Source: Bacteroidota bacterium (GTDB taxonomy: Bacteria > Bacteroidota > Bacteroidia > Palsa-965). Taken from it: a stretch of 64,000 bases of DNA. Shown piece by piece: positions 1-64,000 of the stretch; within the stretch, counting starts at the first letter, position 1; the number at the start of each line of letters is the position of its first letter. The stretch spans positions 1,618 through 65,617 of the forward strand of contig VBWE01000014.1 of the NCBI GenBank assembly GCA_006218065.1, in the 5' to 3' direction. Made by a program: the position numbers and the translations under genes. The notes under the pieces are model-generated. The model worked only from the letters and a program-made list of their open reading frames with translations, had not been told where the DNA came from and did not search any database.

Positions 1-222
1 GTTACACCGACCAGCGGCGAAGGTTTTTCAAAATTAAGCGAGGCCAGGATTTCTTCGCTGCCTTCCAGTTCGTTTTCCACGAGGGTAATGCACCGGGCCA
101 GCGCCCGGAAGTCGCCGCTGCGGAATTTTTTTATCAGATCGGTTGTGCTCACTTGGTATGGCGAATATACAATCAAATGCCGAATGCCGGATTGCGAATG
201 CCGATCCGATAGCTATCGGACG

Positions 223-1062
223 ATGAAGGACGCAGCATTCCTGCAGAGAAAATTCGGCATTCAGCATTTGAAATTCGTAATTTTGTCCCCTGTGATCCAA
301 CTCTCGGTCGTCATAATCACCTTCAACGAAGAACGCAATATCGGCCGCTGCCTCGATGCGGTGAAAGACATTGCCGATGATATCGTCGTCGTCGATTCTT
401 TTTCCACTGACCGCACGGAAACCATCTGCCGCGAAAAAGGCGCACGTTTTGTGCAGCACGTTTTCGAAGGTCACATCGAGCAGAAAAACTGGGCGATCAC
501 GCAGGCGAAATTTCCGCACGTACTTTCACTCGACGCCGATGAAGCGCCGGATGACGAATTGAAAAAAGCGATTCTCGCGGCAAAAACAAACTGGACGCAC
601 GACGGGTATTCGATGAACCGGCTCACGAATTATTGCGGGCAATGGATCAGGCACTGCGGCTGGTATCCCGATGTCAAGCTGCGTTTGTGGAACAGCCGCA
701 AAGGCCGCTGGGGCGGAGTGAACCCGCACGACAAGTACGAACTGACGGAAAAAGGAGCCACGGAAAAACATCTGCCCGGGAATATCCTGCATTACAGTTA
801 TTATACCGTGGACGAGCATTACAAACAGGCCGATAAATTTGCGGGCATTGCCGCGAAAGCCATGTTTGCGAAAGGAAAAACAATCAGCGTGCCGATGATC
901 TGGGTAAAAACTGTCGCGAAATTCATCCGCAATTATTTCATCATGCTCGGTTTTCTCGACGGCGGAAAAGGCTATACGATCTGCCGGATCACCGCACGCG
1001 AAACGTACCGGAAATACAATATGCTTCGTGACATGCACCGGCAAAAAAGCAGCGCATCATGA
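223..1062 (+). CDS. Family 2 glycosyltransferase, LPS-core/KdtX-like. The ORF frame is open from 88, and alternative starts exist at 184 and 223.
   Basis: The translation has a VVIITFNEERNIGRCLDAV...DSFSTD GT2 signature with the DxD region (SLDADE). It is translationally coupled to the next gene through an ATGA overlap. Confidence 0.8.
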   Translation: MKDAAFLQRKFGIQHLKFVILSPVIQLSVVIITFNEERNIGRCLDAVKDIADDIVVVDSFSTDRTETICREKGARFVQHVFEGHIEQKNWAITQAKFPHVLSLDADEAPDDELKKAILAAKTNWTHDGYSMNRLTNYCGQWIRHCGWYPDVKLRLWNSRKGRWGGVNPHDKYELTEKGATEKHLPGNILHYSYYTVDEHYKQADKFAGIAAKAMFAKGKTISVPMIWVKTVAKFIRNYFIMLGFLDGGKGYTICRITARETYRKYNMLRDMHRQKSSAS

Positions 1063-2195
1063 ATAAACTGCTGCAGCGTTTCCCGGTTCTGAAAGACCTG
1101 AGACTTTGGGCGGTTCTTTTTTTTGTCGTTACGGTCGCCGCATCGCTGCACCGGTATTATCTCGGCAACATCAACAACTTCGAAATTTTCCGGTACTCGT
1201 TTCTCAACCTGCTCGATGGCGTCGATCTCTATACGCTTCACCCCGCGCAGCACGAAGACCTTTTCAAGTACAGTCCGACTTTCGCGCTGTTCATGGCTCC
1301 GTTCAGCTTTCTCCCGGTTGGGCTGGGCATTGTTTTGTGGAACCTGCTGAACGTGTTCGTTCTTTTTTTCGCTGTAAAACGGTTACAGCTTTCCGGCGAA
1401 AAAAAACTGCTGATCCTGCTTTTTTGTTTCATCGAACTGCTCACTTCGATCCAGAGTTCGCAAAGCAACGGGCTGATGGCCGGGCTGATGATCATGGCTT
1501 TCGCGATGATGGAAGAGAAACGTCCCTGGATGGCGGCACTGCTCATCTGCTTCGGATTTTACATTAAAATTTTCGCCGTGGTTGTTGCGGTGCTTTTCCT
1601 TTTCTACGAAAAGAAAGGACAATTCATTCTCGCGATGATCGCCTGGGGAATTTTATTCGCGGTTCTTCCCGCGCTGGTTTCCGGTATCGACGGTTTGATT
1701 ATGCAATACGAAAGCTGGCTGAACCTGCTCGCAAACGATCCTGCGCACGAACTGAACTATTCGGTGATGACCGTCGTGCAGCGCTGGAGCGGGCTGGAAA
1801 TCTCCGATATCTATTACCTCGTGCCGGGCGTGATCCTGCTGCTGCTGCCTTTCCTGCGCAAAAACACATACCGCGATCCCGCTTTCCGTATGCTGATGCT
1901 CGCTTCTGTTTTGATCTGGGTGGTCATCTTCAATCACAAAGCGGAATCCCCGACCTACGCCATCGCCATGTGCGGCGCGGGCATCTGGCTGGTCCTGCAG
2001 GAAAAAACGAAATGGACGATTGCATTCGCCGTTTTTGTTTTCGTATTCACCGGCCTGATCGCAACCGATCTTTTCCCCGCATCCTGGCGAAGCGATTTCT
2101 TCCGCCCTTACGCGATCAAAGCCGTGCCCTGTATTTTGCTTTGGTTGTATGTACAGTATTTACTACTTACAGTCCGTACAAAAGAGAATACGTAA
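1059..2195 (+). CDS. Polytopic membrane protein, GT87/DUF2029-like integral-membrane glycosyltransferase.
   Basis: The 378 aa product has about 10 predicted TM helices. It overlaps the upstream GT2 gene by 4 bp, which indicates an operon. Confidence 0.6.
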   Translation: MNKLLQRFPVLKDLRLWAVLFFVVTVAASLHRYYLGNINNFEIFRYSFLNLLDGVDLYTLHPAQHEDLFKYSPTFALFMAPFSFLPVGLGIVLWNLLNVFVLFFAVKRLQLSGEKKLLILLFCFIELLTSIQSSQSNGLMAGLMIMAFAMMEEKRPWMAALLICFGFYIKIFAVVVAVLFLFYEKKGQFILAMIAWGILFAVLPALVSGIDGLIMQYESWLNLLANDPAHELNYSVMTVVQRWSGLEISDIYYLVPGVILLLLPFLRKNTYRDPAFRMLMLASVLIWVVIFNHKAESPTYAIAMCGAGIWLVLQEKTKWTIAFAVFVFVFTGLIATDLFPASWRSDFFRPYAIKAVPCILLWLYVQYLLLTVRTKENT

Positions 2196-2380
2196 AAAGT
2201 CTTCGCCGGAAAACGTAATGAATCACAGGAACAGTACCTGGCGATTGCGCAGCAGAGTATCCCCTAAAGTAACTTCAAAAAATAAACGGAAAAGTAAACG
2301 GAAAAGTAAGCCGGAAAAGTAAACAGCCGAACCAATTCCCCTCTCTGCCGGAGAGGGGTTGGGGTGAGGCCCGACCTCAA

Positions 2381-4654
2381 TCAATCCACCTTCTCCAGCT
2401 TAATCGTCGTTTTCGTTTCGCCGGCAGTCAGCTCCAGGTAATATAAACCGTTTTCAAAAACAGAAAGATCGATCGCCGTTTGCAGCGTTCCGGAAACGAT
2501 GCCGAAACCGGAGCTCCGGATTTTCCTGCCGGTAACATCAAACACGTTCGCCATTACTGCCGATTTATTCAAACCGGAAACCTGCAGGTTGTAAATTCCG
2601 TTCCCGGGATTCGGGTACACGCTGAACGTCGCGGTGGAATTTTGTTCTGCAACTGCGCTCGGATCGGTAATACTGATCGCGTCGATGGCCATGTCGCTGG
2701 CGTAACCGTTACCGGTGACACCGCGGAAACGGAGCGTAATGATCTGCCCCGCGTATGTGCTCAGCGGAACCTGTACCTGCGTCCACTGGTTTCCCTGGTC
2801 GCCGGTCATGGAGAAAATACCGTTGGTCCAACTGCCGCCCGAATATACGTCCACGTACAGATCGCCCATGTTTCCGCCGTACATGTGGTACGCAAACGAA
2901 AGTACCGCTGCCGGGAAATTAACCAGGTCGATGCAGGGTGTGTACAGCAGTGCCGTTTTCCCGTCGCAGCCGCCGGAAGCTTCCAGGTACAGGTAATTAC
3001 CGGTCGTGCTTCCCGGCAGAAAATCTGTGCCGGGGCCTGTTTGCGTGGAGGGCGTGCTGCCTTCGCTCGTGCGCCAGTCGATATCGTCCTGCTCGTTGTT
3101 GGCGAGGTTCGTCAGCCCGTTGATCATTCCGCAGACAGTACTGTCGCAGTTGCTCGTTGTTCCGCAAAGCGCGAAGGATTCGAAATCTTCCGTCCACGGC
3201 GGAGTAACAGCCGGGAAAGTAGAAATATTCACAATAGCGGAACTCGTATCGTTCACGACATTTCCGTCGGAAGGATACACCGCCCAGGCTTTGATCGTAT
3301 TGATTCCCGGCGTGCTCACGTTCACCGTTGCCGTGAACGTATAGGTTGCGGAACCGAACGGCTGAATTGTGCCGATATAGGTTTCGCTTACCGGGGTTCC
3401 GTTATTCAGACTATAGTATACCGGGATGTTGGTGATCGCCGTAAGTCCCGGGTTATCGAGCCCGATGGAAACCTGCAGTGCGGAAGTGCTCATGCAACTG
3501 TTAAAATTTCCTCCCGGCGAATTCACAACCGATACGGCTGCATCAACCTGTACGGGGCAAGCCGCGCCCGGAAGTTTTTCAATCGCGATCGCTCTTCTGC
3601 CGATGGCGTTCTGCGCGCCTTTCGCACGCACGCTGAACCAGTATGTATTCGTCAGGTTGTTCAGGTTGTACACCACGAAACTGTCGGCGACAGTAGTGCC
3701 GATGGAATCCATGTACGTATTGCCGAGCATGAAAATATCGTAGGCGGTTGCGCCGCCCACGGCATTCCACGTCAGCATGAGCGAATCGGGACAGGCCCAT
3801 TGTACGCTAATATTCGCCGGAACGTCGATGATGGAAAAGTTCGCATCACTCACATCGTTATCGGCTCCGCGGGTAACCCGGACTTTGCACATGCCGCTCA
3901 GGGCCACGGGAACAGTCCAGTTGTAATAACGCTGCGTGGCGGAAACTCCTGACGTGATTGTGCTCCAGCTCGAGCCGCCGTCGGTACTGTAATCGAGTGA
4001 AAAATTGCCGGAGTTTCCGAAAGCATCCCAGCGGATCGTTTCCGTTTCGGCCGGGACAAAGCCTTCCGAACCGTTCGGATAAATCATCACTAATTCAGTG
4101 GCCGGTTCGAAATACCAGGCGAGGAAATATTTCTGCGGTCCCTGCGGAACAGCAGTACCGCTGACACTTACCGTATAATTTCCCGCTGCCGGGTTGTCGA
4201 TGGTTACCTGTTCGTGGTTGTTTCGCATGTCGATTCCGCGAACGGCATTTGCGTTCAGGTTCGAACTGTTCGGAGTAAAATCGAGTATCCAGGGATTAAA
4301 CACGGCGCTCGACGGATCGGTTACGGCGATGTCGAGATTATTTACAAGTGCAACGGACGCATTTACCGCCGCGGGATAATCGTGCCAGTACACCAGGACT
4401 TTCAAACGCCCGGTGCCTGCGGGAACGGTGATCGTATGCATATTCACGGTACTGTTCTGCACGGAATCCACCGCGAATGTATTCTGTTCGATGGGCAGGA
4501 TCGCTTTTCTTCCGTTGATGCGCCCGTAGCCGAAAATAAAATCAGGGCCAGGATTGCCGAGATCGTCGGCGGTATTCATCAGGATGGCTTTCATCAGGCC
4601 GGATGGCGGGTTGATATTTCCGTTCAGTGTTTTGTACGCGTGGTACATTTTCAT
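2381..4654 (-). CDS. C-terminal continuation of the S8 subtilase: a post-catalytic domain, a Fn3/PKD-like region, a MAM domain and a T9SS type A C-terminal sorting domain.
   Basis: The translation has ...LMNTADDLG...GYGRINGRKAI, the end of a subtilase domain. It has a MAM-like block (DIDWRTSEGST...YLYLEAS...LSFAYHMYG..MGDLYVDV). The C-terminal ...FSVYPNPGNGIYNLQV...GLYYLELT...KLEKVD is a Por-secretion tail. The junction lies in a different frame from the upstream ORF. Confidence 0.75.
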   Translation of the reverse strand: MKMYHAYKTLNGNINPPSGLMKAILMNTADDLGNPGPDFIFGYGRINGRKAILPIEQNTFAVDSVQNSTVNMHTITVPAGTGRLKVLVYWHDYPAAVNASVALVNNLDIAVTDPSSAVFNPWILDFTPNSSNLNANAVRGIDMRNNHEQVTIDNPAAGNYTVSVSGTAVPQGPQKYFLAWYFEPATELVMIYPNGSEGFVPAETETIRWDAFGNSGNFSLDYSTDGGSSWSTITSGVSATQRYYNWTVPVALSGMCKVRVTRGADNDVSDANFSIIDVPANISVQWACPDSLMLTWNAVGGATAYDIFMLGNTYMDSIGTTVADSFVVYNLNNLTNTYWFSVRAKGAQNAIGRRAIAIEKLPGAACPVQVDAAVSVVNSPGGNFNSCMSTSALQVSIGLDNPGLTAITNIPVYYSLNNGTPVSETYIGTIQPFGSATYTFTATVNVSTPGINTIKAWAVYPSDGNVVNDTSSAIVNISTFPAVTPPWTEDFESFALCGTTSNCDSTVCGMINGLTNLANNEQDDIDWRTSEGSTPSTQTGPGTDFLPGSTTGNYLYLEASGGCDGKTALLYTPCIDLVNFPAAVLSFAYHMYGGNMGDLYVDVYSGGSWTNGIFSMTGDQGNQWTQVQVPLSTYAGQIITLRFRGVTGNGYASDMAIDAISITDPSAVAEQNSTATFSVYPNPGNGIYNLQVSGLNKSAVMANVFDVTGRKIRSSGFGIVSGTLQTAIDLSVFENGLYYLELTAGETKTTIKLEKVD

Positions 4655-5948
4655 CTACGGTAGAATACACGTTGGTGCCCACTGCACACACTTCCGGTTT
4701 CATGCGTCCGTCGTGCACCGGCCCGCGGCTGGACGAGGAAGCGATCGCGTCGATATAATCGAGATTCCCGACCGCGATCGAATTCTTGGAATGTTTATGT
4801 CCGCCGGTCACATTGCCCCAGCCCGATCCCGCACCGTAGCTGCAATCCGATGTGCCTGCATTTCCGGCAGAAAAAACATGGATCAGGTTGGGCATATCGT
4901 AAATCTGCTGATCGAGCGTTTGCGCGAGCGTGGTATAACCTGCATTGCAGCCATCGCTGTAACTGGTGGACGTGATCACGATATTGTTACTGTTGTAATG
5001 GCTGTAGATACTATCGAATCCCTGGTACGGCGACGCTTCATATACGTACAGGTTTGCGCCCCAGCCCATGCCGCGCGTCAGCGGGTCCCTGTTTCCGCCG
5101 CCCATGATGATGCCCGCACAATGATCGCCGTGATTGCCGGCGTTGAACGTAACATATTGCTGCTGCAAACGCCCGGTGTAATCGATATGCGGCCCGATCA
5201 GGCCGTCGTCCTGCAGCATCACATTCACGCCGCTTCCGTTGTAATATCTTCCGCCGGAATGATCCTGCGCCATCCAGTTGTCGCGGTGATTCGTACGGCC
5301 CACATTATTATCGTGTACCGGCTGATCGTCTTTCAGTTCGGCCGCGCAGACAAAAGACTGGCCGACAAAAGCGGGAATATTTTCGCCGCGGATCCATACG
5401 GTTATCCTGTGGCTGTTTTTATTCTGGTAGCTGATTTCCGTTTTGGCTGCAGTCAGCAGATCGATCACGACCTGGTGCGGAATGTCTTCATAATACGTAA
5501 ACGTGATGCCGATACTTCCGCTGCTGTTCGCGGCAAACGCGGGAAAAGAACTTTGTGCAATGGCATCCGAAAGTTCACGGTGCATTTTATAAATGGGCTC
5601 GATCGTATAGAACCCGAGAATATCGTTCTTCCTTTCCCCGAGCATGCCGGCATCGGCCGCGACAGACGCGGCATACGTATTGGCCGCGATGTAATGCAAA
5701 AGGCGGATGCCGGATTTTTCGAGCGCAGTCCTGTTTTCTTTGGAAGGCAGTTTGGCAAAACGGATGTACCGGTAATAACGGTTGTTCACCAGTTCAGCGG
5801 GACCTGCTTTCATATTTTTCAGCGGATCGGCGGAGACTTCCATGCGTACGGTTCCCGATGAAAACGGTAATTCAAAAACCGGCGTTTGCTGCGCATGAAG
5901 AAAAGAAACTGCCGAAAGACAGCAGAAAGAGAGGATGAGTTTTTTCAT
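4542..5948 (-). CDS. Subtilase (peptidase S8), N-terminal part: signal peptide, I9-like propeptide, and the Asp/His/Asn catalytic regions. It is frame-disrupted at its 3' end.
   Basis: MKKLILSFCCLSAVSFLHAQQ is a signal peptide. VMLQDDGL is the Asp region, HGDHCAGII the His motif, FSAGNAG the oxyanion Asn, and SSRGP..DGR.KPEV.AVG a subtilase signature. The ORF then runs into out-of-frame junk and overlaps the next ORF by 113 bp. Confidence 0.75.
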   Translation of the reverse strand: MKKLILSFCCLSAVSFLHAQQTPVFELPFSSGTVRMEVSADPLKNMKAGPAELVNNRYYRYIRFAKLPSKENRTALEKSGIRLLHYIAANTYAASVAADAGMLGERKNDILGFYTIEPIYKMHRELSDAIAQSSFPAFAANSSGSIGITFTYYEDIPHQVVIDLLTAAKTEISYQNKNSHRITVWIRGENIPAFVGQSFVCAAELKDDQPVHDNNVGRTNHRDNWMAQDHSGGRYYNGSGVNVMLQDDGLIGPHIDYTGRLQQQYVTFNAGNHGDHCAGIIMGGGNRDPLTRGMGWGANLYVYEASPYQGFDSIYSHYNSNNIVITSTSYSDGCNAGYTTLAQTLDQQIYDMPNLIHVFSAGNAGTSDCSYGAGSGWGNVTGGHKHSKNSIAVGNLDYIDAIASSSSRGPVHDGRMKPEVCAVGTNVYSTVDENVPRVQNTERKYQPAIRPDESHPDEYRRRSRQSWP

Positions 5949-6175
5949 GGTGGAATTATGAAGCAACAAGGTAGTCATTTCTGATTTGCGATTGCCGATT
6001 TTGGATTGGCGATTTGCAGCACTTTTTAGCGTCCTGGCGGTAAAAGCCGGATTACAATCTTTACCGCGAAGGCGCAAAGACGCTAACGTTTACTTTCAAT
6101 CCAAAACCGGCAATCGGAAATGGTATTTACTCCGAAAGCACAAAAACTTCCTGGAAACAGTTACGCTGAGGATTT

Positions 6176-7144
6176 TTAAAACTTCGCTGAAAATCCTATT
6201 CCGAAAACTTCCTTGAACTGCACGCGCGGACCGGTACCGTCGTTGATGCCGTCGTCGTTGCGGTCGACGGGAACAGCTACATCCTGGTCGTAGATCAGTT
6301 GTGTGCTTATGCCGGCGGAAATGAATTTGTTCACTTTCATCGACACCAGGTTTTCCCAGTTTACGTCGATGATTGCCGGGTTGAAGGCGTAGTTGCTGAA
6401 CAATTCGAGTTTGCTCTGCAGGTTTACGTTTTTCATGATGTCTTTGCGCAGCGTGGCTTTGAAATAGCCGCCGATTTCGAAACGGAAATTTTCTCCGTCT
6501 TTGATTTTATTTCCCTGCGCATCGCGGATCGCTTTGGTAACTCCGAAAGCGCCGGCGTCGGCCAGCGTGGGAGCCATCACCATTGTCATCTTGCAGGTTA
6601 TGGGCGAAAGCATCATGGAAAAACCGGCGTTCGGTTTATAATCGAGACCGGCCGCAAGCAGCCCGTATGCCGGCGAAGCGAAATCCGAAATCCAACTGGA
6701 CGATCCGTCGGAAGAATACGAAAACCCGGGCGCAAACTGCGATTTGAAACCGAGCAGTGCGGAATAATAGTACACCTTCTTAAAAGCGTAATGACCGTAC
6801 TTGGATGAAAAGTCGATTTTATCGTCGCTCTTCCGCAGGGTCTGGCTTCCCTGCTGCACCAGGCCGTAAGCCAGGTCGAGCGTATTGTCCCAGGTCGTAT
6901 GTTCTTTTTTATAGTTCGCGTAAAGCGACAGGTAATTGGTAATGGCGATGGAATTTTCACCGCCGCTCGCCCAGTTCGTAAGCGAGGTCTGTGAAAAATT
7001 AAGCCCGGCCACGCCTCCTCTTTTCCAGCCCGTGGTGTCTTTAGGTGCCGTCTTGGCCGTGTCTTTCGCTGCGGTTTTCGTGCTGTCCTGCGCCTGCATG
7101 CTGAAGGGCAGCAGGAGCAGGATCGTGTAAATAAAATGTTTCAT
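6176..7144 (-). CDS. Outer-membrane beta-barrel-type protein, DUF3078-like.
   Basis: The product has a signal peptide MKHFIYTILLLLPFSMQAQ, alternating amphipathic beta-strand sequence and a C-terminal aromatic residue (F). Confidence 0.55.
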   Translation of the reverse strand: MKHFIYTILLLLPFSMQAQDSTKTAAKDTAKTAPKDTTGWKRGGVAGLNFSQTSLTNWASGGENSIAITNYLSLYANYKKEHTTWDNTLDLAYGLVQQGSQTLRKSDDKIDFSSKYGHYAFKKVYYYSALLGFKSQFAPGFSYSSDGSSSWISDFASPAYGLLAAGLDYKPNAGFSMMLSPITCKMTMVMAPTLADAGAFGVTKAIRDAQGNKIKDGENFRFEIGGYFKATLRKDIMKNVNLQSKLELFSNYAFNPAIIDVNWENLVSMKVNKFISAGISTQLIYDQDVAVPVDRNDDGINDGTGPRVQFKEVFGIGFSAKF

Positions 7145-7232
7145 GCCGGTGCGTATGTTAAGCGTGTCTGTTCACGAAAAAGCACCGGGCTTTCTTTGGA
7201 GAATCTTCCGGTGCTTTCTGCGGAGGTTTGAA

Positions 7233-7679
7233 TTATTTGTTTTTGAGAATGTCGCGTATTTCGGTGAGCAGTAATTCTTCCTTGCTGGGCGGCGGTGGTG
7301 TTGCCGGGGCGGCTTCTTCTTTGCGCTTCAAACGGTTCATCATTTTTATCACCATGAAAACAACAAATGCCACGATCAGGAAATCGATGAGCATGGTAAG
7401 GAAATTACCGTAGGCGATAACAGGTCCGATTTTTTTCGCTTCTGCAAGTGAAAGATTTCCTCCTGCTGCCTTTTGTACCAGGTCGACTTTGGGACTGATG
7501 CTGTAGTACAGTTCGCTGAAGTTCATGTTCCCCATCAGTTTGCCGATTGGGGGCATGACGATTCCGTCGATGAATGCGCTGACAAGTTTGGTGAATGCCG
7601 TTCCGATCACTACACCGACAGCCATGTCGATGAGGTTGCCTTTCAGTGCGAATTCTTTGAATTCCTTGATGAATCCCAT
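7233..7679 (-). CDS. mscL: Large-conductance mechanosensitive channel.
   Basis: The translation begins MGFIKEFKEFALKGNLIDMAVGVVIGTAF...IDGIVMPPIG, the canonical MscL N-terminus and TM1. Confidence 0.9.
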   Translation of the reverse strand: MGFIKEFKEFALKGNLIDMAVGVVIGTAFTKLVSAFIDGIVMPPIGKLMGNMNFSELYYSISPKVDLVQKAAGGNLSLAEAKKIGPVIAYGNFLTMLIDFLIVAFVVFMVIKMMNRLKRKEEAAPATPPPPSKEELLLTEIRDILKNK

Positions 7680-7725
7680 GGCTTGATTTTTAAAGAGCGC
7701 TGCAAAGATAGTTTGTAATCAGCAT

Positions 7726-8508
7726 TTACAAAGAGCCCGTTCTTCCGCCATCCACAGGCACGTTGATGCCGTTGATGTATGCGGCTGCAGGTGTGGCGAG
7801 GAATGCGATGGCTGCGGCGACTTCCTCCGGTGAAGCAAAACGTGCGGCGGGAATTTCGGTGAGCATTTCTTTTTCCAGCGCTTCGATGGAATGCCCCGTT
7901 TTTTGTGACTTCGCTTCCAGCAGGCTGTCGAGGCGCTGTGTTTTGGTGGCGCCCGGCAATACATTATTTACCGTGATGCCGAAAGGCGCGAGTTCGAGCG
8001 ACAATGTTTTGGACCAGTTGGCCACGGCCGCGCGGATCGTGTTCGAAACGCCGAGTCCTTTGAGCGGCTGCTTGACCGAAGTGGAGATCACGTTGATGAT
8101 GCGGCCGTATTTTTCCTGCTTCATGCCTGCAATTACAGTTTGTACCAGGATATGGTTGCAAAGCAGGTGGTTCGAGAAGGCCTGGACAAATTCATCCGGT
8201 TTCGCTTCGGTGATCGGTCCGCCGGGAGGTCCGCCGGTATTGTTCACCAGGATATGCACTGCGCCGTGACCGAAAAGGTGTTTCTGAATTTTTTCACGAA
8301 GCTGGTCCGGGTTTGTAAAATCGATGCACAGGTATTCGTGCTGTCCCGGCCCGGGCAGGGATTCTTTGGCGCTTTTCAGGCGGCCTTCGTTGCGGGCTAC
8401 CAGCGTAACCGATGCGCCGAGTGCAGCGAGTTCCATGGCGGCAGCTTTGCCGATGCCCTGCGAGCTTCCGCAAACCAGCGCGCGTTTTCCTTCGAGATTC
8501 AGGTTCAT
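7726..8508 (-). CDS. SDR-family oxidoreductase, 3-oxoacyl-ACP-reductase-like.
   Basis: GKRALVCGSSQGIGKAAA is the NAD(P) Rossmann TGxxxGxG motif. The ORF frame extends to 8583, but the Met at 8508 gives a canonical SDR N-terminus. Confidence 0.8.
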   Translation of the reverse strand: MNLNLEGKRALVCGSSQGIGKAAAMELAALGASVTLVARNEGRLKSAKESLPGPGQHEYLCIDFTNPDQLREKIQKHLFGHGAVHILVNNTGGPPGGPITEAKPDEFVQAFSNHLLCNHILVQTVIAGMKQEKYGRIINVISTSVKQPLKGLGVSNTIRAAVANWSKTLSLELAPFGITVNNVLPGATKTQRLDSLLEAKSQKTGHSIEALEKEMLTEIPAARFASPEEVAAAIAFLATPAAAYINGINVPVDGGRTGSL

Positions 8509-8757
8509 AGTGCGAAGATATTCTATTGGCAACGAATTACGAATTTGTACGAATCTTACGTCGGGGAACTTTACCTTCTGCACCCCGGGCTTTTTGCCGC
8601 AGATTACACAGATTTGCGCAGATTAATCAGCGATAATCTGCGGCTGAATCAACTGAAAAAATAAGAATGAAATTGCCCTGATTTTACCTTGGGAATGACG
8701 TATCGCATATAACCGGCGAATCAACTATCTTCGTGGAACCAAATAACCTTTATAACG

Positions 8758-9282
8758 ATGAGTATTACACGCCCTTTCAGCTTCAAAAAATGGATCGACG
8801 AAAACCGGCACCTGTTGAAGCCGCCGGTGAACAATAAAGTCGTTTATAAAGACGCCGAATTTATCGTGATGGTGGTCGGTGGTCCAAACTCGCGTAAAGA
8901 CTACCATTATAACGAGAGCGAAGAGTTTTTTTACCAGCTGGAAGGCGATGTTACGGTTAAGATCCAGGAAGACGGTAAAGCAGTGGAAGTGCCGATCAAA
9001 GAAGGCGAAATTTTCCTGCTTCCGCCTAAAGTGCCGCACAACCCGGGCCGCGGGGCGAATACCATCGGCCTGGTGATGGAACGCCGTCGCCGCGAAAATG
9101 AAAAAGACGGCCTGCTCTGGTTCTGTGAAAAATGCAACAGCAAACTGTACGAAGAATATTTCCAGCTCACCGATATTGCCATGCAGTTCCAGGGCGTTTT
9201 TGCAAAATTTTATGGAAATGCCGACCTGCGTACCTGCAAAAATTGCGGACACGTGATGGAACCGCCGCCGGTTATTGCATAA
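8758..9282 (+). CDS. 3-hydroxyanthranilate 3,4-dioxygenase (kynurenine pathway, cupin fold).
   Basis: The 174 aa product has very high similarity to known HAAO sequences (…VMVVGGPN.R.DYH.NE.EE.FYQLEGD…LLPPKVPH.P.R) and the C-terminal rubredoxin-like Cys pairs CEKC…CKNC. Confidence 0.85.
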   Translation: MSITRPFSFKKWIDENRHLLKPPVNNKVVYKDAEFIVMVVGGPNSRKDYHYNESEEFFYQLEGDVTVKIQEDGKAVEVPIKEGEIFLLPPKVPHNPGRGANTIGLVMERRRRENEKDGLLWFCEKCNSKLYEEYFQLTDIAMQFQGVFAKFYGNADLRTCKNCGHVMEPPPVIA

Positions 9283-9297
9283 TCGCTCAACCTCGAT

Positions 9298-11334
9298 ATG
9301 GCCAGAAAGCCGACCCGTAAAGAAAAACTTGCGCAGCAAAAACAGCAGCAGCAAACAGCCGCCCCCGCCGAAGCAAAACCGCAACCGCAGCAGCAGCGGA
9401 AAAAAAACAAAACCGCTCCGCAGAAAAGCAAGCTGCTTCGCGGACTCGGTATCCTTGTTTTTGCCTTCGCCTTTATCATTTACGCCAATACGCTCGGCCA
9501 CGAATATGCGCTCGACGATTACGGCGTGATCCTCGAAAACCAGGTTACCAAAAGCGGTTTCGACGGCATCGGTACCATTCTCAAAACCGGGTACCGCACC
9601 AGCCTCACTTCGGTGGATTATGAATTGTATCGCCCGCTTTCCAAAGTGATGTTTGCCATCGAGTGGGGCATGTCGCCGAACTCGCCCGGCCTGAGCCATT
9701 TCATGAACGTGGTCTTGTTCGCACTGTCCGGGCTTTTCCTGTTCCGCACACTTTGTTTGTACCTGCCTCAATCGCCGCTGGTTCCGTTTATCGCGGCCAT
9801 TATTTTCGTGGCGCATCCTATTCATACCGAAGTAGTGGCGAATATCAAAGGCCGTGATGATATTCTCTGTTTCCTGTTTTTTATCGGCACGGCGTTTTAC
9901 GTACACCGGTACACGGTTTCGCGATCCAATAAACACCTTATGCTCGCGGCTGTTTCATTTTTCCTTTCTTTCCTCTCCAAAGAATCAGCGATTACTTTCC
10001 TGGCGGTGATTCCACTGATGTTGTATTTTTTTACGGATGCGCCGAAAAAAATTTACGTTTCTTCGCTGGTTGCGCTCGGTATTACTACCGGAATTTTCCT
10101 GCTCATCCGGCACAGCATACTCTCGGGCGGTTACCAGCCCGTTCCGGCCATCGACAATTACCTGGCCGGCATCCGCGATTTCGTGACGCAGAAAACCACG
10201 GCCGTTTTCCTGATGGGCGTTTACCTGAAACAGCTCGTTGTTCCGTACCCGCTGATCAGCGACGGTTCGATAAAACATTTCGATGTGGCCGGTTTGGGCG
10301 ACTGGCAGTTCTGGGTGTCCATGTTGATTTACGCGGGACTTGCGGTTGTCGCTTTCCGGAAATTCCGCGCGAAAAATATTTACGCGTTCTGCATTCTTTA
10401 TTTCTTCGTCACAGCATCCATCATCTCGAACATTCCCTTCATCCTCGGAACGAATTATGGTGAACGTTTGCTTTTCGCACCATCGCTCGCCATCTGCATC
10501 GCCGCCGCCGCGGCCATCGCGCATTTCCTGCAGAAAACAGAACTGCCTTCTGCGGATACGGCCGTCGACTTCCTGAAAAAAACGATGAAACCCATGGCCG
10601 CTGCCGCGGTGATTGCACTGGTATTCGGTACGATGACCGCGATGCGCAACCCCGACTGGCATGATAACCGGACTTTATATACGAACGACCTGGAAAAAGC
10701 GCCGAACAGCGCCAAACTGCATTATTATTTCGGCAACCACATCACGCAGGAAGAAAATCTCGCGAAGCTGAGCCCGGAAGCGAAAAAACTGACCTACGAT
10801 ACCGCCATCAGCGAGTTCCGGAAATCGCTCGCCTGTTATCCTTTCTACACCGATCCTACCCAGAAGCTCGGGCAATCGTTTATGGAAATCGGGAAACTCG
10901 ATTCGTCGGAATTCTATTATAAGAAAGCGCTGAAACTCTTGCCCGGCAGCCCGACATTCCATAACAACTACGGCCGTATGCTTTTTTCGGCCGGGCGGGT
11001 AGAGGATGCGAAAAAAGAATTTGAACAGGCGATCAAATTCAATCCGAATTACGCGCATGCGGAAAACAACCTGGCCAGCGCGCTGGGAACGATCGCTTCG
11101 GGCAAATTCTCGCAGTCGCTCAAAGACAGCCTGAACCGGCAGGCGCTTCAAACGGAAGCGCGGACGCTTTTCGAAACCTCGCTTACCCATTCGCTCCGCG
11201 CCATCGCCATCGATCCCGGTTACGTGCAGGCTTACCAGACTACCGCGATCACCTACGGCAGTCTTGGCGACAAATCGAACCAGGAAAAATACAACGCGCT
11301 TGCGCAGCAGGCCCGGCAACAAACAGGACAGTGA
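9298..11334 (+). CDS. TMTC-like (DUF1736/PMT-2) polytopic membrane protein with a C-terminal TPR array and a Gln/Lys-rich N-terminus.
   Basis: YANTLGHEYALDD is a DUF1736 signature. The product has more than 9 TM helices followed by TPR repeats (YYKKALKLLPGSPTFHNNYGRML…). The stop overlaps the downstream ATG in an ATGA. Confidence 0.7.
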   Translation: MARKPTRKEKLAQQKQQQQTAAPAEAKPQPQQQRKKNKTAPQKSKLLRGLGILVFAFAFIIYANTLGHEYALDDYGVILENQVTKSGFDGIGTILKTGYRTSLTSVDYELYRPLSKVMFAIEWGMSPNSPGLSHFMNVVLFALSGLFLFRTLCLYLPQSPLVPFIAAIIFVAHPIHTEVVANIKGRDDILCFLFFIGTAFYVHRYTVSRSNKHLMLAAVSFFLSFLSKESAITFLAVIPLMLYFFTDAPKKIYVSSLVALGITTGIFLLIRHSILSGGYQPVPAIDNYLAGIRDFVTQKTTAVFLMGVYLKQLVVPYPLISDGSIKHFDVAGLGDWQFWVSMLIYAGLAVVAFRKFRAKNIYAFCILYFFVTASIISNIPFILGTNYGERLLFAPSLAICIAAAAAIAHFLQKTELPSADTAVDFLKKTMKPMAAAAVIALVFGTMTAMRNPDWHDNRTLYTNDLEKAPNSAKLHYYFGNHITQEENLAKLSPEAKKLTYDTAISEFRKSLACYPFYTDPTQKLGQSFMEIGKLDSSEFYYKKALKLLPGSPTFHNNYGRMLFSAGRVEDAKKEFEQAIKFNPNYAHAENNLASALGTIASGKFSQSLKDSLNRQALQTEARTLFETSLTHSLRAIAIDPGYVQAYQTTAITYGSLGDKSNQEKYNALAQQARQQTGQ

Positions 11335-12350
11335 TGCTCACCATCGACATTCATACGCATATCCTGCCCGAACAGATCCCGAACTGGAAAGAGAAATTCG
11401 GTTACGGCGGATTTATTCAGCTCGACCATCATAAATCCTGCTGCGCGCGCATGATCCGCGACGACGGAAAATTTTTCCGCGAAGTGGAAGACAATTGCTG
11501 GAGCGCGGAAAAACGGATGCAGGAATGCGATCATCACCATGTGCATGTGCAGGTGCTTTCCACGGTGCCCGTGATGTTCAGCTATTGGGCGAAGCCGCAG
11601 GACTGCCTCGAACTTTCGAAATTCCTGAACGATCATATCGCGGAAATCGTGCAGCGTTTCCCGAAACGTTTCATCGGCCTGGGTACTATTCCCATGCAGG
11701 ATGCGAAAATGGCGGTCGCCGAACTCGAACGCTGCAAAAAGATCGGGCTGAAGGGAATCCAGGTCGGCACGAACGTGAACCAGGAAAATTTGAATGAACC
11801 GAAATTCTTCGAAATTTTTGCGGCCTGCGAAAAACTGGACATGGCGGTTTTCATTCATCCCTGGGAGATGATGGGTGAGCAGCATATGCAGAAATACTGG
11901 CTTCCCTGGCTGGTGGGCATGCCTGCGGAAACTTCACGCGCGATCTGTTCGATGATTTTCGGCGGCGTATTTGAAAAACTGCCGAAACTTCGCGTGGCCT
12001 TCGCGCACGGAGGAGGATCGTTTCCATCGACAGTCGGACGCGTGCAGCACGGTTTCGATTGCCGCCCCGATCTTACCGCGATCGATAATAATGTTCCGCC
12101 GAAAAATTATATCAGCAAATTCTGGATCGACTCGCTGGTTCACGATCCGCACATGCTCGACTTCGTGGTGAACCAGTTCGGCGCGAACCGCGTAGCGCTC
12201 GGCAGTGATTATCCTTTCCCGCTCGGCGAAAATATTCCCGGTGAACTCATTAAAAGCATGAACTGGGACAATGCCAAAAAAGAACTGCTGCTCAGCGGTG
12301 CGGCGCTGGAATGGCTGGGGATGGAGAAACATTTTTTCCGGCAGGACTGA
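11331..12350 (+). CDS. 2-amino-3-carboxymuconate-6-semialdehyde decarboxylase (ACMSD, amidohydrolase-2 family).
   Basis: The translation aligns nearly residue-for-residue with animal ACMSD (IDIH.HILP…FGYGG..QL.HH…VQVLSTVPVMFSYWAKP…YWLPWLVGMPAETS.AICSMI.GGVFEK.PKL.V.FAHGGG.FP.TVGR). Confidence 0.9.
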   Translation: MMLTIDIHTHILPEQIPNWKEKFGYGGFIQLDHHKSCCARMIRDDGKFFREVEDNCWSAEKRMQECDHHHVHVQVLSTVPVMFSYWAKPQDCLELSKFLNDHIAEIVQRFPKRFIGLGTIPMQDAKMAVAELERCKKIGLKGIQVGTNVNQENLNEPKFFEIFAACEKLDMAVFIHPWEMMGEQHMQKYWLPWLVGMPAETSRAICSMIFGGVFEKLPKLRVAFAHGGGSFPSTVGRVQHGFDCRPDLTAIDNNVPPKNYISKFWIDSLVHDPHMLDFVVNQFGANRVALGSDYPFPLGENIPGELIKSMNWDNAKKELLLSGAALEWLGMEKHFFRQD

Positions 12351-12399
12351 TTTATAAAGTCCGAAATTTTTTTCGTTTTCCTCATAGATCATACTCCGA

Positions 12400-12615
12400 T
12401 TTGAAAATGAAACCAATTTGAAAATTTGAAAATTCCCTGCACGCAAGTCTGCCCCGGTAAAATGCTGATTGGATGGCATGTGTGCAGGGAATCTTCAAAT
12501 CGGGTCATTTTCAAATCGGAAAGTTCCCTGCACACAAATCTGCTCCGGCAAAACGCTGATTGGGCAGCATGTGTGCAGGGAATCTTCAAATCGGGTCATT
12601 TTCAAATCGGAAAAC
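12400..12615. repeat. Two tandem copies of an approximately 89 bp unit, each carrying an internal inverted repeat (TTCCCTGCAC…GTGCAGGGAA), plus a partial third copy upstream.
   Basis: Direct comparison of 12432-12519 with 12520-12610 shows more than 90 % identity. The units are contiguous, so this is not a CRISPR array. Confidence 0.8.
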
Positions 12616-12701
12616 AGACGAACTGCCGTGAATTACCTCCGCTTGTCCTATCTTAGCATAACATCTCATCCTGACCAGGTTCACCTCTCAAATCAAAAAC
12701 C

Positions 12702-15700
12702 ATGCGCCCGATATTTTTACTTGGTATGCTGCTCCCCGGTTCAGCTATGTTTGCTCAACCTTGTGCAACCGATGTTTCCGTTGGCAGTTCTTCAAACATG
12801 TTCACCAATGTCACCTGCGCCACGATGCCGGTAGCTGTGGACAAAGATCTGAACACGGTGCTGTTCGTGCATCGTAACAACGCCACGACTTTTGGCGGAA
12901 GTTCAGGAAACCTGAGATATGATGTATCGACTGATGGCGGAAATACCTGGACAACCAACCAGGGCGTACTGAATCCGCTGATGACTTTGCAGGCACGTTA
13001 TCCGCAGGCCGCGATTTATAATCCGTCCGGGAATACGAACCCCTCCAATGCATATCTCGGTTACCTGGCTCCGACAATTACCGGGTCTGCATTTACCGGT
13101 TATGTAAACGGTGTGCGCCAGCTGAACGGTACAGGCAATACCGAAAACTATAACCAGCTGCCTGCAACCGGGACCGGCGTTGCACGTTCCATGGTGAAAG
13201 GCGCCCCGGGTATTTTCTGGAGCATCGATGCGCAGTATTCCGGGACAGCCATCACCGGTTTCCGTATTTTTAAAGGAACATGGAACGGCAGCACCGATAT
13301 CGCCTGGGCAGTGAATAATACGCTGACACCCACATTCAATACGGCATACGACGGAACTTCCAAAGTGGGTGATTACAATATCGCGTTCGACCCGACCGGG
13401 CAGTTCGGCTGGATCAGTGTACTTACACATATTACGCCGGGACCTGCTTCGTATGCTTTCAGGCCGGTTTTCTGGCGCACGACCGATGGCGGTAACACCT
13501 GGAGCGGTCCGGACCAGGTTTCTCTTTCCCAGTTCAGCTGCATCGCTCCGAATATCACGGTAGGCAATACGGCTTCCACCAATTTCGAATCGGACCTGCT
13601 GGTGGATGTGAACGGTGAACCGCACCTGCTTACGACGATCTGCAACGGGAATAACGCGTATGCCGTTTTTTACGGAAGCTGGCATCACATGTATGATATT
13701 ACCAATACCGGCGGCGTCTGGAATGCTATGGATATCAGCAACGTGAATGCCGGGCGCGGAACCTGGGGCGTAACGCCGAATGCCGTTACGATGGATAACG
13801 CACCGCAGGCTACGCGCAGCGCCGACGGCACCAAACTTTTTTTCGGCTGGACCGATAATATTACCTATGCTGTAGGTGCACCGAACCAATCGCCCAATTT
13901 GTTTGTACGCGGGTACGATGTGAATACGCGCATGTGGACTACCGTTCGCGATGTTACTGCCTGCCAGCCTTTGCTTAACGGTACAGCGTTCTTTCCGAAA
14001 TTTGCAGAAGGCCTGCTCGAGCCGGTGCCCGGGCAATATAAAATCGCAGCGGTTACCGGTATTTTTACGTCCAGCGATCCTACGCTGATTGCCAATTTCC
14101 GGTTCCTGAACAGCATTCTTTTTTATGCCAACGATTTCACCATACCGCAACCGTCGGCGCCCGTAGCCATTGACCAGGGCAGCAGTTATATCAAATGTGC
14201 GGGTACTGCGGCTGCTTTATCGGTTACCGGAACATTCGACGACTTGCTTTGGAGTAACGATTCCACGACAAATAATATCAGCGTAAATAATCCGGGAATT
14301 TATACGATAACCGTTCGCTCGGGCTGTACGATCGGAAGAGATACGATCGATGTCATCCAGCTTGTTTCGGATACGGCAGGCGTTACACAAATATGCCTCG
14401 GCGATTCGACCACGCTCAGCGTTACAGGCAATGCACTTTCGTACCTGTGGAACCCGGGCAGCGTCCCGGGCAATACTTTCGGCGTATTGCCGGCGGTAAC
14501 TTCTACATATACGCTTTTGGCATCGGGAACCGGTGGCTGCGCCGATACAACTATAATTACCGTATCCGTTGATACCGCACGGGTATCAGTTCCGGCTTCC
14601 GCAACGATCTGCGCGGGCGATTCGGTTACGCTTACGGCAAGCGGCGTTGCAAGTTACTCCTGGCCGTCGCTCAGCCAAAGCACGGCTGCCGTTACGGTAA
14701 GCCCGTCCGGAAATACGACATACATCGTTGACGGCGTGAGCAGCACGGGTTGCGCTTCATCCGATACGATCAGCGTAATCGTAAACCCGTTGCCTGTACT
14801 TAGCTTGTCGCCTGCCACCATGTTCCTTTGCCCGGAAGATTCTGCAGTTGCCTGCCCGCTGCCCAACCTTCCCGGGGGCACGTACAGCGGAACGGGCGTG
14901 ACGGGAAATATGTTCGATCCGCAAATGACCGGACCGGGTACATTTACGATTACCTATACGTACACCGATTCGGTTACAGGCTGCACCAATTCATCTGCGG
15001 CGACGGTAACGGTACATTCCGCGCCGGTGGCGCAAATCACGGCAGCTGCGGGTTCGGTATGTGCAGGCAGTTCCGATACGCTTACAGCTTCCGGTATCCT
15101 GACTTATAACTGGATGCCGGGCAGCGATACCACACAAGCGATTGTCGTTTCACCTGCGGTGAGCACGACGTATTATGTTACCGGAGCAGACAGCAACGGT
15201 TGCACAGCGTCGGATTCCCTGCTGGTTACCGTAATGTCGCTTCCCGAGATTACGATAACAGCATCCGATACGCTGATCTGCACCGGCGATGCCGCAACCT
15301 TAAGTGCGCTCGGCGCTTTAAACTATACCTGGAATCCCGGGAACATCAGCAGCCAATCTGTGATCGTAAGTCCTGTGACATCTACGACATATACCGTGAG
15401 CGGTTCCGATTCACTCGGTTGCACGAGTGTGGACAGCGTGATGATTACCGTAGCGCCTTTGCCGACGGCGGTATTCAATAACCCGGTAACATTATGCGTG
15501 GACGATGCGCCGCTTACCATTACCGGCGGTTCACCGGTTGGCGGTACATATTTCGGATCCGGGGTAGCTGGTGGCGTATTCACGCCGTCTGTTGCCGGGG
15601 TCGGTTCGTTCTCAATCGGCTATGCCGTAGTGGACGGTAACGGTTGCACGGATACGGCGTACGTAGTTTATGCGGTAAATGCCTGTGTGGGAATTACGGA

Positions 15701-15965
15701 ATCAAATGCACTGGAGGTCATCGGAGTTTATCCGAATCCGAACCAGGGAATTTTCATGCTCAGCATATCCGCAGCCTTAACCGATGATCTCGTGATCGAT
15801 GTGCGCGATCTGCATGGACGTGCCATATTCAGCGAAACAGTACAGCAGAATCCTGCCGGTTTTGTAAAACAGATCGATCTCGGTCATTGCTCTTCGGGGA
15901 TTTATTATCTCGTGCTTCGTTCGGGAGCGGCGTACCGGGTGGAGAAGATCGTGATTCAGAAATAG
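12702..15965 (+). CDS. Secreted T9SS cargo protein with N-terminal BNR (sialidase-like) repeats, many Ig-like/PKD-like repeats and a type A T9SS C-terminal domain.
   Basis: The product has a signal peptide. STDGGNTW and TTDGGNTW are BNR motifs. There are at least 8 repeats of the form C.GDS.TL.ASG...Y.W.PG. The C-terminal ...VYPNPNQGIFMLS…GIYYLVLRS…VEKIVIQK is a T9SS tail. Confidence 0.8.
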   Translation: MRPIFLLGMLLPGSAMFAQPCATDVSVGSSSNMFTNVTCATMPVAVDKDLNTVLFVHRNNATTFGGSSGNLRYDVSTDGGNTWTTNQGVLNPLMTLQARYPQAAIYNPSGNTNPSNAYLGYLAPTITGSAFTGYVNGVRQLNGTGNTENYNQLPATGTGVARSMVKGAPGIFWSIDAQYSGTAITGFRIFKGTWNGSTDIAWAVNNTLTPTFNTAYDGTSKVGDYNIAFDPTGQFGWISVLTHITPGPASYAFRPVFWRTTDGGNTWSGPDQVSLSQFSCIAPNITVGNTASTNFESDLLVDVNGEPHLLTTICNGNNAYAVFYGSWHHMYDITNTGGVWNAMDISNVNAGRGTWGVTPNAVTMDNAPQATRSADGTKLFFGWTDNITYAVGAPNQSPNLFVRGYDVNTRMWTTVRDVTACQPLLNGTAFFPKFAEGLLEPVPGQYKIAAVTGIFTSSDPTLIANFRFLNSILFYANDFTIPQPSAPVAIDQGSSYIKCAGTAAALSVTGTFDDLLWSNDSTTNNISVNNPGIYTITVRSGCTIGRDTIDVIQLVSDTAGVTQICLGDSTTLSVTGNALSYLWNPGSVPGNTFGVLPAVTSTYTLLASGTGGCADTTIITVSVDTARVSVPASATICAGDSVTLTASGVASYSWPSLSQSTAAVTVSPSGNTTYIVDGVSSTGCASSDTISVIVNPLPVLSLSPATMFLCPEDSAVACPLPNLPGGTYSGTGVTGNMFDPQMTGPGTFTITYTYTDSVTGCTNSSAATVTVHSAPVAQITAAAGSVCAGSSDTLTASGILTYNWMPGSDTTQAIVVSPAVSTTYYVTGADSNGCTASDSLLVTVMSLPEITITASDTLICTGDAATLSALGALNYTWNPGNISSQSVIVSPVTSTTYTVSGSDSLGCTSVDSVMITVAPLPTAVFNNPVTLCVDDAPLTITGGSPVGGTYFGSGVAGGVFTPSVAGVGSFSIGYAVVDGNGCTDTAYVVYAVNACVGITESNALEVIGVYPNPNQGIFMLSISAALTDDLVIDVRDLHGRAIFSETVQQNPAGFVKQIDLGHCSSGIYYLVLRSGAAYRVEKIVIQK

Positions 15966-16113
15966 CGGGTTGACCTGTAAACGTTTTCACGTCCGCCGCA
16001 AATCACGTTTGCCGGCCTTTTGTAACTATCCGGCCAACGTTTTCGTCTTATGCGCGTCTTGGTCGAAAGCCGTTCTTCTTCGGGAGAACCGTACTTTTAC
16101 CGGACAGGTTGGC

Positions 16114-18786
16114 ATGAAACACGCATTACTCTCTTTTTTACTGTTACTGGTTTTCTCCACTGCCGAAGCGGGCGTGGTGAAGGGCGTTGTGCGTGATACC
16201 ACCGGGCAGCCTGTGCCCTATGTTGCGGTCCTGGTTAAAAACTCGACTATCGGCGTGAATACGAACCTGAACGGCGGGTATTTCCTCGAACTGAAACCGG
16301 GAACATATACGCTTGTTTTTTCACAGCTGGGATTGATAACGCAGGAGCATGAAGTGAAAATCGGCAGCGGAACGGTGACACTGGATGTGATACTGAAAAC
16401 AGCTTCGCAGGATATCGGTCTTGTCGAGATCAGCGCGAAAGGCGACCGCGACAAAGGAAAAGAAATCATGCGCAAAGTAATCGACAACCGGGATGATTAC
16501 CTGGACCGTGTGCAGAATTACCGGTGCCTCACGTACCAGAAATCGTCGCTGGAAAAAGTCCGTATCGAAAACGCGGAAAACGATTCGCTGGAAAAGGAAG
16601 AGGAAAAGCCGGAGGCGGATACGCTTACCAAAGCAGAAAAACGGAAAGAGAAAAGAAAAAAACTTCCTGCCGATACGACTTCACGTAAATACGCGCGGAA
16701 AAAAGAAAAGCAGGAAAAAGAAAAAAAGGAAGCAGCCCTGCATGTCAACGTGGATTACCTGATCCAGCAGCAGAACATGAACCTGATCGAATCGTACTCC
16801 GAAACGTATTTCCAGGCGCCGCGCACCTTCCGGGAAAATGTCATTGCACACCACGATTTCGCCGAACGCAAAAAAAGATTCAGCGGCGGCGGCATTTCGA
16901 AAACGGTGGAATACGGCGAACATGAAATAGCGCCGGTGCAGTACGCTTCCGAAAACCCGTACCTGCTGATCAGCGATGCGCAGGGCGCCGATTTTAATTT
17001 TTACCGCAACCTGCTCGATCTTCCCGCGCTCTCTTCCCGCCCGCTGCTTTCGCCCGCTGCCGCCACGGCCATGCTCAGTTACCGGTTCGAGTATATGGAG
17101 TCGTTTGTCGAAAACGGGAAAACGATTCACCGGATCAATGTGCTGCCACTGTTCAAATCGGATGCGCTTTTTGCAGGATCTATTTTCGTGCAGGACAGTA
17201 CCTGGGCCATCGTGTCGGTCAACCTGGCCATAAATCCTACGGTACTGCTGTACTGCAAAGAGTTCCGCGTCATCCTCCAGTACGAAGAAGTTTCGCCGCA
17301 GGTTTTTCTTCCCGTCCGCCGCGAATTCCTGTACACGATCAAGGAAGGAAAAAGCAATATCATCGGCAATATGCGCGTGGATCATACGGATTATCGCGTG
17401 AACGGTACGATTCCTCCGAAAACATTCACCAACGAAATAAAACGGTACGCCGACGATGCTTTCGACAAGGACAGCGCCTGGTGGGTGCAGCACCGCAGCA
17501 TCAGCCTCGAGGATAAAGAGATCGGGTACATTCACCGGGTCGATAGTCTCGTGACATATTACGACAGCCCGGAATATATTGCGCGGCAGGATTCAGCGTA
17601 CAATTCACTCGATGTGTGGAGTTTCCTGCTCAACGGCATCCAGCATCGCGACCGTGTAAAAGGATACAGCTTTTATATTTCCCCGCTTATCGAGCAGGCG
17701 GTTCCTTTCGGCGTGGGCGGTTACCGGCACAAGCTTGGCGGTACATTCAACAAAGATTTTCAAAACGATATGCTGCTCGAAACCGAAGGCCAGGTGGATT
17801 ACGGTTTCCTGAATAAAGACGTGCGCGGGAAAGCGGGCGTGGGACTGACCTATTACCCGCTGAAGTTCGTGCGGACTTTCGTGCGCTTCGGTGATTTTTA
17901 CGAAATGGTCAATTCGTACGCGTCGCTCGAATCGGTTTTCAGCCGGAGCAATTACGTGCGTTCGAAAGAATTCAGCGTGGCCCAGCGGATGGAGATCGTG
18001 AACGGGCTTTTCGGGGAACTGAGCCTGGAGCACAGCGACCAGCTACCGATTACGGGCATCAAGCTGGAACAATGGTCGAACCAGCTTTTCGGATCACTCA
18101 ACACGCCGTCGGATTTCGAACGCTATGTGAAATCGGAAATACGGCTGGAGCTGAAATACCGTTTCCGGCAGAAGTACGTGATCAAGCGGAAAAAGAAAAT
18201 CATCGTCGGTTCCAAATATCCCGAACTGCGCGCATTTTACCGGAAAGGCATACCGGGACTTCTGGGTAGTGAAGTGGATTTCGATTATTTCGAAATAGGA
18301 TCGACGGACGAAATGAAAATCGGGCGTTTCGGTACGAGCGGCTGGTCGGTGCTGGGCGGCATTTTTATAAACAAAAGCGATTTGCGTTTGCTCGAGCATA
18401 AATATTTCCGTGGCTCCGATTCTTTTATTTTCTCCGACCCGATGCGTTCATTCCAATTGCTGGGAACCACGCTGAGCACGGCGAATTCTTTTTTTCGCGT
18501 GAATTACATTCACCATTTCGAAGGCGCTTTCGGCAGCAAAATTCCCTTGTTCGGAAAACTGAAAATAACCGCGGCGGCCGGCGGCGGATTGTTGCTGATA
18601 CCCGACCAGGAATTCAGTCACGGTGAATTTTTTGCCGGCCTCGAACGTATCGTGCGCATTAAGAAACAATTATTCCGCTTCGGTGTTTTCGCTGCAACCG
18701 CGGACAACAACCTGCAGAAAGCCACGCTCACCTGGAAAATCGGGATCGGGTTTTATAATTCGTACACGAAGAAGTGGAGCTACTGA
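16114..18786 (+). CDS. CarboxypepD_reg-domain / DUF5686-family outer-membrane protein with a Lys/Glu-rich insert.
   Basis: MKHALLSFLLLLVFSTAEA is a signal peptide. GVVKGVVRDTTGQPVPYVAVLVKNSTIGVNTNLNGGYFLELKPGTYTLVFS is a CarbopepD_reg block, followed by a long beta-rich C-terminal region. The ORF is open from 15970, but the Met at 16114 gives the signal peptide. Confidence 0.7.
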   Translation: MKHALLSFLLLLVFSTAEAGVVKGVVRDTTGQPVPYVAVLVKNSTIGVNTNLNGGYFLELKPGTYTLVFSQLGLITQEHEVKIGSGTVTLDVILKTASQDIGLVEISAKGDRDKGKEIMRKVIDNRDDYLDRVQNYRCLTYQKSSLEKVRIENAENDSLEKEEEKPEADTLTKAEKRKEKRKKLPADTTSRKYARKKEKQEKEKKEAALHVNVDYLIQQQNMNLIESYSETYFQAPRTFRENVIAHHDFAERKKRFSGGGISKTVEYGEHEIAPVQYASENPYLLISDAQGADFNFYRNLLDLPALSSRPLLSPAAATAMLSYRFEYMESFVENGKTIHRINVLPLFKSDALFAGSIFVQDSTWAIVSVNLAINPTVLLYCKEFRVILQYEEVSPQVFLPVRREFLYTIKEGKSNIIGNMRVDHTDYRVNGTIPPKTFTNEIKRYADDAFDKDSAWWVQHRSISLEDKEIGYIHRVDSLVTYYDSPEYIARQDSAYNSLDVWSFLLNGIQHRDRVKGYSFYISPLIEQAVPFGVGGYRHKLGGTFNKDFQNDMLLETEGQVDYGFLNKDVRGKAGVGLTYYPLKFVRTFVRFGDFYEMVNSYASLESVFSRSNYVRSKEFSVAQRMEIVNGLFGELSLEHSDQLPITGIKLEQWSNQLFGSLNTPSDFERYVKSEIRLELKYRFRQKYVIKRKKKIIVGSKYPELRAFYRKGIPGLLGSEVDFDYFEIGSTDEMKIGRFGTSGWSVLGGIFINKSDLRLLEHKYFRGSDSFIFSDPMRSFQLLGTTLSTANSFFRVNYIHHFEGAFGSKIPLFGKLKITAAAGGGLLLIPDQEFSHGEFFAGLERIVRIKKQLFRFGVFAATADNNLQKATLTWKIGIGFYNSYTKKWSY

Positions 18787-18829
18787 TTCGTTTAAAACTA
18801 TCGTAGTAAAAGGTACTATTTTCGATTGC

Positions 18830-18895
18830 CGATTTTGGATTGGCGATTTTCTCCGCTTTATTCAATCGGCAATCCAAAATCGCCAATCGACAATC
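18830..18895. terminator. Long palindromic GATTGCCGATTTTGG-family element between convergent genes, a likely bidirectional terminator.
   Basis: TCGATTGCCGATTTTGGATTGGCGATTTT …AATCGGCAATCCAAAATCGCCAATCGA forms a stem of about 28 bp. Confidence 0.5.
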
Positions 18896-18898
18896 GGT

Positions 18899-20488
18899 TT
18901 AAACGGGATAGTTCTCATTCCACATCGCGCCGAGTATTCTCACGCTGGATTTGGCGGAAGCCTGTACCGGGAATTTCTGCACGAACGGCGTTGACGTGGC
19001 TTTTGCGACAAACCAGAGGTGAAAGATCACGAGTTCGGAACTCCTGATTTTCCAGGCATTGTTCCCGTCGGCCCGGTCCAGATTTTCTATAACCAGTTTG
19101 GCATTCTCGAAAACCTGGCGGTAGTCGAAATGATATTTGACGATGTCACGGAGAATTTCATAGATCAGTCTTGCACGTCCCTGTTTTCCTTTATCCTTCG
19201 AAATGGTCCGGAGGTGCATGTTCAGGTTGTGGATTCTGCCGCTGGCCTCGTCGTCCTGCAACACTTCAAGCGTATTCATAATCGTTAAAATGCGGATGCC
19301 GATGTTCCAGCCTTCCGTATCGTTTTCGATCGGGTTGATCACGGCCAGTATCTGCCCGGCCTGTTCATACCGTTTAAGCATAAACAGCGTGCATGCTTTG
19401 AAATAATCGTATTTCCCTTTCCGGAATTCCCCGATCGTTTCGATGTCCTGGGCCAGGACGGAATTGATATTGTCAAGCGCCTTTTCATATTCCCCGGAAT
19501 AAAACAGGGACAGGATAATGACTTCTTTGGCGTGCTGGTAATTGAAAGAGCCGGTCTTCAGGTACTTCAGCGATTCTCTTCCGTTGTTCAGGGCCTGCTC
19601 GAACTGGAACGAGTAAAGCGCATTTTCCGCGATGCTCGCCAGGACAAGTCCTTTTCTCGTCTCAGTATAAATGGATTGTCTTTTCTCGAGCAGGTGCAAT
19701 ATTTCGTAAAGCGCTTTTCTCACCCGCGGGTAATCGTCGATTATTTCATACAAATGCGCTTTGAGATAATAATAGTAATACCCGACGACAGCTGAATTCG
19801 ACGCTTCATAATACTTGGCAAGTTCTTCGATGGTCGCTTCCAGTTCCTGTATCCCGGTTTCTCCTTTGGTGGAATAATCGTCCCGTACAATTAAGTTGTG
19901 GTAACTGATCTCCGCTTCCGCTACGGCGTGACGGCAGTATTCGGAATGTTTATATTCGTCGAGGTACTTCTGCGCGAATTTGATCCCTTTTACGAGAGAC
20001 TGAATTTTATAGAGATGCAGCAAAGCAGCCTGCAGGTCATCGTAAATTTCGAACAGCCGTGCTTTTTCCGCAACGGCGGAGAAGAGGAAAACGGCCAGTT
20101 CATGATCTCCGCGTTCGATCAGGATCTGGGCGCATAAAAGCCGTTTGCGTACTTCGATAATGGCCCGGGCTCTTTCCGAATAGGCGTCTTCGCGTTTTAC
20201 GTTGACGTCCAATAATAGGGTTTCTAAAATTTTATCCCGGAGGCGGAGAATCAGCCGGTCGAAAGCGACAACTCCCATCTCCCCGTAAATAGCATACATC
20301 GCTTCGTTTTCATTCAGCGTCCTGCCCGCATCTTTCGACATGAGTATTTCGTAAAGCCGCATGGCTTTCGTTACGGCCTTTTCTCCTCTTTTGTGAAAAG
20401 ACCGCAAATACATCCTCAGGATGGCATGTTCATCGTCTGATAGAACATCCAGTAACCTGGAAATCGATTTCAGGGCTCCGGAACTCAT
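18899..20488 (-). CDS. Hypothetical all-alpha (TPR-like) protein.
   Basis: The 529 aa ORF has uniform composition and helical repeat character. No recognisable catalytic or DNA-binding motif was found. Confidence 0.55.
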   Translation of the reverse strand: MSSGALKSISRLLDVLSDDEHAILRMYLRSFHKRGEKAVTKAMRLYEILMSKDAGRTLNENEAMYAIYGEMGVVAFDRLILRLRDKILETLLLDVNVKREDAYSERARAIIEVRKRLLCAQILIERGDHELAVFLFSAVAEKARLFEIYDDLQAALLHLYKIQSLVKGIKFAQKYLDEYKHSEYCRHAVAEAEISYHNLIVRDDYSTKGETGIQELEATIEELAKYYEASNSAVVGYYYYYLKAHLYEIIDDYPRVRKALYEILHLLEKRQSIYTETRKGLVLASIAENALYSFQFEQALNNGRESLKYLKTGSFNYQHAKEVIILSLFYSGEYEKALDNINSVLAQDIETIGEFRKGKYDYFKACTLFMLKRYEQAGQILAVINPIENDTEGWNIGIRILTIMNTLEVLQDDEASGRIHNLNMHLRTISKDKGKQGRARLIYEILRDIVKYHFDYRQVFENAKLVIENLDRADGNNAWKIRSSELVIFHLWFVAKATSTPFVQKFPVQASAKSSVRILGAMWNENYPV

Positions 20489-20962
20489 ATAAGTAATTGA
20501 TTTTCATGTACTTATTTGACTGTCGTGAAAACGCCCTTTTTTGATCGTTTTTGACCGCCCGTCCCCTGATTTTTGAGTGAACCAAAAATCAAAAGATCAT
20601 GCTGTTCATTTGCGATTTCTTCAAGTGGATCAACGGTATCATTACCGGTATCCAGGATGGTTTAGGCCTTTGAAACCAGTAAAGCCTTAGCCTTCAGCGC
20701 TATCCCGTGTCATGTCAGTCGTCCGTCAAAACATTGATATGACACGGGTTTTTCACTATTTTATTTATAGCAAAATATAAATAAGAATCTATTTAAACAA
20801 ATAAATAAGGATATAGTTATTCCATTTGTTTAAGACATCCGTAAAAACCCCTGTTTGGGGTATTACAAATGGCAGCCGGGCGGGTTTTTCACCGGACTTC
20901 CCGCTAATATTTCCACGCATCGGACCGCGGTCCCCGCAAAAAGCGGTTCATGCTATTTTTAG

Positions 20963-20970
20963 TACCTTTG
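20963..20970 (+). promoter_or_regulatory. Candidate Bacteroidota sigma-A -7 box (TACCTTTG, matching TAnnTTTG) about 32 bp upstream of purF.
   Basis: The call rests on a motif match only. It is followed by a perfect 7 bp inverted repeat GTCTCTC-N14-GAGAGAC (20968-20996) directly before the ATG. Confidence 0.3.
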
Positions 20971-21001
20971 TCTCTCTTTTCCAACGAGCAGAGAGACCGA
21001 C

Positions 21002-22900
21002 ATGAGCGAAGCGATCAAACACGAGTGCGGTATAGCGCTGATCAGACTCTTAAAACCCTACCAATACTATATTGACAAGTATGGCACGCCGATGTACGGC
21101 CTGAACAAGTTATGCCTGCTCATGCAGAAGCAGCATAACCGCGGGCAGGACGGGGGCGGGGTAGCGACCATCAAATTCGATATGCAGCCGGGACACCGGT
21201 ACATCAGCCGCTACCGTTCCACTTCCTCTTCGGCCATCAAAGAAATCTTCGACAAGATCCACGTCAAATTCGAAGACGTGCTGAAAAAAAATCCTGCCCG
21301 GCTGAAAGACGCCGAGTACCTGAAACGCAACGTAGCCTTTACCGGCGAACTGCTTCTCGGCCACCTGCGTTACGGTACTTACGGGAAAAACAGCATCGAA
21401 AACTGTCATCCTTTCCTGCGCCAGAATAACTGGATTACGCGGAACCTGGTTGTTGCCGGCAATTTTAACCTGACCAATGTCGACGAACTGTTCGCTCACC
21501 TGGTCGAGATCGGGCAGCACCCGAAAGAAAAAGCCGACACGGTGACCGTGATGGAAAAAATCGGCCACTTCCTCGATCGTGAAGTGGAACGCCTTTTCCA
21601 GAAACATAAATCGGAAGACGTCAGCAACAAAGACCTGACCGACCTCATCGGCCGCGATATGAATATCCAGGCCGTGCTGCGCGATGCAGGAAAAAAATGG
21701 GATGGCGGATATACCATGGCCGGTATGCTGGGACACGGCGATGCTTTCGTGCTTCGCGACCCGAACGGAATCCGCCCTGCGTATTATTTCGCCGACGATG
21801 AAGTCGTCGTAGTGGCTTCCGAACGTCCCGCGATCCAGACCGCCTTCAACGTGCCGATCGATGAGGTGAAGGAGATCAGCCCGGGATGCGCGCTCATCAT
21901 CAAAAAAAGCGGCGAATGGTCCGAGAAACAGGTCCGCACGCCGCGCGAAAAAAAATCATGCTCCTTCGAGCGCATCTATTTCTCGCGCGGAAGTGACAAA
22001 AGCATTTACGAGGAACGCAAGAACCTCGGCCGCCAGCTGACTTCCTCCGTACTCAAAACGGTGGATTACGACCTGAAGAATACCGTTTTTTCATACATCC
22101 CGAATACCGCGGAAGTCGCTTTCCACGGGCTTGTTGAAGGACTGCACCATTACCTCAACACCGTAAAGCGCCACAAAATCCTGACCATGGATAAAGTGGC
22201 CGACCCGGAACTTTCGGAAATTCTCTCGCTTCAGCCGCGCATCGAAAAAATTCCGATCAAGGATGTCAAGCTGCGCACCTTCATCACGTCCGACGACGAC
22301 CGCGACGATATGGTGGCGCACGTTTACGATACGACTTACGGCGTAGTGAAACGCGGCACGGATAACCTGGTGGTCCTCGACGATTCGATCGTCCGCGGAA
22401 CGACGCTTCGCCAGAGTATCCTGAAAATGCTCGATCGTCTCGGTCCGAAAAAGATCGTGGTCGTTTCTTCCGCCCCGCAGATCCGTTATCCCGACTGCTA
22501 CGGTATCGATATGGCCAAGATGGGTGATTTCATTGCTTTCCAGGCGGCAGTAGAATTGCTTCGCGACAATTTCCGCGAAAACCTGCTGGAAGAAGTATAT
22601 GAAAAAGCCAAACTGATGGAAGATCTTCCCAAGCCGCAGATCACCAACGTGGTCAAAGAAATTTACGCGTCTTTCACACCCGAACAGATCTCCGTGAAAA
22701 TAGCGCAGTTGCTCACCCCGCCCGGGCTGCAGGCGGAAGTGGAAATTATTTACCAGACCATCGAAGGCCTCCACAATGCCTGCCCCGATCACAGCGGCGA
22801 CTGGTATTTCTCCGGCGATTATCCCACGCCCGGCGGAAACAAAGTGGTGAACCGCTCCTTCATCAACTACATGGAAGGAAAAAACGTCCGCGCCTATTAA
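21002..22900 (+). CDS. purF: Amidophosphoribosyltransferase, long Bacteroidota-type class II glutamine amidotransferase.
   Basis: The N-terminal MSEAIKHECGI carries the Ntn cysteine. The C-terminal half has a PRTase fold (VVLDDSIVRGTT). Confidence 0.85.
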   Translation: MSEAIKHECGIALIRLLKPYQYYIDKYGTPMYGLNKLCLLMQKQHNRGQDGGGVATIKFDMQPGHRYISRYRSTSSSAIKEIFDKIHVKFEDVLKKNPARLKDAEYLKRNVAFTGELLLGHLRYGTYGKNSIENCHPFLRQNNWITRNLVVAGNFNLTNVDELFAHLVEIGQHPKEKADTVTVMEKIGHFLDREVERLFQKHKSEDVSNKDLTDLIGRDMNIQAVLRDAGKKWDGGYTMAGMLGHGDAFVLRDPNGIRPAYYFADDEVVVVASERPAIQTAFNVPIDEVKEISPGCALIIKKSGEWSEKQVRTPREKKSCSFERIYFSRGSDKSIYEERKNLGRQLTSSVLKTVDYDLKNTVFSYIPNTAEVAFHGLVEGLHHYLNTVKRHKILTMDKVADPELSEILSLQPRIEKIPIKDVKLRTFITSDDDRDDMVAHVYDTTYGVVKRGTDNLVVLDDSIVRGTTLRQSILKMLDRLGPKKIVVVSSAPQIRYPDCYGIDMAKMGDFIAFQAAVELLRDNFRENLLEEVYEKAKLMEDLPKPQITNVVKEIYASFTPEQISVKIAQLLTPPGLQAEVEIIYQTIEGLHNACPDHSGDWYFSGDYPTPGGNKVVNRSFINYMEGKNVRAY

Positions 22901-23137
22901 CCAATTTTCGATTGCCGATTGGGGATTGCCGATTGTATTTTCTTACCGGCTACCCGCATAAATCGTAAGTCCAAAACCGTCAATGGGAAATACGTTTTCC
23001 ACTCATCCGCTATTCTTTCCCATTCGTCGGTTAAGCTGTTCACCGCATCGTTTTTTCAGCCGGGAGGCATTTTTTGCACCGAAATTTGCAGAGTCAAAAG
23101 GGAACAACCGCCCTGAACCGGGTTCAAAAAAAGGATC

Positions 23138-23380
23138 ATGTCAGAAACTGAAGCAGTGGATACGGAACTCATGGATAAAGATCATAAGAAGGAACTGGCG
23201 GTGAGGATGCGGGAAATGCGGATCCAGCTTATCAAGGAAAAGCACCCGGTTTATGCCGCGTTTAGTTTTGGTTCATATACGGATGAAAAAGTAGCAGAAA
23301 TGTACCGCAAGCTGGTAGAAGAGAACGATACGGAGGGAAGTTTGCCCCCAGAGGGCGACCAGCATACGGGAGCGCAATGA
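23138..23380 (+). CDS. Small hypothetical charged/helical protein (80 aa).
   Basis: This is an ORF only. Its codon usage is consistent with its neighbours. Confidence 0.3.
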   Translation: MSETEAVDTELMDKDHKKELAVRMREMRIQLIKEKHPVYAAFSFGSYTDEKVAEMYRKLVEENDTEGSLPPEGDQHTGAQ

Positions 23381-23473
23381 GTGTGTAGGGTTATGTTGTT
23401 TTGTGCTCCTGTGAAAGGGGTCCTGGTAAACGGGGCTCCTTTCTTCTTTTTTCTCTAAATTGTCAGCTGTGTT

Positions 23474-26400
23474 ATGCGTTTACTCAAAGGATTTTACGAT
23501 CTCGAATTGCTTGCCGAACGCGCCGTTTTCCTCGCAGCGGCAATCACCATTCCTTTCGACGCCCTGCTGCACGGTGCTTTTGCCGCCGGCTCGCCGGAAA
23601 ATCCACTGAACCGGGTTATTCCCCCCGCGGTTGCGCTGGTTTTTTTCCTGCTCAGCCTGACCGGTAAATTCAACAAACGTTTTTTCGAATCCGCCACCTA
23701 TATCGTCATCGGCCTGTTCATGCTGCAGATCGGGTACCTGAATCACGTGTACCGGTTCAATGCCAACGAAAGCCTGCTGCTGGTGGCTGCCATGCTGCTG
23801 TTCAGTCTTTACTTCAGCAAGCTGCTGCCGCTGGTCATTTACCTTTCGGCATCGATGATGTATATCATCGCAGTACTACAATACACGCCTGACGCTGAAG
23901 TCGATCCCGATTCATTTATCCCGCGGTTCATGATGGGCGTGGTGATCGCTTTTATTCTTTCACGCGCCGGGCAGATCGTACAGGAAAAACTGCGTCTGTC
24001 GCGTGACGAACTGCAGCAAAAAAACAAAGAGCTGGAAGAAGTCCGGGGCAAGCTCGAATCCACGCTGAATTTCCAGCAAAGACTCTCGCTCGTGGCCGAC
24101 CGCACCACCAATGCAGTCATCATCACCGACAGCAGCGATTGTATCGAATGGGTAAACGAAGGTTTTACGCGCATCACCGGGTATACGGTGGAAGAAAGCA
24201 AAGGCCGCACACTTGAATTTTTACGTGGCGCCGCCACCGATCCCGAAACGGTGAAACGGATCGGCGAACGGCTGCTGCTGCGCAAACCGTTCGTGGATGA
24301 AATTCTGAACTACCGGAAAAACGGCACGCCGGTCTGGTTGCACATTCACGTAACGCCCATCCTGGATGATGCCGGGAAACTGGTCCGCTGCGTTTCCATC
24401 CAGGAAGATGTTACCGAACAAAAGCGCGTGGAAGAAGAGTTGCGCCACAGCCGCGAGCAGTTGAACATGGCCCAGCGCCTGGCGCAGATGGGACACTGGG
24501 AACTGCAGCCGCGCACACAGCAGTTCCAGGCTTCGGAAGAAACCGCGCGCATGTTCGGCGTGGAAGATACCGGCCGGATAGATGCCGCTATTTTCCGTTC
24601 GCGCATTCACCCCGATGATATCGACATGCTCGATAAGGTGCTCAAGGCTACGCTGAAAAGACGGTCGCCTTTTGAGATCGACCTGCGCATTATCGTCGGC
24701 GGGCAGCTTCGCCATATTTACATGATCGGTGAAGCGATCGCCGGGAAGGACGGGAACACGGAGAAAATTTTCGGAACCGTACAGGACATCACTGAACGGA
24801 AACGTATCGAAGAAGAACTGCGCCTTACGGAACTGCGTTTCCGGAAACTGTTCGAAAATTCGCAGCTGATGATCATTTCGCACGGCTTCGACGGAAGGAT
24901 ATTCAGCATCAACGCATCGGGCGCGCATGCACTGGGCTACGAGCCGGAAGAGCTGATCGGTTACAATGTGCGCAACTACATGGCGCCGAAAACCCAGGCG
25001 ATCTTTGAAAAGTATACGCAGGATATCATCCGGGCGGGACAGATGGGCGGTACCATGACGCTGATGCGCCGCGACGGATCGGAAGGCATCTGGATTTTCC
25101 GCAGCATCGTGCTCGACGATTCCGACGGCAACCCGTATATCCTCGGCAGTTGCCTCGATATCACGGAACGTTATGAAATGGAAAACGAGCTGAAGAAAGC
25201 GAAAGACGTTGCCGAAAAAGCGCTCGTGGCCAAAGACCGTTTCGTGGCGAATATCAGCCACGAAATACGTACGCCGATGAACGCGATCATCGGTTTTACC
25301 GACGTGCTGCTCGGAACCGAGCTCGACCGGGAGCAGTACGAATCGATCGATGCGGTGCGTTCGGCGGGCGAGAACCTGCTCGCGATCATCAACGACCTGC
25401 TCGACCTTTCGAAAATCGAAGCGGGCAAACTGCAGTTCGAGGAAAGACCGATGAACCTGCGCGAAGTGATGGGCGATGTGCATAAACTGCTTTCGTACCG
25501 ATCGGCTGACCGGCTGATCGAATTCACCTGGCACTGCGACGAACAGGTACCGCAATACATACTCGGCGATTCGCTCAAACTGAACCAGGTGCTGATCAAC
25601 CTCGTGGGCAACGCGATCAAGTTCACAGAAAAGGGGTTCGTCCGTTTCGACTGCAGCATGATCTGGGAAGACAGCGAGAACTGCATGCTGCGTTTCCGCG
25701 TGGAAGACAGCGGGATCGGCATTCCGCAGGAAAAAACCGATCTCATTTTCGAACCGTTCACGCAGGCCAGCAGCGATTCGAATCGCAAATACGGCGGCAC
25801 CGGCCTGGGCCTGAGCATCGCCAGGGACCTGGTAGAACTGCAGGGCGGAAGCATCGGCGTGGAAAGTGCGCCGGGAAAAGGATCGCTGTTCACCTTTACG
25901 CTCCCGGCAAAAAAAATAAACCCGGGAACGGTGCGCGAAGTGGAACAGGCCATGCTGCCCGATCACGTGCCTGCCGATATCCGCGTATTGCTGGTGGAAG
26001 ATCATCCGCTGAACCAGCAACTGGCGAAAAAACTGATCATCGATTTCGGTTTCGCGATCGACATCGCCGCGAACGGGCGCGCTGCGGTAGAAATGCTCCG
26101 GGCGGAAAAATACGACGTGGTGCTCATGGACCTGCAGATGCCGGAGATGGACGGCTACGAAGCCACGCAGTTCATCCGCAACGAAATGAAACTCGATGTG
26201 CCGATCGTTGCACTTACCGCGCATTCCATCGCAGGCGAAAGAGACAAGTGCCTGAAGATGGGCATGAACGATTATCTCTCCAAGCCTTTCCGTTCGCGCG
26301 ACCTGTATTTCAAAATCACGAGCAATACGATGAAGTACCGCAAGCTGCATACACCCGGAATCCCCGGTTCGATCACGGAGATCATCACGCCCGGCATGAC

Positions 26401-26728
26401 TCCTTTGCAGGAACTGGCGGCCGGGGACGTGAATTTCGAACGCGAGATGATCGCCATGCTGTTGCGGTCGATGCCCGACGATTATAACAACCTGCAGGAA
26501 GCGCTGAAATCGTTCGATCACAAAAAAGTGAAATCGCTTGCGCACCGGATGAAATCTTCAGTCGCCATGATCGGTGCGAAAACCTATGCCGGGAAACTGG
26601 AAGAGATGGAAAAACTTGCGCAATCCGCCGACCTGAAAACACTGCTGGAAAGGAATATCGTACTCCGCGCAGAGCAGGAGGAAATCATGGAGTATCTTAT
26701 TTCCCGGGAAACAGCGTTGAAGAACTGA
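23474..26728 (+). CDS. Hybrid sensor histidine kinase with an N-terminal multi-TM sensor, about 4 PAS domains, HisKA, HATPase, a receiver domain and a C-terminal Hpt domain.
   Basis: The N-terminus has 6 TM helices. NISHEIRTPMNAI is the H-box, DSGIGIP the G1 box and GGTGLGLSI the G2 box. VLLVEDHPLNQQ…DVVLMDLQMPEMDGYE is a receiver domain. HRMKSS…GA is the Hpt region. Confidence 0.9.
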   Translation: MRLLKGFYDLELLAERAVFLAAAITIPFDALLHGAFAAGSPENPLNRVIPPAVALVFFLLSLTGKFNKRFFESATYIVIGLFMLQIGYLNHVYRFNANESLLLVAAMLLFSLYFSKLLPLVIYLSASMMYIIAVLQYTPDAEVDPDSFIPRFMMGVVIAFILSRAGQIVQEKLRLSRDELQQKNKELEEVRGKLESTLNFQQRLSLVADRTTNAVIITDSSDCIEWVNEGFTRITGYTVEESKGRTLEFLRGAATDPETVKRIGERLLLRKPFVDEILNYRKNGTPVWLHIHVTPILDDAGKLVRCVSIQEDVTEQKRVEEELRHSREQLNMAQRLAQMGHWELQPRTQQFQASEETARMFGVEDTGRIDAAIFRSRIHPDDIDMLDKVLKATLKRRSPFEIDLRIIVGGQLRHIYMIGEAIAGKDGNTEKIFGTVQDITERKRIEEELRLTELRFRKLFENSQLMIISHGFDGRIFSINASGAHALGYEPEELIGYNVRNYMAPKTQAIFEKYTQDIIRAGQMGGTMTLMRRDGSEGIWIFRSIVLDDSDGNPYILGSCLDITERYEMENELKKAKDVAEKALVAKDRFVANISHEIRTPMNAIIGFTDVLLGTELDREQYESIDAVRSAGENLLAIINDLLDLSKIEAGKLQFEERPMNLREVMGDVHKLLSYRSADRLIEFTWHCDEQVPQYILGDSLKLNQVLINLVGNAIKFTEKGFVRFDCSMIWEDSENCMLRFRVEDSGIGIPQEKTDLIFEPFTQASSDSNRKYGGTGLGLSIARDLVELQGGSIGVESAPGKGSLFTFTLPAKKINPGTVREVEQAMLPDHVPADIRVLLVEDHPLNQQLAKKLIIDFGFAIDIAANGRAAVEMLRAEKYDVVLMDLQMPEMDGYEATQFIRNEMKLDVPIVALTAHSIAGERDKCLKMGMNDYLSKPFRSRDLYFKITSNTMKYRKLHTPGIPGSITEIITPGMTPLQELAAGDVNFEREMIAMLLRSMPDDYNNLQEALKSFDHKKVKSLAHRMKSSVAMIGAKTYAGKLEEMEKLAQSADLKTLLERNIVLRAEQEEIMEYLISRETALKN

Positions 26729-26786
26729 CCCGTTTAATGATGCAGTAAAAACTTCGGCAAAGAATTCCCTATGCCAGTCCCCAAAT

Positions 26787-28481
26787 TCAGTATTTGACAA
26801 TGCGGCGCGTCAGCCAGCCTTCGCCGGTATTCAGCCGGAGAAAATAAATTCCGGAGGTATAATCACCGAGCGGAATCTGGTACAGTGCATTTCCGCTGCC
26901 GATTATTTTTCCAGTGACATCCGACAGGAGGAACTCCGTGTAATTTCCCTGTATAAAAAGCAGGTCATGAACCGGGTTAGGATATAAAGCAAGCGCGGGA
27001 ACGCTGACTGATTCCTGCACTGCAGTTGATTCCGGCCCCCATCTGGCTAAAAAACCCTCGGTCATACCAAAATTATTAATCAGGTAAGTGCCGGTGCCCG
27101 GGTCAAGGTCGGTACTGTTTTCAATGTACCCGCCTAAAAACAAGTTTTCACTGATATCCGTTTTACAGCAATAAACTTCCTGTCGTACATTACTGCTGCC
27201 GATTGATTTGAGCGAGCTTAGAGATCCGTTTATTCCGGAAAGATACGCTACAAAAAAATCAGTATTGCCTGGTGTCGAATTCAGCATCATCACACCTGGA
27301 CCGGGATCAAAATCCAGGTTACCGGAATACGTTGCTGCCAAAACGATAGAGCCGGTTGTATAAAAATGCAATGCAAGTGAAGTGATGCAGCCGGTTGAAC
27401 AATGATAGGGTTGGAACCAGAGGAGAGAACCTGCGTTGTCTGTTTTTAATACGAATGCGCTGGCGGTTGGGCCGGAATTGTCTAAAGCGATGCCAGTACC
27501 GGGATCAAAATCAAAAGCAGGAACTGACGGTGTATAACCGGCAATGCAGATATTTCCGGAAGCATCACAGTGAAGCGCACAGGGTATGTTTGAGGTTCCC
27601 TGCTGGTTTCCGTATTGACCGGCGAAAACAAAATTTCCCGCAGTATTCAGTTTCAGCAGAAAGAGCGCACCCTGCGTATCCGTTAGTATGGCAGTTCCCG
27701 GCCCGGGATCAAAATCAGCGGAGTCATGAAACTCCCCGGTAAGCACAATATTTCCCTGCAGGTCCGTAGTCCCCGAGAAGAGTTTGTCAGCAGCAGAGGG
27801 AGATCCGAAAATTTTTGACCATAAATAGTTTCCTCCCGAATCCAATTGCAGTACATAACAATCCTGTCCGCCAATAGTGCCAGGACTGACAGTATTCGGA
27901 CCGGGATCAAAATCAACAGAATCATTCATTGTTCCGCCGATGGTTATCACCGTGTCAGCATGACAGGCCAGGAAAACACCATGCTCATCGGCGGCCGAGC
28001 GCAAACATTTTGCCCATGCCAGGTTGCCCGCACCATTAAACTTAAGAAGGAATGTATTATAATTCGAAGCATTCGAGAGCCAATTTACGCCCGGTCCGGG
28101 ATCAGCATCGAAATTATCGTTGAATTCCCCCATTACGTAAATATTGCCCGAAGCATCCGTTACTACCCGTTTCGCATATCCAAAACCGGTATTACCAAGG
28201 CTCATGCCCCATAAATAGTTGCCGCCGGCATCCAGTTTCTGGATAAAAATATCCGGTCCGCCTGGACCGTTCTCATAAAAATCAGAAAGACCCGGTCCGG
28301 GATCGAGGTCAACCTGCTGTACAAAATAACCTACGCTGATCACGTTGCCGGCCGGATCGATGGCCACATCCGAAACAGTAGAAAAATAGGCTGTCTGGTT
28401 TTCTGCCGCCCAATTGAAGAATTGCGCAGGAACTTTAACTGCCTGGAACAACACCAGTAAAACAAGGATGTTTTTTTTCAT
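26787..28481 (-). CDS. Secreted SBBP-repeat beta-propeller protein with a T9SS type A C-terminal domain.
   Basis: The product has a signal peptide and repeated D.(A/S)GN.Y..G.F motifs (DPAGNVISVGYF, DASGNIYVMGEF, DLQGNIVLTGEF…). The C-terminal ...LYPNPVHDLLFIQ…GIYFLRL…RIVKY is a T9SS tail. Confidence 0.8.
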   Translation of the reverse strand: MKKNILVLLVLFQAVKVPAQFFNWAAENQTAYFSTVSDVAIDPAGNVISVGYFVQQVDLDPGPGLSDFYENGPGGPDIFIQKLDAGGNYLWGMSLGNTGFGYAKRVVTDASGNIYVMGEFNDNFDADPGPGVNWLSNASNYNTFLLKFNGAGNLAWAKCLRSAADEHGVFLACHADTVITIGGTMNDSVDFDPGPNTVSPGTIGGQDCYVLQLDSGGNYLWSKIFGSPSAADKLFSGTTDLQGNIVLTGEFHDSADFDPGPGTAILTDTQGALFLLKLNTAGNFVFAGQYGNQQGTSNIPCALHCDASGNICIAGYTPSVPAFDFDPGTGIALDNSGPTASAFVLKTDNAGSLLWFQPYHCSTGCITSLALHFYTTGSIVLAATYSGNLDFDPGPGVMMLNSTPGNTDFFVAYLSGINGSLSSLKSIGSSNVRQEVYCCKTDISENLFLGGYIENSTDLDPGTGTYLINNFGMTEGFLARWGPESTAVQESVSVPALALYPNPVHDLLFIQGNYTEFLLSDVTGKIIGSGNALYQIPLGDYTSGIYFLRLNTGEGWLTRRIVKY

Positions 28482-28772
28482 GAATACTGCAGTTTAAATT
28501 CTGTGTTCCAGGTAGCGGGAGTGATGTTCATTGCTTCAAACGTACACAACAGGATTATTCCATGGCGTTGCAAATACAGCAGTAAAAGGTGTATTGGGAT
28601 AAAAGGAATAAAAGACGGTCAACTGGCCTGTTGCTGCTGTCTTTCCACCCAACTGATTTACGACAACGAAATCAACATTCCGGTTGACCGCAATAACAGT
28701 AGTATTATTGATCCAACCGAAACACCCGGCACGCGTGTGCAGTTCAAACAAACATTTTTGGCATTCGGAGTT

Positions 28773-31700
28773 CTATTTTCCTCCCGCCCGGATCAGGTGC
28801 AGGAATCCCGTATGTTGCGTAATACCCATGGATGGCACTTCCGCTTCCGCGATATAATAATATACACCATCCGAAGCCGGTTTCCCGGTTTGCATTACCG
28901 TGCCGTCCCAGCCGATATACAGGTCACTGAACTCGTAGATCAGCTGTCCCCAGCGGTTGTAAATACGCACGCGCACGTTTTCTCCGTACGGAATATAAAG
29001 CGTCCAGTTGTCGTTGTTGCCGTCGCCGTTCGGTGTAAATACGTTCGGTATGGTGATCGGGCATTCCACTACATCCACGTTGATAACCGATGAAGCGCTC
29101 CGGCAAAGTCCCGTATGCGTTACGAGGTAAAAAGTCGTGTCGCCCAGCAGCGGCCCGGCGAGGTACGTATTCCCGGTAGTGAGTAAACTTCCGCCGTTGA
29201 ACTGCGTGTACCATTCGATCGTATTTTGTCCCGTGGCATGCAGTTCCGCCAGCTGGCCGATACAAACCGTCGTATCCGTTCCGATCGGCGGTACTAAGTT
29301 GTTCGGCTGCGGGAACATGGAAACGGTATCCTGCGCGGAACATCCGTACTGGTCGGTTGCCACAAGCGTGTACGTGCCGGGCAGGCTCACCCAAACCGAA
29401 TCGCCGGTAAAGTTCCCGGGATTCCAGGAGTACGTTGTTTGTCCCGTATTTGCGATCAGCATGGTCGAGTCGCCTTCGCAGATCGGGTAAGGGCCGAGGA
29501 TACTGGCCTGCGCGGCAACCTGTGTAGCGTTTACCGTAATGGTCGCAGGCGTAACGATACCGCACGACGTGATCAGGCAGGTGTATGTTCCGGGCTGCGT
29601 TACATATTGCGTGAGCGCGCTTCCGCTCAGCGGAGCCTGCCACTGCACCAGGCTTGCCGAATTGGAAATCACGGAAATGGCTACCGTATCGCCGCTGTTA
29701 CATAGGATGGGAGACGGAATCGCCTGCAGGTACGGCGTATTGTACTGCACGATGTTCAGCGTATTGGACACGAGCTGGCAACTGTCATTATCCATGAGTA
29801 CGCAATAATAAAATCCAGGCGAAGTGACGTAAATGGAACTCACATTACCGCCGATCGGTCCGTTCGGTCCCTGCCAGATAAATGTTCCCACGCCGGTGCA
29901 AACCAGCAGCACGGAATCGTTTGGACAGATCACACCATCGCCCGGGTTCATCGTAATGGTGGGCGGTTGTTTTACCGTGACGAAAATGGACGCATTCCCG
30001 AAAATAACCGCATCGCATCCGAACGAATTGGTCACGGTATCGAGATACGAAACTGTGTACGTGCCGGGTTGTGATACGTAAATACTGTCGTTGGTGGAGC
30101 CTGTGCTCCAGTTGTAACCCGGTGCGCCGCTGGCCACGAGCAAAGTCGTATCACCCGGGCAGAGCTGCGTATTGCCGGTGATGGTGATGGGAATTTGCCC
30201 GCCCTGCGGAACGGGCAGCACTTCTATATAATACGTGTGACTGACGATAAACGTATCCGTATCACACGCGCTCGCGCGGATGATCATGCCGGTAATGGTA
30301 TATGTTCCCGTGGAATCCGGGTTCATATTATTCATCGTGAAGGTGACGCAATTCGTGACCGAAGTATAATTGATGCCCCCGGCCGGAGTAACCGTCCATT
30401 GGATTTCATCGAGATACTCGATGCATAGATTCGTAAGCGCATTGGGATTCGTGATACTGTCGTAGATGAACATCGTAAATATGTCATCGTCGCAGATTGA
30501 AATGGAATCGTTGCCGTCGGTATCTTCCAGCAGGAGCATCTGTGGACTCAGCGTATCGAACGGATCGGCGAGTGTAACCAGCACGGTAGTTTGCGAAGAG
30601 CATCCGAACTGGTTGGTGGTCATAATGGTATAATATCCCGAAGTATCGGCGATGATCACCGCCGAAGTATCGCCCCCGTTCGGCCCGACCCAGGAATAGG
30701 TATTGGATAAATTTCCGCCGGTAAGCACTACCGAATCGGCGCAGAGAATGATCGGCGTGGTAATCGTGTCGTTCACGTTTATAAGTTCATCGTCGCTGAT
30801 GGTCGGCAGGGGCGGATCGGGATTGAATACGAGTATGATCGTATCCTGCTGCGTGATACATCCGTCGGCGGAAGTAATTGTGACCGCGTACATGCCGGGA
30901 GCATTTACAAAAATGGACGGTTGCGTTGATCCGGTACTCCAGAGATACGTGAAATCGGGCCCGTTGCTGCTCGAGGGCGAGAACTGCGAGGTTTGTGTCG
31001 CACCGTGCAGTGTAATGTTCGGCGGCGGTTCGCAAACGCTGATCGTATCGCCGAAGCATCCGTAGTCCAGCGTAGTGCTTATAATACAAACGTCGTTGCT
31101 GTCGCGGTTGCAGCCTGATCCCTGGTGGTAATAAAAATCGTACGGCTCGCGCGAAAGATCGATCGCACGTCCCATAAACGCATCCGTCGCCCCGCTGGTC
31201 GGCAGTTTTGCAAAATCGTTGTACCAGTTATCGCCGCAGAAAACCGGCGGAGTAATTACGCCGGGAGTCGGTGTAACATTATAACCGAGGAAACTGACCG
31301 AGACATACGGCACAAAAAGTTCCTGCCCGAAAGCGCCGGCCAGCACCACATCGTTGTTCGTGGTGAGCGCGATGCCGCCCATGCTCTCGTCTTTTTTTCC
31401 GCCCAGTTGCCTGCTCCATTGCCAGGCTCCGGTGGAATTGTACTGCGCCACGAAAATATCCCAGAAGCCCACGCTGTTGAACGTGCTGGTGCCATACTGG
31501 TCGGAATATTCCGTAAACCGGCATTTGAAAAGTCCCGTGATATAAGTGTTGGCGGATGCGTCGGTGGTCACGCTGACCGAAGTAACCTGCGAAGTGGATG
31601 CCGCGGAAGTCGACCAGTCCAGGTTGCCCGCGTTATCATACCGCGCAAGGAAAATGCAGTCGCTGTACAGTCCGCTCAGCGTACTGTTCGTTGTTCCGAA

Positions 31701-32813
31701 AAACGTAAGCGTTCCCTGGAAATCGCCGGTGACCAGTACTTTGTTGTTTACGTCGCAGGTAATGGAATTGGCGATATTCACCGCGCCGCCGCCGATGCGC
31801 CGGAACCATTGTTCCACGCCGTTCGGATCGTACTTCACCACGAAAACGGCATTCACCATATTATTCAGGTGCACCTGGTCGAAGGTGATCGTATCGCTGA
31901 ACTGGCCGGTGATAAAAACGTTGCCGGTGGCGTCGCAGCTTACGTCGAGCCCGCGGTCGGTCATGTGCGCCGATCCTTTTTCCGCCCAGAGCACGTTCCC
32001 GGAAGCATCGTACTTCACGGTAAATACGTCAGTCGTTCCGTTCATGCTCGTAAGCACCTGCGAACCGAAACTGGCCGTGCCTGCAAACTCGCCGGTGATG
32101 ATCACGTTTCCGCTGTTATCCACGGTAATGCCGTTCCCGATATCCGCGCCGGTCCCGCCTCCCGACCGCAGCCAGAGCAGGGTTCCGCTGGGATCGTATT
32201 TCGCCACGAAGACATCCTGCTGCCCGGCGGAAATAACATTCTGTGAAGAAAAAGTCGCTGTATTGTAAAAGAAGCCGGTGATGTAACTGTTCCCGGCAGC
32301 GTCCGCTTTCACGCTCAGCCCGCGGTCCGAGCCTGTACCGCCGCCGCTCACGGCCCACTGGTAAACGCCCGCTGCATTGGTTTTACTCAGGAATACGTCC
32401 GTAATCCCCGCCGCATTCACGTTGAATGTCCCGAAACTGGCGGTAGTACTGTAATAGCCGGTATAATAAAGATTTCCTGCAGCGTCCGAACTCACGTCGG
32501 CAGCCTCGTCGTTGGCCAGCCCGCCCCCGCGCTGCACCCAGTAACTTTGCGCAAAGCTGTTGCCCGAAACGAGCAGTAACAGGAATAAAAAGGCAAAAGG
32601 CAAAAAGCAAACAGCAATACTATGTTTGCCTTTTGCTATTTGCCCTTTGCTATTTGCCCTTTGTTTTTTGCTTTTTTTAAGAAAATAAAAACGTCCTCCC
32701 TGTGAAGCAGGAAAATGCAAAACACAGGTACCTTGGGGGTGTGTCATGTGAGTTTTGTACTTAATGAAGGTATGCTTGCCAAACCAAATATAGGGCAAAG
32801 AGACCGACGGCAC
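28773..32813 (-). CDS. Giant (about 1340 aa) surface adhesin with N-terminal SBBP repeats, multiple Ig-like/PKD-like domains and a T9SS type B (gliding-motility-associated, CHU_C/SprB-like) C-terminal domain. The start is uncertain (32813 or 32750).
   Basis: DAAGNLYYTGYY, DAAGNSYITGFF and DNSGNVIITGEF are SBBP repeats. The C-terminal ...IPNVFTPNGDGNNDNW…RIYNRWGQLIYEF…GWDG… is a type B T9SS domain. The signal peptide h-region is encoded by tandem 14 bp repeats. Confidence 0.8.
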   Translation of the reverse strand: MPSVSLPYIWFGKHTFIKYKTHMTHPQGTCVLHFPASQGGRFYFLKKSKKQRANSKGQIAKGKHSIAVCFLPFAFLFLLLLVSGNSFAQSYWVQRGGGLANDEAADVSSDAAGNLYYTGYYSTTASFGTFNVNAAGITDVFLSKTNAAGVYQWAVSGGGTGSDRGLSVKADAAGNSYITGFFYNTATFSSQNVISAGQQDVFVAKYDPSGTLLWLRSGGGTGADIGNGITVDNSGNVIITGEFAGTASFGSQVLTSMNGTTDVFTVKYDASGNVLWAEKGSAHMTDRGLDVSCDATGNVFITGQFSDTITFDQVHLNNMVNAVFVVKYDPNGVEQWFRRIGGGAVNIANSITCDVNNKVLVTGDFQGTLTFFGTTNSTLSGLYSDCIFLARYDNAGNLDWSTSAASTSQVTSVSVTTDASANTYITGLFKCRFTEYSDQYGTSTFNSVGFWDIFVAQYNSTGAWQWSRQLGGKKDESMGGIALTTNNDVVLAGAFGQELFVPYVSVSFLGYNVTPTPGVITPPVFCGDNWYNDFAKLPTSGATDAFMGRAIDLSREPYDFYYHQGSGCNRDSNDVCIISTTLDYGCFGDTISVCEPPPNITLHGATQTSQFSPSSSNGPDFTYLWSTGSTQPSIFVNAPGMYAVTITSADGCITQQDTIILVFNPDPPLPTISDDELINVNDTITTPIILCADSVVLTGGNLSNTYSWVGPNGGDTSAVIIADTSGYYTIMTTNQFGCSSQTTVLVTLADPFDTLSPQMLLLEDTDGNDSISICDDDIFTMFIYDSITNPNALTNLCIEYLDEIQWTVTPAGGINYTSVTNCVTFTMNNMNPDSTGTYTITGMIIRASACDTDTFIVSHTYYIEVLPVPQGGQIPITITGNTQLCPGDTTLLVASGAPGYNWSTGSTNDSIYVSQPGTYTVSYLDTVTNSFGCDAVIFGNASIFVTVKQPPTITMNPGDGVICPNDSVLLVCTGVGTFIWQGPNGPIGGNVSSIYVTSPGFYYCVLMDNDSCQLVSNTLNIVQYNTPYLQAIPSPILCNSGDTVAISVISNSASLVQWQAPLSGSALTQYVTQPGTYTCLITSCGIVTPATITVNATQVAAQASILGPYPICEGDSTMLIANTGQTTYSWNPGNFTGDSVWVSLPGTYTLVATDQYGCSAQDTVSMFPQPNNLVPPIGTDTTVCIGQLAELHATGQNTIEWYTQFNGGSLLTTGNTYLAGPLLGDTTFYLVTHTGLCRSASSVINVDVVECPITIPNVFTPNGDGNNDNWTLYIPYGENVRVRIYNRWGQLIYEFSDLYIGWDGTVMQTGKPASDGVYYYIAEAEVPSMGITQHTGFLHLIRAGGK

Positions 32814-33143
32814 AAGGAATTGCGCGGTCTTTTTAAAATGCAGTCATCCCCGGGTTTGATGAAGCAAAAAAGGAAGGGGAAAGCAGGCCGGGGAAATCGT
32901 CCCGTTACGGCCTTTTTGCCCTTTGCAAATCTTAATATTTATTGTAGGTTTGCCATGAATGCATTACAGCTAAAGGCATGTGTTGCTGCTGCTGATCGAG
33001 GTGAACAACAATATTGAGAATACAAGTTGAGGAGGCGTTTTTTCGGCGCCTCTTTTTTGACGAGTCAACCCTGTATTTTTTCACCCCGGTCGGTGCGGAC
33101 ATCATGCCCGGCGCAAGTACAAACAACACACAATACAACCGTT

Positions 33144-33719
33144 ATGGCTATTAACCTGCAAAAAGGACAGAAGATCGACATTGCGCTGTCCAACATGAGT
33201 GTAGGCCTTGGCTGGAATCCCAATGAAGGCACCGGCCAGGCTTTCGATCTTGACGCTTCGGCGTTCATGCTCAACGAAGGAAGACTGATTCCCACCGAAG
33301 GGCATTTTATTTTCTATGGCAATACCGATTCGCCCGACGGCGGTTTGCATCATACGGGCGATGATCCTACCGGCGGCAACAGCGCTGACGGTGATGATGA
33401 AACCATCATGGTGAACCTGGCCAAAGTAAGTGCGGACATCCAGGAAATTCTTTTCGTGGTTACCATCCATGAAGCCGGCTCGCGCAGGCAGAATTTCGGG
33501 CAGGTGCGCAACTCTTATATCCGTATCGTGGATAACGGGAACGGGACGGAAATCGCGAAATATGAACTCGGCGAAGATTTCTCGGTTGAAACAGCCGTCG
33601 AATTCGGGCGTCTTTATAAGCGTGACGGAAAATGGAAATTCGAAGCTTCCGGCATCGGTTATAAAGAAGAACTCGCTTACTTCGTAGAGAAGTACTATAA
33701 AGGACAAGTCATTAAATAA
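33144..33719 (+). CDS. TerD-family stress protein (TerD paralog 1).
   Basis: MAINLQKGQKIDI…VGLGWNPN…FDLDASAFML…GDDPTGG..ADGDDE.I.V.L is the canonical TerD fold signature including Ca-binding Asp pairs. The ATG lies inside a longer ORF frame that starts at 33027. Confidence 0.9.
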   Translation: MAINLQKGQKIDIALSNMSVGLGWNPNEGTGQAFDLDASAFMLNEGRLIPTEGHFIFYGNTDSPDGGLHHTGDDPTGGNSADGDDETIMVNLAKVSADIQEILFVVTIHEAGSRRQNFGQVRNSYIRIVDNGNGTEIAKYELGEDFSVETAVEFGRLYKRDGKWKFEASGIGYKEELAYFVEKYYKGQVIK

Positions 33720-33752
33720 GTAAGTAGTTACACCAAATAACAAACGTAGATT

Positions 33753-34427
33753 ATGGCAATTAACCTGCAAAAGGGTCAAACCATTGACCTTCGCAAAAAC
33801 GATCAAGGTGAAAGTTTCGATCTTTCCCAGGTGACCATCGGCCTCGGATGGGACATGCGTAAAAAAGAAGGCGGCGGTTTTCTCGGAAAACTTTTCGGCG
33901 GAAAAGAAGAGGATTATGACCTCGATGCGGTTGCATTCCTGATGGATGCGAGCGACAAAGTGGCCAACCTGGGCCGCACCGTGCAGCATCCGAACGGCAT
34001 GAAAGTGCCGCTGTTCGAAAGCGACGTCATTTACTTCAACTCGCAGCGCCACCCTTCGGGGCATATCTGGCTTACCGGCGATAACCGCACGGGAGCAGGT
34101 GACGGCGACGACGAACAGATCATCGTGAAACTTGACGCGCTCGAGCAGCGTTTCCAGAAAGTGATGTTCCTGGTTACCATTTACCAGGGCAAACAAAAAG
34201 GCCAGCATTTCGGTATGGTTGCCAATGCGTATATCCGTGCGGTAGATGCCCGCGGAAAAGAAATTGCGCGTTACAACCTGTCGGGCGACGCCAGCATGAA
34301 CGGCATGGCCGGTATGGTTTTCGCCGAAGTGTACCGTAAGGACGGCACCTGGAAATTCCGCGCGCTCGGCAACCCGCAGAACACCGATAACTTTATCGAA
34401 GTACTTCGCCAGCACGTATATCAATGA
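33753..34427 (+). CDS. TerD-family protein (paralog 2, with inserts).
   Basis: MAINLQKGQTIDL…IGLGWD…YDLDAVAFLM…LTGDNRTGAGDGDDEQIIVKLD is a TerD signature. Confidence 0.9.
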   Translation: MAINLQKGQTIDLRKNDQGESFDLSQVTIGLGWDMRKKEGGGFLGKLFGGKEEDYDLDAVAFLMDASDKVANLGRTVQHPNGMKVPLFESDVIYFNSQRHPSGHIWLTGDNRTGAGDGDDEQIIVKLDALEQRFQKVMFLVTIYQGKQKGQHFGMVANAYIRAVDARGKEIARYNLSGDASMNGMAGMVFAEVYRKDGTWKFRALGNPQNTDNFIEVLRQHVYQ

Positions 34428-35119
34428 GCATACTGACCGGCGTCAGCCATATATCGTTCGATCTGTGGCTGACGCTGATCCGGTCAGCGCCCGGTTTTAA
34501 ACCGGAACGCGACCGTTTGCTCGCCGGTCATTTCGGCATTCAGCGTTCGCCGGAAAAAATTTCGGAAACGGTCAGGCATTTCGACCGGCTTTTCGACCGG
34601 GTGAGTATGATTACCGGGAAAAGTATCGATGCGGATGAAATCGTCCTGGTGATACTGGACGCGCTCGGGGCGGATATTTCAGCCGTGAGCCGCGAACAAT
34701 TGCAGCGTTTTTATGTTGATATGGAAGACTTGTTTTTTTCAAGCCCCCCTGTTCTCATCGATCCGCAAATGCCGCATCACCTGGAAAAGCTCCGGGAAAA
34801 GGGATTTACGCTGAGCCTGTTGAGCAACACGGCGTTTATCAGGGGTAAAACATTAAGAAAAATACTGGCGCATTATGAAATGGATATACATTTTGATTTC
34901 CAGCTTTATTCGGATGAGATCGGTTACGCCAAACCTGCGCCCGGCGCTTTTGCCTGTTTATGGCAGGAAGCAAAAAAACGCCGCAGCCTGGAAAAGGAAA
35001 TGATCCTGCATATCGGCGATAATCCCGACGCCGATGTAAAAGGCGCTTCGGATTTCGGCATGCGGGCGGCTTTGTTCAACCGGCAGGAAACCGCGCTGGC
35101 CGATATGCTGGAATGCTGA
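34424..35119 (+). CDS. HAD-superfamily hydrolase (phosphatase-like) with a non-canonical motif I.
   Basis: Motif I is ISFDLWLTL, motif II LSLLSNT, the motif III Lys is in YAKP, and motif IV is GDNPDAD. The ATGA overlap with the upstream TerD gene indicates translational coupling. Confidence 0.7.
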   Translation: MSILTGVSHISFDLWLTLIRSAPGFKPERDRLLAGHFGIQRSPEKISETVRHFDRLFDRVSMITGKSIDADEIVLVILDALGADISAVSREQLQRFYVDMEDLFFSSPPVLIDPQMPHHLEKLREKGFTLSLLSNTAFIRGKTLRKILAHYEMDIHFDFQLYSDEIGYAKPAPGAFACLWQEAKKRRSLEKEMILHIGDNPDADVKGASDFGMRAALFNRQETALADMLEC

Positions 35120-35155
35120 TGAACGGGATTTTCCCGTGTAAACAACAGGAATGAG

Positions 35156-35998
35156 ATGATTGTAAAACAGGCTTTAAAATTCGAAACGTTTTCCCTGCAT
35201 AAAATTCATGCGGCAGATACGCTCGCGTTCAGCGCGGAAGCTTACAGCCGGTTTAAATTCGGTCATGGCGGGTACGCGGAACAGTTCGGCCGCGAACTGG
35301 CGCTGAAATTTATCCGCGCGCACAGTGAACTGCTTTTATCCGAAGAAAAGATCGTCCTGCTGCCGAGTCCTTACGATTCCATTCCCACCGCTTCCAATGC
35401 CATGGCGCGTTCGTTCCGCACGGTACTGAATGCGTTCCTGGCCCGCCACGAAAAAAAATCGCTGCTCGAATCCAAAATACACCGCTACAAAACGTACAGC
35501 GTGGATTACGGCAACCTGGATTTTGAAGAAAGACTGCGGCTGATCTCGGCCGATACATATCATATCGACCGCGATTTCCTGAAAGAAGGACTCGTGCTGC
35601 TTATCGACGATGTGCGCATTACCGGGAGCCACGAACTGATGATCCGCAACCTGATCCGGAAAAATGAAGTCCCCGGCCATTTCGTATTCCTGTATTACGC
35701 CGAACTGGCCGACAAATCCGTCGCTCCCGATTTTGAGAATTACCTGAACTACTTTTTTGTGAAGGATATCCGGGGCATTCTCGAGATGATTCATGCGGAT
35801 TTCTTTATTTTTAACACAAGGGTGATCAAGTACATCCTGGGCTGCGATCAAAAACAGTTCGGGCTGGTGCTGGAAACCGTTCAAAAGGATAAACTGGTGC
35901 AATTGTGCGATCATGCGTTCGGCAACAATTACCACCTGATGACCGAATACAAAGAAAACCTCGAACGCATTCAACAACACATCCACTATGGCCATTAA
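35156..35998 (+). CDS. Phosphoribosyltransferase (PRTase)-fold protein of the ter-associated type.
   Basis: LVLLIDDVRITGSHEL is a PRPP-binding loop. The ORF overlaps the next TerD start by 11 bp. Confidence 0.7.
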   Translation: MIVKQALKFETFSLHKIHAADTLAFSAEAYSRFKFGHGGYAEQFGRELALKFIRAHSELLLSEEKIVLLPSPYDSIPTASNAMARSFRTVLNAFLARHEKKSLLESKIHRYKTYSVDYGNLDFEERLRLISADTYHIDRDFLKEGLVLLIDDVRITGSHELMIRNLIRKNEVPGHFVFLYYAELADKSVAPDFENYLNYFFVKDIRGILEMIHADFFIFNTRVIKYILGCDQKQFGLVLETVQKDKLVQLCDHAFGNNYHLMTEYKENLERIQQHIHYGH

Positions 35999-36539
35999 TC
36001 TTCAGAAAGGACAGCGCGAAAATATCAACGTGCCCAAATTCACCGTCGGTCTCGGCTGGGACGCCAACAGCAGCGCTACGGGAGGCGAGTTCGATCTCGA
36101 CGCTTCGGTATTCCTGCTCACCGAAAATCACAAAATTCCCGGCGACGATTATTTTGTTTTTTACAACAACAAAGTTTCCGGCGACGGATCGGTGACGCAT
36201 TCCGGCGACAACCGCACGGGCGCCGGCGACGGTGACGACGAGCAGGTGGTAGTCGACCTCTCGAAAGTAAATCCGCAGGTTACGCAGATCTGTATCGTGG
36301 TAACCATTCACGAAGCCGAAGCACGCCGCCAGAATTTCGGACAGGTGCGCAATGCCTTTATCCGCATCATCGACGCGAGCGGAGCGGAACTGGTGAAATA
36401 CGATCTCGACGAAGATTTCTCGATCGAAACGGCCGTGGAATTCGGACGCATTTACAACCGCAGCGGCCAGTGGAAATTCGAAGCCGTGGGCGTAGGCATG
36501 CAGGGCGGATTAGGTGATTATCTTACAAAGTATACGTAA
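35988..36539 (+). CDS. TerD-family protein (paralog 3).
   Basis: MAINLQKGQRENI…VGLGWDAN…FDLDASVFLL…GDNRTGAGDGDDEQVVVDL is a TerD signature. Confidence 0.9.
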   Translation: MAINLQKGQRENINVPKFTVGLGWDANSSATGGEFDLDASVFLLTENHKIPGDDYFVFYNNKVSGDGSVTHSGDNRTGAGDGDDEQVVVDLSKVNPQVTQICIVVTIHEAEARRQNFGQVRNAFIRIIDASGAELVKYDLDEDFSIETAVEFGRIYNRSGQWKFEAVGVGMQGGLGDYLTKYT

Positions 36540-36540
36540 T

Positions 36541-36720
36541 GTTCACGTCTCGTCTATCGCTCGACGTGACAAGCCGGCGTTTCAAGTCTAAAGTTTCAAG
36601 TTTAATGTTTCAGGTTTTGTAACGCATCAGATCAAAAGACAAAACGTTGAACATTAAACTTTAAACCTGAAACTTTAGACTTGAAACATTGAACAGTAAG
36701 CAGAACTCTCCGAAGGAATA
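36541..36720. repeat. Post-stop conserved hairpin (CACGTC-N13-GACGTG) followed by a roughly 110 bp complex palindrome (TTTCAAGTCTAAAGTTTCAAG…CTTGAAACTTTAGACTTGAAA).
   Basis: The inverted repeats are directly visible in the sequence. Confidence 0.7.
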
Positions 36721-36742
36721 ACCAATACTATATAAAACCAAA

Positions 36743-37381
36743 ATGAGAAGACTACCCGTTTACCTCCTGCTCGACACGTCGGGCTCAATGACAGGAGAAC
36801 CGATTGAAGCAGTGAAGAACGGCGTACAGGTGCTTATTTCCACCCTTCGCCAGGATCCGTATGCGCTCGAAACCGCTTACATCAGCGTAGTGACGTTCAA
36901 TACGACCGCTTCGCAGCTGATTCCGCTCACCGATCTTTCTTCGTTCCAGATGCAGGACATCAAAGCCGGCGGATCAACGGCACTTGGCGATGGTCTGAAA
37001 GTACTGGCCGAATGTATCGACCGCGAAGTGGCGAAAAGCACAGCCGAAACCAAAGGCGACTGGAAACCGCTTGTCTTTATAATGACGGACGGTGGTCCCA
37101 CCGACCAGTGGCAGGCAGGCCTCGCCGAATTCCAGAGAAGGAAAGTCGGTGTGATCGTAGCCTGTGCGGCCGGCAGTGGCGCGGATACCAACGTACTCAA
37201 GCAGGTTACCGACGTGGTGGTTTCGCTCGACACGGCTGATTCGGCCACGATCAAAGCCTTTTTCAAATGGGTTTCCGCGTCGATCAGCACCGGCAGCCAG
37301 AAAGTGGAAAGCGGCGAGAAGGAAGTGGGCGGCCTCAGCGAATTACCGCCGCCGCCGCCGGAAGTGAATATAGTGGTGTAA
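36743..37381 (+). CDS. TerY-type von Willebrand factor A domain protein.
   Basis: MRRLPVYLLLDTSGSM is a MIDAS DxSxS motif. The 212 aa product has a C-terminal PPPPPE tail. Confidence 0.85.
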   Translation: MRRLPVYLLLDTSGSMTGEPIEAVKNGVQVLISTLRQDPYALETAYISVVTFNTTASQLIPLTDLSSFQMQDIKAGGSTALGDGLKVLAECIDREVAKSTAETKGDWKPLVFIMTDGGPTDQWQAGLAEFQRRKVGVIVACAAGSGADTNVLKQVTDVVVSLDTADSATIKAFFKWVSASISTGSQKVESGEKEVGGLSELPPPPPEVNIVV

Positions 37382-37587
37382 TGCACATGTCTCGACTGCC
37401 GCTCGACATGACGTGTGTTATACACAGAAGTAAAGAGATCGGCTACCGCTCGACATGACGTGTATGTAATACGCGTAAAAGGAACATCGCCGCCACTCGA
37501 TGTGACGAATACTGTAAGGGCGATGCATTGCATCGCCCCAATGTAATACGGTGATGCATTGCATCGCCCGACTGTAATACAAAACTC
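37382..37587. repeat. Cluster of direct and inverted repeats: a post-stop hairpin CATGTC-N13-GACATG, CCGCTCGACATGACGTGT in 2.5 copies, and a tandem pair of GGGCGATGCATTGCATCGCCC palindromes.
   Basis: The repeats are directly visible in the sequence. Confidence 0.7.
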
Positions 37588-38223
37588 ATGAGACGCCTAC
37601 CTGTATATCTTTTACTGGACACTTCGGGTTCTATGCGCGGGGAACGGATCGAGGCGGTGAAAAACGGCCTGCAGGTACTCCTGTCGAAACTTCGCCAGGA
37701 CCCGCATGCGCTGGAAACGGTCTGGATGAGCATCATCACCTTCGACCGCGAAGTGCACCAGGTACTTCCGCTCACCGATCTCGAATCGCTGCAGATGCCC
37801 GAAATCCTCACGCCCGAGTCGGGTCCGACGAACATGGGCGCTGCGCTGGAAATGCTGCTGCAGAAATCCGACGCGGAAGTGATCCGCAGCACCGACGATC
37901 AGAAAGGCGACTGGCGCCCGCTGCTGTTCCTGATGACCGACGGAAAACCTTCGGACCTCGCCGCTTTCCGCGAAGTCGTCCCGAAAGTGAAAAAGAAAAA
38001 TTTCGCCGCCATCATCGCCTGCGCCGCCGGAGCAGAAGCGCAGGACAGTTTCCTGAAAGAACTGACGGATATCGTCGTTCACCTGGACACGGCCGACAGC
38101 AATACGCTGGTTTCTTTCTTCAAATGGGTATCCGCTTCCATCGGTACGGGAAATATGAGCGTCAGTTCTACCGATCAGCTCATCCTTCCGCCGCCGCCGG
38201 ATGAAGTGCACATGATTATTTAA
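37588..38223 (+). CDS. TerY-type vWA domain protein (second paralog).
   Basis: MRRLPVYLLLDTSGSMRGERIEAVKNG is a MIDAS motif. The protein is about 50 % identical to the upstream vWA. Confidence 0.85.
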   Translation: MRRLPVYLLLDTSGSMRGERIEAVKNGLQVLLSKLRQDPHALETVWMSIITFDREVHQVLPLTDLESLQMPEILTPESGPTNMGAALEMLLQKSDAEVIRSTDDQKGDWRPLLFLMTDGKPSDLAAFREVVPKVKKKNFAAIIACAAGAEAQDSFLKELTDIVVHLDTADSNTLVSFFKWVSASIGTGNMSVSSTDQLILPPPPDEVHMII

Positions 38224-38225
38224 TG

Positions 38226-38458
38226 ATTGTTTAAAACTCCTCCGGAGGATATATTACAAAATAAAGAAAATGAAAGTCGGAGTAGTTTCTTTTTCCAGTT
38301 TACAGTTGACAGTTTGCAGTTGGCAGTTTTTGTTTTACAGGGATGTCGTCAAAACTTCCGCGTTAACGCGTTCAAAACTGCCAACTGCAAACTGGAGTAA
38401 GGACATACGATTACAAAATACTCCCGTTTAAAGGAGCTTCGTTTTATACAGTCTGATC
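38226..38458. mobile_element. MITE-like, non-coding element of about 230 bp with imperfect 13 bp terminal inverted repeats (GATTGTTTAAAAC / GTATAAAACAGTC-type) and a perfect internal 22 bp inverted repeat. This is copy A.
   Basis: It is homologous (about 80 %) to the reverse complement of 48311-48540. It has no ORF. Confidence 0.6.
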
Positions 38459-38469
38459 GAATCCGTTCT

Positions 38470-38727
38470 ATGAAAACATTTTTTTTCCTGTTCCTGAATG
38501 TTTTGATCATTGGCTTGTTCCTGTTTTCAAAATTATTGCCTTACAAGGACAAGCTCGGTAAACAGTACGCAGGAATATTCCGGTTCTTCCAGGCCATTTT
38601 CGACCCGGTGCTCAACTTCATGCGGAAGTTGTTCAAACCGGCGCAGGTAGGGCAGGGACTGGCGGTGGATATGGCGCAGATCATTTTACTGGTGCTGCTT
38701 TTAATCCTGCTGAATTTTTGCAGATGA
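38470..38727 (+). CDS. Small two-TM membrane protein (85 aa), possibly YggT-like.
   Basis: The ORF has two hydrophobic helices. Confidence 0.4.
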   Translation: MKTFFFLFLNVLIIGLFLFSKLLPYKDKLGKQYAGIFRFFQAIFDPVLNFMRKLFKPAQVGQGLAVDMAQIILLVLLLILLNFCR

Positions 38728-38734
38728 AAAAAAA

Positions 38735-38815
38735 TCCGAATGGCGAATGCCGAACTCCGAATGTTGAATTGCGAATTTTGCATTCGGCATTCGACATTCG
38801 GAGTTCGAAATTCAA
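38735..38815. repeat. Nested palindrome and hairpin (CGAACTCCGAATG…CATTCGGAGTTCG, with GAATGCCGA…TCGGCATTC inside).
   Basis: It is visible in the sequence. It is related to the GAATGCCGA repeats at 165-215. Confidence 0.6.
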
Positions 38816-38850
38816 AAAACGTTCTTCTGTTTAACAAGACATAAAAACCC

Positions 38851-39903
38851 ATGAGAAGACTACCCATTTATTTCCTGATCGACATCTCCGAATCGATGGT
38901 GGGCGAACCCATCCAGATGGTGGAAGAAGGTCTTGCCACGATCATCAAGGCGCTGAAAGAAGATCCCTATGCACTCGAAACGGTGCATGTATCCATCATC
39001 GTTTTTGCCGGCCAGCCGAAAACGCTGGTTCCGCTGCAGGAGATCATCAACTTCTACCCGCCGCGTTTCCCCATCGGCGGCGGTACTTCGCTGGGCAACG
39101 GGCTCGGGCACCTTATGTACGAACTGCGGAAAAATACGATCATGACCACGCTCGAACAAAAAGGCGACTGGAAACCGATCGTATTCCTGTTTACCGACGG
39201 CGTTCCGACGGATGATTCGTCGACCGCGATCGCGGAATGGAAAAAGAATTGGGCCAGCAAAGCCAGCATGGTTGCCGTTTCTTTCGGAAGTGAAACCGAC
39301 CTGGCCCTGCTCAAGGAACTTACCGATACCACGTTCATGTTCAAGAATACGAACGTGAACCAGTACAAGGAATTTTTCAAATGGGTTACCGCTTCCATCC
39401 GCACCAGCAGTCTGAGCGTGGAAAACAACGGTTCCGGTTTCGAACTGGCCAAGCCCGACGACGCTGTGATCGCGAAAGTGGACCATGTGGAGAACCATAA
39501 GCCCAAACAGTTTGTTGATACCAACTACGCGGTCTTCGTGGCCAAATGCCAGAACACGAAAAAACCGTACCTGATGAAATACAAACGTATGGTTCGTCCC
39601 ACGACGGTCGGCGGAATGGAGATGAACAGCCTGGTGTACCGCCTCAACGGCGCGTTCATCATCGACGATCTGTATTTCGAATTGTCGGACAACAACGCAG
39701 TGAACAATAAAATCAGCACCGACGAGATGGAAGGATTTCCGACCTGCCCTTCGTGCGGAAACCAGTACGGTTTCAGCGTGTGCAGCTGCGGCAAAATGCA
39801 CTGCGTGGGCAATGAAGAAACAAGCACCTGCCCGTGGTGCGGAAACCAGGGCAAATACGGATTCGGCGAAGGCCGCATGGACATTAATACCACGCAGGGT
39901 TAA
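38851..39903 (+). CDS. TerY-type vWA domain protein with a C-terminal Cys-rich zinc-ribbon module.
   Basis: MRRLPIYFLIDISESM is a MIDAS motif. The C-terminal CPSCGNQYGFSVCSCGKMHCVGNEETSTCPWCGN is a zinc ribbon. The TAATG overlap couples it to the downstream phosphatase gene. Confidence 0.85.
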   Translation: MRRLPIYFLIDISESMVGEPIQMVEEGLATIIKALKEDPYALETVHVSIIVFAGQPKTLVPLQEIINFYPPRFPIGGGTSLGNGLGHLMYELRKNTIMTTLEQKGDWKPIVFLFTDGVPTDDSSTAIAEWKKNWASKASMVAVSFGSETDLALLKELTDTTFMFKNTNVNQYKEFFKWVTASIRTSSLSVENNGSGFELAKPDDAVIAKVDHVENHKPKQFVDTNYAVFVAKCQNTKKPYLMKYKRMVRPTTVGGMEMNSLVYRLNGAFIIDDLYFELSDNNAVNNKISTDEMEGFPTCPSCGNQYGFSVCSCGKMHCVGNEETSTCPWCGNQGKYGFGEGRMDINTTQG

Positions 39904-41318
39904 TGGAACGCGACCTCCGGAAAGATTATATCAAGAGATTACTGGCTTCGAAGCGGATGGAAATTCCGCAGAAGCAGGCGGATTTTTTCGACCGTTTTGT
40001 CGATGATGCCGAAATACTGAACCATTATCAAAGCATAAATAACGCTGCACGAAATATCATGGACACCTGGAAAGAACGCTCGGTCATCGAAGATATCCGT
40101 ACCAAGCATATTCAACTGCCGAATGCGACCGTAGGCAAACCCTACAGTTTCGAATTTTCCCTGGCGAAAATGGGACTGCAGCACATAGAAGAATTCGAGA
40201 TCGACGGTTTTTCGGAACTCGGCCTGAACTTCGATAAAGCCACCGGCATCTTATCCGGCGCGCCCGGGATGAAAGGCGAACATAAAATCAAGTTCCGTTA
40301 TAAACTCGACTTCGGCGCAGAGGAGAGGTCTTTCCATGAAAAGGAACTGACCTTCGTAGTGAATCCCGATCCGAAATCGCTCTGGCAGAATTTACCTTCG
40401 GACAAAGAAGACAAATTCTGGAAAGAAGACAATACTTCGGCGAAGTATGAAATCGCCGGCCGTCATCTCGTGGTGGGTTCCAAGCGGGGCCGCAGCCATG
40501 CGCACGAAGGAAAATTCCGCGACGACGAATATGATTTCTTTTTTGACGAATCGACCGGTTTCGGCGTGATCGTGGTTTCCGACGGGGCCGGCAGTGCGAA
40601 ATATTCGCGGAAAGGTTCGCTGATCGCCTGCGAAAGTGTGGTCGAATATTTTTCGAAAGAAATTCCAGCCGAAGAATACGCCGCGCTCGATGCGACGATT
40701 ATTTCGCATCACCAGGCCAAAACAGACGAAAGTTCGAAAACGCTGCGCGAGTTCCTGGTCAGCCGTCTCGCGAAAGCGGCTTTTTACGCTCACCAGAAAA
40801 TCAAAACCTGTGCGGACGAAAACGAATCCGCCCTGCGGGATTTTTCCGCCACCTTACTGTATTCATTGGTCCGGAAATATGATTTCGGTTATTGCATCAT
40901 GTCTTTCGGCATCGGCGACGGCGGCATCGGTATTTACGACAAGGAGAAAGGCGAATCGCACCTGCTCACCACGCCCGACGGCGGCGAGTTTGCGGGGCAG
41001 ACGCGTTTCGTGACGATGCCCGACATTTTTACGAGCGAAGGATTCTACAACCGGGTTTCGTTTAAGATCGTGGACAATTTCACGGCGCTCGTGCTGATGT
41101 CCGACGGCATTACCGATCCGAAATTCCAGACCGACGCCAACCTCGGCCGCGTGGAAAAATGGGCGGAACTCTGGGAAGATCTCGGCGGAAAAAATGCGGA
41201 CAACGCAACAGTCAAATTCGATCCTGCCAATGAAAATATCGAAGCGGAACTGCTGGACTGGATGGATTTCTGGTCACCCGGGAACCACGACGACAGGACG
41301 ATCGCCATACTGTATTGA
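39903..41318 (+). CDS. PP2C-family Ser/Thr phosphatase with an N-terminal extension domain.
   Basis: GVIVVSDGAGSA is PP2C motif 1/2 and LVLMSDGITD is the C-terminal metal-binding motif. Confidence 0.75.
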   Translation: MERDLRKDYIKRLLASKRMEIPQKQADFFDRFVDDAEILNHYQSINNAARNIMDTWKERSVIEDIRTKHIQLPNATVGKPYSFEFSLAKMGLQHIEEFEIDGFSELGLNFDKATGILSGAPGMKGEHKIKFRYKLDFGAEERSFHEKELTFVVNPDPKSLWQNLPSDKEDKFWKEDNTSAKYEIAGRHLVVGSKRGRSHAHEGKFRDDEYDFFFDESTGFGVIVVSDGAGSAKYSRKGSLIACESVVEYFSKEIPAEEYAALDATIISHHQAKTDESSKTLREFLVSRLAKAAFYAHQKIKTCADENESALRDFSATLLYSLVRKYDFGYCIMSFGIGDGGIGIYDKEKGESHLLTTPDGGEFAGQTRFVTMPDIFTSEGFYNRVSFKIVDNFTALVLMSDGITDPKFQTDANLGRVEKWAELWEDLGGKNADNATVKFDPANENIEAELLDWMDFWSPGNHDDRTIAILY

Positions 41319-41382
41319 TTAAATTCCGAATTCGTACATTCGTAAGGATTTGTAATTCGCAGCCCCGAAGGAAAACAATCTT

Positions 41383-42912
41383 ATGTCAAACACGATCACC
41401 ATCAAAGCGCTCGACGGAAGCACCGTTCAGTATGTCGACAACGGCTCGCCGATGCAGGGCGGGCTGAAGGATGTGTATTTCAGTCCCGATAAAAGTTACG
41501 TGGTCGCTTTTTTCCGCGACAAGCTCAAGCCGGTGGAATATACGCAGACCAAAGAGCGCCTGATCATGATCGCCAACACGTTCCGGGAACGGATTTTCAA
41601 CCAGGCAGGCGGCGAGTACTGGAAAGACCTGTACTGCTGGCCGACCAAAGTGGTTGAATATAACGGCAGGCTCGGTGTGGTTGCGCCGGTTTACCAGAAG
41701 CATTTCTTTTTCGCCACCGGGTATAACCAGAACGCTGCGCAGATCGCGAGTATCAGGGGAAAAGAAAAAGAAGGCAAGTGGTTCGCCGCGCCGCAGTTCC
41801 GCAACGCGAATTTCAAACTGCATCTCGATAAAAAAGAACTCGGCGACTGGTTTAAATATTTCCTGGTCTGCATTCGTATCAGCCGCGCGGTGCGCCGTAT
41901 GCATGCCGCCGGTCTCGCGCATTCCGACCTCTCGTATAAAAACGTACTCATCGATCCCACCACCGGCAACGCGGCCATCATCGATATCGACGGGCTCGTG
42001 GTCCCGGGCAAGTTTCCGCCCGACGTGATCGGTACGCCCGATTTTATCGCGCCCGAAGTCATGGCTACGAAAAGCCTCGGGAAAACCGATCCGAACCGGA
42101 AACTGCCGAGTATCCAGACCGACCGGCACGCGCTGGCCGTGATGATCTATATGTACCTGCTTTATCGTCACCCGCTGCGTGGCGGCAAAGTGCACGATCT
42201 CGATCCGCAGAAAGATGAAGAACTGTCCATGGGCTCGAAAGCCCTGTTCGTGGAGCATCCGACCGACGCCGCGAACCGGCCGAAACTGAAACACGTCAAA
42301 GCGACGCACCTGCCCTGGGCCGACGTAACGAAATTGCCATACACCATCACCGGGCCGTACCTGAAACAACTTTTCGACAAAGCGTTTATCGACGGATTGC
42401 AGCACCCGATGCAGCGGCCGACAGCCGACGAGTGGGAGCAGGCGCTGATCAAAACGGTGGACCTGATGCAGCCCTGCCAGAACCCGCGCTGCGACCAGAA
42501 ATGGTTCGTGTTCGACAATTCCACCACGCCTATCTGCCCGTTCTGCAACACACCTTATAAAGGCCAGCTGCCGATCCTCAACCTCTACTGGCAGCGTTCC
42601 CCGGGAAAATGGGTGGAAGAAAAACACCGCCTGATGGTTTATAATAACCAGTACATTTACCAGTGGCACATCAACCGGACGATTTCGCCGAACGAACGAC
42701 TTTCGGCCGAACAGAAAAAACCGGTCGGTTATTTCGTGATGCACGGCGGAAAATGGATGCTCGTGAATCAAACCATGAACAGCCTGAAAGACGTAACGGA
42801 GAATAAAGAAATTCCCATCGGCCAGATGATCGAACTTACCGACGGTAAACAGATTCTTTTATCGAATGCCGATGGCGGAAGACTCGTCATCGTTCAACTT
42901 GTAAACAACTAA
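41383..42912 (+). CDS. Eukaryotic-like Ser/Thr protein kinase with a C-terminal Cys-rich region.
   Basis: HSDLSYKNVLID is the catalytic loop HxDxxxxN, IDIDGL the DFG equivalent and GTPDFIAPE the APE motif. The C-terminal CQNPRCDQ…CPFCN is Cys-rich. Confidence 0.8.
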   Translation: MSNTITIKALDGSTVQYVDNGSPMQGGLKDVYFSPDKSYVVAFFRDKLKPVEYTQTKERLIMIANTFRERIFNQAGGEYWKDLYCWPTKVVEYNGRLGVVAPVYQKHFFFATGYNQNAAQIASIRGKEKEGKWFAAPQFRNANFKLHLDKKELGDWFKYFLVCIRISRAVRRMHAAGLAHSDLSYKNVLIDPTTGNAAIIDIDGLVVPGKFPPDVIGTPDFIAPEVMATKSLGKTDPNRKLPSIQTDRHALAVMIYMYLLYRHPLRGGKVHDLDPQKDEELSMGSKALFVEHPTDAANRPKLKHVKATHLPWADVTKLPYTITGPYLKQLFDKAFIDGLQHPMQRPTADEWEQALIKTVDLMQPCQNPRCDQKWFVFDNSTTPICPFCNTPYKGQLPILNLYWQRSPGKWVEEKHRLMVYNNQYIYQWHINRTISPNERLSAEQKKPVGYFVMHGGKWMLVNQTMNSLKDVTENKEIPIGQMIELTDGKQILLSNADGGRLVIVQLVNN

Positions 42913-42933
42913 AACAAAATACAGGTATCCCTT

Positions 42934-43746
42934 ATGGATCAACTGCAAATTTACATCGACCAGATTATTCAAAACCCGCTTGCAGCGCTGGCTGTGATCG
43001 GTAACCTGATTGTTATCGAGAGCCTGCTTTCCGTGGACAACGCGGCCGTACTGGCCACGATGGTTATGGATTTACCCAAAGAGCAACGTGCCAAGGCCCT
43101 TCGTTACGGGATTATCGGCGCTTACGTTTTCCGCGGACTCTGTCTTTTGTTTGCCGCTTACCTGATCACGATCTGGTGGCTGAAGCCGCTCGGCGGATTA
43201 TACCTGCTGTATCTCGTTTTCGATTATTTCAAGGGTAAAATGACGCCGGATAAAGAAGAAGACGTGCTCGAAAAACAATCGCACTGGATGTACCGCGCCA
43301 CGATCGGCTGGATGGGCCAGTTCTGGGCTACGGTAGCGCTCGTGGAAATTATGGACCTGGCGTTTTCCATCGACAACGTATTCGCCGCGGTGGCTTTCAG
43401 TGAAAACCTGGTCCTGATCTGGGTCGGCGTGTTCATCGGTATTCTCGCGATGCGTTTCGTTGCGCAGGGATTCGTAAAATTGATGGAACGTTACAAGTTC
43501 CTGGAAACGGCAGCGTTCGTGGTTATCGCCGTGCTGGGCATCAAGCTCATGCTCTCGCTGCTTGAACATTTTTACCCGGATCACGCGTTCAGCAAATTTC
43601 TCGGAAGTCACGCCGCCGACTGGGGTGTGTCGATCATTACTGTTTCCATCTTCTTCATTCCGATCATCACCAGCACCTTGTTCAATTTCCCGAAACGCGG
43701 CGTGCCGGGAGAGAGCGAGGAAAGTAAAGAGGAAGAGAGTAAGTAG
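42934..43746 (+). CDS. TerC-family integral membrane protein.
   Basis: The 270 aa product has about 7 TM helices and the typical TerC pattern (…SVDNAAVLATMV… / …SIDNVFAAVAF…). Confidence 0.85.
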   Translation: MDQLQIYIDQIIQNPLAALAVIGNLIVIESLLSVDNAAVLATMVMDLPKEQRAKALRYGIIGAYVFRGLCLLFAAYLITIWWLKPLGGLYLLYLVFDYFKGKMTPDKEEDVLEKQSHWMYRATIGWMGQFWATVALVEIMDLAFSIDNVFAAVAFSENLVLIWVGVFIGILAMRFVAQGFVKLMERYKFLETAAFVVIAVLGIKLMLSLLEHFYPDHAFSKFLGSHAADWGVSIITVSIFFIPIITSTLFNFPKRGVPGESEESKEEESK

Positions 43747-43840
43747 TCATGCCTCGACTACCGCCCGGCATGACAAGTGTGTTGAATATAGTTGTACCGC
43801 CTGTCGCTCGAACGGACAAGTCTGTTGAAAATAGTTGTAC

Positions 43841-43885
43841 CGCCTGCCAGCCTCCTCCGCCTCAGGCGGAGGAGGCTGGCAGGCG
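43841..43885 (+). terminator. Perfect 21 bp-stem palindrome downstream of the TerC gene.
   Basis: CGCCTGCCAGCCTCCTCCGCC-TCA-GGCGGAGGAGGCTGGCAGGCG. Confidence 0.6.
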
Positions 43886-43950
43886 CTCGTAAAAGTTGCC
43901 GAAAAAATCCCCGCAGAAAAAACGGCAAAAGAAAACACCAATTTCCTATG

Positions 43951-43993
43951 CCGAACCAATTCCCCTCTCTGCCGGAGAGGGGTTGGGGTGAGG
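43951..43993. terminator. 43 bp element containing the hairpin CCCCTCTC-TGCCG-GAGAGGGG. It is identical to 2327-2369, and both copies lie immediately 3' of minus-strand genes.
   Basis: The two copies are exact duplicates in the sequence. Confidence 0.6.
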
Positions 43994-44015
43994 TCTGGAA
44001 AACAGACCGGATAAC

Positions 44016-45731
44016 TTACAAAGGTTTGATATCCTTTATACTCAACTGCACGCTGACGTTTCCGTTGAAGTCGTTTTCTTCGATGGCGTAGCACATGTCG
44101 AAGGGTTTTTGCTGGGAAAGCGCGAGGTAATGGTCGCCGAGACCGAAACCGATGGCGGGGAAAATGCGCGTGGGTTGCGCGGGATCGACGATATCCATTT
44201 TCAGGTGATTGACGCCTACGATGCGCAGCCAGCCGCGGTCGCGGACATCGCTGGCGAGGAAAACGGGATTCATATTCCCCGGTCCGAAGGGCGCGAACTG
44301 TTTCAGTATCCGCAGGAGTTTTCCGTCGATATCGTTCAGGCTGAGCGTTGCGTCTATTTCCACTTCGGGCGTGAGCATGTCGGGCGTGATGCGGCGGCTG
44401 ACTTCTTCTTCGAAACGTTCGCGGAATTTTTCCACGTTTTCTTTTTTCAGCGTGAGTCCTGCCGCATATTTATGCCCGCCGAACTGCTCGAGCAAACCGT
44501 TGCAGGCTTCGATGGCTTCGTACACGTCGAAATCTTTTACTGAGCGCGCCGAGCCGGTTACCATGCCGTTTGCTTCGGCGAGTACGATGGTGGGCCGGTA
44601 GTACTTCTCGATCAGCCGCGAAGCCACGATACCGACTACGCCTTTATGCCACTGCGGCTGGAAGAGTACGGTGCTTTTCCGTTGTGCCGCCAGCGGATCG
44701 GCCGCCATCATGTCGAGGGCCTGTTGCGTAATCAGCATGTCGAGGTCTTTGCGGTCGGCGTTGTTTTTGTTCAGTTTTTCAGCGCAGGCTTCGGCTGTTT
44801 TTTCGTCCGGCGCGGTGAGCAGTTCCACCGCCAGCTTGCCGTGTTCGATCCGCCCGGCAGCATTGATCCGCGGGGCGATCGTAAATACCAGGTCGCTCAC
44901 GGTAAATTCGCGTTTCAACGCAGCCATGCGGACCAGGGTTTTTAATCCTTCGCGCGGAGAAGTGTTGATCTCTTTCAGCCCGGCATACATCAGCGCGCGG
45001 TTCTCGCCCGTTACCGGTACAATATCGGCGGCAATACTCACGGCTACGAGATCGAGCAGCGGAAGCAGTTTTTCAAAATCGATTTTCCTTTTCTGCGCAT
45101 AAGCCTGCACCAGTTTGAAACCGATGCCGCAACCCGTAAGTTCATCGTAAGGATAAGTACAATCGTCGCGTTTCGGATCGAGCACGGCCAGTGCGGGCGG
45201 CAGTTCCGGTCCCGGGCGATGGTGGTCGCAGATGATAAAATCAATTCCTTTTTCCCCGGCGTAACGTACTTTTTCCACCGCCTTGATGCCGCAGTCGAGC
45301 GCGATGATGAGTCCGAATTTATTTTCCGCCGCAAAATCGATCCCGGCGTACGAAATGCCGTAGCCTTCTTTATAACGGTCGGGAATATAAAAACCGCATT
45401 CCGCGCCCAGCGCTTTTATAAAGGAGTAGACGAGCGCCACGGCAGTTGTACCGTCCACATCGTAATCGCCGTAAACCAGGATTTTTTCTTCGTTTTCGAT
45501 GGCGTGTTCAATGCGGTCGACCGCTTTGTCCATATCGCGCATCAGGTAGGGATCGTGCAGCTGGTCGAGCGAAGGGCGGAAAAAAATCCGCGCTTCTTCA
45601 AATGTTTTTACTCCCCGCAGCACCAGCAGGCGCGCGAGCAGCAGATGAATTCCCAACTCACTTGCGAGCTTTCGGACCAGTTCTTCGTCCGCACCCGTTT
45701 TTTGCTTCCAGCGCTTGATCATCATGAGCAA
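44016..45731 (-). CDS. recJ: Single-stranded-DNA-specific exonuclease RecJ.
   Basis: ILVYGDYDVDGTTAVALVY is DHH motif I, CDHH is the DHH motif, and there is a DHHA1 region. Confidence 0.9.
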   Translation of the reverse strand: MLMMIKRWKQKTGADEELVRKLASELGIHLLLARLLVLRGVKTFEEARIFFRPSLDQLHDPYLMRDMDKAVDRIEHAIENEEKILVYGDYDVDGTTAVALVYSFIKALGAECGFYIPDRYKEGYGISYAGIDFAAENKFGLIIALDCGIKAVEKVRYAGEKGIDFIICDHHRPGPELPPALAVLDPKRDDCTYPYDELTGCGIGFKLVQAYAQKRKIDFEKLLPLLDLVAVSIAADIVPVTGENRALMYAGLKEINTSPREGLKTLVRMAALKREFTVSDLVFTIAPRINAAGRIEHGKLAVELLTAPDEKTAEACAEKLNKNNADRKDLDMLITQQALDMMAADPLAAQRKSTVLFQPQWHKGVVGIVASRLIEKYYRPTIVLAEANGMVTGSARSVKDFDVYEAIEACNGLLEQFGGHKYAAGLTLKKENVEKFRERFEEEVSRRITPDMLTPEVEIDATLSLNDIDGKLLRILKQFAPFGPGNMNPVFLASDVRDRGWLRIVGVNHLKMDIVDPAQPTRIFPAIGFGLGDHYLALSQQKPFDMCYAIEENDFNGNVSVQLSIKDIKPL

Positions 45732-46096
45732 AAGTACATATTAAAAATGCCGTGCCGGTTGCGGAAAATCCCTCCCAGGGAAAAGATTTTTTGGAATAGT
45801 AAGTACTATATAGTATTATAATACAAGAGAGAAATATTTTTCAACAAGTGAGTTAGCTGAGTGCTTCGGCCGGAAGATAAGTGTCCCGGTACTCTTCGTG
45901 TTTCTTTGTGCCTTCGTGTCTTTGTGGCAAGAGCAACATAGGTCGCCAGGAGCAACCTCATAGAAATACAACATGATTATATTTGCTTATAATACGTCGC
46001 GCATGAAAAACCGGGATATGAAAACGTACGACGCCAAAGGTGCCTTGAAGAAGGCGCGGCAGTTTGCGTAAAAAATGCAATCTTAAAAAACAGGAT

Positions 46097-46459
46097 ATGA
46101 AAAACATAAGACCACTGGATTTAGAGAAATACCACGATTCCACGCATTATAAGCTGATCGAAGAAGGTATTTACCTGGATTTAAATGATTCGGAAGGAAC
46201 GAACCATAGATTCCCCGTTTCCGCGGAACTGGAAGATGGTGAGGACGGTCAATATCCGATCGAAGATATTTTGGACAAATTCTATTTGCATGTTTCTGAT
46301 TTTCTCGAATCTGAAAACCGCTCACAAAATCAATTAAAACTGGAATTAGCCGGTGAGTTGGAAGATATCCGGCAAGCAAAAATAATTTTGGGAAAAAGAG
46401 TCTGCAACAGGGAATTTATTAAAGATGGAAAGACGTACGTTGATTTGATAATTGAATAG
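46097..46459 (+). CDS. Small acidic hypothetical protein in an AT-rich patch.
   Basis: This is an ORF only. Local GC content drops sharply over 45780-46460. Confidence 0.4.
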   Translation: MKNIRPLDLEKYHDSTHYKLIEEGIYLDLNDSEGTNHRFPVSAELEDGEDGQYPIEDILDKFYLHVSDFLESENRSQNQLKLELAGELEDIRQAKIILGKRVCNREFIKDGKTYVDLIIE

Positions 46460-46480
46460 CTGTACACAACAACGGCTGAC

Positions 46481-47176
46481 ATGAAAAAAACCATCCTCAT
46501 CACCGGTTCCGGCAAAGGCATCGGTTTTGAAACCGCACGACAGCTCGGTTTGCTCGGGCACACCATCATCCTTTCGGGGCGTGATGAAAAACGTTTACAG
46601 CTTGCCGTTCGGAAACTGCAGAAGGAAAACATCGAAACGGTTTCGCTGCTCATGGACGTGAGCGATGAAAAAAGTATCCGGTCTGCCGCGAAAGAGCTCG
46701 GCAGGCGCAAGATTAAACCGGACGTACTCATCAACAACGCCGCGATCCTGGGTCGTGCGGATGAGTCGATCATCGGCGGCGATGAGGAACTTTTACTGCA
46801 AACGCTCACCACCAACAGCCTCGGCCCGCTGCGCGTGATCAAAGCGTTTCTTTCCCTGCTGAACAAACCGGCGCGCATCATCAATATCTCGAGCGGCGGC
46901 GGATCGATGAGCGACCCGGTGGCGGGCTGGGCGCCGGCGTACTGTGTTTCGAAAACCCTGCTGAACGCCATCACCCGGCAACTGGCGGAGGAATTAAAAA
47001 GCAAAAATATTATTGTGAACGCCGTTTGCCCCGGCTGGGTGCGCACCGATATGGGTGGCGCCGGGGCGCCGCGGGCAGTATCCAAAGGAGCCGAAACGCC
47101 CGTGTGGCTGGCTACCGAAGCGCCCTCCGGCCTGACCGGGAAATTTTTCCGCGACAAAAAAGAAATCGACTGGTAA
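46481..47176 (+). CDS. SDR-family oxidoreductase (carbonyl-reductase-like).
   Basis: ILITGSGKGIGFETA is the Rossmann motif, and there is a YCVSK-type catalytic YxxxK. Confidence 0.8.
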   Translation: MKKTILITGSGKGIGFETARQLGLLGHTIILSGRDEKRLQLAVRKLQKENIETVSLLMDVSDEKSIRSAAKELGRRKIKPDVLINNAAILGRADESIIGGDEELLLQTLTTNSLGPLRVIKAFLSLLNKPARIINISSGGGSMSDPVAGWAPAYCVSKTLLNAITRQLAEELKSKNIIVNAVCPGWVRTDMGGAGAPRAVSKGAETPVWLATEAPSGLTGKFFRDKKEIDW

Positions 47177-47288
47177 GCTTCTGAAGGAATCCTTCCGGCC
47201 GGGCGAATCATAAAAATTAACGGTTCCGCTTGTTGTTTTTAAAAACTTCGTACATTTGCGTAGTCAACTACATAGTTAACTACATAAA

Positions 47289-47816
47289 TTGAACAGCATG
47301 AACATTCTCGAAGAAATCGGTCCGCTGGCGGTCGCTGCGCGGCTTCAGCGCCTGGCCGACACCATCCGCAGAGATGGTACGGTGATCTATAAAAAACATG
47401 GTATCGATTTCGAACCGAAATGGTTCCCGGTGGTGTATGTGCTCAAACGCAAAGGTGCGCTCAGCGTGGTCGACCTGGCCGGGGAAGTGGGCCTCGCGCA
47501 TCCGTCCGTCATCCAACTGGTGAAAGAACTGGAAGCGAAAGAACTGGTGAAATCATCCAGCGATAAAGCCGACGGTCGCCGCCGTTTGCTCACGCTCACG
47601 CCCAAAGCGCAAAAACTGGTTACGAAAATGGAACCGGTCTGGGATAAGATCCGCGCAGCCGTTGCAGAAATGGTGAAAACCGAAAACAACCTGATGAAGG
47701 CGATCGCCGAAACGGAAGAGCAGCTGAAACGCGAAAATTTTTACATGCGCGTGATGCGGCAGGAGCAAAGGAAAAAATTCCAGAAACAACAGGCAGGTAA
47801 AATCATACAGTCATGA
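47289..47816 (+). CDS. MarR-family transcriptional regulator.
   Basis: The translation has a winged HTH (…LSVVDLAGEVGLAHPSVIQLVKELEAKELV…DGRRRLLTLTPKA). Confidence 0.75.
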   Translation: MNSMNILEEIGPLAVAARLQRLADTIRRDGTVIYKKHGIDFEPKWFPVVYVLKRKGALSVVDLAGEVGLAHPSVIQLVKELEAKELVKSSSDKADGRRRLLTLTPKAQKLVTKMEPVWDKIRAAVAEMVKTENNLMKAIAETEEQLKRENFYMRVMRQEQRKKFQKQQAGKIIQS

Positions 47817-48313
47817 AAACCGATACAGCTAAATTCAGCGCGATCATTTCGCCGGAACTTTCGATCGTCGAATTCGAGCCGCAGCACGGCAAAGCATTCC
47901 GCGACCTTAACGTGGCCTGGATCACAAAAAGTTTCTGGATGGAAGAATCGGACGAGATCGTGCTCAGCAATCCCGAAAAACATATCCTCGAACCGGGCGG
48001 ATCCATCCTCCTGGCGAATTACAAAAATCAGATCGTCGGGACCTGTGCGCTGATGTACGAAGGACACGGCATTTACGAACTCACCAAAATGGCAGTGGAT
48101 GAAAATCTGCGCGGACTGAAGATCGGCTTTCACCTGGGCGTATGCACGCTGCAGAAAGCAAAACAACTCGGCGCAACCAAAGTGATCCTGCACTCGAATA
48201 CCAAAGGTTCGGCCGCCGCGATCCAACTGTATTTCAAACTGGGCTTTCGTGAAGTCCCGCTCGGGGATGCGCCCTGGGCGAGAGCGGATATCAAGATGGA
48301 AATTGATCTTTAA
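47813..48313 (+). CDS. GNAT-family N-acetyltransferase.
   Basis: QIVGTCAL…RGLKIGFHL is acetyl-CoA binding motif A. The ATGA overlap with the MarR gene indicates coupling. Confidence 0.75.
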   Translation: MKTDTAKFSAIISPELSIVEFEPQHGKAFRDLNVAWITKSFWMEESDEIVLSNPEKHILEPGGSILLANYKNQIVGTCALMYEGHGIYELTKMAVDENLRGLKIGFHLGVCTLQKAKQLGATKVILHSNTKGSAAAIQLYFKLGFREVPLGDAPWARADIKMEIDL

Positions 48314-48540
48314 CAGATTGTATAAAACGAAGTTCCTTTAAACCGACAGTTTTGTGATCGTATGCACTTACTTCAGTTGGCAGTTTTGAACGCATTAACG
48401 CGGAAGTATTCAAAAGTTTTGACGACATCCCTGTAATACCAAGACTGCTACTGCCACTGCCGACTGCCGCTGGATCTACTCCGACGTATAGCAACGGTTT
48501 TCCTGTAAAACAGTTCTGCGGAGGAGTTTTAAACAGTCGT
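48311..48540. mobile_element. MITE-like element copy B. It is inverted relative to copy A and more decayed.
   Basis: The reverse complement aligns with 38226-38458 across about 230 bp. Confidence 0.6.
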
Positions 48541-48544
48541 TAAA

Positions 48545-50026
48545 TCAAACCGGTTTTACACTCTGCCCGTGCCGGATCGTATTTTCCGGGTCGTATTTTT
48601 TCTTCACCTGCTGCAGGCGTTCGTAATTTTTACCGTAATACGCGTGCCCCGGATCTTCAAAATCGAGGTTGGCGTAATTCACGTAGTGCGCGGTCATGTT
48701 GTTTTCTTTTACCAGCTGCTGCACGGAGTTGAATTTCGCCAGTTGGTTTTGCCCGCCGCCCGCATTTTCCCAGTAAATCTGCAATTCCGAAAGGAATGGT
48801 TTAGCGCGATGCGGGAAGCAGGAATTTTTTTCCAGTTCCGCGTCCGAAATTTTTCCGCCGATGGTTCCCAACTGGTAAATCATGCCCGGCGACTGGGTAA
48901 CGATAGCGAGCAGTTCGGCGGCGAACGGTCGGATTTCTTCGTAATCTTTATAAACGCCCGCCGAAGAAATTTTGAAATAGATCGGTTTATCGTACCCGTA
49001 ATAATTTTTCAGCGCTTTGGAAAGCGTAACCGGGTTGCCGGCCGTGGCTTTGTCGCTGACCGCAGCAAGCGCATCGAAAACGGATTGAACCTGCGGCGTA
49101 TGTTTTTCATAATTCGTCAGCAGGATCGTCAGCGATTTCCCATTGAGCACAAAAGCGGAGTAGCAGGAGTCCGGTAAAATAACGGCCACTTCCATCCACT
49201 TTTCCAGCAAGGTATTTGCGCGTGCGGCATCGAGCCCGGCGGATTTGAACCGGTGACTGGTAAACGTTTCCGGTGCGGGATAGGTTTTAAAAACCATTTC
49301 CGTCACCACGCCGAAATTTCCTCCACCCCCGCCGCGGCAGGCCCAGAGCAGTTCCGGTTCGTTATCCGAATCGTGGATTTTTCCCTGGCCGTCAACCAGC
49401 GTTACTTTCATCAAACTGTCGCAGGTCAGTCCGTATTTCCTGCCGAAGAACCCGTAACCCCCGCCCGTGGCCAGCCCGCCGATGCCCACCGTGCCGCACG
49501 ACCCGGCGGGAATGATCCGCTTTTCCGGCAGCAGTTCGTCGTACAGTTTCGAAAGCGTGCAGCCCGGACCGATCTTCACGGTTTCTTCGTCCAGCCATTC
49601 GATTCCGTTCAGTTGCGAAAGATTCACCACCATGCCGCCGGTATTGCACGAAAAACCTTCCACGCTGTGCCCGCCGCTTTTCACGGCCACCGCGAGTTTG
49701 TTTTCCGCAGCGTAACGGATCGCTTCGGCCACATCCGCCGTACTTTTGCAAAGCGCGATGACGAGCGGGTATTTATCCACGTTTTTATTAAAACCCTGGC
49801 GCAGCGGATCGTAAAGCGGATCGCCTTTTTTTATGAAGGTTACGTTTTGCTCCCCTGCAGCCGCAGTTGCATTTACCGCCGGAACGGAATCCTTCGCCGG
49901 CGCGGGACTGCCCGTTTTTTGCTGTTTCGGTTCCTCGCCCGAAGAACCGCAGGCCGCCAGCAGCAACCCCCCGCCGCCCAGCGCCCCGATCCGGATAAAA
50001 TCCCTCCTGGTCAGTTTGTTTTTCAT
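48545..50026 (-). CDS. FAD-linked oxidase of the berberine-bridge/PCMH-type family, TAT-exported lipoprotein.
   Basis: MKNKLTRRDFIRIGALGGGGLLLAACGS is a twin-arginine signal with a lipobox. VAVKSGGHSVEGFS is the covalent-FAD His motif. The ORF frame is open to 50068. Confidence 0.8.
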   Translation of the reverse strand: MKNKLTRRDFIRIGALGGGGLLLAACGSSGEEPKQQKTGSPAPAKDSVPAVNATAAAGEQNVTFIKKGDPLYDPLRQGFNKNVDKYPLVIALCKSTADVAEAIRYAAENKLAVAVKSGGHSVEGFSCNTGGMVVNLSQLNGIEWLDEETVKIGPGCTLSKLYDELLPEKRIIPAGSCGTVGIGGLATGGGYGFFGRKYGLTCDSLMKVTLVDGQGKIHDSDNEPELLWACRGGGGGNFGVVTEMVFKTYPAPETFTSHRFKSAGLDAARANTLLEKWMEVAVILPDSCYSAFVLNGKSLTILLTNYEKHTPQVQSVFDALAAVSDKATAGNPVTLSKALKNYYGYDKPIYFKISSAGVYKDYEEIRPFAAELLAIVTQSPGMIYQLGTIGGKISDAELEKNSCFPHRAKPFLSELQIYWENAGGGQNQLAKFNSVQQLVKENNMTAHYVNYANLDFEDPGHAYYGKNYERLQQVKKKYDPENTIRHGQSVKPV

Positions 50027-50099
50027 TGTCCGAAATATCGGAAATCGTTTTTTAACAAAAGGCCCCATTACGAAGACTCCTTTAAACAGACTTCGCTAA

Positions 50100-50205
50100 C
50101 CGTTTAAAAGAATCTCCGCAAGTCGTTTAAAAGAGTCTCTGCAAGTCGTTTAAAAGAATCTCCGCTAGTCGTAGACTGAGTCTACGACTCCACCACGACT
50201 TATGG
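50100..50205. promoter_or_regulatory. Divergent promoter region with three 22 bp tandem repeats (AAGTCGTTTAAAAGAATCTCCGC) followed by a palindrome (AGTCGTAGACTGAGTCTACGACT).
   Basis: The repeats and palindrome are directly visible in the sequence. Confidence 0.5.
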
Positions 50206-50255
50206 ACCACCCTTCTTTCGTTAACTTTACCATAATCTTTTTTTAACTTCGTCAG

Positions 50256-52343
50256 ATGAAGCATTTTCTACCCCTGTTTGGCCTGCTCCTGGTTTGTTCC
50301 GGGACTTTTGCCCAAACTTTTCCCGGCAGTGGCGGCCTGGTTCCTGATGACGGTTCGGTAAACGATTATCCTGCGACGGTGAGCGGTCTTAGTCCTGCCA
50401 CAATCGATACGGTGAACTTCGGACTGGAAACCGTTTGCGTGAACATTACGCATACCTGGAATTCGGATCTCGATGTGCGGCTGGTGGCGCCTGACGGAAC
50501 GGAAATTATCCTGTTCAGCGGCGTGGGCGGAAGCGACGACGATTTTACAAATACCTGCCTGAATTCAAACGCAAGTACTTCTATACTTTCCGGCACGGCC
50601 CCGTTTACGGGAACGTTCAAACCGCAGGGGCAGATGGGCTACGTGAACAACGGCCAGAACGGAAACGGAACCTGGAAACTGCGCATCACCGATACGTATC
50701 CCGCCGACCAGGGCAACCTGCTCAGCTGGAGCATCACCTTCGGAAATAACCCGGCGACGTACAGCGCGTTTACCAGTTCCAATTTACCGCTCGTGATCAT
50801 TAACACGGGCAACCAGTTTATTCCCGACGATCCGAAGATCATGGCCGATATGGGTATCATTTACAATGGCCCCGGCATCCGCAATTACATGACCGACCCG
50901 CATAACAATTACAGCGGGAAAATCGGTATTGAAACGCGCGGCTCGAGTTCGCAGGGCTTTCCGAAAAAATCGTACGGCATTGAATTGTGGGACGTGAACG
51001 GAAATTCCATCGACTCGTCGCTCATCGGTATGCCGAAAGAAAGCGACTGGATTCTCAGCGCCAACTATTCCGACAAATCGCTGCTCAACAATACGCTCGC
51101 GTATCACCTGTTCACGCAAACGGGACATTACGCCACACGCCACCAGCACGTGGAACTGGTGATCGACAGCATTTACCGCGGAGTATATATCCTGATGGAA
51201 AAAATAAAACGTGACAACGACCGTGTCGATATCGCCAAACTCCAGCCGACTGATATTGCGGGAGACCAGCTTACCGGCGGATATATTATCAAGATCGACA
51301 AAGGAACCGGCAGCGGCGGCTCGGGCTGGAATTCGAATTACGCGCCGCTCGGCAGCACCAACGGGCAGCAGATTTTTTTCCAGTATGAATACCCGAACGA
51401 GATCGATATTGTTCCCCAGCAGCAGGCATACATCCAGGCGTACGTGGACAGTTTCGAAACCGCGCTGAACGGACCGAACTTCGCGAGCCTCACGGCGGGC
51501 TATTCCAAATACATCGACGTTACGTCGTTCATCGATTATTTGCTGCTGAACGAAATCAGCCGCAACGTGGACGGCTACCGGTTGAGTACGTACCTGTTCA
51601 AAGACAAGCTGAGTAACGGCGGTAAATTGTTCATCGGTCCGCCGTGGGATTACGATATCGCCTGGGCCAATGCGAACTACTGTCGCGGCGACGATGCAAC
51701 CGGCTGGGCGTATCGTTTCAATTACGATTGCAGCGGCGATTACTGGCAGATCCCGTTCTGGTGGGAACGTCTTTTGCAGGATCCGGTTTTCGCGAATCAT
51801 TTGCGCTGCCGCTGGGAAACGCTGAAGACGACGGAATACAGCATCGCTACCCTGCACGCGTATTGTGATTCGATGGCGATTTACCTGAACGAAGGCCAGC
51901 AGCGGAATTTCACCGAATGGCCGATCCTCGGTCAGTACGTATGGCCGAATCCTTCACCGATTCCGTCCACGTTCCAGGGAGAGATCGATGAACTGAAAAA
52001 CTGGATCAGCGCACGCTGGGCCTGGATGGATGCGAATATGCCCGGAAGCCTCGCCGGCTGCGACCTGGCCGTGCAAAGCGGAAATGCCGCCGCGGATTTC
52101 GTTTCGGTTTTCCCGAACCCGTTCCACGATCAGCTTACCTTGCAATTCAAACTGGAAACAGCGAGCGATGTAACGATTGTAATGTCCGACATCACCGGCC
52201 GGCAAATTTCGTTCGTCCGCGAAAAAATGAATGCCGGCGGCCAGGATTACAAACTGCCCGTGGAAAATATTTCGCCGGGAATTTATTTGCTCAGCGTCAG
52301 CGCGGAAGGCAGAACGTTCACAAAGAAAATCGTGCGGCAGTAA
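50256..52343 (+). CDS. CotH-family protein with an N-terminal proprotein-convertase P-like domain and a T9SS type A C-terminal domain (paralog 1).
   Basis: The product has a signal peptide. The P-domain pattern is IDTVNFGLETVCVNITHTWNSDLDVRLVAPDGTEI. CotH-like blocks are KSYGIELWD, VELVIDSIYRGVYILMEKIKRD and PPWDYDIAW. The C-terminal ...FPNPFHDQLTLQF…GIYLLSV…KIVRQ is a T9SS tail. Confidence 0.75.
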   Translation: MKHFLPLFGLLLVCSGTFAQTFPGSGGLVPDDGSVNDYPATVSGLSPATIDTVNFGLETVCVNITHTWNSDLDVRLVAPDGTEIILFSGVGGSDDDFTNTCLNSNASTSILSGTAPFTGTFKPQGQMGYVNNGQNGNGTWKLRITDTYPADQGNLLSWSITFGNNPATYSAFTSSNLPLVIINTGNQFIPDDPKIMADMGIIYNGPGIRNYMTDPHNNYSGKIGIETRGSSSQGFPKKSYGIELWDVNGNSIDSSLIGMPKESDWILSANYSDKSLLNNTLAYHLFTQTGHYATRHQHVELVIDSIYRGVYILMEKIKRDNDRVDIAKLQPTDIAGDQLTGGYIIKIDKGTGSGGSGWNSNYAPLGSTNGQQIFFQYEYPNEIDIVPQQQAYIQAYVDSFETALNGPNFASLTAGYSKYIDVTSFIDYLLLNEISRNVDGYRLSTYLFKDKLSNGGKLFIGPPWDYDIAWANANYCRGDDATGWAYRFNYDCSGDYWQIPFWWERLLQDPVFANHLRCRWETLKTTEYSIATLHAYCDSMAIYLNEGQQRNFTEWPILGQYVWPNPSPIPSTFQGEIDELKNWISARWAWMDANMPGSLAGCDLAVQSGNAAADFVSVFPNPFHDQLTLQFKLETASDVTIVMSDITGRQISFVREKMNAGGQDYKLPVENISPGIYLLSVSAEGRTFTKKIVRQ

Positions 52344-52447
52344 ATACTTAAAAAGAGCATTTGAACAAAAGACTCCTGATAAAAAGACTTCGCTAGTCGA
52401 CGACTCTGTCGTCGACTAGCAACGATCATGTTACAAGACTATTCACT

Positions 52448-54553
52448 ATGAAATTTTTTTTACACCCCCTTTGTCTTCTCTTTTTCTGTTCACCGGGTTT
52501 TGCCCAAACGTTCACAGGAACCGGCGGACCAATTCCGGATGTAGCGACTACCAATTTCCCGCTCACGGTTTCCGGCCTGAGCCCGGCTACGATCGATACG
52601 CTGAACTTCGGCCTCGAAACAGTTTGTGTAAATCTCACGCACACGTACGATAGCGACCTGGAACTGCGCCTCATCGCGCCCGACGGAACGGACGTACTGC
52701 TGAGCACGGGCAATGGCGGCGGAAACGACGATTACACGAATACCTGTTTCGATGTTTTTGCATCCACGCTGATCACCGCCGGCAGCGCGCCTTTTACCGG
52801 CACCTTCAAACCGCAGGGGCAGATGGGCACGGTAAACAACGGGCAGAACGGCAACGGAACATGGACACTGCGCATCATCGATATGGCCGGGCAGGACGTG
52901 GGCAACCTGCTCAGCTGGAACATCACTTTCGGAAATAATCCGGCTACATACCCGGGTTTCAACTCGACCGATCTGCCGCTGGTGATTATCAATACGAACA
53001 ACCAGTCGATCCCGAATGAACCGAAAATCGCCGCGACGATGAAGATCATCGATTACGGGACCGTGCTGCGAAATCACCCGAACGATATTCCGAATATTTT
53101 CAACGGGAATATCGGCATCGAGCGTCGCGGAAATTTCTCCGCATCGCTTCCGCAGAAACCGTACAATTTCGAAACGCGCGATTCACTCGGGCTCGAACTG
53201 GACACGGCTTTGCTCGGCATGCCTTCGGAGCACGACTGGTGCCTGATCGCCTGCTACAACGACAAATCGTTTTCGCGCAACACGCTGGCTTCGGATCTTT
53301 TTCAGAAGATGGGACATTACGCGCCGCGCTTCCGGTATTGCGAAGTGCTGCTCAACGGAAATTACGAAGGCATTTACATGCTCGGCGAACTGGTGAAGCG
53401 CGACAAGAACCGTGTGGATATTGCGAAACTGGATTCGACGGAAAACACCAGCCCGGATATCACCGGCGGATACATCACCAAGATCGATTACTGGGACAAC
53501 AACAATTCCTGGTTGCTGAATTACCACCCGGTCGATCACCAGAACCTGGATGCGCACATGGTGTACTATTATCCGAAACCGGATGACATCACGCCGCAGC
53601 AGAAAACGTACATCCAGCAGTTTTACAACGATATGGAAACCGCGCTCTACGGAAGCAATTTTGCAGACACGGCAAACGGTTACCGGAAATACCTGAGCAC
53701 GATTTCGTTTCTCGATTATTTTATCGTGAACGAGCTGGCGCGCAACGTGGACGGTTTTAAAAAGAGCCGTTTCTTTTTCAAGGAAAAAGACAACACAACT
53801 ACCGGTGCGCTCGGCAAACTGAAAGCCGGACCGGTATGGGATTTCGACTGGGCCTGGAATGATATCTGGGATTGTTCGTATTTCCAGGCGCAGGATGGTT
53901 CGGGCTGGTCGCACCTGATCAACGACTGCGGGCCGGATGTGAATTCGCCCGGCTATTATGTGCGCCTGTTGCAGGATACCACGTTTGCCAACGAGTTGCG
54001 TTGCCGCTGGGAACACATGCGCGGGCTGATGCTCGATACCGGCGCGATTTTCCAAACCATCGATTCGATCGCTTCGCGCGTGAACGAAGCGCAGCAAAGG
54101 CATTTTCAATTGTACCCGATTCTCGGGATCGTTACCGGTACGCCGGAAGTAAATCCGGCCTATAGTTTCGCCGGTGAAATCGATTCAATCAAAACCTGGA
54201 TCCTGCGCCGCATCAACTGGCTCGACGCGAATATTCCCGGGAACGCGATCAACTGCAGTTTCGTCGGTGTGCATGAAAATAATTTGTCACCCGGCAAACT
54301 GAGCGTTTATCCGAATCCGTTCAAAGAAAATTTCAGCATCGAAGCCGATCTCGAGATTGCCGGGGACGTGATTATTTTCATGACCGATGTGCTTGGCAAA
54401 ACCGTGATCGCTCCGCAGAAATTCACCGGCACGCACGGCCGGAATAAATTTGATTTCCGGCAGAAAGACGCTGAATACGGTGCGGGTGTTTATTTCCTGC
54501 ACCTGCAGAGCCCCGGCGGGCAAATTACCCGGCAGCTGGTAAAGATCAATTAA
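52448..54553 (+). CDS. CotH-family / P-domain / T9SS protein (paralog 2, about 55 % identical to paralog 1).
   Basis: It has the same architecture as paralog 1. The C-terminal ...VYPNPFKENFSIEA…GVYFLHLQ…QLVKIN is a T9SS tail. Confidence 0.75.
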   Translation: MKFFLHPLCLLFFCSPGFAQTFTGTGGPIPDVATTNFPLTVSGLSPATIDTLNFGLETVCVNLTHTYDSDLELRLIAPDGTDVLLSTGNGGGNDDYTNTCFDVFASTLITAGSAPFTGTFKPQGQMGTVNNGQNGNGTWTLRIIDMAGQDVGNLLSWNITFGNNPATYPGFNSTDLPLVIINTNNQSIPNEPKIAATMKIIDYGTVLRNHPNDIPNIFNGNIGIERRGNFSASLPQKPYNFETRDSLGLELDTALLGMPSEHDWCLIACYNDKSFSRNTLASDLFQKMGHYAPRFRYCEVLLNGNYEGIYMLGELVKRDKNRVDIAKLDSTENTSPDITGGYITKIDYWDNNNSWLLNYHPVDHQNLDAHMVYYYPKPDDITPQQKTYIQQFYNDMETALYGSNFADTANGYRKYLSTISFLDYFIVNELARNVDGFKKSRFFFKEKDNTTTGALGKLKAGPVWDFDWAWNDIWDCSYFQAQDGSGWSHLINDCGPDVNSPGYYVRLLQDTTFANELRCRWEHMRGLMLDTGAIFQTIDSIASRVNEAQQRHFQLYPILGIVTGTPEVNPAYSFAGEIDSIKTWILRRINWLDANIPGNAINCSFVGVHENNLSPGKLSVYPNPFKENFSIEADLEIAGDVIIFMTDVLGKTVIAPQKFTGTHGRNKFDFRQKDAEYGAGVYFLHLQSPGGQITRQLVKIN

Positions 54554-54744
54554 CTCAAATCAAGCGTTAGAAAATTATTCGATGCTGTATTCTTTCCGCT
54601 CAACAGGTTTCTAACGCTTAGATTTGAGAATCCTCCGATCCGAAGGATTCCTCTGGAAAGGAGTCCTTCGGACCGATAGCATCAGACCATAAAAAAATTT
54701 GTTTTATCGCTGATGCGTATTTCGGGATTGATGATCTTTGCGGA

Positions 54745-55041
54745 ATGGATACTCCGCTTCATGATTTCATGGATGTGCTCGGCGGTTCGGACGAAAACCT
54801 GTTTTACGCCGTGCAGTTTTCGTACAGCGGCAACAGCGAAAAAGCGCTGCGTGAGCTGAACTGGGCGCGGCATGAAGGTTACGTGGAATTTTATCGGATG
54901 AAAAACGGGGAGAAAGAAATCCTCGCCGATTTTGAAGTGGCCGATCTCGCACGGCACAGCGCCGTGCTTCCGCTTTCGATGGAAACGATGAAGGAAATTA
55001 TGATCGGGTTGACGGATAAAGGGATAAAGATGAATTCCTGA
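54745..55041 (+). CDS. Small hypothetical protein (98 aa).
   Basis: This is an ORF only. Confidence 0.35.
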   Translation: MDTPLHDFMDVLGGSDENLFYAVQFSYSGNSEKALRELNWARHEGYVEFYRMKNGEKEILADFEVADLARHSAVLPLSMETMKEIMIGLTDKGIKMNS

Positions 55042-55053
55042 CGCAGCAGTTTT

Positions 55054-56163
55054 TTACTTACTCTTTTCCTGCAACCCCTTCATAATCTCCGTCTGCCTGC
55101 GGATAGATGCTTTGTGCAGCAACTGGCACAGTTCCGCAACAATATCCTTATCAATGCCTAATTTTTCGCCGGTGGCGGTGCGCGTGCTTAAAATTTCGAG
55201 CCAGCGGTCGATCTGCAGGATAGTTACGTTATGCTCGTGCTTGAACTCGCCGATCTGTTCCACGATTTCCATCCGGCGCGAAAGGGCGCGCAGCAGGTCG
55301 TCGTCGATTTCGTCGATCACTTCGCGCAGCGTTTGAAGCATGTGCGTAAACTGCCGGTCGTCGGAAACGGCTTCGCGCACGACGAGTTCATCGAGAAATT
55401 TTTCCAGCTGCGCGGGTGTGATCTGCTGCTGTGCGTCGCTGAGCGCTTTATCCGGGTGGATATGCGTTTCAATCATCAGCCCGTCGAAATGCAGGTCGAG
55501 TGCGCGTTGTGCGGCGTCGTGCAGCAGTTCGCGCTTGCCGGCGATGTGGCTCGGATCGCAGATCACGGGCAGTTGCGGGAACTGGCTCTTCAGCCCGATC
55601 GGGATTTCCCAGAGCGGCGCGTTGCGGTACTGCGTGGGAATGGCCGTGGAAAACCCGCGGTGAATCGCAGCTAATTTTTTTATTCCCGCCCGGTTGATCC
55701 GTTCCAGCGCACCGATCCAGAGGTGGAGATCGGGGTTCACGGGATTTTTGACCAGCACGGGAATATCCGTTCCGGACAGCGCATCGGCAATTTCCTGCAC
55801 GGTAAACGGGTTCACGGTGGTGCGCGCCCCGATCCACAAAATATCCACGCCGTATTTCAGCGCGAGTTCCGTATGCTGCGCATTGGCGACTTCAACCGTG
55901 GTCAGTAAACCGGTTTCTTTTTTCACCTGCTGCAGCCAGCCGAGCGCTTCTTCGCCTTTTCCTTCGAATGCGCCGGGACGTGTGCGCGGTTTCCACACGC
56001 CTGCGCGGAACACGCTCGCTTTTCCCGATGCTGCAATGCCGCGCGCGGTCTGTATCACCTGGTCCGGGCTTTCTGCGCCGCATGGACCGGCAATCAGTAA
56101 TTTTTTCCAGCGCGGCGCGAGCCAGTCGTGTAAAGGAAGTATATCGAGATAAGGATCGCCCAT
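55054..56163 (-). CDS. Bifunctional 3-deoxy-7-phosphoheptulonate (DAHP) synthase / chorismate mutase.
   Basis: The N-terminal part is a KDSA/AroA-type TIM barrel (…IAGPCGAES…). The C-terminal part is a chorismate mutase type II helix bundle (TLREVIDEIDDDLLRALSRRMEIVEQIGEFK). Confidence 0.8.
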   Translation of the reverse strand: MGDPYLDILPLHDWLAPRWKKLLIAGPCGAESPDQVIQTARGIAASGKASVFRAGVWKPRTRPGAFEGKGEEALGWLQQVKKETGLLTTVEVANAQHTELALKYGVDILWIGARTTVNPFTVQEIADALSGTDIPVLVKNPVNPDLHLWIGALERINRAGIKKLAAIHRGFSTAIPTQYRNAPLWEIPIGLKSQFPQLPVICDPSHIAGKRELLHDAAQRALDLHFDGLMIETHIHPDKALSDAQQQITPAQLEKFLDELVVREAVSDDRQFTHMLQTLREVIDEIDDDLLRALSRRMEIVEQIGEFKHEHNVTILQIDRWLEILSTRTATGEKLGIDKDIVAELCQLLHKASIRRQTEIMKGLQEKSK

Positions 56164-56164
56164 A

Positions 56165-56632
56165 TTACCAGTAATTTTTCATCAGTTCTTTCGACCAGTC
56201 CGGCTGGCTGATTTTTGTCCGCGGTAAAAATTCCTGCATCACGGGTTTGATATCGAGTACCGGGGTTCCTGCAATCGCATCGAGTCCGCGCACATACAGC
56301 ACACGGCCCCGGTGTTCCAGTAATTCAACAATACACAGGCCGATTTTGTTCGGACGTGCTTTCCCGCGCTGTGCAAAAATACCCGTCTCGGGCCAGTTTT
56401 TATTTCCGCGTGGATGGCGGGCGCCGGTGCAGATTTCCTCCGCAGGAGCAAGATGAAAATAAAAAACGATCTCCAGGTGTGAAAAATCCGAGATACCCTG
56501 GAATGCTTCTTCCGGGAATTGGTCATCGAGTACAATTTTAGAAATCACTTCGCCCCAGTTGTCATCGGTCATTTCGGTTCGTGCCGAATGTACATGCGCT
56601 ACCGGGCTCATCAGGATTGGCGAAGGATTCAT
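56165..56632 (-). CDS. tsaA: TsaA/YaeB-family tRNA methyltransferase.
   Basis: …RPNKIGLCIVELLEHRGRVLYVRGLDAIAGTPVLDIKP… is the TsaA signature. Confidence 0.75.
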   Translation of the reverse strand: MNPSPILMSPVAHVHSARTEMTDDNWGEVISKIVLDDQFPEEAFQGISDFSHLEIVFYFHLAPAEEICTGARHPRGNKNWPETGIFAQRGKARPNKIGLCIVELLEHRGRVLYVRGLDAIAGTPVLDIKPVMQEFLPRTKISQPDWSKELMKNYW

Positions 56633-56841
56633 CCGGCAAATTTAGCGACAAAAAGGCGATACGGTTGTTGAGTAGTGGTTCCTTTTAAATGGTCCAAAAA
56701 AATTTACCGCAGAGGCGCAGGGAGCGCAGAGCCTGCCCACGGGCCATGGCCGCGGAGAGTCTGGAATTGCTCTGCGGATACTCTGCGCCTCAGCGTCTCT
56801 GCGGTGAAGCTTATACGGAAGGAATCCCGGTTTATTGCCTG

Positions 56842-57498
56842 CTAATTTTGCCGGGTACACACATCCGCTTTGAAAAGCCGGAAGATGCCGTGCGCTGCGC
56901 CGTAAATGGATCCGTCCACCGTTTCGTTCAGCGTGTGGCCGTTGGTATTTATACTTTCCTGGCGCCATTCGAAACAGGGATTGCCCGTAGTATCCGCTCC
57001 GGGCGGCGGGGTGGTGGTGGCCTGGTCTTCGTTGAAAATCTGGCCGGCGTAATGGTAGATATTCCCGGTACTGACTTCCAGGACTTCGGCCTCCATTTCA
57101 ATACCATAGCCGTTCAGATGGAACGTATAGGTATCCGGCGGATGCAGCATATTCCACAGCCAGCCGTTGTCTTCGTAGCAGTTTTCGGTGTACGATTCGG
57201 TGCGGGTGGTTTCGTAGGCGCGTACCGACCTGATCGTCATAATGTACTGCGCCACAGCGGAATCAGCCGGGTTGACCATCACCTCGTTCCAGAGAAAATT
57301 GAACGAAGGCAGCGTCATATTCCGCATGCGGGTAGTGTCGTACCCGTCCAGGTAATAGCATTCCGGGATAGTTTCGAGCGTGCAGTGAAAACCGTTCATA
57401 TTGACGTAAATGGTAACGGGCGTATGGATTTCACACTCTTTTGTGCAGCCGCTGAACAAGGCCAGAGAAGCCGTTACCGGCAGGAGCAGTTTTTTCAT
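56842..57498 (-). CDS. Hypothetical lipoprotein.
   Basis: MKKLLLPVTASLALFSGC is a lipoprotein signal. Confidence 0.6.
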   Translation of the reverse strand: MKKLLLPVTASLALFSGCTKECEIHTPVTIYVNMNGFHCTLETIPECYYLDGYDTTRMRNMTLPSFNFLWNEVMVNPADSAVAQYIMTIRSVRAYETTRTESYTENCYEDNGWLWNMLHPPDTYTFHLNGYGIEMEAEVLEVSTGNIYHYAGQIFNEDQATTTPPPGADTTGNPCFEWRQESINTNGHTLNETVDGSIYGAAHGIFRLFKADVCTRQN

Positions 57499-57807
57499 GG
57501 GATGAGGGTCATCAACCGGATAACGGGTACACGGTCCGAAGGGTTGGAATTGGTGGTAAAAAATGTTTAAAAAGCCCGAATTACCCTGATTTTACCCTGT
57601 TTTGGGTATGGATTTACCCGTATTTACGGGCGTTCTTTGTATCGTGAATACACCAAACATCCAGGCCCGGGACGCCCGTCCTGAAAACAGTTGCGAGATC
57701 TGCCCTTTTGCGGAGTTGCTGGCTGTAAACTGGAAGAAGAAAAAGAAGTGCTGCAAAAGCTGGAAGAAAGATAAGCGATGCGGCAAATGTCCCGCGCATT
57801 AGCCTCC

Positions 57808-57895
57808 ATTTTCGATTTTGGATTGCCGATTTGCGATTTATTCGTGCGGCAGGTTGTGCGCCAATCATAAATCGTCAATCGTAAATCATTTATCC
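57808..57895. terminator. Fourth copy of the GATTGCCGATTTTGG-family repeat, immediately 3' of the SCO gene.
   Basis: TTTTCGATTTTGGATTGCCGATTTGCGATTT … AATCGTCAATCGTAAATC. Confidence 0.45.
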
Positions 57896-58548
57896 AGCCG
57901 GTATCCTTTCAGCAGAGTCTCCATGTCGATCATCAGCCTGTCGACTTCGGAAGAATCCGTTCCATCGTAAATGCCGCGGACATATCCTTCCTTGTCCACC
58001 AGCGAGAAGAGCTGGGAGTGCACAAAATCATCCGCTCCGCCGTTTCCTTCGGTAGTTGAAACGAAATACGATTTGCGGGCCAGTTCGTACAGTTGCGGTT
58101 TATCGCCGGTTACAAAATGCCACTGCGAAGCGTCGGCATGATGCTGTGCGGCGTAAGCGGCAAGGCTTTCAACGGTATCGCGCGCGGGATCAACGGTGTG
58201 AGAGATAAATTTTACTTCCGGGTCGCCCTTGAATTTTTCATACACGCGCTGCATCTGGCTGGTCATTACCGGGCAGATACTTTTGCAATTGGTGAAGAAA
58301 AAATCGGCTACGAAAATGCTGTTTTTAAAATCGGCGCGGGTGACGGTTTTGCCCGACTGGTTAAGGAGACTGAAATCGGAAACGATATGTTTCCCGGCAG
58401 TATCCACCTGCTTGTTCCGGGCTTCCGCTACCGCGTTGATGTACGGCAGTTTTTTCATCGGCTTGTCTTCCCGCCACATGTACCAGCCCGTAAAAGCGAG
58501 CGCGGCGGCGGCAACAGCGATGAGGATATTCTGGATCCGGGTACTCAT
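57886..58548 (-). CDS. SCO1/SenC-family thioredoxin-like copper chaperone.
   Basis: The product has an N-terminal TM anchor and the CxxxC motif FFFTNCKSICP. Confidence 0.8.
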   Translation of the reverse strand: MSTRIQNILIAVAAAALAFTGWYMWREDKPMKKLPYINAVAEARNKQVDTAGKHIVSDFSLLNQSGKTVTRADFKNSIFVADFFFTNCKSICPVMTSQMQRVYEKFKGDPEVKFISHTVDPARDTVESLAAYAAQHHADASQWHFVTGDKPQLYELARKSYFVSTTEGNGGADDFVHSQLFSLVDKEGYVRGIYDGTDSSEVDRLMIDMETLLKGYRLDK

Positions 58549-58792
58549 GCATCAGGGAGATATAAAATTCCTTCGGAATAAATCGTTTACCAGATATGAG
58601 ATGTGAGATATGAGACTCCGTATTTCATCACATACATGTATGCTTCCGTTTGCTGTTAATTATGCTGACAACTCGCTCAGCAAGTCTCAAATCTCAAGTC
58701 TCACATCTCATATCTGGTAAAACAGACGTATTGAATTGTTTACTTTTTATTTCCCTGATCACAATTTTAAACACACCTTCCGGAACTGAAGG

Positions 58793-59623
58793 TTATTTCT
58801 TCACTTCTTCGCCGCCTTTGTACTTGACGGTTTTCACTTTTTTCCCGGCTTCGTCAAACTCCACCCAGTCGCCTTCTTTTTTGCCATCCACGTATTTGCC
58901 CTGCAGTTTTACTTTGCCGCTTTCGAAAAATTCTTTCCATGTGCCGGATTCCTTGTCTTTGACGAATTGCCCGGTGCCGCGCGGTTTACCGCTTTCGTAG
59001 TATTCGTTCGTAACGCCTTCGCGCAGGTTGGTTTTGTAAAGGAGTTCGGTATCCACGTTGCCGTTCTTGTGATAGGTTTTCTGCGCACCTTCGAGGTTCC
59101 CGTTTTTGTATGTCGATTCGGTGCTGAGTTTGCCGTCGGCGAAATACCATTTCGAAACGCCGTCGCGCATATTGTTCACATAGCGGCCTTCTTCCTGCAG
59201 TTTTCCGTCATTATAATACATGCGTTTCACGCCGTTGATTTTTCCCATGCTGTAATCGATATACGATTTCAGCTTGCCGCCGGTGAAATACGTGCGCTGC
59301 AAACCGTCGAGCGTATCGTTTTTATATTTCTCCTCGCGGAAGAACAGGCCCGACTTGTCGATGGCGATGCTGATGCCGTTCTTTTTCCCGTTCCGGTATT
59401 CATCGATATTCGAAACGACGCCGGTACTGTGATAGGCATACCAGGTTCCTTCTTTTTTCCCGTCCACATAATTACCGTACCAGGAAACGGCGTAGATCGT
59501 TTCTTTCCAGAAGCCCTGTTTCCGGTTTTGCGCATCCGTTTTGTTGGTATCGCCGGGGAGCGTGATCGCAAAAAGAGGTGCCGAAAGGAAAAAGAGGGCG
59601 AGCATTGTAAAAACTTTTTTCAT
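58793..59623 (-). CDS. MORN-repeat (YwqK-like) secreted protein.
   Basis: The product has a signal peptide and repeated G.W..Y..G…..Y.NGK..G motifs. Confidence 0.7.
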   Translation of the reverse strand: MKKVFTMLALFFLSAPLFAITLPGDTNKTDAQNRKQGFWKETIYAVSWYGNYVDGKKEGTWYAYHSTGVVSNIDEYRNGKKNGISIAIDKSGLFFREEKYKNDTLDGLQRTYFTGGKLKSYIDYSMGKINGVKRMYYNDGKLQEEGRYVNNMRDGVSKWYFADGKLSTESTYKNGNLEGAQKTYHKNGNVDTELLYKTNLREGVTNEYYESGKPRGTGQFVKDKESGTWKEFFESGKVKLQGKYVDGKKEGDWVEFDEAGKKVKTVKYKGGEEVKK

Positions 59624-59667
59624 AATAACAGGTGTTTTTGATTGCCGGGGTAAAATTACAGAATACA

Positions 59668-60687
59668 TCACCACTTCACTACAATTTTCCCGGTTGATCG
59701 TCTTGACCCGAGAAAATCGTGTGCCTGGGCGAGTTCGTTCGCTGCAAAAACCGCGCCTGTTTGTGGTTTAAAAATACCTGCTTCCGAAAGCCGGGCTACT
59801 TCCCCGAGGCAGCGCTGCAGCAGGTCGGGCCGGTGGTCGGCAATCCGTAGCATATTGATGCCGATGATGGATTTGGACGGCTGCAGCAGGCCGATCGGGT
59901 TGTAGAAACCGAAGCCGAATACAAGGCCCAGCAGGGAAAAGATGTTTCTTTTTTCCAGCCGCTGCGCTGCGCCGTAACCGGCTATTTTCCCGCCGGGTTC
60001 GAGCAAACGAAAACCCTGTTTGAAAACTTTTCCGCCGATGGAATCGAAAACCACGTCCACGCCTTTGCCTTTGCGGATGCGCCGGATCGCCTCATCGAAT
60101 TTTTCCTTGTTGTAGTTGACCGGGAAATCGACGCCGATGCGCCGCAGGTATTCGAATTTTTCATCGCTGCCGGCGGTACCGTAAACCGTGCAGTCCCTGT
60201 ATTTGGCCAGCTGCACCAGCGCAGTGCCTACTCCGCCGGCTGCAGCCTGCACAAGCACGTGTTCGCCGGCATGCAGCCGCATACATTCTTCGGCCGCATA
60301 CCAGGCCGTGCAGTATTGTGTCGCCAGGGCGGCAGCATGCCCGGTTTCCATGTCCTCCGGAATAGCGACGACAGCGCGGAAATCCGTAAGCGCGTGTGTA
60401 GCATACCCGCCGAAACGTGTAAAAGCGATCACGCGCTGTCCCGGCGAAAAAGGAACTGCCGCCGAGCCGGTTTTTTCCACGCGGCCCACCACTTCATAAC
60501 CCAGGATTGCGGGAAGCGGCGGCGCTTCTTTGTAAAGTCCCATGCGCGCCATCACGTCGGCGAAATTCAAACCGAAGGCTTCGACGGAAACGAGTACCTG
60601 GTTTTCGGCCGGGGGAGGCAGTTTTAATTCCCGCCGTTCAAAAGCCTTTGCCGATTCACCGTAACGCGTGAGGTAAAATGCTTCCAT
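59668..60687 (-). CDS. Zinc-type alcohol dehydrogenase / NADPH:quinone oxidoreductase (MDR family).
   Basis: The N-terminus is GroES-like. AAGGVGTALVQLAK is the Rossmann GxGxxG motif. Confidence 0.8.
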   Translation of the reverse strand: MEAFYLTRYGESAKAFERRELKLPPPAENQVLVSVEAFGLNFADVMARMGLYKEAPPLPAILGYEVVGRVEKTGSAAVPFSPGQRVIAFTRFGGYATHALTDFRAVVAIPEDMETGHAAALATQYCTAWYAAEECMRLHAGEHVLVQAAAGGVGTALVQLAKYRDCTVYGTAGSDEKFEYLRRIGVDFPVNYNKEKFDEAIRRIRKGKGVDVVFDSIGGKVFKQGFRLLEPGGKIAGYGAAQRLEKRNIFSLLGLVFGFGFYNPIGLLQPSKSIIGINMLRIADHRPDLLQRCLGEVARLSEAGIFKPQTGAVFAANELAQAHDFLGSRRSTGKIVVKW

Positions 60688-60818
60688 GGGTTGGTTTTTA
60701 TGGCCGTCGGAAAAAATATCAAATGAAAAATGTCAAATACTAAATTTCAAAGTGCCGGAAACTTTAGCGTTTGTGATTTGACATTTTGCATTTGATATTT
60801 TCTGCCCGGGAGCTACGC

Positions 60819-61274
60819 TCATTCTTTGAGTGATTCGAGATCAAGATGCTGATACGTCTGGCTTTTTGAAGGGAAGGTCATCAGCAGGTAGAAATTGAGC
60901 GCTACGGCGAGAAAAAACGGGGCGATGTTGCGGGTGAAGATGACCATGAACAGTGCGGCCATCACGGCGGCGGCCTGCAGCAGCCAGCGCAGCAGCAGTT
61001 GTGAACGGTAACGCTGCAGGCGCGCATGCAGCCTGCCTTCGCGGCGGGCAATCTTCAGTCCTTTGTTGAAGAAATAATGCGAACAAAAAAGAATGGCCAG
61101 CGCAAGCACAACCGGCGCCGCGATTCCCATCAGCGGATTATCGAACGACATAGACACTCTTTTATTCCTGATCCAGAAAAACCAGATCGTACCTGTTGCT
61201 CCCCCGCAAATCAATAAGCAGAAAATAAACCAGATCCGGACCTGTTTCAGGAAAGCGAGAACAATTACCCTCAT
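60819..61274 (-). CDS. Hypothetical 4-TM membrane protein.
   Basis: This is an ORF with a hydrophobicity pattern. It is in an operon-like overlap with the next gene. Confidence 0.5.
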   Translation of the reverse strand: MRVIVLAFLKQVRIWFIFCLLICGGATGTIWFFWIRNKRVSMSFDNPLMGIAAPVVLALAILFCSHYFFNKGLKIARREGRLHARLQRYRSQLLLRWLLQAAAVMAALFMVIFTRNIAPFFLAVALNFYLLMTFPSKSQTYQHLDLESLKE

Positions 61275-62035
61275 CGTTCAAATACTTTTTCGAGTATGGG
61301 AGAATCCGCGATATCTTTCGGCGTAATCACGTCTTCCTCAAGCGGTGTTTTGTTTCCGTATTTTTCTTTGAGCTGTTTGCTCACTTCGCCGGAAGTGAGG
61401 TTCAGCGTTTTCAGTTTCCGGAGTTCACCCAGCCGCAGCGCGATACCTTCGTGGTAAATTTTCCAGACCAGTTCGGAAGCATACAGGGCGTCATCGCCCC
61501 AGCCGAAGTAACGGTCGTACGGTTTTTTGGCATATTGCCGGGCCGCTTTTTTCAGCCGGTCGAGTTTTTTCTCGTTGATGATTTTATTCGCGTTTTTCAG
61601 GCGCATGATCATTACATGCTGGCCGTTTCCGCGGTTCACCCATTCGCGGAGCGAGATGAGCCGGGTGGTATCGTATGCTTCTATGACCACGTACTCGCCG
61701 TTTTTCGGGCGGATGAAAATAACACCCATGTGGTTGTATTTCCAGCCGGTGGCTTTACCGAAAACCTGGCAGTGCGGCGCATCGGAAACCTGGAAAACAA
61801 TATCTCCTTCATACACCGGCGGCAGGGCCACCATATTCACTGTATCGCTGCTGCGTCCGGCGGCGCTGATGATGGAGTCGGCGGTTTCAGGCGAAATGTC
61901 GGTATGCTGGTGGTGATCATGGTCATCGCGCGCCGAATCGGCCGTGTCCGCAGCGTTTTTCTTCGCATCCGTTCCGCACGACCAGCAGCACAGGGCAAAA
62001 ACGGCGATGAAGTACAATATCCTCATTTGAGCCAT
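61271..62035 (-). CDS. YiiX/YebB-family permuted papain-like hydrolase.
   Basis: The product has a signal peptide and the block …GDIVFQ…HMGVIF…YVVIEAY…SELVWKIY. Confidence 0.6.
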   Translation of the reverse strand: MAQMRILYFIAVFALCCWSCGTDAKKNAADTADSARDDHDHHQHTDISPETADSIISAAGRSSDTVNMVALPPVYEGDIVFQVSDAPHCQVFGKATGWKYNHMGVIFIRPKNGEYVVIEAYDTTRLISLREWVNRGNGQHVMIMRLKNANKIINEKKLDRLKKAARQYAKKPYDRYFGWGDDALYASELVWKIYHEGIALRLGELRKLKTLNLTSGEVSKQLKEKYGNKTPLEEDVITPKDIADSPILEKVFER

Positions 62036-63087
62036 TTGTTTTTTCTGAAATAGATGAGCAGGCCGGCGGCAATCGCAATCATGATGCCCCAGACTACGAA
62101 ATACCCGGCTTTGGTTTCCAGTTCGGGCATGTGCTTGAAATTCATCCCGTACACGCCGGCGATGAACGTGAGCGGAACAAAGATCGTGGTGATGATGGTC
62201 AGCGTTTTCATCACCTGGTTCATCCGGTTGCTGATGCTCGACAAATAAATGTCCATCATGCCCGCCAGCAGGTCGCGGTACGTTTCTATGGTATCGATCA
62301 CGCGGATCGTATGGTCGTGCACATCGCGCAGGTAAATGCCCGTCGATTCAGAAAACAGGCGTGTTTCACTGCGTTCGATATTATTCACCATTTCACGCAT
62401 GGGCCATACTGATTTACGGAGATAGATCACTTCCCGCTTGATCTGGTGCAGCCGGCGGAGAACACCGTTGTCCGGACTTTTCAGCAGCAGGTCTTCAATG
62501 TCTTCCAGTTCATCGCCGATCATTTCAAGCACGGAAAAATAAGAATCGACCACGGAATCCATCAGCGTATAAGCCAGGTAATCCGCTTTCTGCTTCCTGA
62601 TCCTGCCTTTACCCTGGCGCAGGCGGTTGCGGATCTGGTCAAACACGTCGCCGCCATCCGCTTCCTGGAAAGAAATAAGCGTATTGTCGTTCAGTAAAAT
62701 GATGACGAGCTGTTCGGAAACCAGTTTCTTTTTGATTTTCGGATTCTCGTACACCATTTTCATGATGCAGGCGATATAATTGTCGTAGTCTTCTACCTTG
62801 GCCCGCTGCATGGTATTGACGATATCCTCGAGCGTGAGCGGATGGATATTGAACCGTGTGCCGATCGATTCTACAATCGCGGTATCGTGTATGCCGTCCA
62901 CATTGATCCATTTCACCTTACCGTTATCGGTATGGTTCATGCATTCGTCGAAATCGGAAAAATCCCGTTCGAAGTATTCCTGCTCGTCGTATTGAATCAG
63001 GGTGATGCTGACCTTTTCCTTCGTGTCCTTACCGAAGTAAACCAGGGTGCCGGGTGGTGTGCCGGATTTTTCTGACAGGTTTTGCAT
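62023..63087 (-). CDS. corA: CorA magnesium/cobalt transporter.
   Basis: The C-terminus has two TM helices with YGMNF, the GMN motif. Confidence 0.85.
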   Translation of the reverse strand: MQNLSEKSGTPPGTLVYFGKDTKEKVSITLIQYDEQEYFERDFSDFDECMNHTDNGKVKWINVDGIHDTAIVESIGTRFNIHPLTLEDIVNTMQRAKVEDYDNYIACIMKMVYENPKIKKKLVSEQLVIILLNDNTLISFQEADGGDVFDQIRNRLRQGKGRIRKQKADYLAYTLMDSVVDSYFSVLEMIGDELEDIEDLLLKSPDNGVLRRLHQIKREVIYLRKSVWPMREMVNNIERSETRLFSESTGIYLRDVHDHTIRVIDTIETYRDLLAGMMDIYLSSISNRMNQVMKTLTIITTIFVPLTFIAGVYGMNFKHMPELETKAGYFVVWGIMIAIAAGLLIYFRKNKWLK

Positions 63088-63300
63088 AGACGGTTTTAAA
63101 CACGCCCTTATTTCTTCTCGGGCATAGCCCGTACGAATTTAGGAGAAAGTTGGGAATAAATAACATTAAGTTAATGCAGGGCACGCCCCGGGGCGTTTCG
63201 TGCAAACCCGGAAGGAATCGCGCATGACTCTCCTGTGCTTATAATCGAAGTAATCTGCACGATCGTGATAATGATCCCGGGGACTTAAAGACCTGCAGTT

Positions 63301-63999
63301 TTAATTTTTTCCCTGCAGCAATGCTTTATTCAGTGCCCGTTCAAAAGCAGGATCGATCGCTGCATTCAGCCGGCGCGCTTCTTCGAGATCGTTTTTCGCA
63401 CCTGTATAGTTTTTCAGGTAATACCTGGAAATACTCCGGGTGACATATGTTTGCGGCTGATCTTTTTTCAATTCCAGTGTACGGCTGGCATCTTCTTCTG
63501 CGCGGTGATAATCACGGAGCATGAAATAAGCGTAGCTGCGATTATTGTAAAGTTCGGGACGCTGCGGGTTCAGCCGGATCGCTTCGTTAAGATATGGCAG
63601 CGCTTTTTCGTGCAGTCCTTCCTGCTGAAAATGATTGCCGAGCATGCTGTGGAAAAAACTCACGGACGGTGATTCTTCCGCACCGGCCACAGCAAAACTG
63701 ATTTCGTTTTTATAAACCGGCAGGCGGGAAAATGTTTTCACGGCAAAAACCAGTACCAGCGCAAATGCCAGCCGCTGCACGATAATTTTTGGAGCCGGGA
63801 TACGGATCTGCGTAATAAAAAGCAACACACCGATCAGCGAAGTATATACACGATGTTCGTAATGTTCGCCGTTGGCGCTGGTTGTGCCGAACCAGGCCGG
63901 GATAAGGATCAGGGCGTAAAACCAGCACAAACCCAGCAGGCATAATTTCCGGTTGTACACGCCGAACCGGAAAGCGGCCGCACCCGCTAAAATAGTCAC
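63301..63999 (-). CDS. Membrane-anchored TPR-repeat protein.
   Basis: The product has N-terminal TM helices and TPR repeats (YNNRSYAYFMLRDYHRAEED…). Confidence 0.6.
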   Translation of the reverse strand: MTILAGAAAFRFGVYNRKLCLLGLCWFYALILIPAWFGTTSANGEHYEHRVYTSLIGVLLFITQIRIPAPKIIVQRLAFALVLVFAVKTFSRLPVYKNEISFAVAGAEESPSVSFFHSMLGNHFQQEGLHEKALPYLNEAIRLNPQRPELYNNRSYAYFMLRDYHRAEEDASRTLELKKDQPQTYVTRSISRYYLKNYTGAKNDLEEARRLNAAIDPAFERALNKALLQGKN

Positions 64000-64000
64000 A

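Follow-up and report, generated by a model that had tools for sequence, protein, structure and literature searches.

A chromosomal Ter/TerY-P locus in a Bacteroidota MAG, a probable compact relative of the plasmid ter locus of enterobacteria

Ter loci have been modelled as systems in which a PRTase and a HAD protein synthesize a signal, TerD and TerB bind the ligand, TerC resides in the membrane, and vWA and TelA proteins form a sub-membrane layer (PMC7824862). Ca2+ is bound by TerD (Pan 2011, as cited in PMC5395568), and the TerY-P triad has been portrayed as a metal-sensing phospho-switch (PMC11090510). The classical representative is the ter locus of enterobacterial IncHI plasmids, O157 and Klebsiella virulence plasmids (for example E. 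coli pECO-109b, NZ_CP026208.1), which consists of terZABCDEF and a terW-terY-terX block with PP2C and kinase genes. In K. pneumoniae, terC influences resistance to Te, Zn, Mn and phage (PMC12054061). The output of such loci had been described as undemonstrated, in line with papers of 2021–2025 that call the function unclear and treat the metabolite as a prediction (PMC7824862, PMC12054061). Two further systems share parts with the locus described here. The TerY-P triad, known as an anti-phage system (Gao et al. 2020) and as an add-on of type II/III-A CoCoNuT restriction systems, has the same combination of TerY-type vWA protein, PP2C and Ser/Thr kinase, while B. subtilis YkoY (MeeY) and YceF (MeeF) and E. 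coli Alx belong, like the TerC of our locus by TIGR03716, to the TerC family linked to Mn2+ export and metalation; the MeeF/MeeY-type proteins transport Mn for metalation (PMC12096827).

We analysed a stretch of 64,000 nucleotides from a Bacteroidota MAG (hereafter the window), of which positions 33144–43746 on the + strand almost certainly constitute a chromosomal Ter/TerY-P locus. The locus spans 10.6 kb and contains 12 genes on the same strand, 11 Ter genes and a gene for an 85-aa YGGT-family protein (Table 1), each of which was assigned to a family with Pfam and NCBIfam. Pfam analysis confirmed the families and positions of all three TerD, HAD, PRTase, three vWA, PP2C, kinase and TerC genes of the original prediction, and MAINLQKGQ is indeed the N-terminus of all three TerD proteins. 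The expected likeness to the organisation of Anantharaman, Iyer and Aravind was also borne out, as far as their 2012 work is represented in PMC11090510 and PMC7824862, with TerD/TerC, a PRTase and HAD pair, and the TerY-P triad all in place. The gene number had been put at thirteen and is corrected to 12, which fits the locus tags in the deposited record (PRTase, FD123_2060; kinase, FD123_2067). Because TerB, TelA and ATP-grasp, all part of the published Ter model, are missing, the cluster was wrongly labelled complete: genes for TerB, TelA, TerA/TerZ-type proteins, TerW and ATP-grasp do not occur in the window, although TelA is found in Flavobacterium relatives and the others in the enterobacterial locus.

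Table 1. Genes, candidate promoter, hairpins and repeats of the locus and its borders
Feature	Coordinates	Strand	Evidence or detail
Candidate Bacteroidota-type promoter, TTTG-N19-TAGGTTTG	32922..32952	+	Pattern match; ~190 nt upstream of TerD1
TerD1, TerD-domain Ca2+-binding-type protein, 191 aa	33144..33719	+	PF02342 2.5e-66
TerD2, TerX-like paralog with two insertions, 224 aa	33753..34427	+	PF02342 7e-55
HAD-superfamily hydrolase, subfamily IA-like, 231 aa	34424..35119	+	PF00702 1.8e-10
PRTase_3, ComF-like type-I phosphoribosyltransferase, 280 aa	35156..35998	+	PF15610 1e-73
TerD3, paralog accompanying HAD-PRTase, 183 aa	35988..36539	+	PF02342 1e-71
Long hairpin of 7-nt units (GTTTCAA GTCTAAA ...), TerD3/vWA1 gap	36579..36690	.	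Arms 38 nt, 89% complementary
vWA1, TerY-type, full MIDAS, conserved C-terminal LPPPPPEVNIVV tail, 212 aa	36743..37381	+	PF00092 5e-14
Repeats in vWA1/vWA2 gap: 2 copies of CGCTCGACATGACGTGT-containing 25-nt unit and 2 tandem palindromes GGGCGATGCATTGCATCGCCC	37386..37580	.	
vWA2, TerY-type, MIDAS, LPPPPDEV tail, 211 aa	37588..38223	+	PF00092 1.3e-13
Hairpin with a perfect 21-bp stem, made of 7-nt units (CAGTTTG CAGTTGG ...), vWA2/YGGT gap	38310..38394	.	-40.4 kcal/mol, z -5.4
YGGT-family small membrane protein, two hydrophobic helices, 85 aa	38470..38727	+	PF02325 27.5 bits, cutoff 27
Hairpin of 7-nt units (CCGAATG GCGAATG ...), YGGT/vWA3 gap	38732..38813	.	-39.7 kcal/mol, z -6.8
vWA3, MIDAS vWA and C-terminal TerY_C (zinc) domain, 350 aa	38851..39903	+	PF15616 1.5e-44, PF00092
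PP2C-family Ser/Thr phosphatase, 471 aa	39903..41318	+	PP2C_2 PF13672 1.3e-34, residues 195-428
Hanks-type Ser/Thr kinase, four-Cys zinc ribbon and C-terminal all-beta domain, 509 aa	41383..42912	+	Pkinase 1e-9
TerC-family membrane protein, YkoY subfamily, 270 aa	42934..43746	+	PF03741 6e-52
G+C-rich hairpin with a perfect 22-bp stem, between TerC and recJ	43841..43885	.	-50.9 kcal/mol, z -8.7

Comparison of the window and the plasmid ter locus revealed a common block of vWA, TerD (TerX), vWA, vWA_TerY_C, PP2C and kinase genes. Judged by sequence, the TerY-P half is orthologous to that of the E. coli IncHI plasmid locus, with identities of 33–69%: vWA1 is 69% identical to the plasmid VWA (TerY) protein, vWA2 55% and 54% identical to the short plasmid proteins VWA_a and VWA_b, vWA3 40% identical to the plasmid TerY-C protein over its full length, PP2C 33% identical to its counterpart, and the kinase 58% identical from end to end, zinc ribbon and C-terminal domain included. 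Relatives of the TerY_C protein occur on 2,292 plasmids, with at least 80% of the protein covered in 2,241, and vWA3 homologs form 3,529 clusters. TerD1 and TerD3 share 46–52% identity with plasmid TerD (46% for TerD1). TerD2 aligns along its entire length with the pECO-109b TerD-family protein at the TerX position, at 53% identity; its gene lies at the front of the window cluster, whereas the plasmid gene lies between the vWA genes. Unlike the plasmid locus, the window lacks TerB, TerA, TerZ, TerW, ATP-grasp, StiP protease, HpcH aldolase and DUF4236, and carries the YGGT gene inserted 5' of vWA_TerY_C. BLAST found no similarity between the PRTase_3 and HAD proteins of the window and the plasmid PRTase and HAD proteins. 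The two TerC proteins also differ, that of the window being encoded 3' of the kinase and only 23% identical to E. coli plasmid TerC; its score of 251 bits on TIGR03716 (YkoY; cutoff 138.5) assigns it to the YkoY subfamily and not to classical tellurite TerC. The window locus is chromosomal and lies on one strand, while the plasmid locus resides on a conjugative plasmid.

The TerD Ca-site motifs are present, with GDD.TG...GDDE and FDLDAS in TerD1. The HAD protein conserves the nucleophile D13 and the SNT, KP and GDN..D motifs, and its best NCBIfam matches, all under the cutoff, are REG-2-like proteins and pyrimidine nucleotidases; an invariant Trp replaces the Asp+2 general acid, so that phosphatase chemistry is not assured. 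The PRTase_3 model is confident, with matches to ComF and type-I PRTases and an intact PRPP loop. The predicted MIDAS motif (DxSxS...T...D) is present in all three vWA proteins and invariant across orthologs; in vWA1, both it and the proline tail are conserved in 70 orthologs. The zinc ribbon predicted for one vWA protein corresponds to the TerY_C domain of vWA3, in which eight Cys/His residues are invariant (C299, C302, C311, C313, H317, C318, C327 and C330). The metal-binding Asp motifs of PP2C (RDD, DGAG, SDG and HDDRT) are invariant across orthologs, and its N-terminal ~190 residues, with weak matches to He_PIG (E 0.026) and SraP (1.7e-4), may possibly adopt an Ig-like (He_PIG) fold. The catalytic residues of the kinase are invariant across orthologs, and its C-terminal all-beta domain matched no identified fold; since the usual beta3 lysine is missing (VVAFFR, with invariant R45), kinase activity is only assumed from the C-lobe motifs. 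The YGGT gene, unnamed in the earlier gene list, is annotated as a gene in relatives, and 21 of 25 orthologs match PF02325 (best 1.2e-7).

Hundreds of Bacteroidota genomes carry the same cluster, with at least 564 stretches confirmed in a scan of species-representative genomes, so that the Bacteroidota chromosomal location, originally regarded as noteworthy, is not unusual. The scan contributed at least 80 loci from different assemblies to a census of 83, and presence was counted over 55 long loci. Carriers include Chitinophaga (C. costaii, C. pinensis, C. filiformis), Flavobacterium (F. johnsoniae, F. fluviale), Pedobacter (P. steynii), Taibaiella, Algoriphagus and many MAGs; a literature search found no published phenotype for any member of this locus type. 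The proposed synteny comparison showed co-conserved gene order, with the 12-gene order identical in six relatives (L002, L004, L005, L006, L008 and L077). The vWA2, vWA-TerY_C, PP2C and kinase genes are present in all 55 long loci, TerD1 in 54, and the YGGT gene lies directly 5' of the vWA-TerY_C gene in 40. Wherever the HAD-PRTase-TerD3 cassette occurs (48/55), its internal order is constant, also in Chitinophaga and Algoriphagus, where it sits between vWA1 and vWA2; its absence from the other seven indicates that it is dispensable for the core. Flavobacterium loci have added TelA, DUF8226 and extra TerD genes and carry an Alx-type TerC. In the loci examined, TerC is encoded 3' of the kinase, and this position is occupied by either a short YkoY-type or an Alx/TerC-type protein.

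The cluster is probably one operon transcribed from a promoter near 32922–32952. No other full + strand match lies within the cluster or beside it, and the TTGTAGGTTTGCCAT box of this candidate is also conserved upstream of TerD1 in L002; the promoter is a pattern match alone, with three matches in the window against 1.4 expected. The 43841..43885 hairpin is likely the transcript end for both TerC and recJ (44016–45731, - strand), which is convergent with TerC. Many junctions had been described as translationally coupled, which proved overstated: overlaps occur at only three of the 11 (4 nt at TerD2/HAD, 11 nt at PRTase/TerD3 and 1 nt at vWA3/PP2C), and at four others strong hairpins fill gaps of 203, 206, 246 and 123 nt. 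RNA folding gave -46.8 kcal/mol (z -9.5) for the TerD3/vWA1 hairpin and -36.4 kcal/mol (z -7.3) for the vWA1/vWA2 palindrome pair, and Rfam matched the YGGT/vWA3 hairpin to sub-threshold miRNA-precursor models only, as expected of a generic hairpin. These four gaps could split the cluster into separate transcripts. We consider it very unlikely that the genes are mere neighbours, with TerD/HAD/PRTase, single vWA genes, YGGT and vWA3-PP2C-kinase-TerC parted as separate units. The hairpin gaps (123–246 nt, -36 to -47 kcal/mol), the independent movement or loss of the cassette and an uninformative sigma-70-type promoter scan would fit such a division, but order and strand are conserved across Bacteroidota orders, and the vWA-TerD-vWA-vWA_TerYC-PP2C-kinase block also occurs in Enterobacteria. 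Moreover, the same junctions in most relatives measure 2–100 nt and are hairpin-free, the heptamer-unit hairpins having been acquired by the window lineage and L002. The hairpins lack T-runs, including the one in the TerD3/vWA1 gap; similar ones of heptamer units lie between further genes of the window and at L002 junctions. No + strand TAnnTTTG (Bacteroidota -7 box) occurs within 33144–43746, gaps included.

The best overall explanation, which on balance we regard as probable, is a compact Ter/TerY-P stress-response locus related to the ter locus of enterobacterial plasmids, and we infer a metal-linked envelope stress system that combines a phospho-switch with a small-nucleoside cassette. From family knowledge, PRTase_3 would join PRPP to a base and the HAD protein would strip the 5'-phosphate to give a nucleoside-like small molecule, which the co-translated TerD3 may bind or react to. 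The TerD proteins, in Ca2+-bound form, would lie beneath the membrane with the YGGT protein and the YkoY-type TerC, whose family transports Mn2+ and further divalent metals, and the three MIDAS vWA proteins could serve as metal-dependent substrates or scaffold of the switch. Phosphorylation of the vWA proteins by the kinase and resetting by PP2C would alter how these proteins assemble at the membrane and thereby TerC-linked metal flux or the envelope. The net outcome would be tolerance to oxidising xenobiotics and to metals in excess, and possibly to the entry of phage or bacteriocins, in keeping with reports on enterobacterial ter loci. As a whole, this chain is tentative and rather doubtful. 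A dedicated anti-phage role, in which TerY-P senses infection, the PRTase/HAD pair produces or uses up a nucleotide-derived signal, and entry is blocked or infection aborted by the membrane parts, appears unlikely. Such a role would agree with the protection that TerY-P-like triads give against T7-like phages (Gao 2020, as reported in PMC7699616 and PMC11090510), with the phage resistance conferred by enterobacterial ter loci and reduced by terC deletion in K. pneumoniae (PMC12054061), and with the interpretation of Ter as an anti-invader system by Aravind and colleagues (PMC7824862). The kinase of the CoCoNuT-associated triad has a C-terminal zinc ribbon like the window kinase (PMC11090510), whereas the validated stand-alone triads are described as having a kinase-OB fusion (PMC11090510), and the window kinase a zinc ribbon and an unassigned beta domain; unlike both kinds, the window triad is part of a TerD/TerC locus, where three vWA paralogs occur. 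Neither McrBC/CoCoNuT nor any other nuclease lies near the cluster in the window, the neighbouring genes are housekeeping or secreted-protein genes with no defence genes, and no PADLOC model matches vWA, PP2C, TerD or TerC even at E<=10, the kinase matching generic kinase models only. Phage-borne copies are nearly absent (two weak partial matches), and identities of 56–86% among Bacteroidota loci (kinase 56–86%, vWA_TerY_C 64–77%, vWA1 67–83%) and of up to 69% to E. coli are far above those typical of fast-evolving defence genes.

Equally improbable is a metal-homeostasis or metalation device, in which the YkoY-type TerC would export Mn2+ (or Ca2+) so that enzymes of the envelope or secreted ones are loaded, TerD and vWA proteins would buffer or sense metal, kinase and phosphatase would tune the process, and stress resistance would be a by-product. 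Membership of TerC in the subfamily of B. subtilis MeeY, a protein that metalates enzymes dependent on Mn, both in the membrane and outside the cell (PMC12096827), the Ca2+ binding reported for TerD and the metal-binding MIDAS of all three vWA proteins speak for it, as do the induction of the ter operon by Zn and Mn and the Zn and Mn resistance conferred by terC (PMC12054061). It leaves the PRTase/HAD cassette and the three vWA paralogs unexplained, and some relatives have an Alx/TerC-type protein where the window has the YkoY type, so that a YkoY-specific role is not conserved. The YkoY, YceF and Alx genes stand alone under riboswitch control, whereas the window TerC is the last cistron of the cluster, and Rfam found no yybP-ykoY Mn riboswitch in the 21-nt kinase-TerC gap. 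T9SS cargo is abundant in the genome, which would suit this device, but Por_Secre_tail genes flank only one (L002) of the three relatives in which neighbouring genes were called, and the significance first attached to T9SS neighbours was not upheld.

The cluster is thus a well-preserved member of the known Ter system and not a new system. It adds a further copy to a cluster type that is widespread and has been annotated before, related to the enterobacterial ter locus, orthologous in its TerY-P half and unrelated in HAD/PRTase_3.

Pfam analysis of the region 33144–43746 assigned a family to each gene named in the original prediction, and the open reading frames form an unbroken co-directional series on the + strand. 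The original prediction counted thirteen genes; the count is 12, with an 85-aa YGGT-family protein of two helices as the twelfth, and the deposited annotation of the metagenome-assembled genome (MAG; "Bacteroidetes bacterium") agrees. All products in that annotation are named "hypothetical protein" (PRTase, FD123_2060; kinase, FD123_2067). Translational coupling is rarer than the original prediction stated: three junctions overlap, by 4, 11, and 1 nt (the PP2C start overlaps the vWA3 stop), and four other junctions are gaps of 203, 206, 246, and 123 nt.

Features of the Ter cluster and its surroundings, with BLASTP identities to the classical ter locus of the E. coli IncHI plasmid pECO-109b (paralogs numbered by order in the cluster)
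Feature	Coordinates	Strand	Profile match	pECO-109b counterpart
Candidate promoter	32922–32952			
Leader hairpin	33027–33063			
TerD1	33144–33719	+	Pfam TerD, 2.5e-66	TerD, 46%
TerD2	33753–34427	+	Pfam TerD, 7e-55	TerX-position protein (TerD family, between vWA genes), 53%
HAD hydrolase	34424–35119	+	PF00702, 1.8e-10	no match to plasmid HAD
PRTase_3 (ComF-like)	35156–35998	+	PF15610, 1e-73	no match to plasmid PRTase
TerD3	35988–36539	+	Pfam TerD, 1e-71	TerD, 52%
vWA1	36743–37381	+	Pfam vWA	VWA_a, 69%, full/near-full length
vWA1/vWA2 gap repeats	37386–37580			
vWA2	37588–38223	+	Pfam vWA	VWA_a / VWA_b, 55% / 54%, full/near-full length
YGGT-family protein, 85 aa	38470–38727	+	PF02325, 27.5 bits (cutoff 27)	
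vWA3 (vWA-TerY_C)	38851–39903	+	Pfam vWA + TerY_C, 1.5e-44	VWA-TerY_C, 40%, full/near-full length
PP2C_2	39903–41318	+	PF13672, 1.3e-34	PP2C, 33%, residues 67–471
Kinase	41383–42912	+	Pfam Pkinase, 1e-9	kinase, 58%, full length
TerC	42934–43746	+	PF03741, 6e-52	TerC, 23%
Repeat unit after TerC	43749–43830			
22-bp hairpin	43841–43885			
Tandem CotH paralogs	50256–52343, 52448–54553			
Heptamer hairpins	5984–6121, 18818–18897, 36579–36690, 38290–38394, 38732–38813, 58586–58721, 60713–60801			

All three TerD proteins begin with the predicted MAINLQKGQ and carry the Ca2+-site motifs FDLDA and GD(N/D)xTG...GDDE, with PF02342 E-values of about 1e-55 to 1e-71. The PRTase_3 protein has the type-I PRT fold with the acidic PRPP-binding loop, and a sequence search of the PDB with it returned no match. 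The HAD protein keeps the nucleophile Asp and motifs II–IV. At its residue 15 (Asp+2 in motif I, DLWLTL), Trp is invariant in 56 orthologs, while phosphatases have the Asp+2 general acid; because of this replacement, its chemistry may differ from that of standard HAD phosphatases. The 85-aa YGGT protein is a real, conserved member of the locus and a previously under-noticed membrane partner, since 21 of 25 orthologs match the PF02325 profile (best E-value 1.2e-7).

The elements of the TerY-P triad are present, with a MIDAS-bearing vWA, an adjacent PP2C with metal aspartates, and a Ser/Thr kinase with a C-terminal zinc ribbon. As predicted, the vWA proteins have MIDAS motifs, and the DxSxS, T, and D residues are invariant in 70–84 orthologs of the three proteins, which also share a KWV(S/T)ASI motif after the vWA domain. 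The zinc domain proposed for one of them is the TerY_C domain of vWA3, with eight invariant Cys/His residues. Both vWA1 and vWA2 have a conserved LPPPP(P/D)EV tail at the C-terminus. These strongly conserved polyproline tails (ELPPPPPEVNIVV in vWA1, 37340–37381; LPPPPDEVHMII in vWA2, 38190–38223) may serve as a docking peptide, for example for the kinase C-terminal beta domain. In PP2C, the metal-binding Asp motifs (D208, D227, D401, and D463/D464) are all invariant, and the first ~190 residues gave only weak Ig-like matches (He_PIG, E 0.026; SraP, 1.7e-4).

Invariant elements of the kinase include D182 and N187 (HSDLSYKN loop), the DIDG motif, and the APE motif. A ribbon of four cysteines (C365, C370, C385, and C388) is followed by an all-beta domain (residues 396–507) with no sequence match in Pfam or PDB. 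Analysis of residues 26–45 revealed no beta3 VAIK lysine in this family, which reads YVVAFFR there and has an invariant R45. In its glycine loop (GGLKDVY), an invariant K29 stands where the third glycine would be, similar to the "with-no-lysine" WNK kinases (GSFKTVY). Judged from these motifs, the kinase may use K29 as its catalytic lysine in a WNK-like manner. Alignment of the kinase profile to PKA and WNK1 by hhalign covered the C-lobe alone and did not reach the N-lobe.

Comparison with pECO-109b placed this block in a known context. The plasmid ter region is annotated with terZ, terA, terB, terC, and terD on one strand; the other strand carries ATP-grasp, PRTase, a hypothetical protein, StiP, HpcH aldolase, and DUF4236, and also terW, VWA, a TerD-family gene, VWA, VWA-TerY_C, PP2C, and kinase. 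Judging from the BLASTP identities, the TerY-P half of the window cluster is orthologous to this long-known enterobacterial block, whereas its "biosynthetic" half is smaller and consists of a different enzyme set. The cluster is not "complete" as originally predicted: TerB, TelA, and ATP-grasp are absent from it and from the 12 flanking proteins scanned with Pfam, which also include no Pfam-recognizable defense protein. In contrast, pECO-109b has TerB and the accessory biosynthetic enzymes including ATP-grasp, none of which occurs in the cluster or the scanned flanks, and the Flavobacterium version has TelA. The claimed match to the published Ter organization holds for TerD, TerC, PRTase/HAD, and the triad, but not for TerB/TelA or ATP-grasp and the accessory enzymes. 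Relatives of the vWA-TerY_C protein were found on 2,292 plasmids (at least 80% coverage in 2,241), mostly conjugative and from Klebsiella, Escherichia, Enterobacter, and Salmonella, and a search of phages gave almost no matches.

Homologs of the window proteins are numerous, with 3,529 clusters for vWA-TerY_C (90% identity; E ≤ 1e-10), 4,053 for the kinase, and 653 for PRTase_3 (both at 90% identity). When one genome per GTDB species was scanned, at least 600 stretches were obtained, of which at least 564 were confirmed and 80 loci were kept; among the matches listed, these belong to Flavobacterium, Chitinophaga, Taibaiella, Pedobacter, Algoriphagus, Ferruginibacter, Crocinitomicaceae, and many MAGs. 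The 12 window proteins were compared by tblastn with 83 loci, and presence was counted in the 55 censused loci of at least 20 kb. An identical 12-gene order was observed in six relatives (L002, L004, L005, L006, L008, and L077, the last being Chitinophaga costaii). The vWA2, vWA-TerY_C, PP2C, and kinase genes were each present in 55/55 loci, TerD1 in 54, and the YGGT gene in 40. The HAD-PRTase-TerD3 trio was present in 48 and absent in seven, with a constant internal order but a variable position; Chitinophaga and Algoriphagus have it between vWA1 and vWA2. The Flavobacterium version contains, besides the extra TelA, DUF8226 and further TerD genes. The core of vWA, vWA-TerY_C, PP2C, kinase, and TerC is invariant, and the three-gene HAD-PRTase-TerD cassette is optional. 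Three Ter-bearing contigs with 64–76% identity (L004, CALRTD020000039.1; L017, CAZQKN010000001.1; L075, CAZSUF010000087.1) are labeled as Synechococcus, Akkermansia, and Bifidobacterium MAGs, probably owing to binning contamination or mislabeled bins.

The invariant TerC slot is occupied by two types of protein. In the loci examined, the TerC after the kinase is either of the short window type (266–277 aa) or of a long type (332–338 aa), the latter found in 48 loci and 35% identical to E. coli TerC. NCBIfam analysis indicated that the window protein is of the YkoY subfamily rather than classical TerC/Alx (251 bits with the YkoY model TIGR03716, cutoff 138.5; 57 bits with the Alx model), while the Flavobacterium TerC belongs to the Alx/TerC subfamily. 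L001, L003, and 46 other loci carry the Alx/TerC type, ~24% identical to the YkoY type, in this slot. The use of one or the other type by different Bacteroidota lineages resembles the displacement of one paralog by another in a conserved operon. The gap upstream of the TerC gene is 21 nt, and an Rfam search of 32500–44200 (E ≤ 1) for the yybP-ykoY Mn2+ riboswitch found no riboswitch.

The block is flanked upstream by a 1346-aa CHU_C/T9SS protein on the opposite strand and downstream by a convergent recJ. Farther out, Pfam identified a hybrid sensor kinase, a second T9SS cargo protein, an SDR, a MarR regulator, a GNAT protein, a BBE-type oxidase, and two CotH-domain T9SS proteins. Each of two tandem paralogs of ~700 aa carries, besides a CotH kinase domain, a proprotein-convertase P-domain and a T9SS C-terminal sorting domain; from this architecture the two would be secreted CotH-like kinases. 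A linkage to T9SS was considered and rejected, because T9SS-cargo neighbors occur in just one (L002) of the three relatives with annotated flanks. The GC content of the block (0.49–0.53) is like that of the remainder of the window, so the block does not resemble a recent island.

Upstream of TerD1, a candidate promoter of the Bacteroidota-type consensus, TTTG-N19-TAGGTTTG, is conserved in L002; it is a pattern match alone, with 3 such matches in the window compared with 1.4 expected. No TAnnTTTG occurs on the + strand within the cluster. A sigma-70 promoter and intrinsic-terminator scan, a method unsuited to Bacteroidota, gave no excess over shuffled sequence (11 and 15 hits compared with 9.6 and 16.8). 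Between the candidate promoter and TerD1, the interval 32955–33065 contains a 20-codon ORF, MNALQLKACVAAADRGEQQY, and after it a hairpin of high GC content, GAGGAGGCG...CGCCTCTTTTTT, that has a T-run (−16 kcal/mol, z −2.9). The arrangement is attenuator-like, but the attenuator reading was not retained, as neither L002 nor other relatives conserve the leader and the z-score is modest.

Within the cluster, four gaps contain hairpins without T-runs that fold at −36 to −47 kcal/mol (z from −5 to −9.5), and in three of the four the arms are built of 7-nt units. Such heptamer hairpins (−37 to −47 kcal/mol, no T-runs) were observed at seven places in the window and four in L002 (5837–5900, 7982–8088, 8762–8877, and 11091–11164), with a different unit in each hairpin (e.g., ATTTTCG ATTGCCG..., GTTTCAA GTCTAAA..., CAGTTTG CAGTTGG..., and GATATGA GATGTGA...). 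The L002 hairpins lie at the Ter junctions TerD2|HAD, TerD3|vWA1, vWA1|vWA2, and vWA3|PP2C; the TerD3|vWA1 and vWA1|vWA2 gaps contain hairpins or repeats in both L002 and the window, with unrelated sequences. None occurs in L004 or L008, and relatives that are more distant have none. We read these elements as a lineage repeat class that settled in permissive gaps and is not Ter-specific; the hairpins may affect mRNA stability or polarity. On the hairpins within 32500–44200, the Rfam search (E ≤ 1) returned sub-threshold miRNA-precursor matches alone.

The vWA1/vWA2 gap contains two copies of a 25-nt unit ending in CGCTCGACATGACGTGT and two tandem 21-nt palindromes, GGGCGATGCATTGCATCGCCC. After TerC, a "TCGACTACCGC...GCATGACAAGTGTGT" unit appears by eye loosely similar to the gap unit, and the two look like a second small repeat family. 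The 17-nt repeat CGCTCGACATGACGTGT was rejected as a genome-wide family at exact or near-exact stringency, because only two such copies occur in the window. A perfect 22-bp hairpin lies between TerC and recJ.

What we observed directly for this locus is its identity and conservation. For its function, we favor an envelope stress system that is linked to metals and has a phospho-switch, a mechanism inferred from the protein families, on the following grounds. In the Ter model of Anantharaman, Iyer, and Aravind (2012), which PMC7824862 and PMC8115787 summarize, PRTase/HAD enzymes make a nucleoside/nucleotide signal; as given by Iyer et al. (PMC7824862), TerD/TerB bind ligands, with TerC at the membrane and vWA/TelA in a sub-membrane layer. 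The TerY-P triad has been interpreted as a metal-sensing phosphorylation switch (PMC11090510), TerD binds Ca2+ (Pan 2011, as cited in PMC5395568), and TerC proteins move Mn and metalate secreted enzymes (PMC12096827). In Klebsiella pneumoniae, terC affects Te, Zn, and Mn as well as phage resistance, and the core function of the operon was called unclear (PMC12054061). A pure metalation device does not explain all of the observations, since it leaves both the PRTase/HAD cassette and the interchangeable TerC subfamilies unaccounted for. The alternative of a pure phage-defense system recalls the Gao-2020 anti-phage TerY-P triad, whose kinase carries, according to PMC11090510, an OB fold at its C-terminus. 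This reading is weakened by very high conservation (56–86% identity for the kinase between Bacteroidota loci, and as much as 69%, for vWA1, to E. coli), by housekeeping flanking genes, by near absence from phages, and by the lack of a PADLOC match. In searches of PADLOC-DB 2.0 at E ≤ 1e-3 and E ≤ 10, a library that may not include TerY-P models, vWA, PP2C, TerD, and TerC had no match, and the kinase matched generic kinase models alone (PD-T4-6, mad6, and MkoA).

Beyond the favored metal-linked stress reading, a more specific proposal, which we consider improbable, is that the compact Bacteroidota version is a phospho-regulated metal-export switch and not a tellurite or phage device. In this scheme, the kinase may substitute the glycine-loop K29 for the missing beta3 lysine, its C-terminal beta domain could dock on the vWA1/vWA2 tails, the phosphorylated vWA assembly could gate the YkoY-type TerC together with the YGGT protein, and the HAD(Trp)-PRTase_3-TerD3 cassette would supply a nucleoside ligand. 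If this were true, the unusually high conservation (vWA1, 69% to E. coli) would be the mark of a generally important multiprotein machine.

The original finding is correct and well delimited, and the locus is of an ordinary, widespread, and already annotated kind; the window adds no new component class, and this particular MAG copy is of no special value. Our literature search on TerD, tellurite/tellurium resistance, and phage in Bacteroidetes/Flavobacterium found no published phenotype study of a Bacteroidota-type Ter locus. The remaining interest of the locus lies in Ter biochemistry (the PRTase/HAD product, the target of the TerY-P kinase, and the roles of TerD and TerC) together with a compact form that has a clear core. 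With 12 genes on a single strand, the Bacteroidota form is a minimal version, compared with about 20 genes on enterobacterial plasmids. Cultured Bacteroidota that carry the locus, such as Flavobacterium johnsoniae and Chitinophaga, may be convenient organisms in which to test the 2012 predictions.

Follow-up and report, generated by a model that had tools for sequence, protein, structure and literature searches.

Hairpins behind three stop codons of a Bacteroidota ter operon are probably copies of a REP/BIME-like interspersed repeat

Among the short palindromic repeats described in bacteria, the closest class to the hairpins studied here is that of the CGTC/TGTC-tagged REPs, with families CGTC-1 to -4 (Di Nocera, De Gregorio & Rocco 2013, PMC3733652), which includes dRS3 of Neisseria and RPE-4 and RPE-6 of Rickettsia and occurs in Bacteroidetes among other phyla. 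Its members end in an unpaired tag (CGTC, often TGTC or CCTC), their stem of 8-9 bp opens with complementary A-T and T-A pairs and closes on a loop of 4-5 nt, and the untagged end carries a short unpaired tail of 3 nt with the consensus CCA. They are intergenic and mostly follow coding regions, the adjoining genes converging or running in one direction, and no linked transposase is known. Tag-outward (HH) dimers with spacers of tens of nucleotides predominate, the heterodimers among them differing in the stem, while TT pairs are rare and HT pairs negligible (PMC3733652). The classical REP/BIME elements of E. coli and the REPINs of Pseudomonas, mobilised by RAYT (TnpA-REP), a Y1 transposase with one gene per genome that the repeats flank, bear a 5′ GT[AG]G guide tetranucleotide at the hairpin foot. 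They are short high-copy hairpins just past stop codons, arranged as inverted doublets of two subtypes (as Y and Z REPs), with compensatory stem variation and with gain and loss between related genomes; stabilisation of mRNA, termination and interference with translation near the stop codon have been reported for them. The Background of PMC6006769 (Quentin et al. 2018), citing Liang, Rudd & Deutscher 2015, likewise credits REPs with stabilising mRNA, terminating transcription and affecting translation. The same study describes atypical REP-like structures that flank Y1-transposase genes of subclass 2.6 (Bacteroidetes) and class 3 (Acidobacteria, Planctomycetes), lack the GT[AG]G tag, have a weaker secondary structure and further genomic copies and, in class 3, use a CnGA foot.

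The hairpins considered here lie in a ter (tellurite-resistance) operon within a 64-kb stretch of Bacteroidota DNA, the whole of which was analysed and is called the window. The operon encodes TerD, TerD, HAD, PRTase, TerD, two TerY (vWA) proteins, a YggT-like protein, TerY-C, PP2C, a kinase and TerC, and inspection of the sequence located three hairpins after the terD, terY1 and terC stops, where an earlier note had put them.

33027..43746, + strand: host ter operon (Pfam), with a gene order common to the related loci L082, L083, L086 and L089
36544..36571, + strand: hairpin module 1, 4 nt past the terD stop, stem CACGTC/GACGTG, 3′ tag AC-A
37386..37412, + strand: hairpin module 2, 4 nt past the terY1 stop, stem CATGTC/GACATG, tag AC
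43746..43774, + strand: hairpin module 3, starting on the last base of the terC stop, with an 8-bp stem GTCATGCC/GGCATGAC

The hairpins start 1-4 nt past these stop codons, two copies lying between co-directional genes and one between the convergent terC and recJ. In copy 1 the terD stop TAA (36537-36539) is followed by arms at 36544-36549 and 36563-36568 around the loop TCGTCTATCGCTC (36550-36562), and in copy 2 the terY1 stop TAA (37379-37381) by arms at 37386-37391 and 37405-37410 around TCGACTGCCGCTC (37392-37404). Copy 3, behind the terC stop TAG (43744-43746), has 6-bp arms, CATGCC (43748-43753) and GGCATG (43767-43772), around TCGACTACCGCCC (43754-43766), and its stem lengthens to 8 bp by taking in the G of the stop codon. 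As had been claimed, the differences among the three stems, of 6-8 bp in the window, are exactly compensatory, and the common 13-nt loop is real, its consensus TCGWCTRYCGCYC occurring at zero mismatch only at these three sites of the 64 kb. Allowing one mismatch brings the count to 6 (expected 1.1), which 0 of 100 shuffles reached; the extra ones at 12055, 19116 and 26388 (the last a related pattern) lie inside long ORFs without arms and were dismissed as chance. The tail GTGTGTT, said to follow every copy, does so after copies 2 and 3 and not after copy 1, which has GACAAG only, the 3′ flanks of the modules reading ACAAG or ACGTG. Folded as RNA, the hairpins reach minimum free energies of −10.3 to −14 kcal/mol, with z = −1.2 to −2.5 versus shuffles (module 2: −14 kcal/mol, z = −2.5), a stability that is only modest. 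Nor do they qualify as Rho-independent terminators, with no T-run and no + strand terminator-like call coinciding with the modules; such calls total 14 in the window, below the shuffle mean of 15.7.

A metagenome scan revealed a family whose module reads (tTAGA)G-AT-NN-C / TCGACT(N)NCGCTC / G-N'N'-AT-GAC(A), that is, a conserved 5′ flank tTAGA-G, a 5-bp stem AT-NN-C/G-N'N'-AT with two middle pairs that vary in a compensatory way, a conserved 12-13 nt loop and an unpaired GAC(A) tag, which reads TGTC on the opposite strand. A covariance model (R1), built from 28 metagenome copies with the window sequences left out, was run against the 64-kb window with filters off and matched four window copies and nothing else, namely module 1 at 36545-36573 (25.5 bits, E = 3.5e-5), module 2 at 37380-37416 (39.6 bits, E = 2.2e-9), module 3 at 43742-43778 (36.1 bits, E = 2.4e-8) and a partial copy listed below. 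In an unbiased metagenome sample, anchored on the invariant module parts only, the two free stem positions were Watson-Crick in 45 of 49 distinct copies, with five pair types (GT/AC 32, TC/GA 8, GC/GC 3, CC/GG 1, CT/AG 1) and zero wobble. Such covariation around a conserved loop bears out the view of the hairpin as a structure under selection rather than a random repeat. The 28-copy alignment confirmed the 5-bp stem and the 12-13 nt loop, which carries a 1-nt indel in 9 of the 28; A-U and U-A are the first stem pairs throughout (28/28) and also in window copies 2 and 3, copy 1 having the compensated variant AC/GT. GAC stands directly 3′ of the stem in all 28 copies, followed mostly by A (GTGAC-A, ATGAC-G and ATGAC-A in the window), and the flank at the untagged end, AGAG on the + strand and CTCT on the tag strand, is conserved at 70-90% per column and is not CCA; neither foot shows GTAG or GTGG in the aligned metagenome copies. 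At the gathering threshold, Rfam 15 gave no match in the window and, over 20 carrier loci, nothing beyond a tRNA and a cobalamin riboswitch; at E ≤ 10 the modules themselves were unmatched, and the other hairpins of the spacers (the long ones and the tandem at 37518-37580, see below) drew generic sub-threshold miRNA-like matches.

Partial copies beside the hairpins, also reported earlier, proved real, 37431-37463 matching the family model (E = 5e-4 when rounded).

37431..37463, + strand: module 2b, head-to-tail with module 2, R1 match 21.6 bits, E = 4.9e-4
37484..37506, + strand: possible degenerate module 2c, an ACATCG/CGATGT hairpin (8-nt loop), then GAC, −7.5 kcal/mol
43797..43821, + strand: degenerate copy 3b, CCGCCTGTCGCTCGAACGGACAAGT, head-to-tail, 43 nt past module 3, repeat families D4 and D7

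Of the family's parts, module 2b retains the 5′ flank (AAGAGAT), loop and right arm, and a 4-nt deletion has taken the left arm, so that it has no hairpin and its fold is no better than shuffles. Membership of 2c in the family is uncertain, its R1 match not being significant, and copy 3b has neither a significant R1 match nor a stable fold.

The family is abundant in soil Verrucomicrobia and occurs also in several Bacteroidota lineages, the scan having found the module on many contigs of both (Chthoniobacterales in the former) at 25-65% GC. Uncultured members of soil Verrucomicrobia dominate many soils. There were 86 module matches in 198 kb. The module takes intergenic positions beside unrelated housekeeping genes, as a rule no more than some 30 nt from a stop codon; in other phyla its neighbours include ValRS, GlyRS, CstA, PanB, Dap genes, aconitase and tRNA genes, and no carrier copy has ter genes next to it. 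Moreover, near-identical relatives of module 3 (AATGCC-TCGACTACCGCTC-GGCATGAC) lie at non-ter loci of the Bacteroidota contigs L104, L150 and L203. Locus L211, retrieved via ValRS and not via the motif, carries 5 modules within 15 kb, of which four are placed 0-33 nt from stops of convergent genes and the fifth between divergent genes, and in its ortholog L212 a doublet occupies just one of these sites (over both loci, 6 of 7 modules lie 0-33 nt from convergent-gene stops and the seventh between divergent genes), which shows that presence of the module varies and that the family is gained and lost between orthologous loci. In Verrucomicrobia the copies mostly form inverted, tag-outward dimers (21 HH, 2 TT, 1 HT and 15 singletons), and the head-to-tail layout of the window is rare, low-GC Bacteroidota having mixed clusters that include it. 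Under strict detection all 8 HH dimers join a 12-nt-loop to a 13-nt-loop module, 7 of them with differing, self-compensated stems. No transposase was found in the window flanks (64 kb) or among 98 carrier ORFs; a Y1_Tnp domain lies inside two Verrucomicrobia ValRS genes, which are not flanked by modules.

We consider it probable that the window hairpins belong to a family of small, interspersed palindromic repeats of REP/BIME type and are not a ter-specific element: a REP-like element happened to colonise three spacers of this operon. We read the family as a REP/BIME-like hairpin, selfish or semi-domesticated. With the CGTC/TGTC-tagged REPs it shares the unpaired terminal tag (here TGTC/GAC-A), the opening pairs, the location and the lack of a known linked transposase, and the flank at its untagged end, CTC/CCC-like instead of CCA, may correspond to their unpaired tail. 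Their predominance of HH dimers, with similar spacers and heterodimers, holds for the Verrucomicrobia carriers and not for the window or low-GC Bacteroidota (PMC3733652). Its stem is shorter, and its loop is long and conserved. In Verrucomicrobia, where the new family is present, that survey reported GTAG repeats only (Opitutus), and the module strings were not found in the supplements of it that were available (PMC3733652). With REP/BIMEs and REPINs it has in common the short high-copy hairpins just past stop codons, the inverted doublets of two subtypes, the compensatory stem variation and the gain and loss, but it has no GT[AG]G tag, and the search turned up no RAYT gene between modules. 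Its stem is far shorter and its conserved loop larger than theirs, and its sequence persists across phyla, unlike that of classical REPs, usually confined to a species or genus. The atypical REP-like structures are alike in lacking the GT[AG]G tag, in their weaker folding and in their further genomic copies, and they overlap in taxonomic range; class 3, however, uses a CnGA foot, and the module sequence was unmatched in the part of Table S1 examined (PMC6006769).

The origin of such copies may be sketched as follows. The local hairpin itself would be recognised, most likely as single-stranded DNA, by a putative enzyme acting in trans, in the manner of REP/RAYT and IS200/IS605 ends; this would account for the compensation within each module. 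Copies would then enter permissive post-stop positions, duplicate locally head-to-tail and decay, a series that 2, 2b and 2c, and likewise 3 and 3b, may represent. Once in the ter mRNA, hairpins so close behind a stop codon could, by analogy with E. coli REPs, shield upstream segments from 3′ exonucleases or hinder translation termination, incidentally shifting the stoichiometry of the ter genes. Some observations speak against the REP/BIME reading. No mobilising enzyme turned up in the window flanks or near carrier copies, and the head-to-tail layout of the window is rare among Verrucomicrobia copies. All four significant copies known from the source organism (64-kb window) sit in the ter operon, a mildly non-random clustering (P about 0.006-0.014). 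A loop conserved across phyla and 25-65% GC is unusual for a purely selfish REP and may point to a cellular function. One possible though rather doubtful extension is an undescribed branch of tagged palindromes in Verrucomicrobia and Bacteroidota, its invariant 12-13 nt loop and covarying 5-bp stem read by a putative conserved protein that acts in trans (a new nuclease or recombinase for mobilisation, or else a factor that binds RNA), with the three in-operon copies co-opted to tune ter stoichiometry.

That the hairpins form a cis-regulatory RNA specific to the ter operon, a processing site, attenuator or stabiliser setting the relative expression of terD, terY and terC, is unlikely. The same clustering would fit it, the significant copies all being in ter spacers and on the transcribed strand, as would the compensatory stems. 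However, the four closest ter operons (L082, L083, L086 and L089), whose kinase is 82-90% identical (90% in L082) and whose genes stand in identical order, lack the motif in these spacers, as do 80 more distant ter loci of Bacteroidota, 1.2 Mb in total; in the closest relatives the three spacers are short or otherwise filled. The same module adjoins unrelated genes in other phyla, there is no T-run, stability is modest, and half of the local copies have no stem, a loss that would be expected for decay and not for maintenance. By the earlier note's own criterion, absence behind ter genes of related genomes, its reading as a ter-linked processing site, attenuator or protein-binding site is not supported, which removes a tempting but wrong lead in the ter cluster; the hairpins are uninformative on Ter regulation in general. 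A DNA operator, in which CTCGAC-type direct repeats 11 nt apart would bind a transcription factor controlling the ter genes, is very improbable: every module does have CTCGxC...CTCGAC about one helical turn apart, and a hybrid sensor kinase precedes the operon, where L082 has a LytTR response regulator, but the sites fall past stop codons and between convergent genes instead of at promoters, compensatory stem changes are unexpected for a duplex operator, and related ter operons lack these sites. Extremely improbable are short translationally coupled ORFs with related peptides (M..SRLPLDMT). An ATG does follow each of the three stops (TAATG, TAATG and TAGTCATG), opening in-frame ORFs of 27, 25 and 47 codons at or beside the stop, and 2 of the 4 variable loop positions are synonymous in that frame, yet the peptide similarity ends with the motif, the remainder being unrelated, the loop indel noted above breaks any frame, and the family has copies on either strand, with inverted dimers among them. 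Finally, descent from a displaced TerY 5′ end, prompted by a visual resemblance to the terY start of relatives (ATG AGA AGA CTn CCn ... CTC GAC ... ATG AC, directly past the preceding stop) and by agreeing positions, the next gene of relatives beginning 0-25 nt past the stop, is refuted, since local alignment of the spacers with the 5′ regions of terY1, terY2 and terY3 did no better than dinucleotide shuffles (p = 0.13-0.96) and such a deleted copy would leave the one after terC and many non-ter copies unexplained.

The module is a compact, sequence-conserved hairpin absent from Rfam and from the available parts of the REP catalogues PMC3733652 and PMC6006769. Its conservation across phyla, the compensation within modules and the BIME-like dimers of two subtypes together suggest that a conserved partner recognises it. 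Spurious small ORFs arise from such modules, which can also break assemblies or confuse searches for regulatory motifs, and this makes a covariance model for them useful in annotation.

Other repeats share these spacers. The paired GGGCGATGCATTGCATCGCCC palindromes of the earlier note exist, their exact places being 37518-37538 and 37549-37569, as a 31-nt tandem.

37518..37580, + strand: two tandem 31-nt units (TRF period 31, 1.9 copies, 92% match; repeats D19 and I15)
36579..36690, unstranded: long low-complexity hairpin of 7/14-nt units (GTTTCAA...), inverted repeats I1, I2 and I4, TRF
43841..43885, unstranded: perfect 22-bp GC-rich hairpin at the operon end, inverted repeat I5, 100% complementary

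Each 31-nt unit comprises a 9-bp hairpin, GGGCGATGC-ATT-GCATCGCCC, with TGTAATAC behind it. The tandem lies a short way upstream of terY2 and is a second kind of hairpin repeat within this BIME-like cluster. The long hairpin occupies the remainder of the terD-terY1 spacer and is absent from that of L082. The hairpin at the operon end has no T-run and was not called by the terminator scan; at this position L082 carries a canonical stem and T-run terminator instead.

Between 33.0 and 43.7 kb of the window, the + strand carries a canonical ter operon with the gene order TerD, TerD, HAD phosphatase, PRTase, TerD, two TerY-type vWA proteins, a small YggT-like protein, TerY with a TerY-C domain, PP2C phosphatase, protein kinase and TerC. 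Three post-stop hairpins with a common 13-nt loop had been reported there in an earlier note, and all three are indeed found at their stops:

Copy 1: directly after the third terD stop at 36539, + strand, stem CACGTC/GACGTG
Copy 2: directly after the terY1 stop at 37381, + strand, stem CATGTC/GACATG
Copy 3: directly after the terC stop at 43746, + strand, stem CATGCC/GGCATG

The three loops fit the pattern TCGWCTRYCGCYC, which has no other exact match in the whole 64 kb; with one mismatch allowed, 6 matches were obtained against 1.1 expected, the additional ones lying within ORFs and lacking arms. The stem differences among the copies are strictly compensatory, as the same note had claimed, and the stem of copy 3 reaches 8 bp (GTCATGCC/GGCATGAC) when the last base of the stop codon is included. 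The partial copies proposed nearby are also present, adjoining copies 2 and 3 head-to-tail with a spacing of 47 and 43 nt, respectively. The tail GACA(A)GTGTGTT described after every copy holds only in part, since GTGTGTT follows copies 2 and 3 but not copy 1. RNA folding of the three hairpins gave energies of -10.3 to -14 kcal/mol, a modest gain over shuffles (z = -1.2 to -2.5), and two of the partial copies folded no better than shuffles.

When public metagenome contigs were scanned for the loop joined to the right arm (TCGNCTRYCGCYCGRCRTGAC), at least 120 loci were retrieved. Left-arm complementarity was bimodal among the matches listed, with 5-6 of 6 positions paired in 41 loci and the rest random-looking. 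The paired matches, on contigs spanning 25-57% GC, define a module of the form (tTAGA)G - AT-NN-C - TCGACT(N)NCGCTC - G-N'N'-AT - GAC(A). When copies were anchored on the invariant parts only, leaving the two middle stem positions free for an unbiased count, these positions were fully Watson-Crick in 45 of 49 distinct copies, which comprised five pair combinations (GT/AC, TC/GA, GC/GC, CC/GG and CT/AG); the remaining four were mismatches, and wobble pairs were never observed. Covariation among copies 1-3 is one small part of a far wider pattern, and the structural constraint that had been argued from it is upheld. From 28 metagenome copies, with no window sequence among them, a covariance model (R1) was derived; run over the whole window with filters off, it gave the following matches.

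Matches of model R1 in the 64-kb window
37380-37416, E = 2e-9
43742-43778, E = 2e-8
36545-36573, E = 4e-5
37431-37463, E = 5e-4, a copy keeping the 5' flank AAGAGAT that has lost four left-arm bases

Nothing else in the 64 kb was matched. Because a model derived solely from metagenome copies returns exactly these sites, the window hairpins are members of the metagenome module family. No relevant entry was found in Rfam at gathering or permissive thresholds, no match in plasmid and phage collections by BLAST or in IMG/VR by pattern scan, and a full-text literature search with the motif strings yielded nothing but unrelated primers.

The contigs carrying the module encode housekeeping genes (ValRS, PanB, DapA/B/F, T2SS ATPase, aminotransferases and others), with no ter genes found and no enrichment of transposases. 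Carriers of ~55% GC are soil Verrucomicrobia of the Chthoniobacterales, and low-GC carriers are Bacteroidota, in which T9SS sorting domains are present; contigs L104, L150 and L203, which hold a module nearly identical to copy 3, belong to Bacteroidota as well. Contig L211, obtained via a ValRS homologue and not via the motif, contains five significant modules within 15 kb. Convergent genes have four of these at 0-33 nt from their stop codons (e.g., CTAG|TCATCCC after GlyRS), and the fifth lies between divergent genes. The orthologous contig L212 holds a doublet at only one of these positions, so that module presence differs among orthologous loci. Overall, 86 module matches were counted in 198 kb (35 loci). 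Those of Verrucomicrobia are arranged as 21 head-to-head dimers (HH, tags outward), 2 tail-to-tail, 1 head-to-tail and 15 singletons, and in low-GC Bacteroidota modules form mixed clusters like those of the window. Under strict detection there are eight HH dimers, all of which join a module with a 12-nt loop to one with a 13-nt loop, and in seven of the eight the two stems differ, each compensated inside its own module, so that the local hairpin is kept rather than a long-range pairing of the dimer arms.

The earlier note had proposed a selected RNA or DNA structure behind three ter genes, such as a processing site, an attenuator or a protein-binding site. The window comes from a Bacteroidetes MAG (locus tags FD123_), the kinase of its ter operon has its nearest named relative in a Dinghuibacter sp., and the four closest ter operons available were compared (kinases 90, 86, 85 and 82% identical), all of them with the same gene order. 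Locus L081 is the same organism as the window, at 100% identity. The motif is absent from every spacer of these four operons, where R1 returned nothing at E <= 1; their spacers are either short (in L082, for example, 13 nt from terY1 to what is probably the true start of terY2) or filled with unrelated species-specific hairpin repeats. It is likewise absent from 80 further Bacteroidota ter loci (TerY1 71-83% identical, 1.2 Mb), in most of which the next gene begins 0-25 nt after the stop, and a search of other ter operons for a hairpin conserved in position without sequence similarity found no consistent structure. Absence downstream of related ter genes was the observation that the note itself had named as refuting, and by this yardstick a ter-specific element is refuted. 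As for the clustering of the copies, the ter region makes up about 18-24% of the intergenic DNA of the window, and the chance of three independent sites all falling in it (P about 0.006-0.014) suggests local copying between neighbouring spacers.

Other readings were also rejected. A DNA operator is rejected in view of the position of the element, the compensation in its stem and its absence in relatives, and a canonical terminator in view of the terminator scan, in which no T-run terminator was called at copies 1-3. Small coupled ORFs would encode peptides related across the motif only, and no frame survives the 1-nt indel that 9 of 28 family members have in the loop. Among the rejected ALTERNATIVES is a relic of the TerY 5' end, since the three spacers, aligned locally with the 5' regions of terY1-3, did not outscore dinucleotide shuffles.

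Of the classes described so far, the CGTC-tagged REP superfamily comes closest. Its tag is often TGTC, its stems almost invariably start with complementary AT, and a 3-nt tail is present; these repeats lie downstream of coding regions, mostly as HH dimers with 20-100 bp spacers, heterodimers occur, and there is 'apparently no dedicated transposase' (PMC3733652). The module family agrees in tag (unpaired GAC(A), or TGTC on the other strand), AT-first stem, HH dimers (in Verrucomicrobia), heterodimers and location, and no transposase is enriched on its carrier contigs. At the untagged end it has a conserved flank (AGAG on the + strand) that differs from the CCA consensus tail of the superfamily. 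In its dimensions it departs from that class, as its stem is of 5 bp instead of 8-9 bp and its conserved loop of 12-13 nt instead of 4-5 nt (PMC3733652). In view of these shared features and differing dimensions, the family is filed as working like REP/BIME elements and as a variant within the tagged-REP kind, outside CGTC-1 to -4; it was not found in the accessible part of the supplementary material of that paper. Classical REP/REPIN elements differ in carrying a GT[AG]G tag, which the module lacks. Y1 transposases of subclass 2.6 (Bacteroidetes) and class 3 reportedly have flanking structures that are 'atypical', weaker and devoid of GTAG (PMC6006769), which would make them candidate partners of the family, and no match to the module appeared in the accessible part of its table.

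Altogether, the data show a hairpin repeat that is interspersed, present in many copies and under structural constraint, differs between orthologous loci and favours positions just after stop codons. Recognition would act on the structure of each hairpin, most plausibly through a trans-acting enzyme and while the DNA is single-stranded, on the model of REP/RAYT systems and IS200/IS605 ends. Such recognition would explain why modules are compensated internally, why G-T pairs are absent and why orientation relative to transcription is not fixed. On GC-rich contigs, orientation scored against stop-to-stop ORFs proved too noisy and was set aside. The window copies may have been duplicated head-to-tail together with their spacers and then decayed, from copy 2 to the degenerate 2b and 2c and from copy 3 to 3b. 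Known effects of REPs include stabilisation of the mRNA upstream, attenuation of transcription and interference with translation (Background section of PMC6006769, citing among others Liang, Rudd & Deutscher 2015). With hairpins 1-4 nt past the terD, terY1 and terC stops, REP-type effects on mRNA or translation could also occur here. The translation effect of Liang et al. 2015 reportedly concerns REPs close to the stop codon. The hairpins are real and under structural constraint, but they travel in this ter operon as REP-like passengers and do not constitute a regulatory element of ter. The ter question gains little from them; the repeat family itself is somewhat more interesting, for the conservation of its loop across phyla and for its putative recognition partner.

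Several further observations concern the carriers. A PF01797 Y1_Tnp domain (IS200/RAYT-type transposase) sits inside the ValRS reading frame of two Chthoniobacterales contigs (L211:6001-9384 and L212:10001-13300), between two tRNA-synt_1 segments, giving products of 1127 and 1099 aa; valyl-tRNA synthetase normally has about 880 aa. A RAYT link through these genes was discarded, the domain being an in-frame insert with no flanking modules. In seven low-GC Bacteroidota loci (L105, L111, L139, L149, L160, L200 and L204) the module shares mixed arrays with another hairpin module that is laid out alike but has a different loop (TGTCATTTCGACCTTGTGGAGAAATCTG) and sometimes an internal insertion. In L145 (- strand, around 755-791) it has the 3' end of an integrase gene (...TTMIYTHVLNKPG.GV.SPLD) on one side and a second partial copy of that end on the other, which suggests insertion or rearrangement at a tyrosine-recombinase gene. 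On two different Verrucomicrobia contigs (L179:1784-1820 and L198:60-96) modules are placed alike, each about 40 nt before the 5' end of a tRNA gene.

Within the ter operon, an 85-aa YggT-family membrane protein, to our knowledge not usually counted among ter components, is encoded at 38470-38727 between terY2 and the TerY-C gene, a place kept in the window and in 4/4 close relatives. At L082:6138-6196 the gene call for terY2 apparently starts too late, an in-frame ATG CGA CGA TTA CCG GTT TAT... (MRRLPVY) beginning 13 nt past the terY1 stop. In length, the ter spacers lie anywhere between a gene overlap of 1 nt and roughly 300 nt. The GGGCGATGCATTGCATCGCCC palindromes mentioned in the earlier note exist but form a separate tandem at 37518-37580, just before the terY2 start, of two 31-nt units, each a 9-bp hairpin (GGGCGATGC-ATT-GCATCGCCC) followed by TGTAATAC; TGTAATAC-like strings also occur 3' of the degenerate modules upstream, suggesting a composite repeat unit. 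Long hairpins of degenerate 7/14-nt units (GTTTCAA..., CAGTTGA..., CCGAATG...) fill the spacers at 36579-36690, 38296-38394 and 38732-38813, and the same spacers of relatives hold different, species-specific long hairpins (e.g., TTTCGGA... and CTTAGAA... in L083). Finally, the operon end, convergent with recJ (44016-45731, - strand), carries a GC-rich hairpin of 22 perfectly paired bp at 43841-43885 that lacks a T-run; in the closest relative, L082, a canonical terminator of stem and T-run takes this position instead.

Follow-up and report, generated by a model that had tools for sequence, protein, structure and literature searches.

We have analysed a 64 kb stretch of Bacteroidota DNA (64,000 nt, hereafter the window), in which two copies of a small repeat, named A and B, lie in inverted orientation among the genes of a tellurite-resistance-like (ter) cluster and its neighbours. 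Pfam annotation assigns, in this order, a VWA/TerY gene (TerY2, 37588-38223), a YGGT-like gene (38470-38727), TerY-C (38851-39903), PP2C (39903-41318), a kinase (41383-42912), TerC (42934-43746), RecJ (44016-45731, minus strand), SDR (46481-47176), MarR (47289-47816), GNAT (47813-48313) and a BBE/FAD oxidase (48545-50068, minus strand). These assignments agree with the original prediction, which had placed a TerY-P triad, TerC, recJ, an SDR gene and a MarR-GNAT pair between the copies, copy A between the second TerY gene and a small membrane protein (TerY2 and the YGGT-like gene), and copy B in the convergent gap after the GNAT gene. Copy A fills the gap from the TerY2 stop codon (38221-38223) to the yggT-like start (38470), and copy B makes up the entire convergent gap from the GNAT stop codon (48311-48313) to that of the BBE/FAD-oxidase gene (48545-48547). 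Both copies start 0-7 nt from a stop codon.

Copy A (38218-38455, plus strand) and the reverse complement of copy B (48314-48545, minus strand), as delimited by MAFFT, blastn and nhmmer, are homologous from end to end. The blastn match has an E-value of 6e-32 over 250 columns in the 64 kb window. The alignment shows 175 identical positions, 48 mismatched positions and 33 gap columns, with indels of 8, 2, 10, 7 and 1 nt, that is, an identity of 78.5 % on aligned bases, or 68 % if gap columns are counted. Two inverted copies of about 230 bp with ~80 % identity over their whole length had been predicted, and the alignments confirm them with small corrections of the limits, from 38226-38458 and 48311-48540 to those given above; the homology begins 7-8 nt before the start given earlier, at a common ATTTAA. 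This ATTTAA is the only flanking sequence shared beyond the ends, and the contexts of the two copies are otherwise unrelated. The element is 231-238 bp long, and the longest exact run common to both copies is 23 nt. In addition, the differences are bunched in some parts of the element while long internal blocks are identical (run-clustering p = 0.018), a pattern that hints at constraint inside the element and that would equally fit a functional RNA or an element bound by proteins. Copy A is spanned at 100 % identity by a Logan contig (L021) and copy B by an ENA contig (L015); a Logan unitig (L016) ends at 48466, the 5' edge of the 7-nt array of copy B described below (two bases in, in element orientation).

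Each copy carries a 13-nt terminal inverted repeat (TIR), GAYTGTWTAAAAC, in which 11 of 13 positions match and which lies exactly at the homology boundaries, so the imperfect terminal inverted repeats seen earlier are real. In copy A, the left repeat GATTGTTTAAAAC (38225-38237, plus strand) matches the reverse complement of the right repeat GTTTTATACAGTC (38441-38453, plus strand), and in copy B the left repeat GACTGTTTAAAAC (48526-48538, minus strand) matches GTTTTATACAATC (48316-48328, minus strand) to the same degree. Position 3 is non-complementary in both copies, and after a 4-nt offset the repeat continues with a short CTCCT extension. With 100 offset pairs allowed, we estimate the probability of matching ends like these arising by chance at ~1e-3. 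We have also searched the flanks of both copies for a target-site duplication, a check proposed with the original prediction, and found no clear one. In copy B, TTAA is found 1 nt beyond the left TIR and 2 nt beyond the right one. Copy A has it on the 5' side alone, where ATTTAA precedes the element, while the TCTG at the other end is followed by ATCG; as TTAA contains or abuts stop codons here, it may simply be flank sequence. A longer unit bounded by the TIR motif was found neither in the window nor in the fetched loci of relatives, and the collections searched yielded no transposase or parent IS with these ends.

Internally, a lag-7 periodicity scan detects in copy A an array of five 7-nt units, CAGTTTA CAGTTGA CAGTTTG CAGTTGG CAGTTTT (38296-38330, plus strand). 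In the fold, the last three units (38310-38330, plus strand) form the left arm of a perfect 21-bp hairpin whose right arm is AAAACTGCCAACTGCAAACTG (38374-38394, plus strand), and the loop holds a conserved core, TTACAGGGATGTCGTCAAAAC, which is part of the 23-nt exact run, followed by the palindrome CGCGTTAACGCG (38335-38370, plus strand). Copy B has a diverged array, GGCAGTC GGCAGTG GCAGTAG CAGTCTT (48441-48468, minus strand), that pairs weakly with 48374-48387; its left hairpin arm has diverged and its right arm retains 14 nt, and its conserved core and near-palindrome (CGCGTTAATGCG; 48391-48436, minus strand) are set apart by a 10-nt insertion relative to copy A. That is, the internal perfect inverted repeat described earlier does exist, but it measures 21 bp instead of 22 bp and is found in copy A instead of in both copies. 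Copy A folds at -65 kcal/mol (z -3.55), while the fold of copy B is no better than that of shuffled sequence (z -1.24), its long stem having decayed. The element ends are able to pair and close the structure in both copies, and the consensus fold of the two is weak (-23 kcal/mol), with zero compensatory pairs. Many intergenic gaps of this genome contain 7-nt-periodic hairpins, a class that includes the internal hairpin of the element, and a relative (L008) has 7-nt-periodic hairpins of different unit sequences in the same ter spacers.

As had been stated before, neither copy is protein-coding: the element contains no conserved ORF, and the sole mini-ORF common to both copies (antisense, 23/24 aa) is frameshifted between A and B. 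With blastn and nhmmer we have found no convincing third copy in the 64 kb window, where the element is thus present twice only. We have left out of the count a possible but doubtful and very distant relative of the 5' module at 6106-6188 (minus strand), for which nhmmer gives E 0.044 when the full profile is used and 0.63 when the query is limited to the 5' module. This segment begins at the DUF3078 stop codon (gene at 6176-7144, minus strand), and a different 7-nt-periodic hairpin comes after it. Exact-block scans, which require exact 19-22-mers and would let diverged members escape, gave chance matches only in 185,579 GTDB species genomes and in JGI metagenomes, and no element copy in IMG/VR. 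Likewise, blastn against PLSDB plasmids and phages returned nothing.

The orthologous sites in relatives are informative for copy A. The spacer between TerY2 and yggT measures 246 bp in the window, as opposed to 8 bp in both L008 and L009 and 39 bp in L010; L007 has 185 bp there, with a sequence unrelated to copy A. Because the spacer of relatives is either very short or unrelated, copy A is an insertion into a conserved ter operon; as this empty site is compared among related species, not strains, the comparison establishes insertion, though not recent mobility. For copy B, the nearest relative with the BBE gene (L017) has a convergent SDR gene 34 bp after BBE and no element, and the MarR-GNAT pair is likewise missing there, hence it offers no clean empty site.

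Overall, the two copies are on balance probably old, diverged members of a small non-autonomous TIR DNA element of miniature inverted-repeat (MITE-like) type, which were inserted separately and do not act together. The MITE call of the original prediction is partly supported, by the TIRs, the absence of coding sequence, the size of about 230 bp, the unrelated flanks and the empty site A, while no clear target duplication is seen and the collections searched gave neither a parent IS nor further copies; MITE-like is therefore the best available reading, not a proven one. According to this reading, a Bacteroidota genome of Chitinophagaceae-like type would have received each copy separately, in a very short spacer at a gene 3' end: copy A within the ter operon, where the yggT-like gene follows TerY2, and copy B where the BBE-oxidase and GNAT genes converge. 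The 13-nt ends would be recognised by a transposase whose gene lies elsewhere in the genome and which would move the element in trans. Once inserted, the element would be co-transcribed within the neighbouring mRNA, where its ends and its internal 7-nt-periodic hairpin could fold into a rod-like structure that may influence mRNA stability or read-through. Since copy A is absent from relatives, with which neutral DNA is no longer alignable, and yet A and B differ by 21 % plus indels, they probably come from different source copies, which would imply more members elsewhere in the genome.

The MITE-like element resembles known bacterial MITEs, such as Correia/NEMIS of Neisseria and ERIC/IRU of enterobacteria, in being ~230 bp long, non-coding, bounded by TIRs and intergenic at gene ends, in being foldable as a whole into a hairpin-like rod, and in its likely co-transcription with neighbours. 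However, in families of the Correia and ERIC kind the copies number tens to hundreds, the target duplication is defined (TA in the case of Correia) and a parent IS is sometimes known, whereas here two copies are known and neither a clear duplication nor a parent was found. In Porphyromonas gingivalis, the MITE BrickBuilt consists of a leader, a tandem array whose length varies and a tail bearing small inverted repeats at its ends, and it is found between genes in every case; its units are direct repeats of 23 nt, of which an element has up to 22.8, and each genome has 19 copies, with promoter activity (PMC4596501). At the level of the published description, BrickBuilt and the present element share the phylum, the modular build and the intergenic placement, but the present element has 4-5 7-nt units per copy that serve as one hairpin arm, and no conserved promoter motif. 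We have also considered an IS200/IS605-derived palindrome-associated element (PATE) and rejected it. PATEs have no TIRs, carry conserved subterminal hairpins at both ends and insert 3' of a fixed 4-5-nt target without duplication. The element here has TIRs, the left subterminal palindrome of copy A (TCCTCCGGAGGA) is not kept in copy B (TCCTCCGCAGAA), and the sole feature fitting a PATE is the ATTTAA common to both 5' flanks.

A less likely explanation, though the strongest of the rivals, is that the host maintains the element as a structured repeat between genes, comparable to REP/BIME, ERIC or Correia sequences. It would act mainly on RNA, by forming a hairpin at 3' ends that would stabilise or punctuate mRNAs; it would spread rarely, and mobility would be incidental to it. 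The closeness to stop codons would suit such a role, but it is also expected of any insertion into a spacer of 8-40 bp. The perfect stem and low folding energy of copy A and the pairing ends of both copies point the same way, as do the internal blocks, which are better kept than under uniform decay, and the long hairpins of 7-nt units in many other gene-end gaps of the window, with others in gaps of relative L008. On the other hand, the long stem of copy B has decayed and its fold does not surpass that of shuffled sequence, no compensatory pair is seen, a T-run after the hairpin is absent from both copies in either orientation, and the two have no common terminator motif. The species-genome and metagenome scans also show that the element sequence is not widespread. 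REPs themselves are, like this element, short palindromic intergenic repeats at gene 3' ends, but they are 20-40 nt long, highly abundant, mobilised by RAYT (TnpA-REP) and have no 13-nt TIRs bounding a 230-bp unit, while the element here is six times longer with two known copies. A widespread terminator of REP/BIME type is rejected, as the 230-bp sequence occurs only twice in the window and no hairpin with a T-run is common to the copies. Other, unrelated small repeats of REP/BIME kind are present in the window.

It is quite improbable that the pair arose by a one-off local duplication or gene conversion of intergenic DNA without dedicated mobility. Such an event would account for a single pair of copies in one region, separated by 10 kb, with no further copy in the other collections searched. 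However, the homology ends sharply at the inverted-repeat ends with no more than ATTTAA shared outside, the copies are inverted in unrelated contexts, and direct copying of A from B is hard to reconcile with 21 % divergence and five indels, given that copy A is absent from relatives.

A speculative idea, which we hold at similarly low credence, concerns the hairpins: the element would be one member of an undescribed modular class in Chitinophagaceae, with conserved 5' and 3' modules enclosing a long hairpin with arms of 7-nt units, and the 7-nt-periodic hairpins in the many gene-end gaps of this genome would stem from one dedicated, mobile or self-expanding process and not be ordinary terminators. 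Our literature search has found no description of abundant 7-nt-periodic intergenic hairpins in this lineage. The cyanobacterial STRR are intergenic heptanucleotide tandem repeats. TAACTGA heptamer repeats are known from Beggiatoaceae, Cyanobacteria and a few Bacteroidetes (PMC4679880). Both resemble the present array in the run of 7-nt units (CAGTTnn is near the complement of TAACTGA, TCAGTTA), in adjoining start or stop codons and in variable length. They are, however, plain direct repeats of one fixed heptamer, whereas the units here vary at two positions and the array is matched by a complementary array, giving a long hairpin inside a TIR-bounded element.

Two paralogous copies of a small RNA gene or of a cis-regulatory RNA (leader or riboswitch-like) are very unlikely. 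The 23-nt core and the adjoining palindrome CGCGTTAA[C/T]GCG are conserved, the change keeping a G-U pair, but the consensus structure is weak and shows no covariation, and a leader is impossible for copy B, which faces the 3' end of a convergent gene. Rfam gave no match in the whole window at the gathering threshold; by E-value threshold, copy A produced sub-threshold miRNA-precursor noise, at 18-27 bits where the gathering scores are 50-211, while copy B gave no hit. The copies have in common no promoter of either the sigma-70 or the Bacteroidetes type (TAnnTTTG).

Finally, the original prediction had the copies bracket a 9.9 kb segment that they might invert by recombination, and we have also considered them as the ends of a composite transposon. 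Their inverted arrangement 9.9 kb apart would allow joint action, but this is hardly credible. The core gene recJ is inside the segment, while cotH, its conserved divergent neighbour, is found beyond copy B (in L005 the two are 118 bp apart in the same relative orientation). In L007, L008 and L010 the ter operon keeps its collinear order across the position of copy A. Both junctions are reproduced at 100 % in the independent ENA and Logan assemblies, Pfam shows no adjacent recombinase gene, and the copies, at 78 % identity, have no exact run in common longer than 23 nt. Such a run equals or falls short of the minimal efficient processing segment of RecA recombination. Because the recJ-cotH and ter orders match those of relatives, both junctions still have the ancestral orientation, and the 9.9 kb is ordinary chromosome that does not form a transferable unit.

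If confirmed, the MITE-like element would add a new low-copy MITE family from an uncultured lineage of Chitinophagaceae, a result of limited importance. It would also exemplify a small element placed inside a ter operon, where the 21-bp hairpin of copy A could change how the yggT-like and TerY-P genes downstream are expressed. The ter/TerY-P cluster is itself chromosomal, in the same order as in relatives, and the element tells nothing about its mobility. Of more general interest is the abundance of 7-nt-periodic hairpins in the intergenic gaps of this lineage.

We have aligned the two copies with MAFFT, and the alignment bears out the original prediction that they are homologous and inverted. 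The homology runs from end to end between copy A at 38218-38455 (+) and copy B at 48314-48545 (-) (E 6e-32, blastn within the window), and is limited by a common ATTTAA at the start and a common TCTG at the end. Of the columns, 175 are identical, 48 are mismatched and 33 have gaps, the last in five larger indels; identity on aligned bases is 78.5%, in agreement with the ~80% claimed. Just within the homology limits lie the predicted terminal inverted repeats (TIRs), where GAYTGTWTAAAAC is found inverted in each copy with 11 of 13 positions matching. The perfect internal inverted repeat, described as 22 bp in length, does exist in copy A (38310-38330 / 38374-38394), but it is 21 bp long and is not present in copy B, where the stem has mostly decayed. 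The 7-nt arrays of the element are at 38296-38330 in copy A and 48441-48468 in copy B. In addition, the positions at which the copies differ are not spread evenly but clustered (p = 0.018), and this may reflect constraint on internal blocks.

The gene list of the region was confirmed by Pfam; the window has T9SS sorting domains, and its best protein matches are from Chitinophaga, which puts it in a Chitinophagaceae-like member of the Bacteroidota. Both copies lie in the predicted settings. Copy A is in the ter cluster, in the interval from the second VWA/TerY gene (TerY2, stop 38221-38223) to an 85-aa YGGT-like gene (yggT, start 38470). This operon is kept gene for gene in relatives with TerY2 82-88% identical, and the TerY2-yggT spacer is 246 bp in the window versus 8 bp in the relatives L008 and L009, 39 bp in L010, and 185 bp of DNA unrelated to the element in L007. 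This comparison of spacers shows that copy A is an insertion into the conserved ter operon. The L007 filler (10592-10776 of that locus) lies exactly at this spacer and folds well (-59 kcal/mol), with no homology to the element and no recurrence among the loci compared. The spacer seems prone to gaining small non-coding inserts.

Copy B fills the whole convergent gap from the GNAT stop (48311-48313) to the BBE/FAD oxidase stop (48545-48547, -). In L017, which of the relatives that have the oxidase gene is the nearest (71% identity), a convergent SDR gene lies 34 bp past the oxidase stop, and the site has neither the element nor the MarR-GNAT pair; since the pair is absent as well as the element, this is not a clean empty site for copy B. 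TTAA is found just outside both ends of copy B and on the 5' side only of copy A, and the empty sites in the relatives fit two reconstructions of a target duplication equally well: one follows L010 and gives ATTATTTAA, the other follows L007 and L008 and gives ATC-TGA-TC.

Copy B is spanned by a same-sample ENA contig (L015) and copy A by a Logan contig (L021), both at 100% identity, so both are real and neither is an artefact of assembly. A Logan unitig with the oxidase gene (L016) ends two bases into the 5' edge of the copy B array (element orientation), at position 48466. Since the copies have no 31-mer in common, this break may reflect array length variation in the population, or low coverage.

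Overall, with little better than even confidence, we favour a low-copy, old, MITE-like TIR element that was inserted independently at two gene ends. The predicted MITE status stands in part, as size, absence of coding, TIRs and the empty site agree with it, while the searches gave only two copies, no clear target duplication and no parent IS. Among elements described from the phylum, the BrickBuilt MITE of Porphyromonas gingivalis comes closest: there too, an internal tandem array is enclosed by a leader and a tail module with small inverted ends, but the units are of 23 nt and a genome has 19 copies (PMC4596501). The internal 7-nt array is also reminiscent of heptamer repeats reported from intergenic regions of Cyanobacteria, Beggiatoaceae and a few members of the Bacteroidetes (PMC4679880).

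A structured repeat that the host maintains and that works at the RNA level is a rather unlikely alternative. Copy A does fold better than shuffled sequence (z -3.55), while copy B does not (z -1.24). A conserved structured RNA was rejected, with a weak two-sequence consensus fold (-23 kcal/mol) and compensatory changes at 0 of 38 pairs.

The search for further copies bears on whether the pair came from a one-off duplication, which we consider improbable. There are two copies only within the window, and none is added by the same-sample ENA and Logan contigs (L015, L016, L018-L021), which re-cover the window and ~1-1.4 kb past each end (L019 reaches beyond the left end and L018 beyond the right). 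Among exact-block scans, which require exact 19-22-mers and would let diverged members escape, the core 19-mer has four matches in GTDB species genomes, of 19-21 nt only and scattered over unrelated phyla, no more than chance would give, and the core has four chance matches in JGI metagenomes (across both scans, 19-25 nt in unrelated taxa). The 5' block has 0 matches in JGI metagenomes, as have four element blocks in IMG/VR. Likewise, blastn of the element against plasmids (PLSDB) and phages gave 0 matches, and nhmmer --max with the whole element and three modules gave no further copy over the window and all compared loci. A weak match at 6106-6188 (-) has E 0.044 with the full profile and 0.63 with the 5' module alone (not significant). 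Here the 3' flank of a DUF3078 gene is similar to the ~70 nt at the start of the element (GAAGTTTTAAAAATCCTCAGCGTAACTGTTTCCAGGAA...CGGAGTA); next comes a GATTGxx hairpin, whose loop is 85 nt long. Copy A is missing in relatives so distant that neutral DNA can no longer be aligned with theirs, yet the divergence of A from B is 21% plus indels; the two were probably not recently copied from one another. The same argument suggests, indirectly, that the MITE-like element has more family members elsewhere.

An sRNA or a cis-regulatory RNA, on which the folding results also bear, is very unlikely. No Rfam family matches the element, and in motif scans the copies had neither a sigma-70 promoter nor a Bacteroidetes -7 motif in common, nor a terminator made of a hairpin and a T-run. 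The claim that neither copy encodes a protein holds: the only ORF open in both is antisense and of 23/24 aa, and its middle is read in another frame between the copies, so it is not coding.

Hardly credible is a cooperating pair of copies that moves or inverts the 9.9 kb segment between them, since recJ lies within the segment and cotH outside it and the ter genes on both sides of copy A are collinear with the relatives, so that the segment is neither transferable nor inverted relative to its ancestry. In L005, a relative with both genes, only 118 bp separate the divergent recJ and cotH; the window keeps their relative orientation but has 4.5 kb between them (45732-50255), taken up by a small ORF (in an AT-rich patch), SDR, MarR, GNAT, copy B and the BBE oxidase. 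This difference is an indel between lineages, and the GC content of the interval is normal apart from that patch. The original suggestion that the copies could serve as recombination substrates for inversion is not supported by the gene orientation and collinearity, and their longest common exact run, 23 bases, is at or under the length needed for efficient RecA-mediated exchange. The pairing of the copies around the segment is coincidental. Base composition does not point to a foreign origin of the segment, save for the AT-rich 500-bp patch at 46.0-46.5 kb. A 37-nt match (84%) of the BBE gene near copy B to a PRTase gene (35493-35529) is unrelated to the element; it is peptide convergence, since both genes natively encode Y-x-N-L-D-F-E.

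Several other repeats were observed. REP-like small repeats (CATGTC-TCGACTGCCGCTC-GACATGAC...), some in tandem, directly follow the TerD, TerY1 and TerC stop codons (36550-36574, 37392-37416, 37439-37463, ~37486-37510, 43754-43797 and 43798-43840). A 44-nt sequence, CCTCACCCCAACCCCTCTCCGGCAGAGAGGGGAATTGGTTCGGC, with the hairpin CCCCTCTCC/GGAGAGGGG, has two 100% identical copies, at 2326-2369 (-) just downstream of an S8 peptidase gene and at 43950-43993 (-) just downstream of recJ. That peptidase gene is split in the window into two overlapping ORFs (2381-4654 and 4542-6077), while L019 has 61 extra bases at ~4647-4650 and a single 1175-aa S8 peptidase-MAM-T9SS protein; the split reflects an error of assembly or else a variant within the population. 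Two tandem 91-bp units (12416-12597, 86% identity), each with a hairpin TTCCCTGCACRC...GTGTGCAGGGAA, lie downstream of an amidohydrolase gene, and the ENA contig containing L019 ends near them, at ~12.76 kb. In the divergent promoter region of BBE oxidase and cotH, at 50081-50172, a 23-bp unit, CGTTTAAAAGAATCTCCGCAAGT, is repeated in tandem ~3.5 times and loosely resembles the 5' end of the element (GTTTAAAACTCCTCCGCAGAA); the repeats could form an operator array, e.g., for the adjacent MarR. Beyond them are two tandem CotH-kinase/T9SS paralogues (50256-52343 and 52448-54553, ~70% DNA identity in their 5' parts); in L005 a single cotH gene precedes a gene with a ThuA domain.

Many of the intergenic gaps in the window contain long hairpins with arms built of 7-nt units in arrays, at 5984-6120, 18818-18899, 22899-22945, 36579-36690, 38745-38813, 57801-57842, 58586-58721 and 60713-60801, and inside the element at 38296-38394 and 48441-48468. 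Their units are GATTGxx, GTTTCAA, GAATGxx, GAGATxT, CAAATxx and CAGTTxx, and a lag scan of the window detected a period of 7 in seven regions, but periods of 5, 6, 8, 9 or 10 in none. No description of this class was found in the literature searched. Such hairpins are missing from L007, the closest relative, whose spacers are short. L008 has them at the same ter spacers (9013-9152 and 9789-10000 of that locus) with other units (TTTCGGA, CTTAGAA), so the architecture has been kept while the sequence has not. The internal hairpin of the element belongs to this 7-nt-periodic class.
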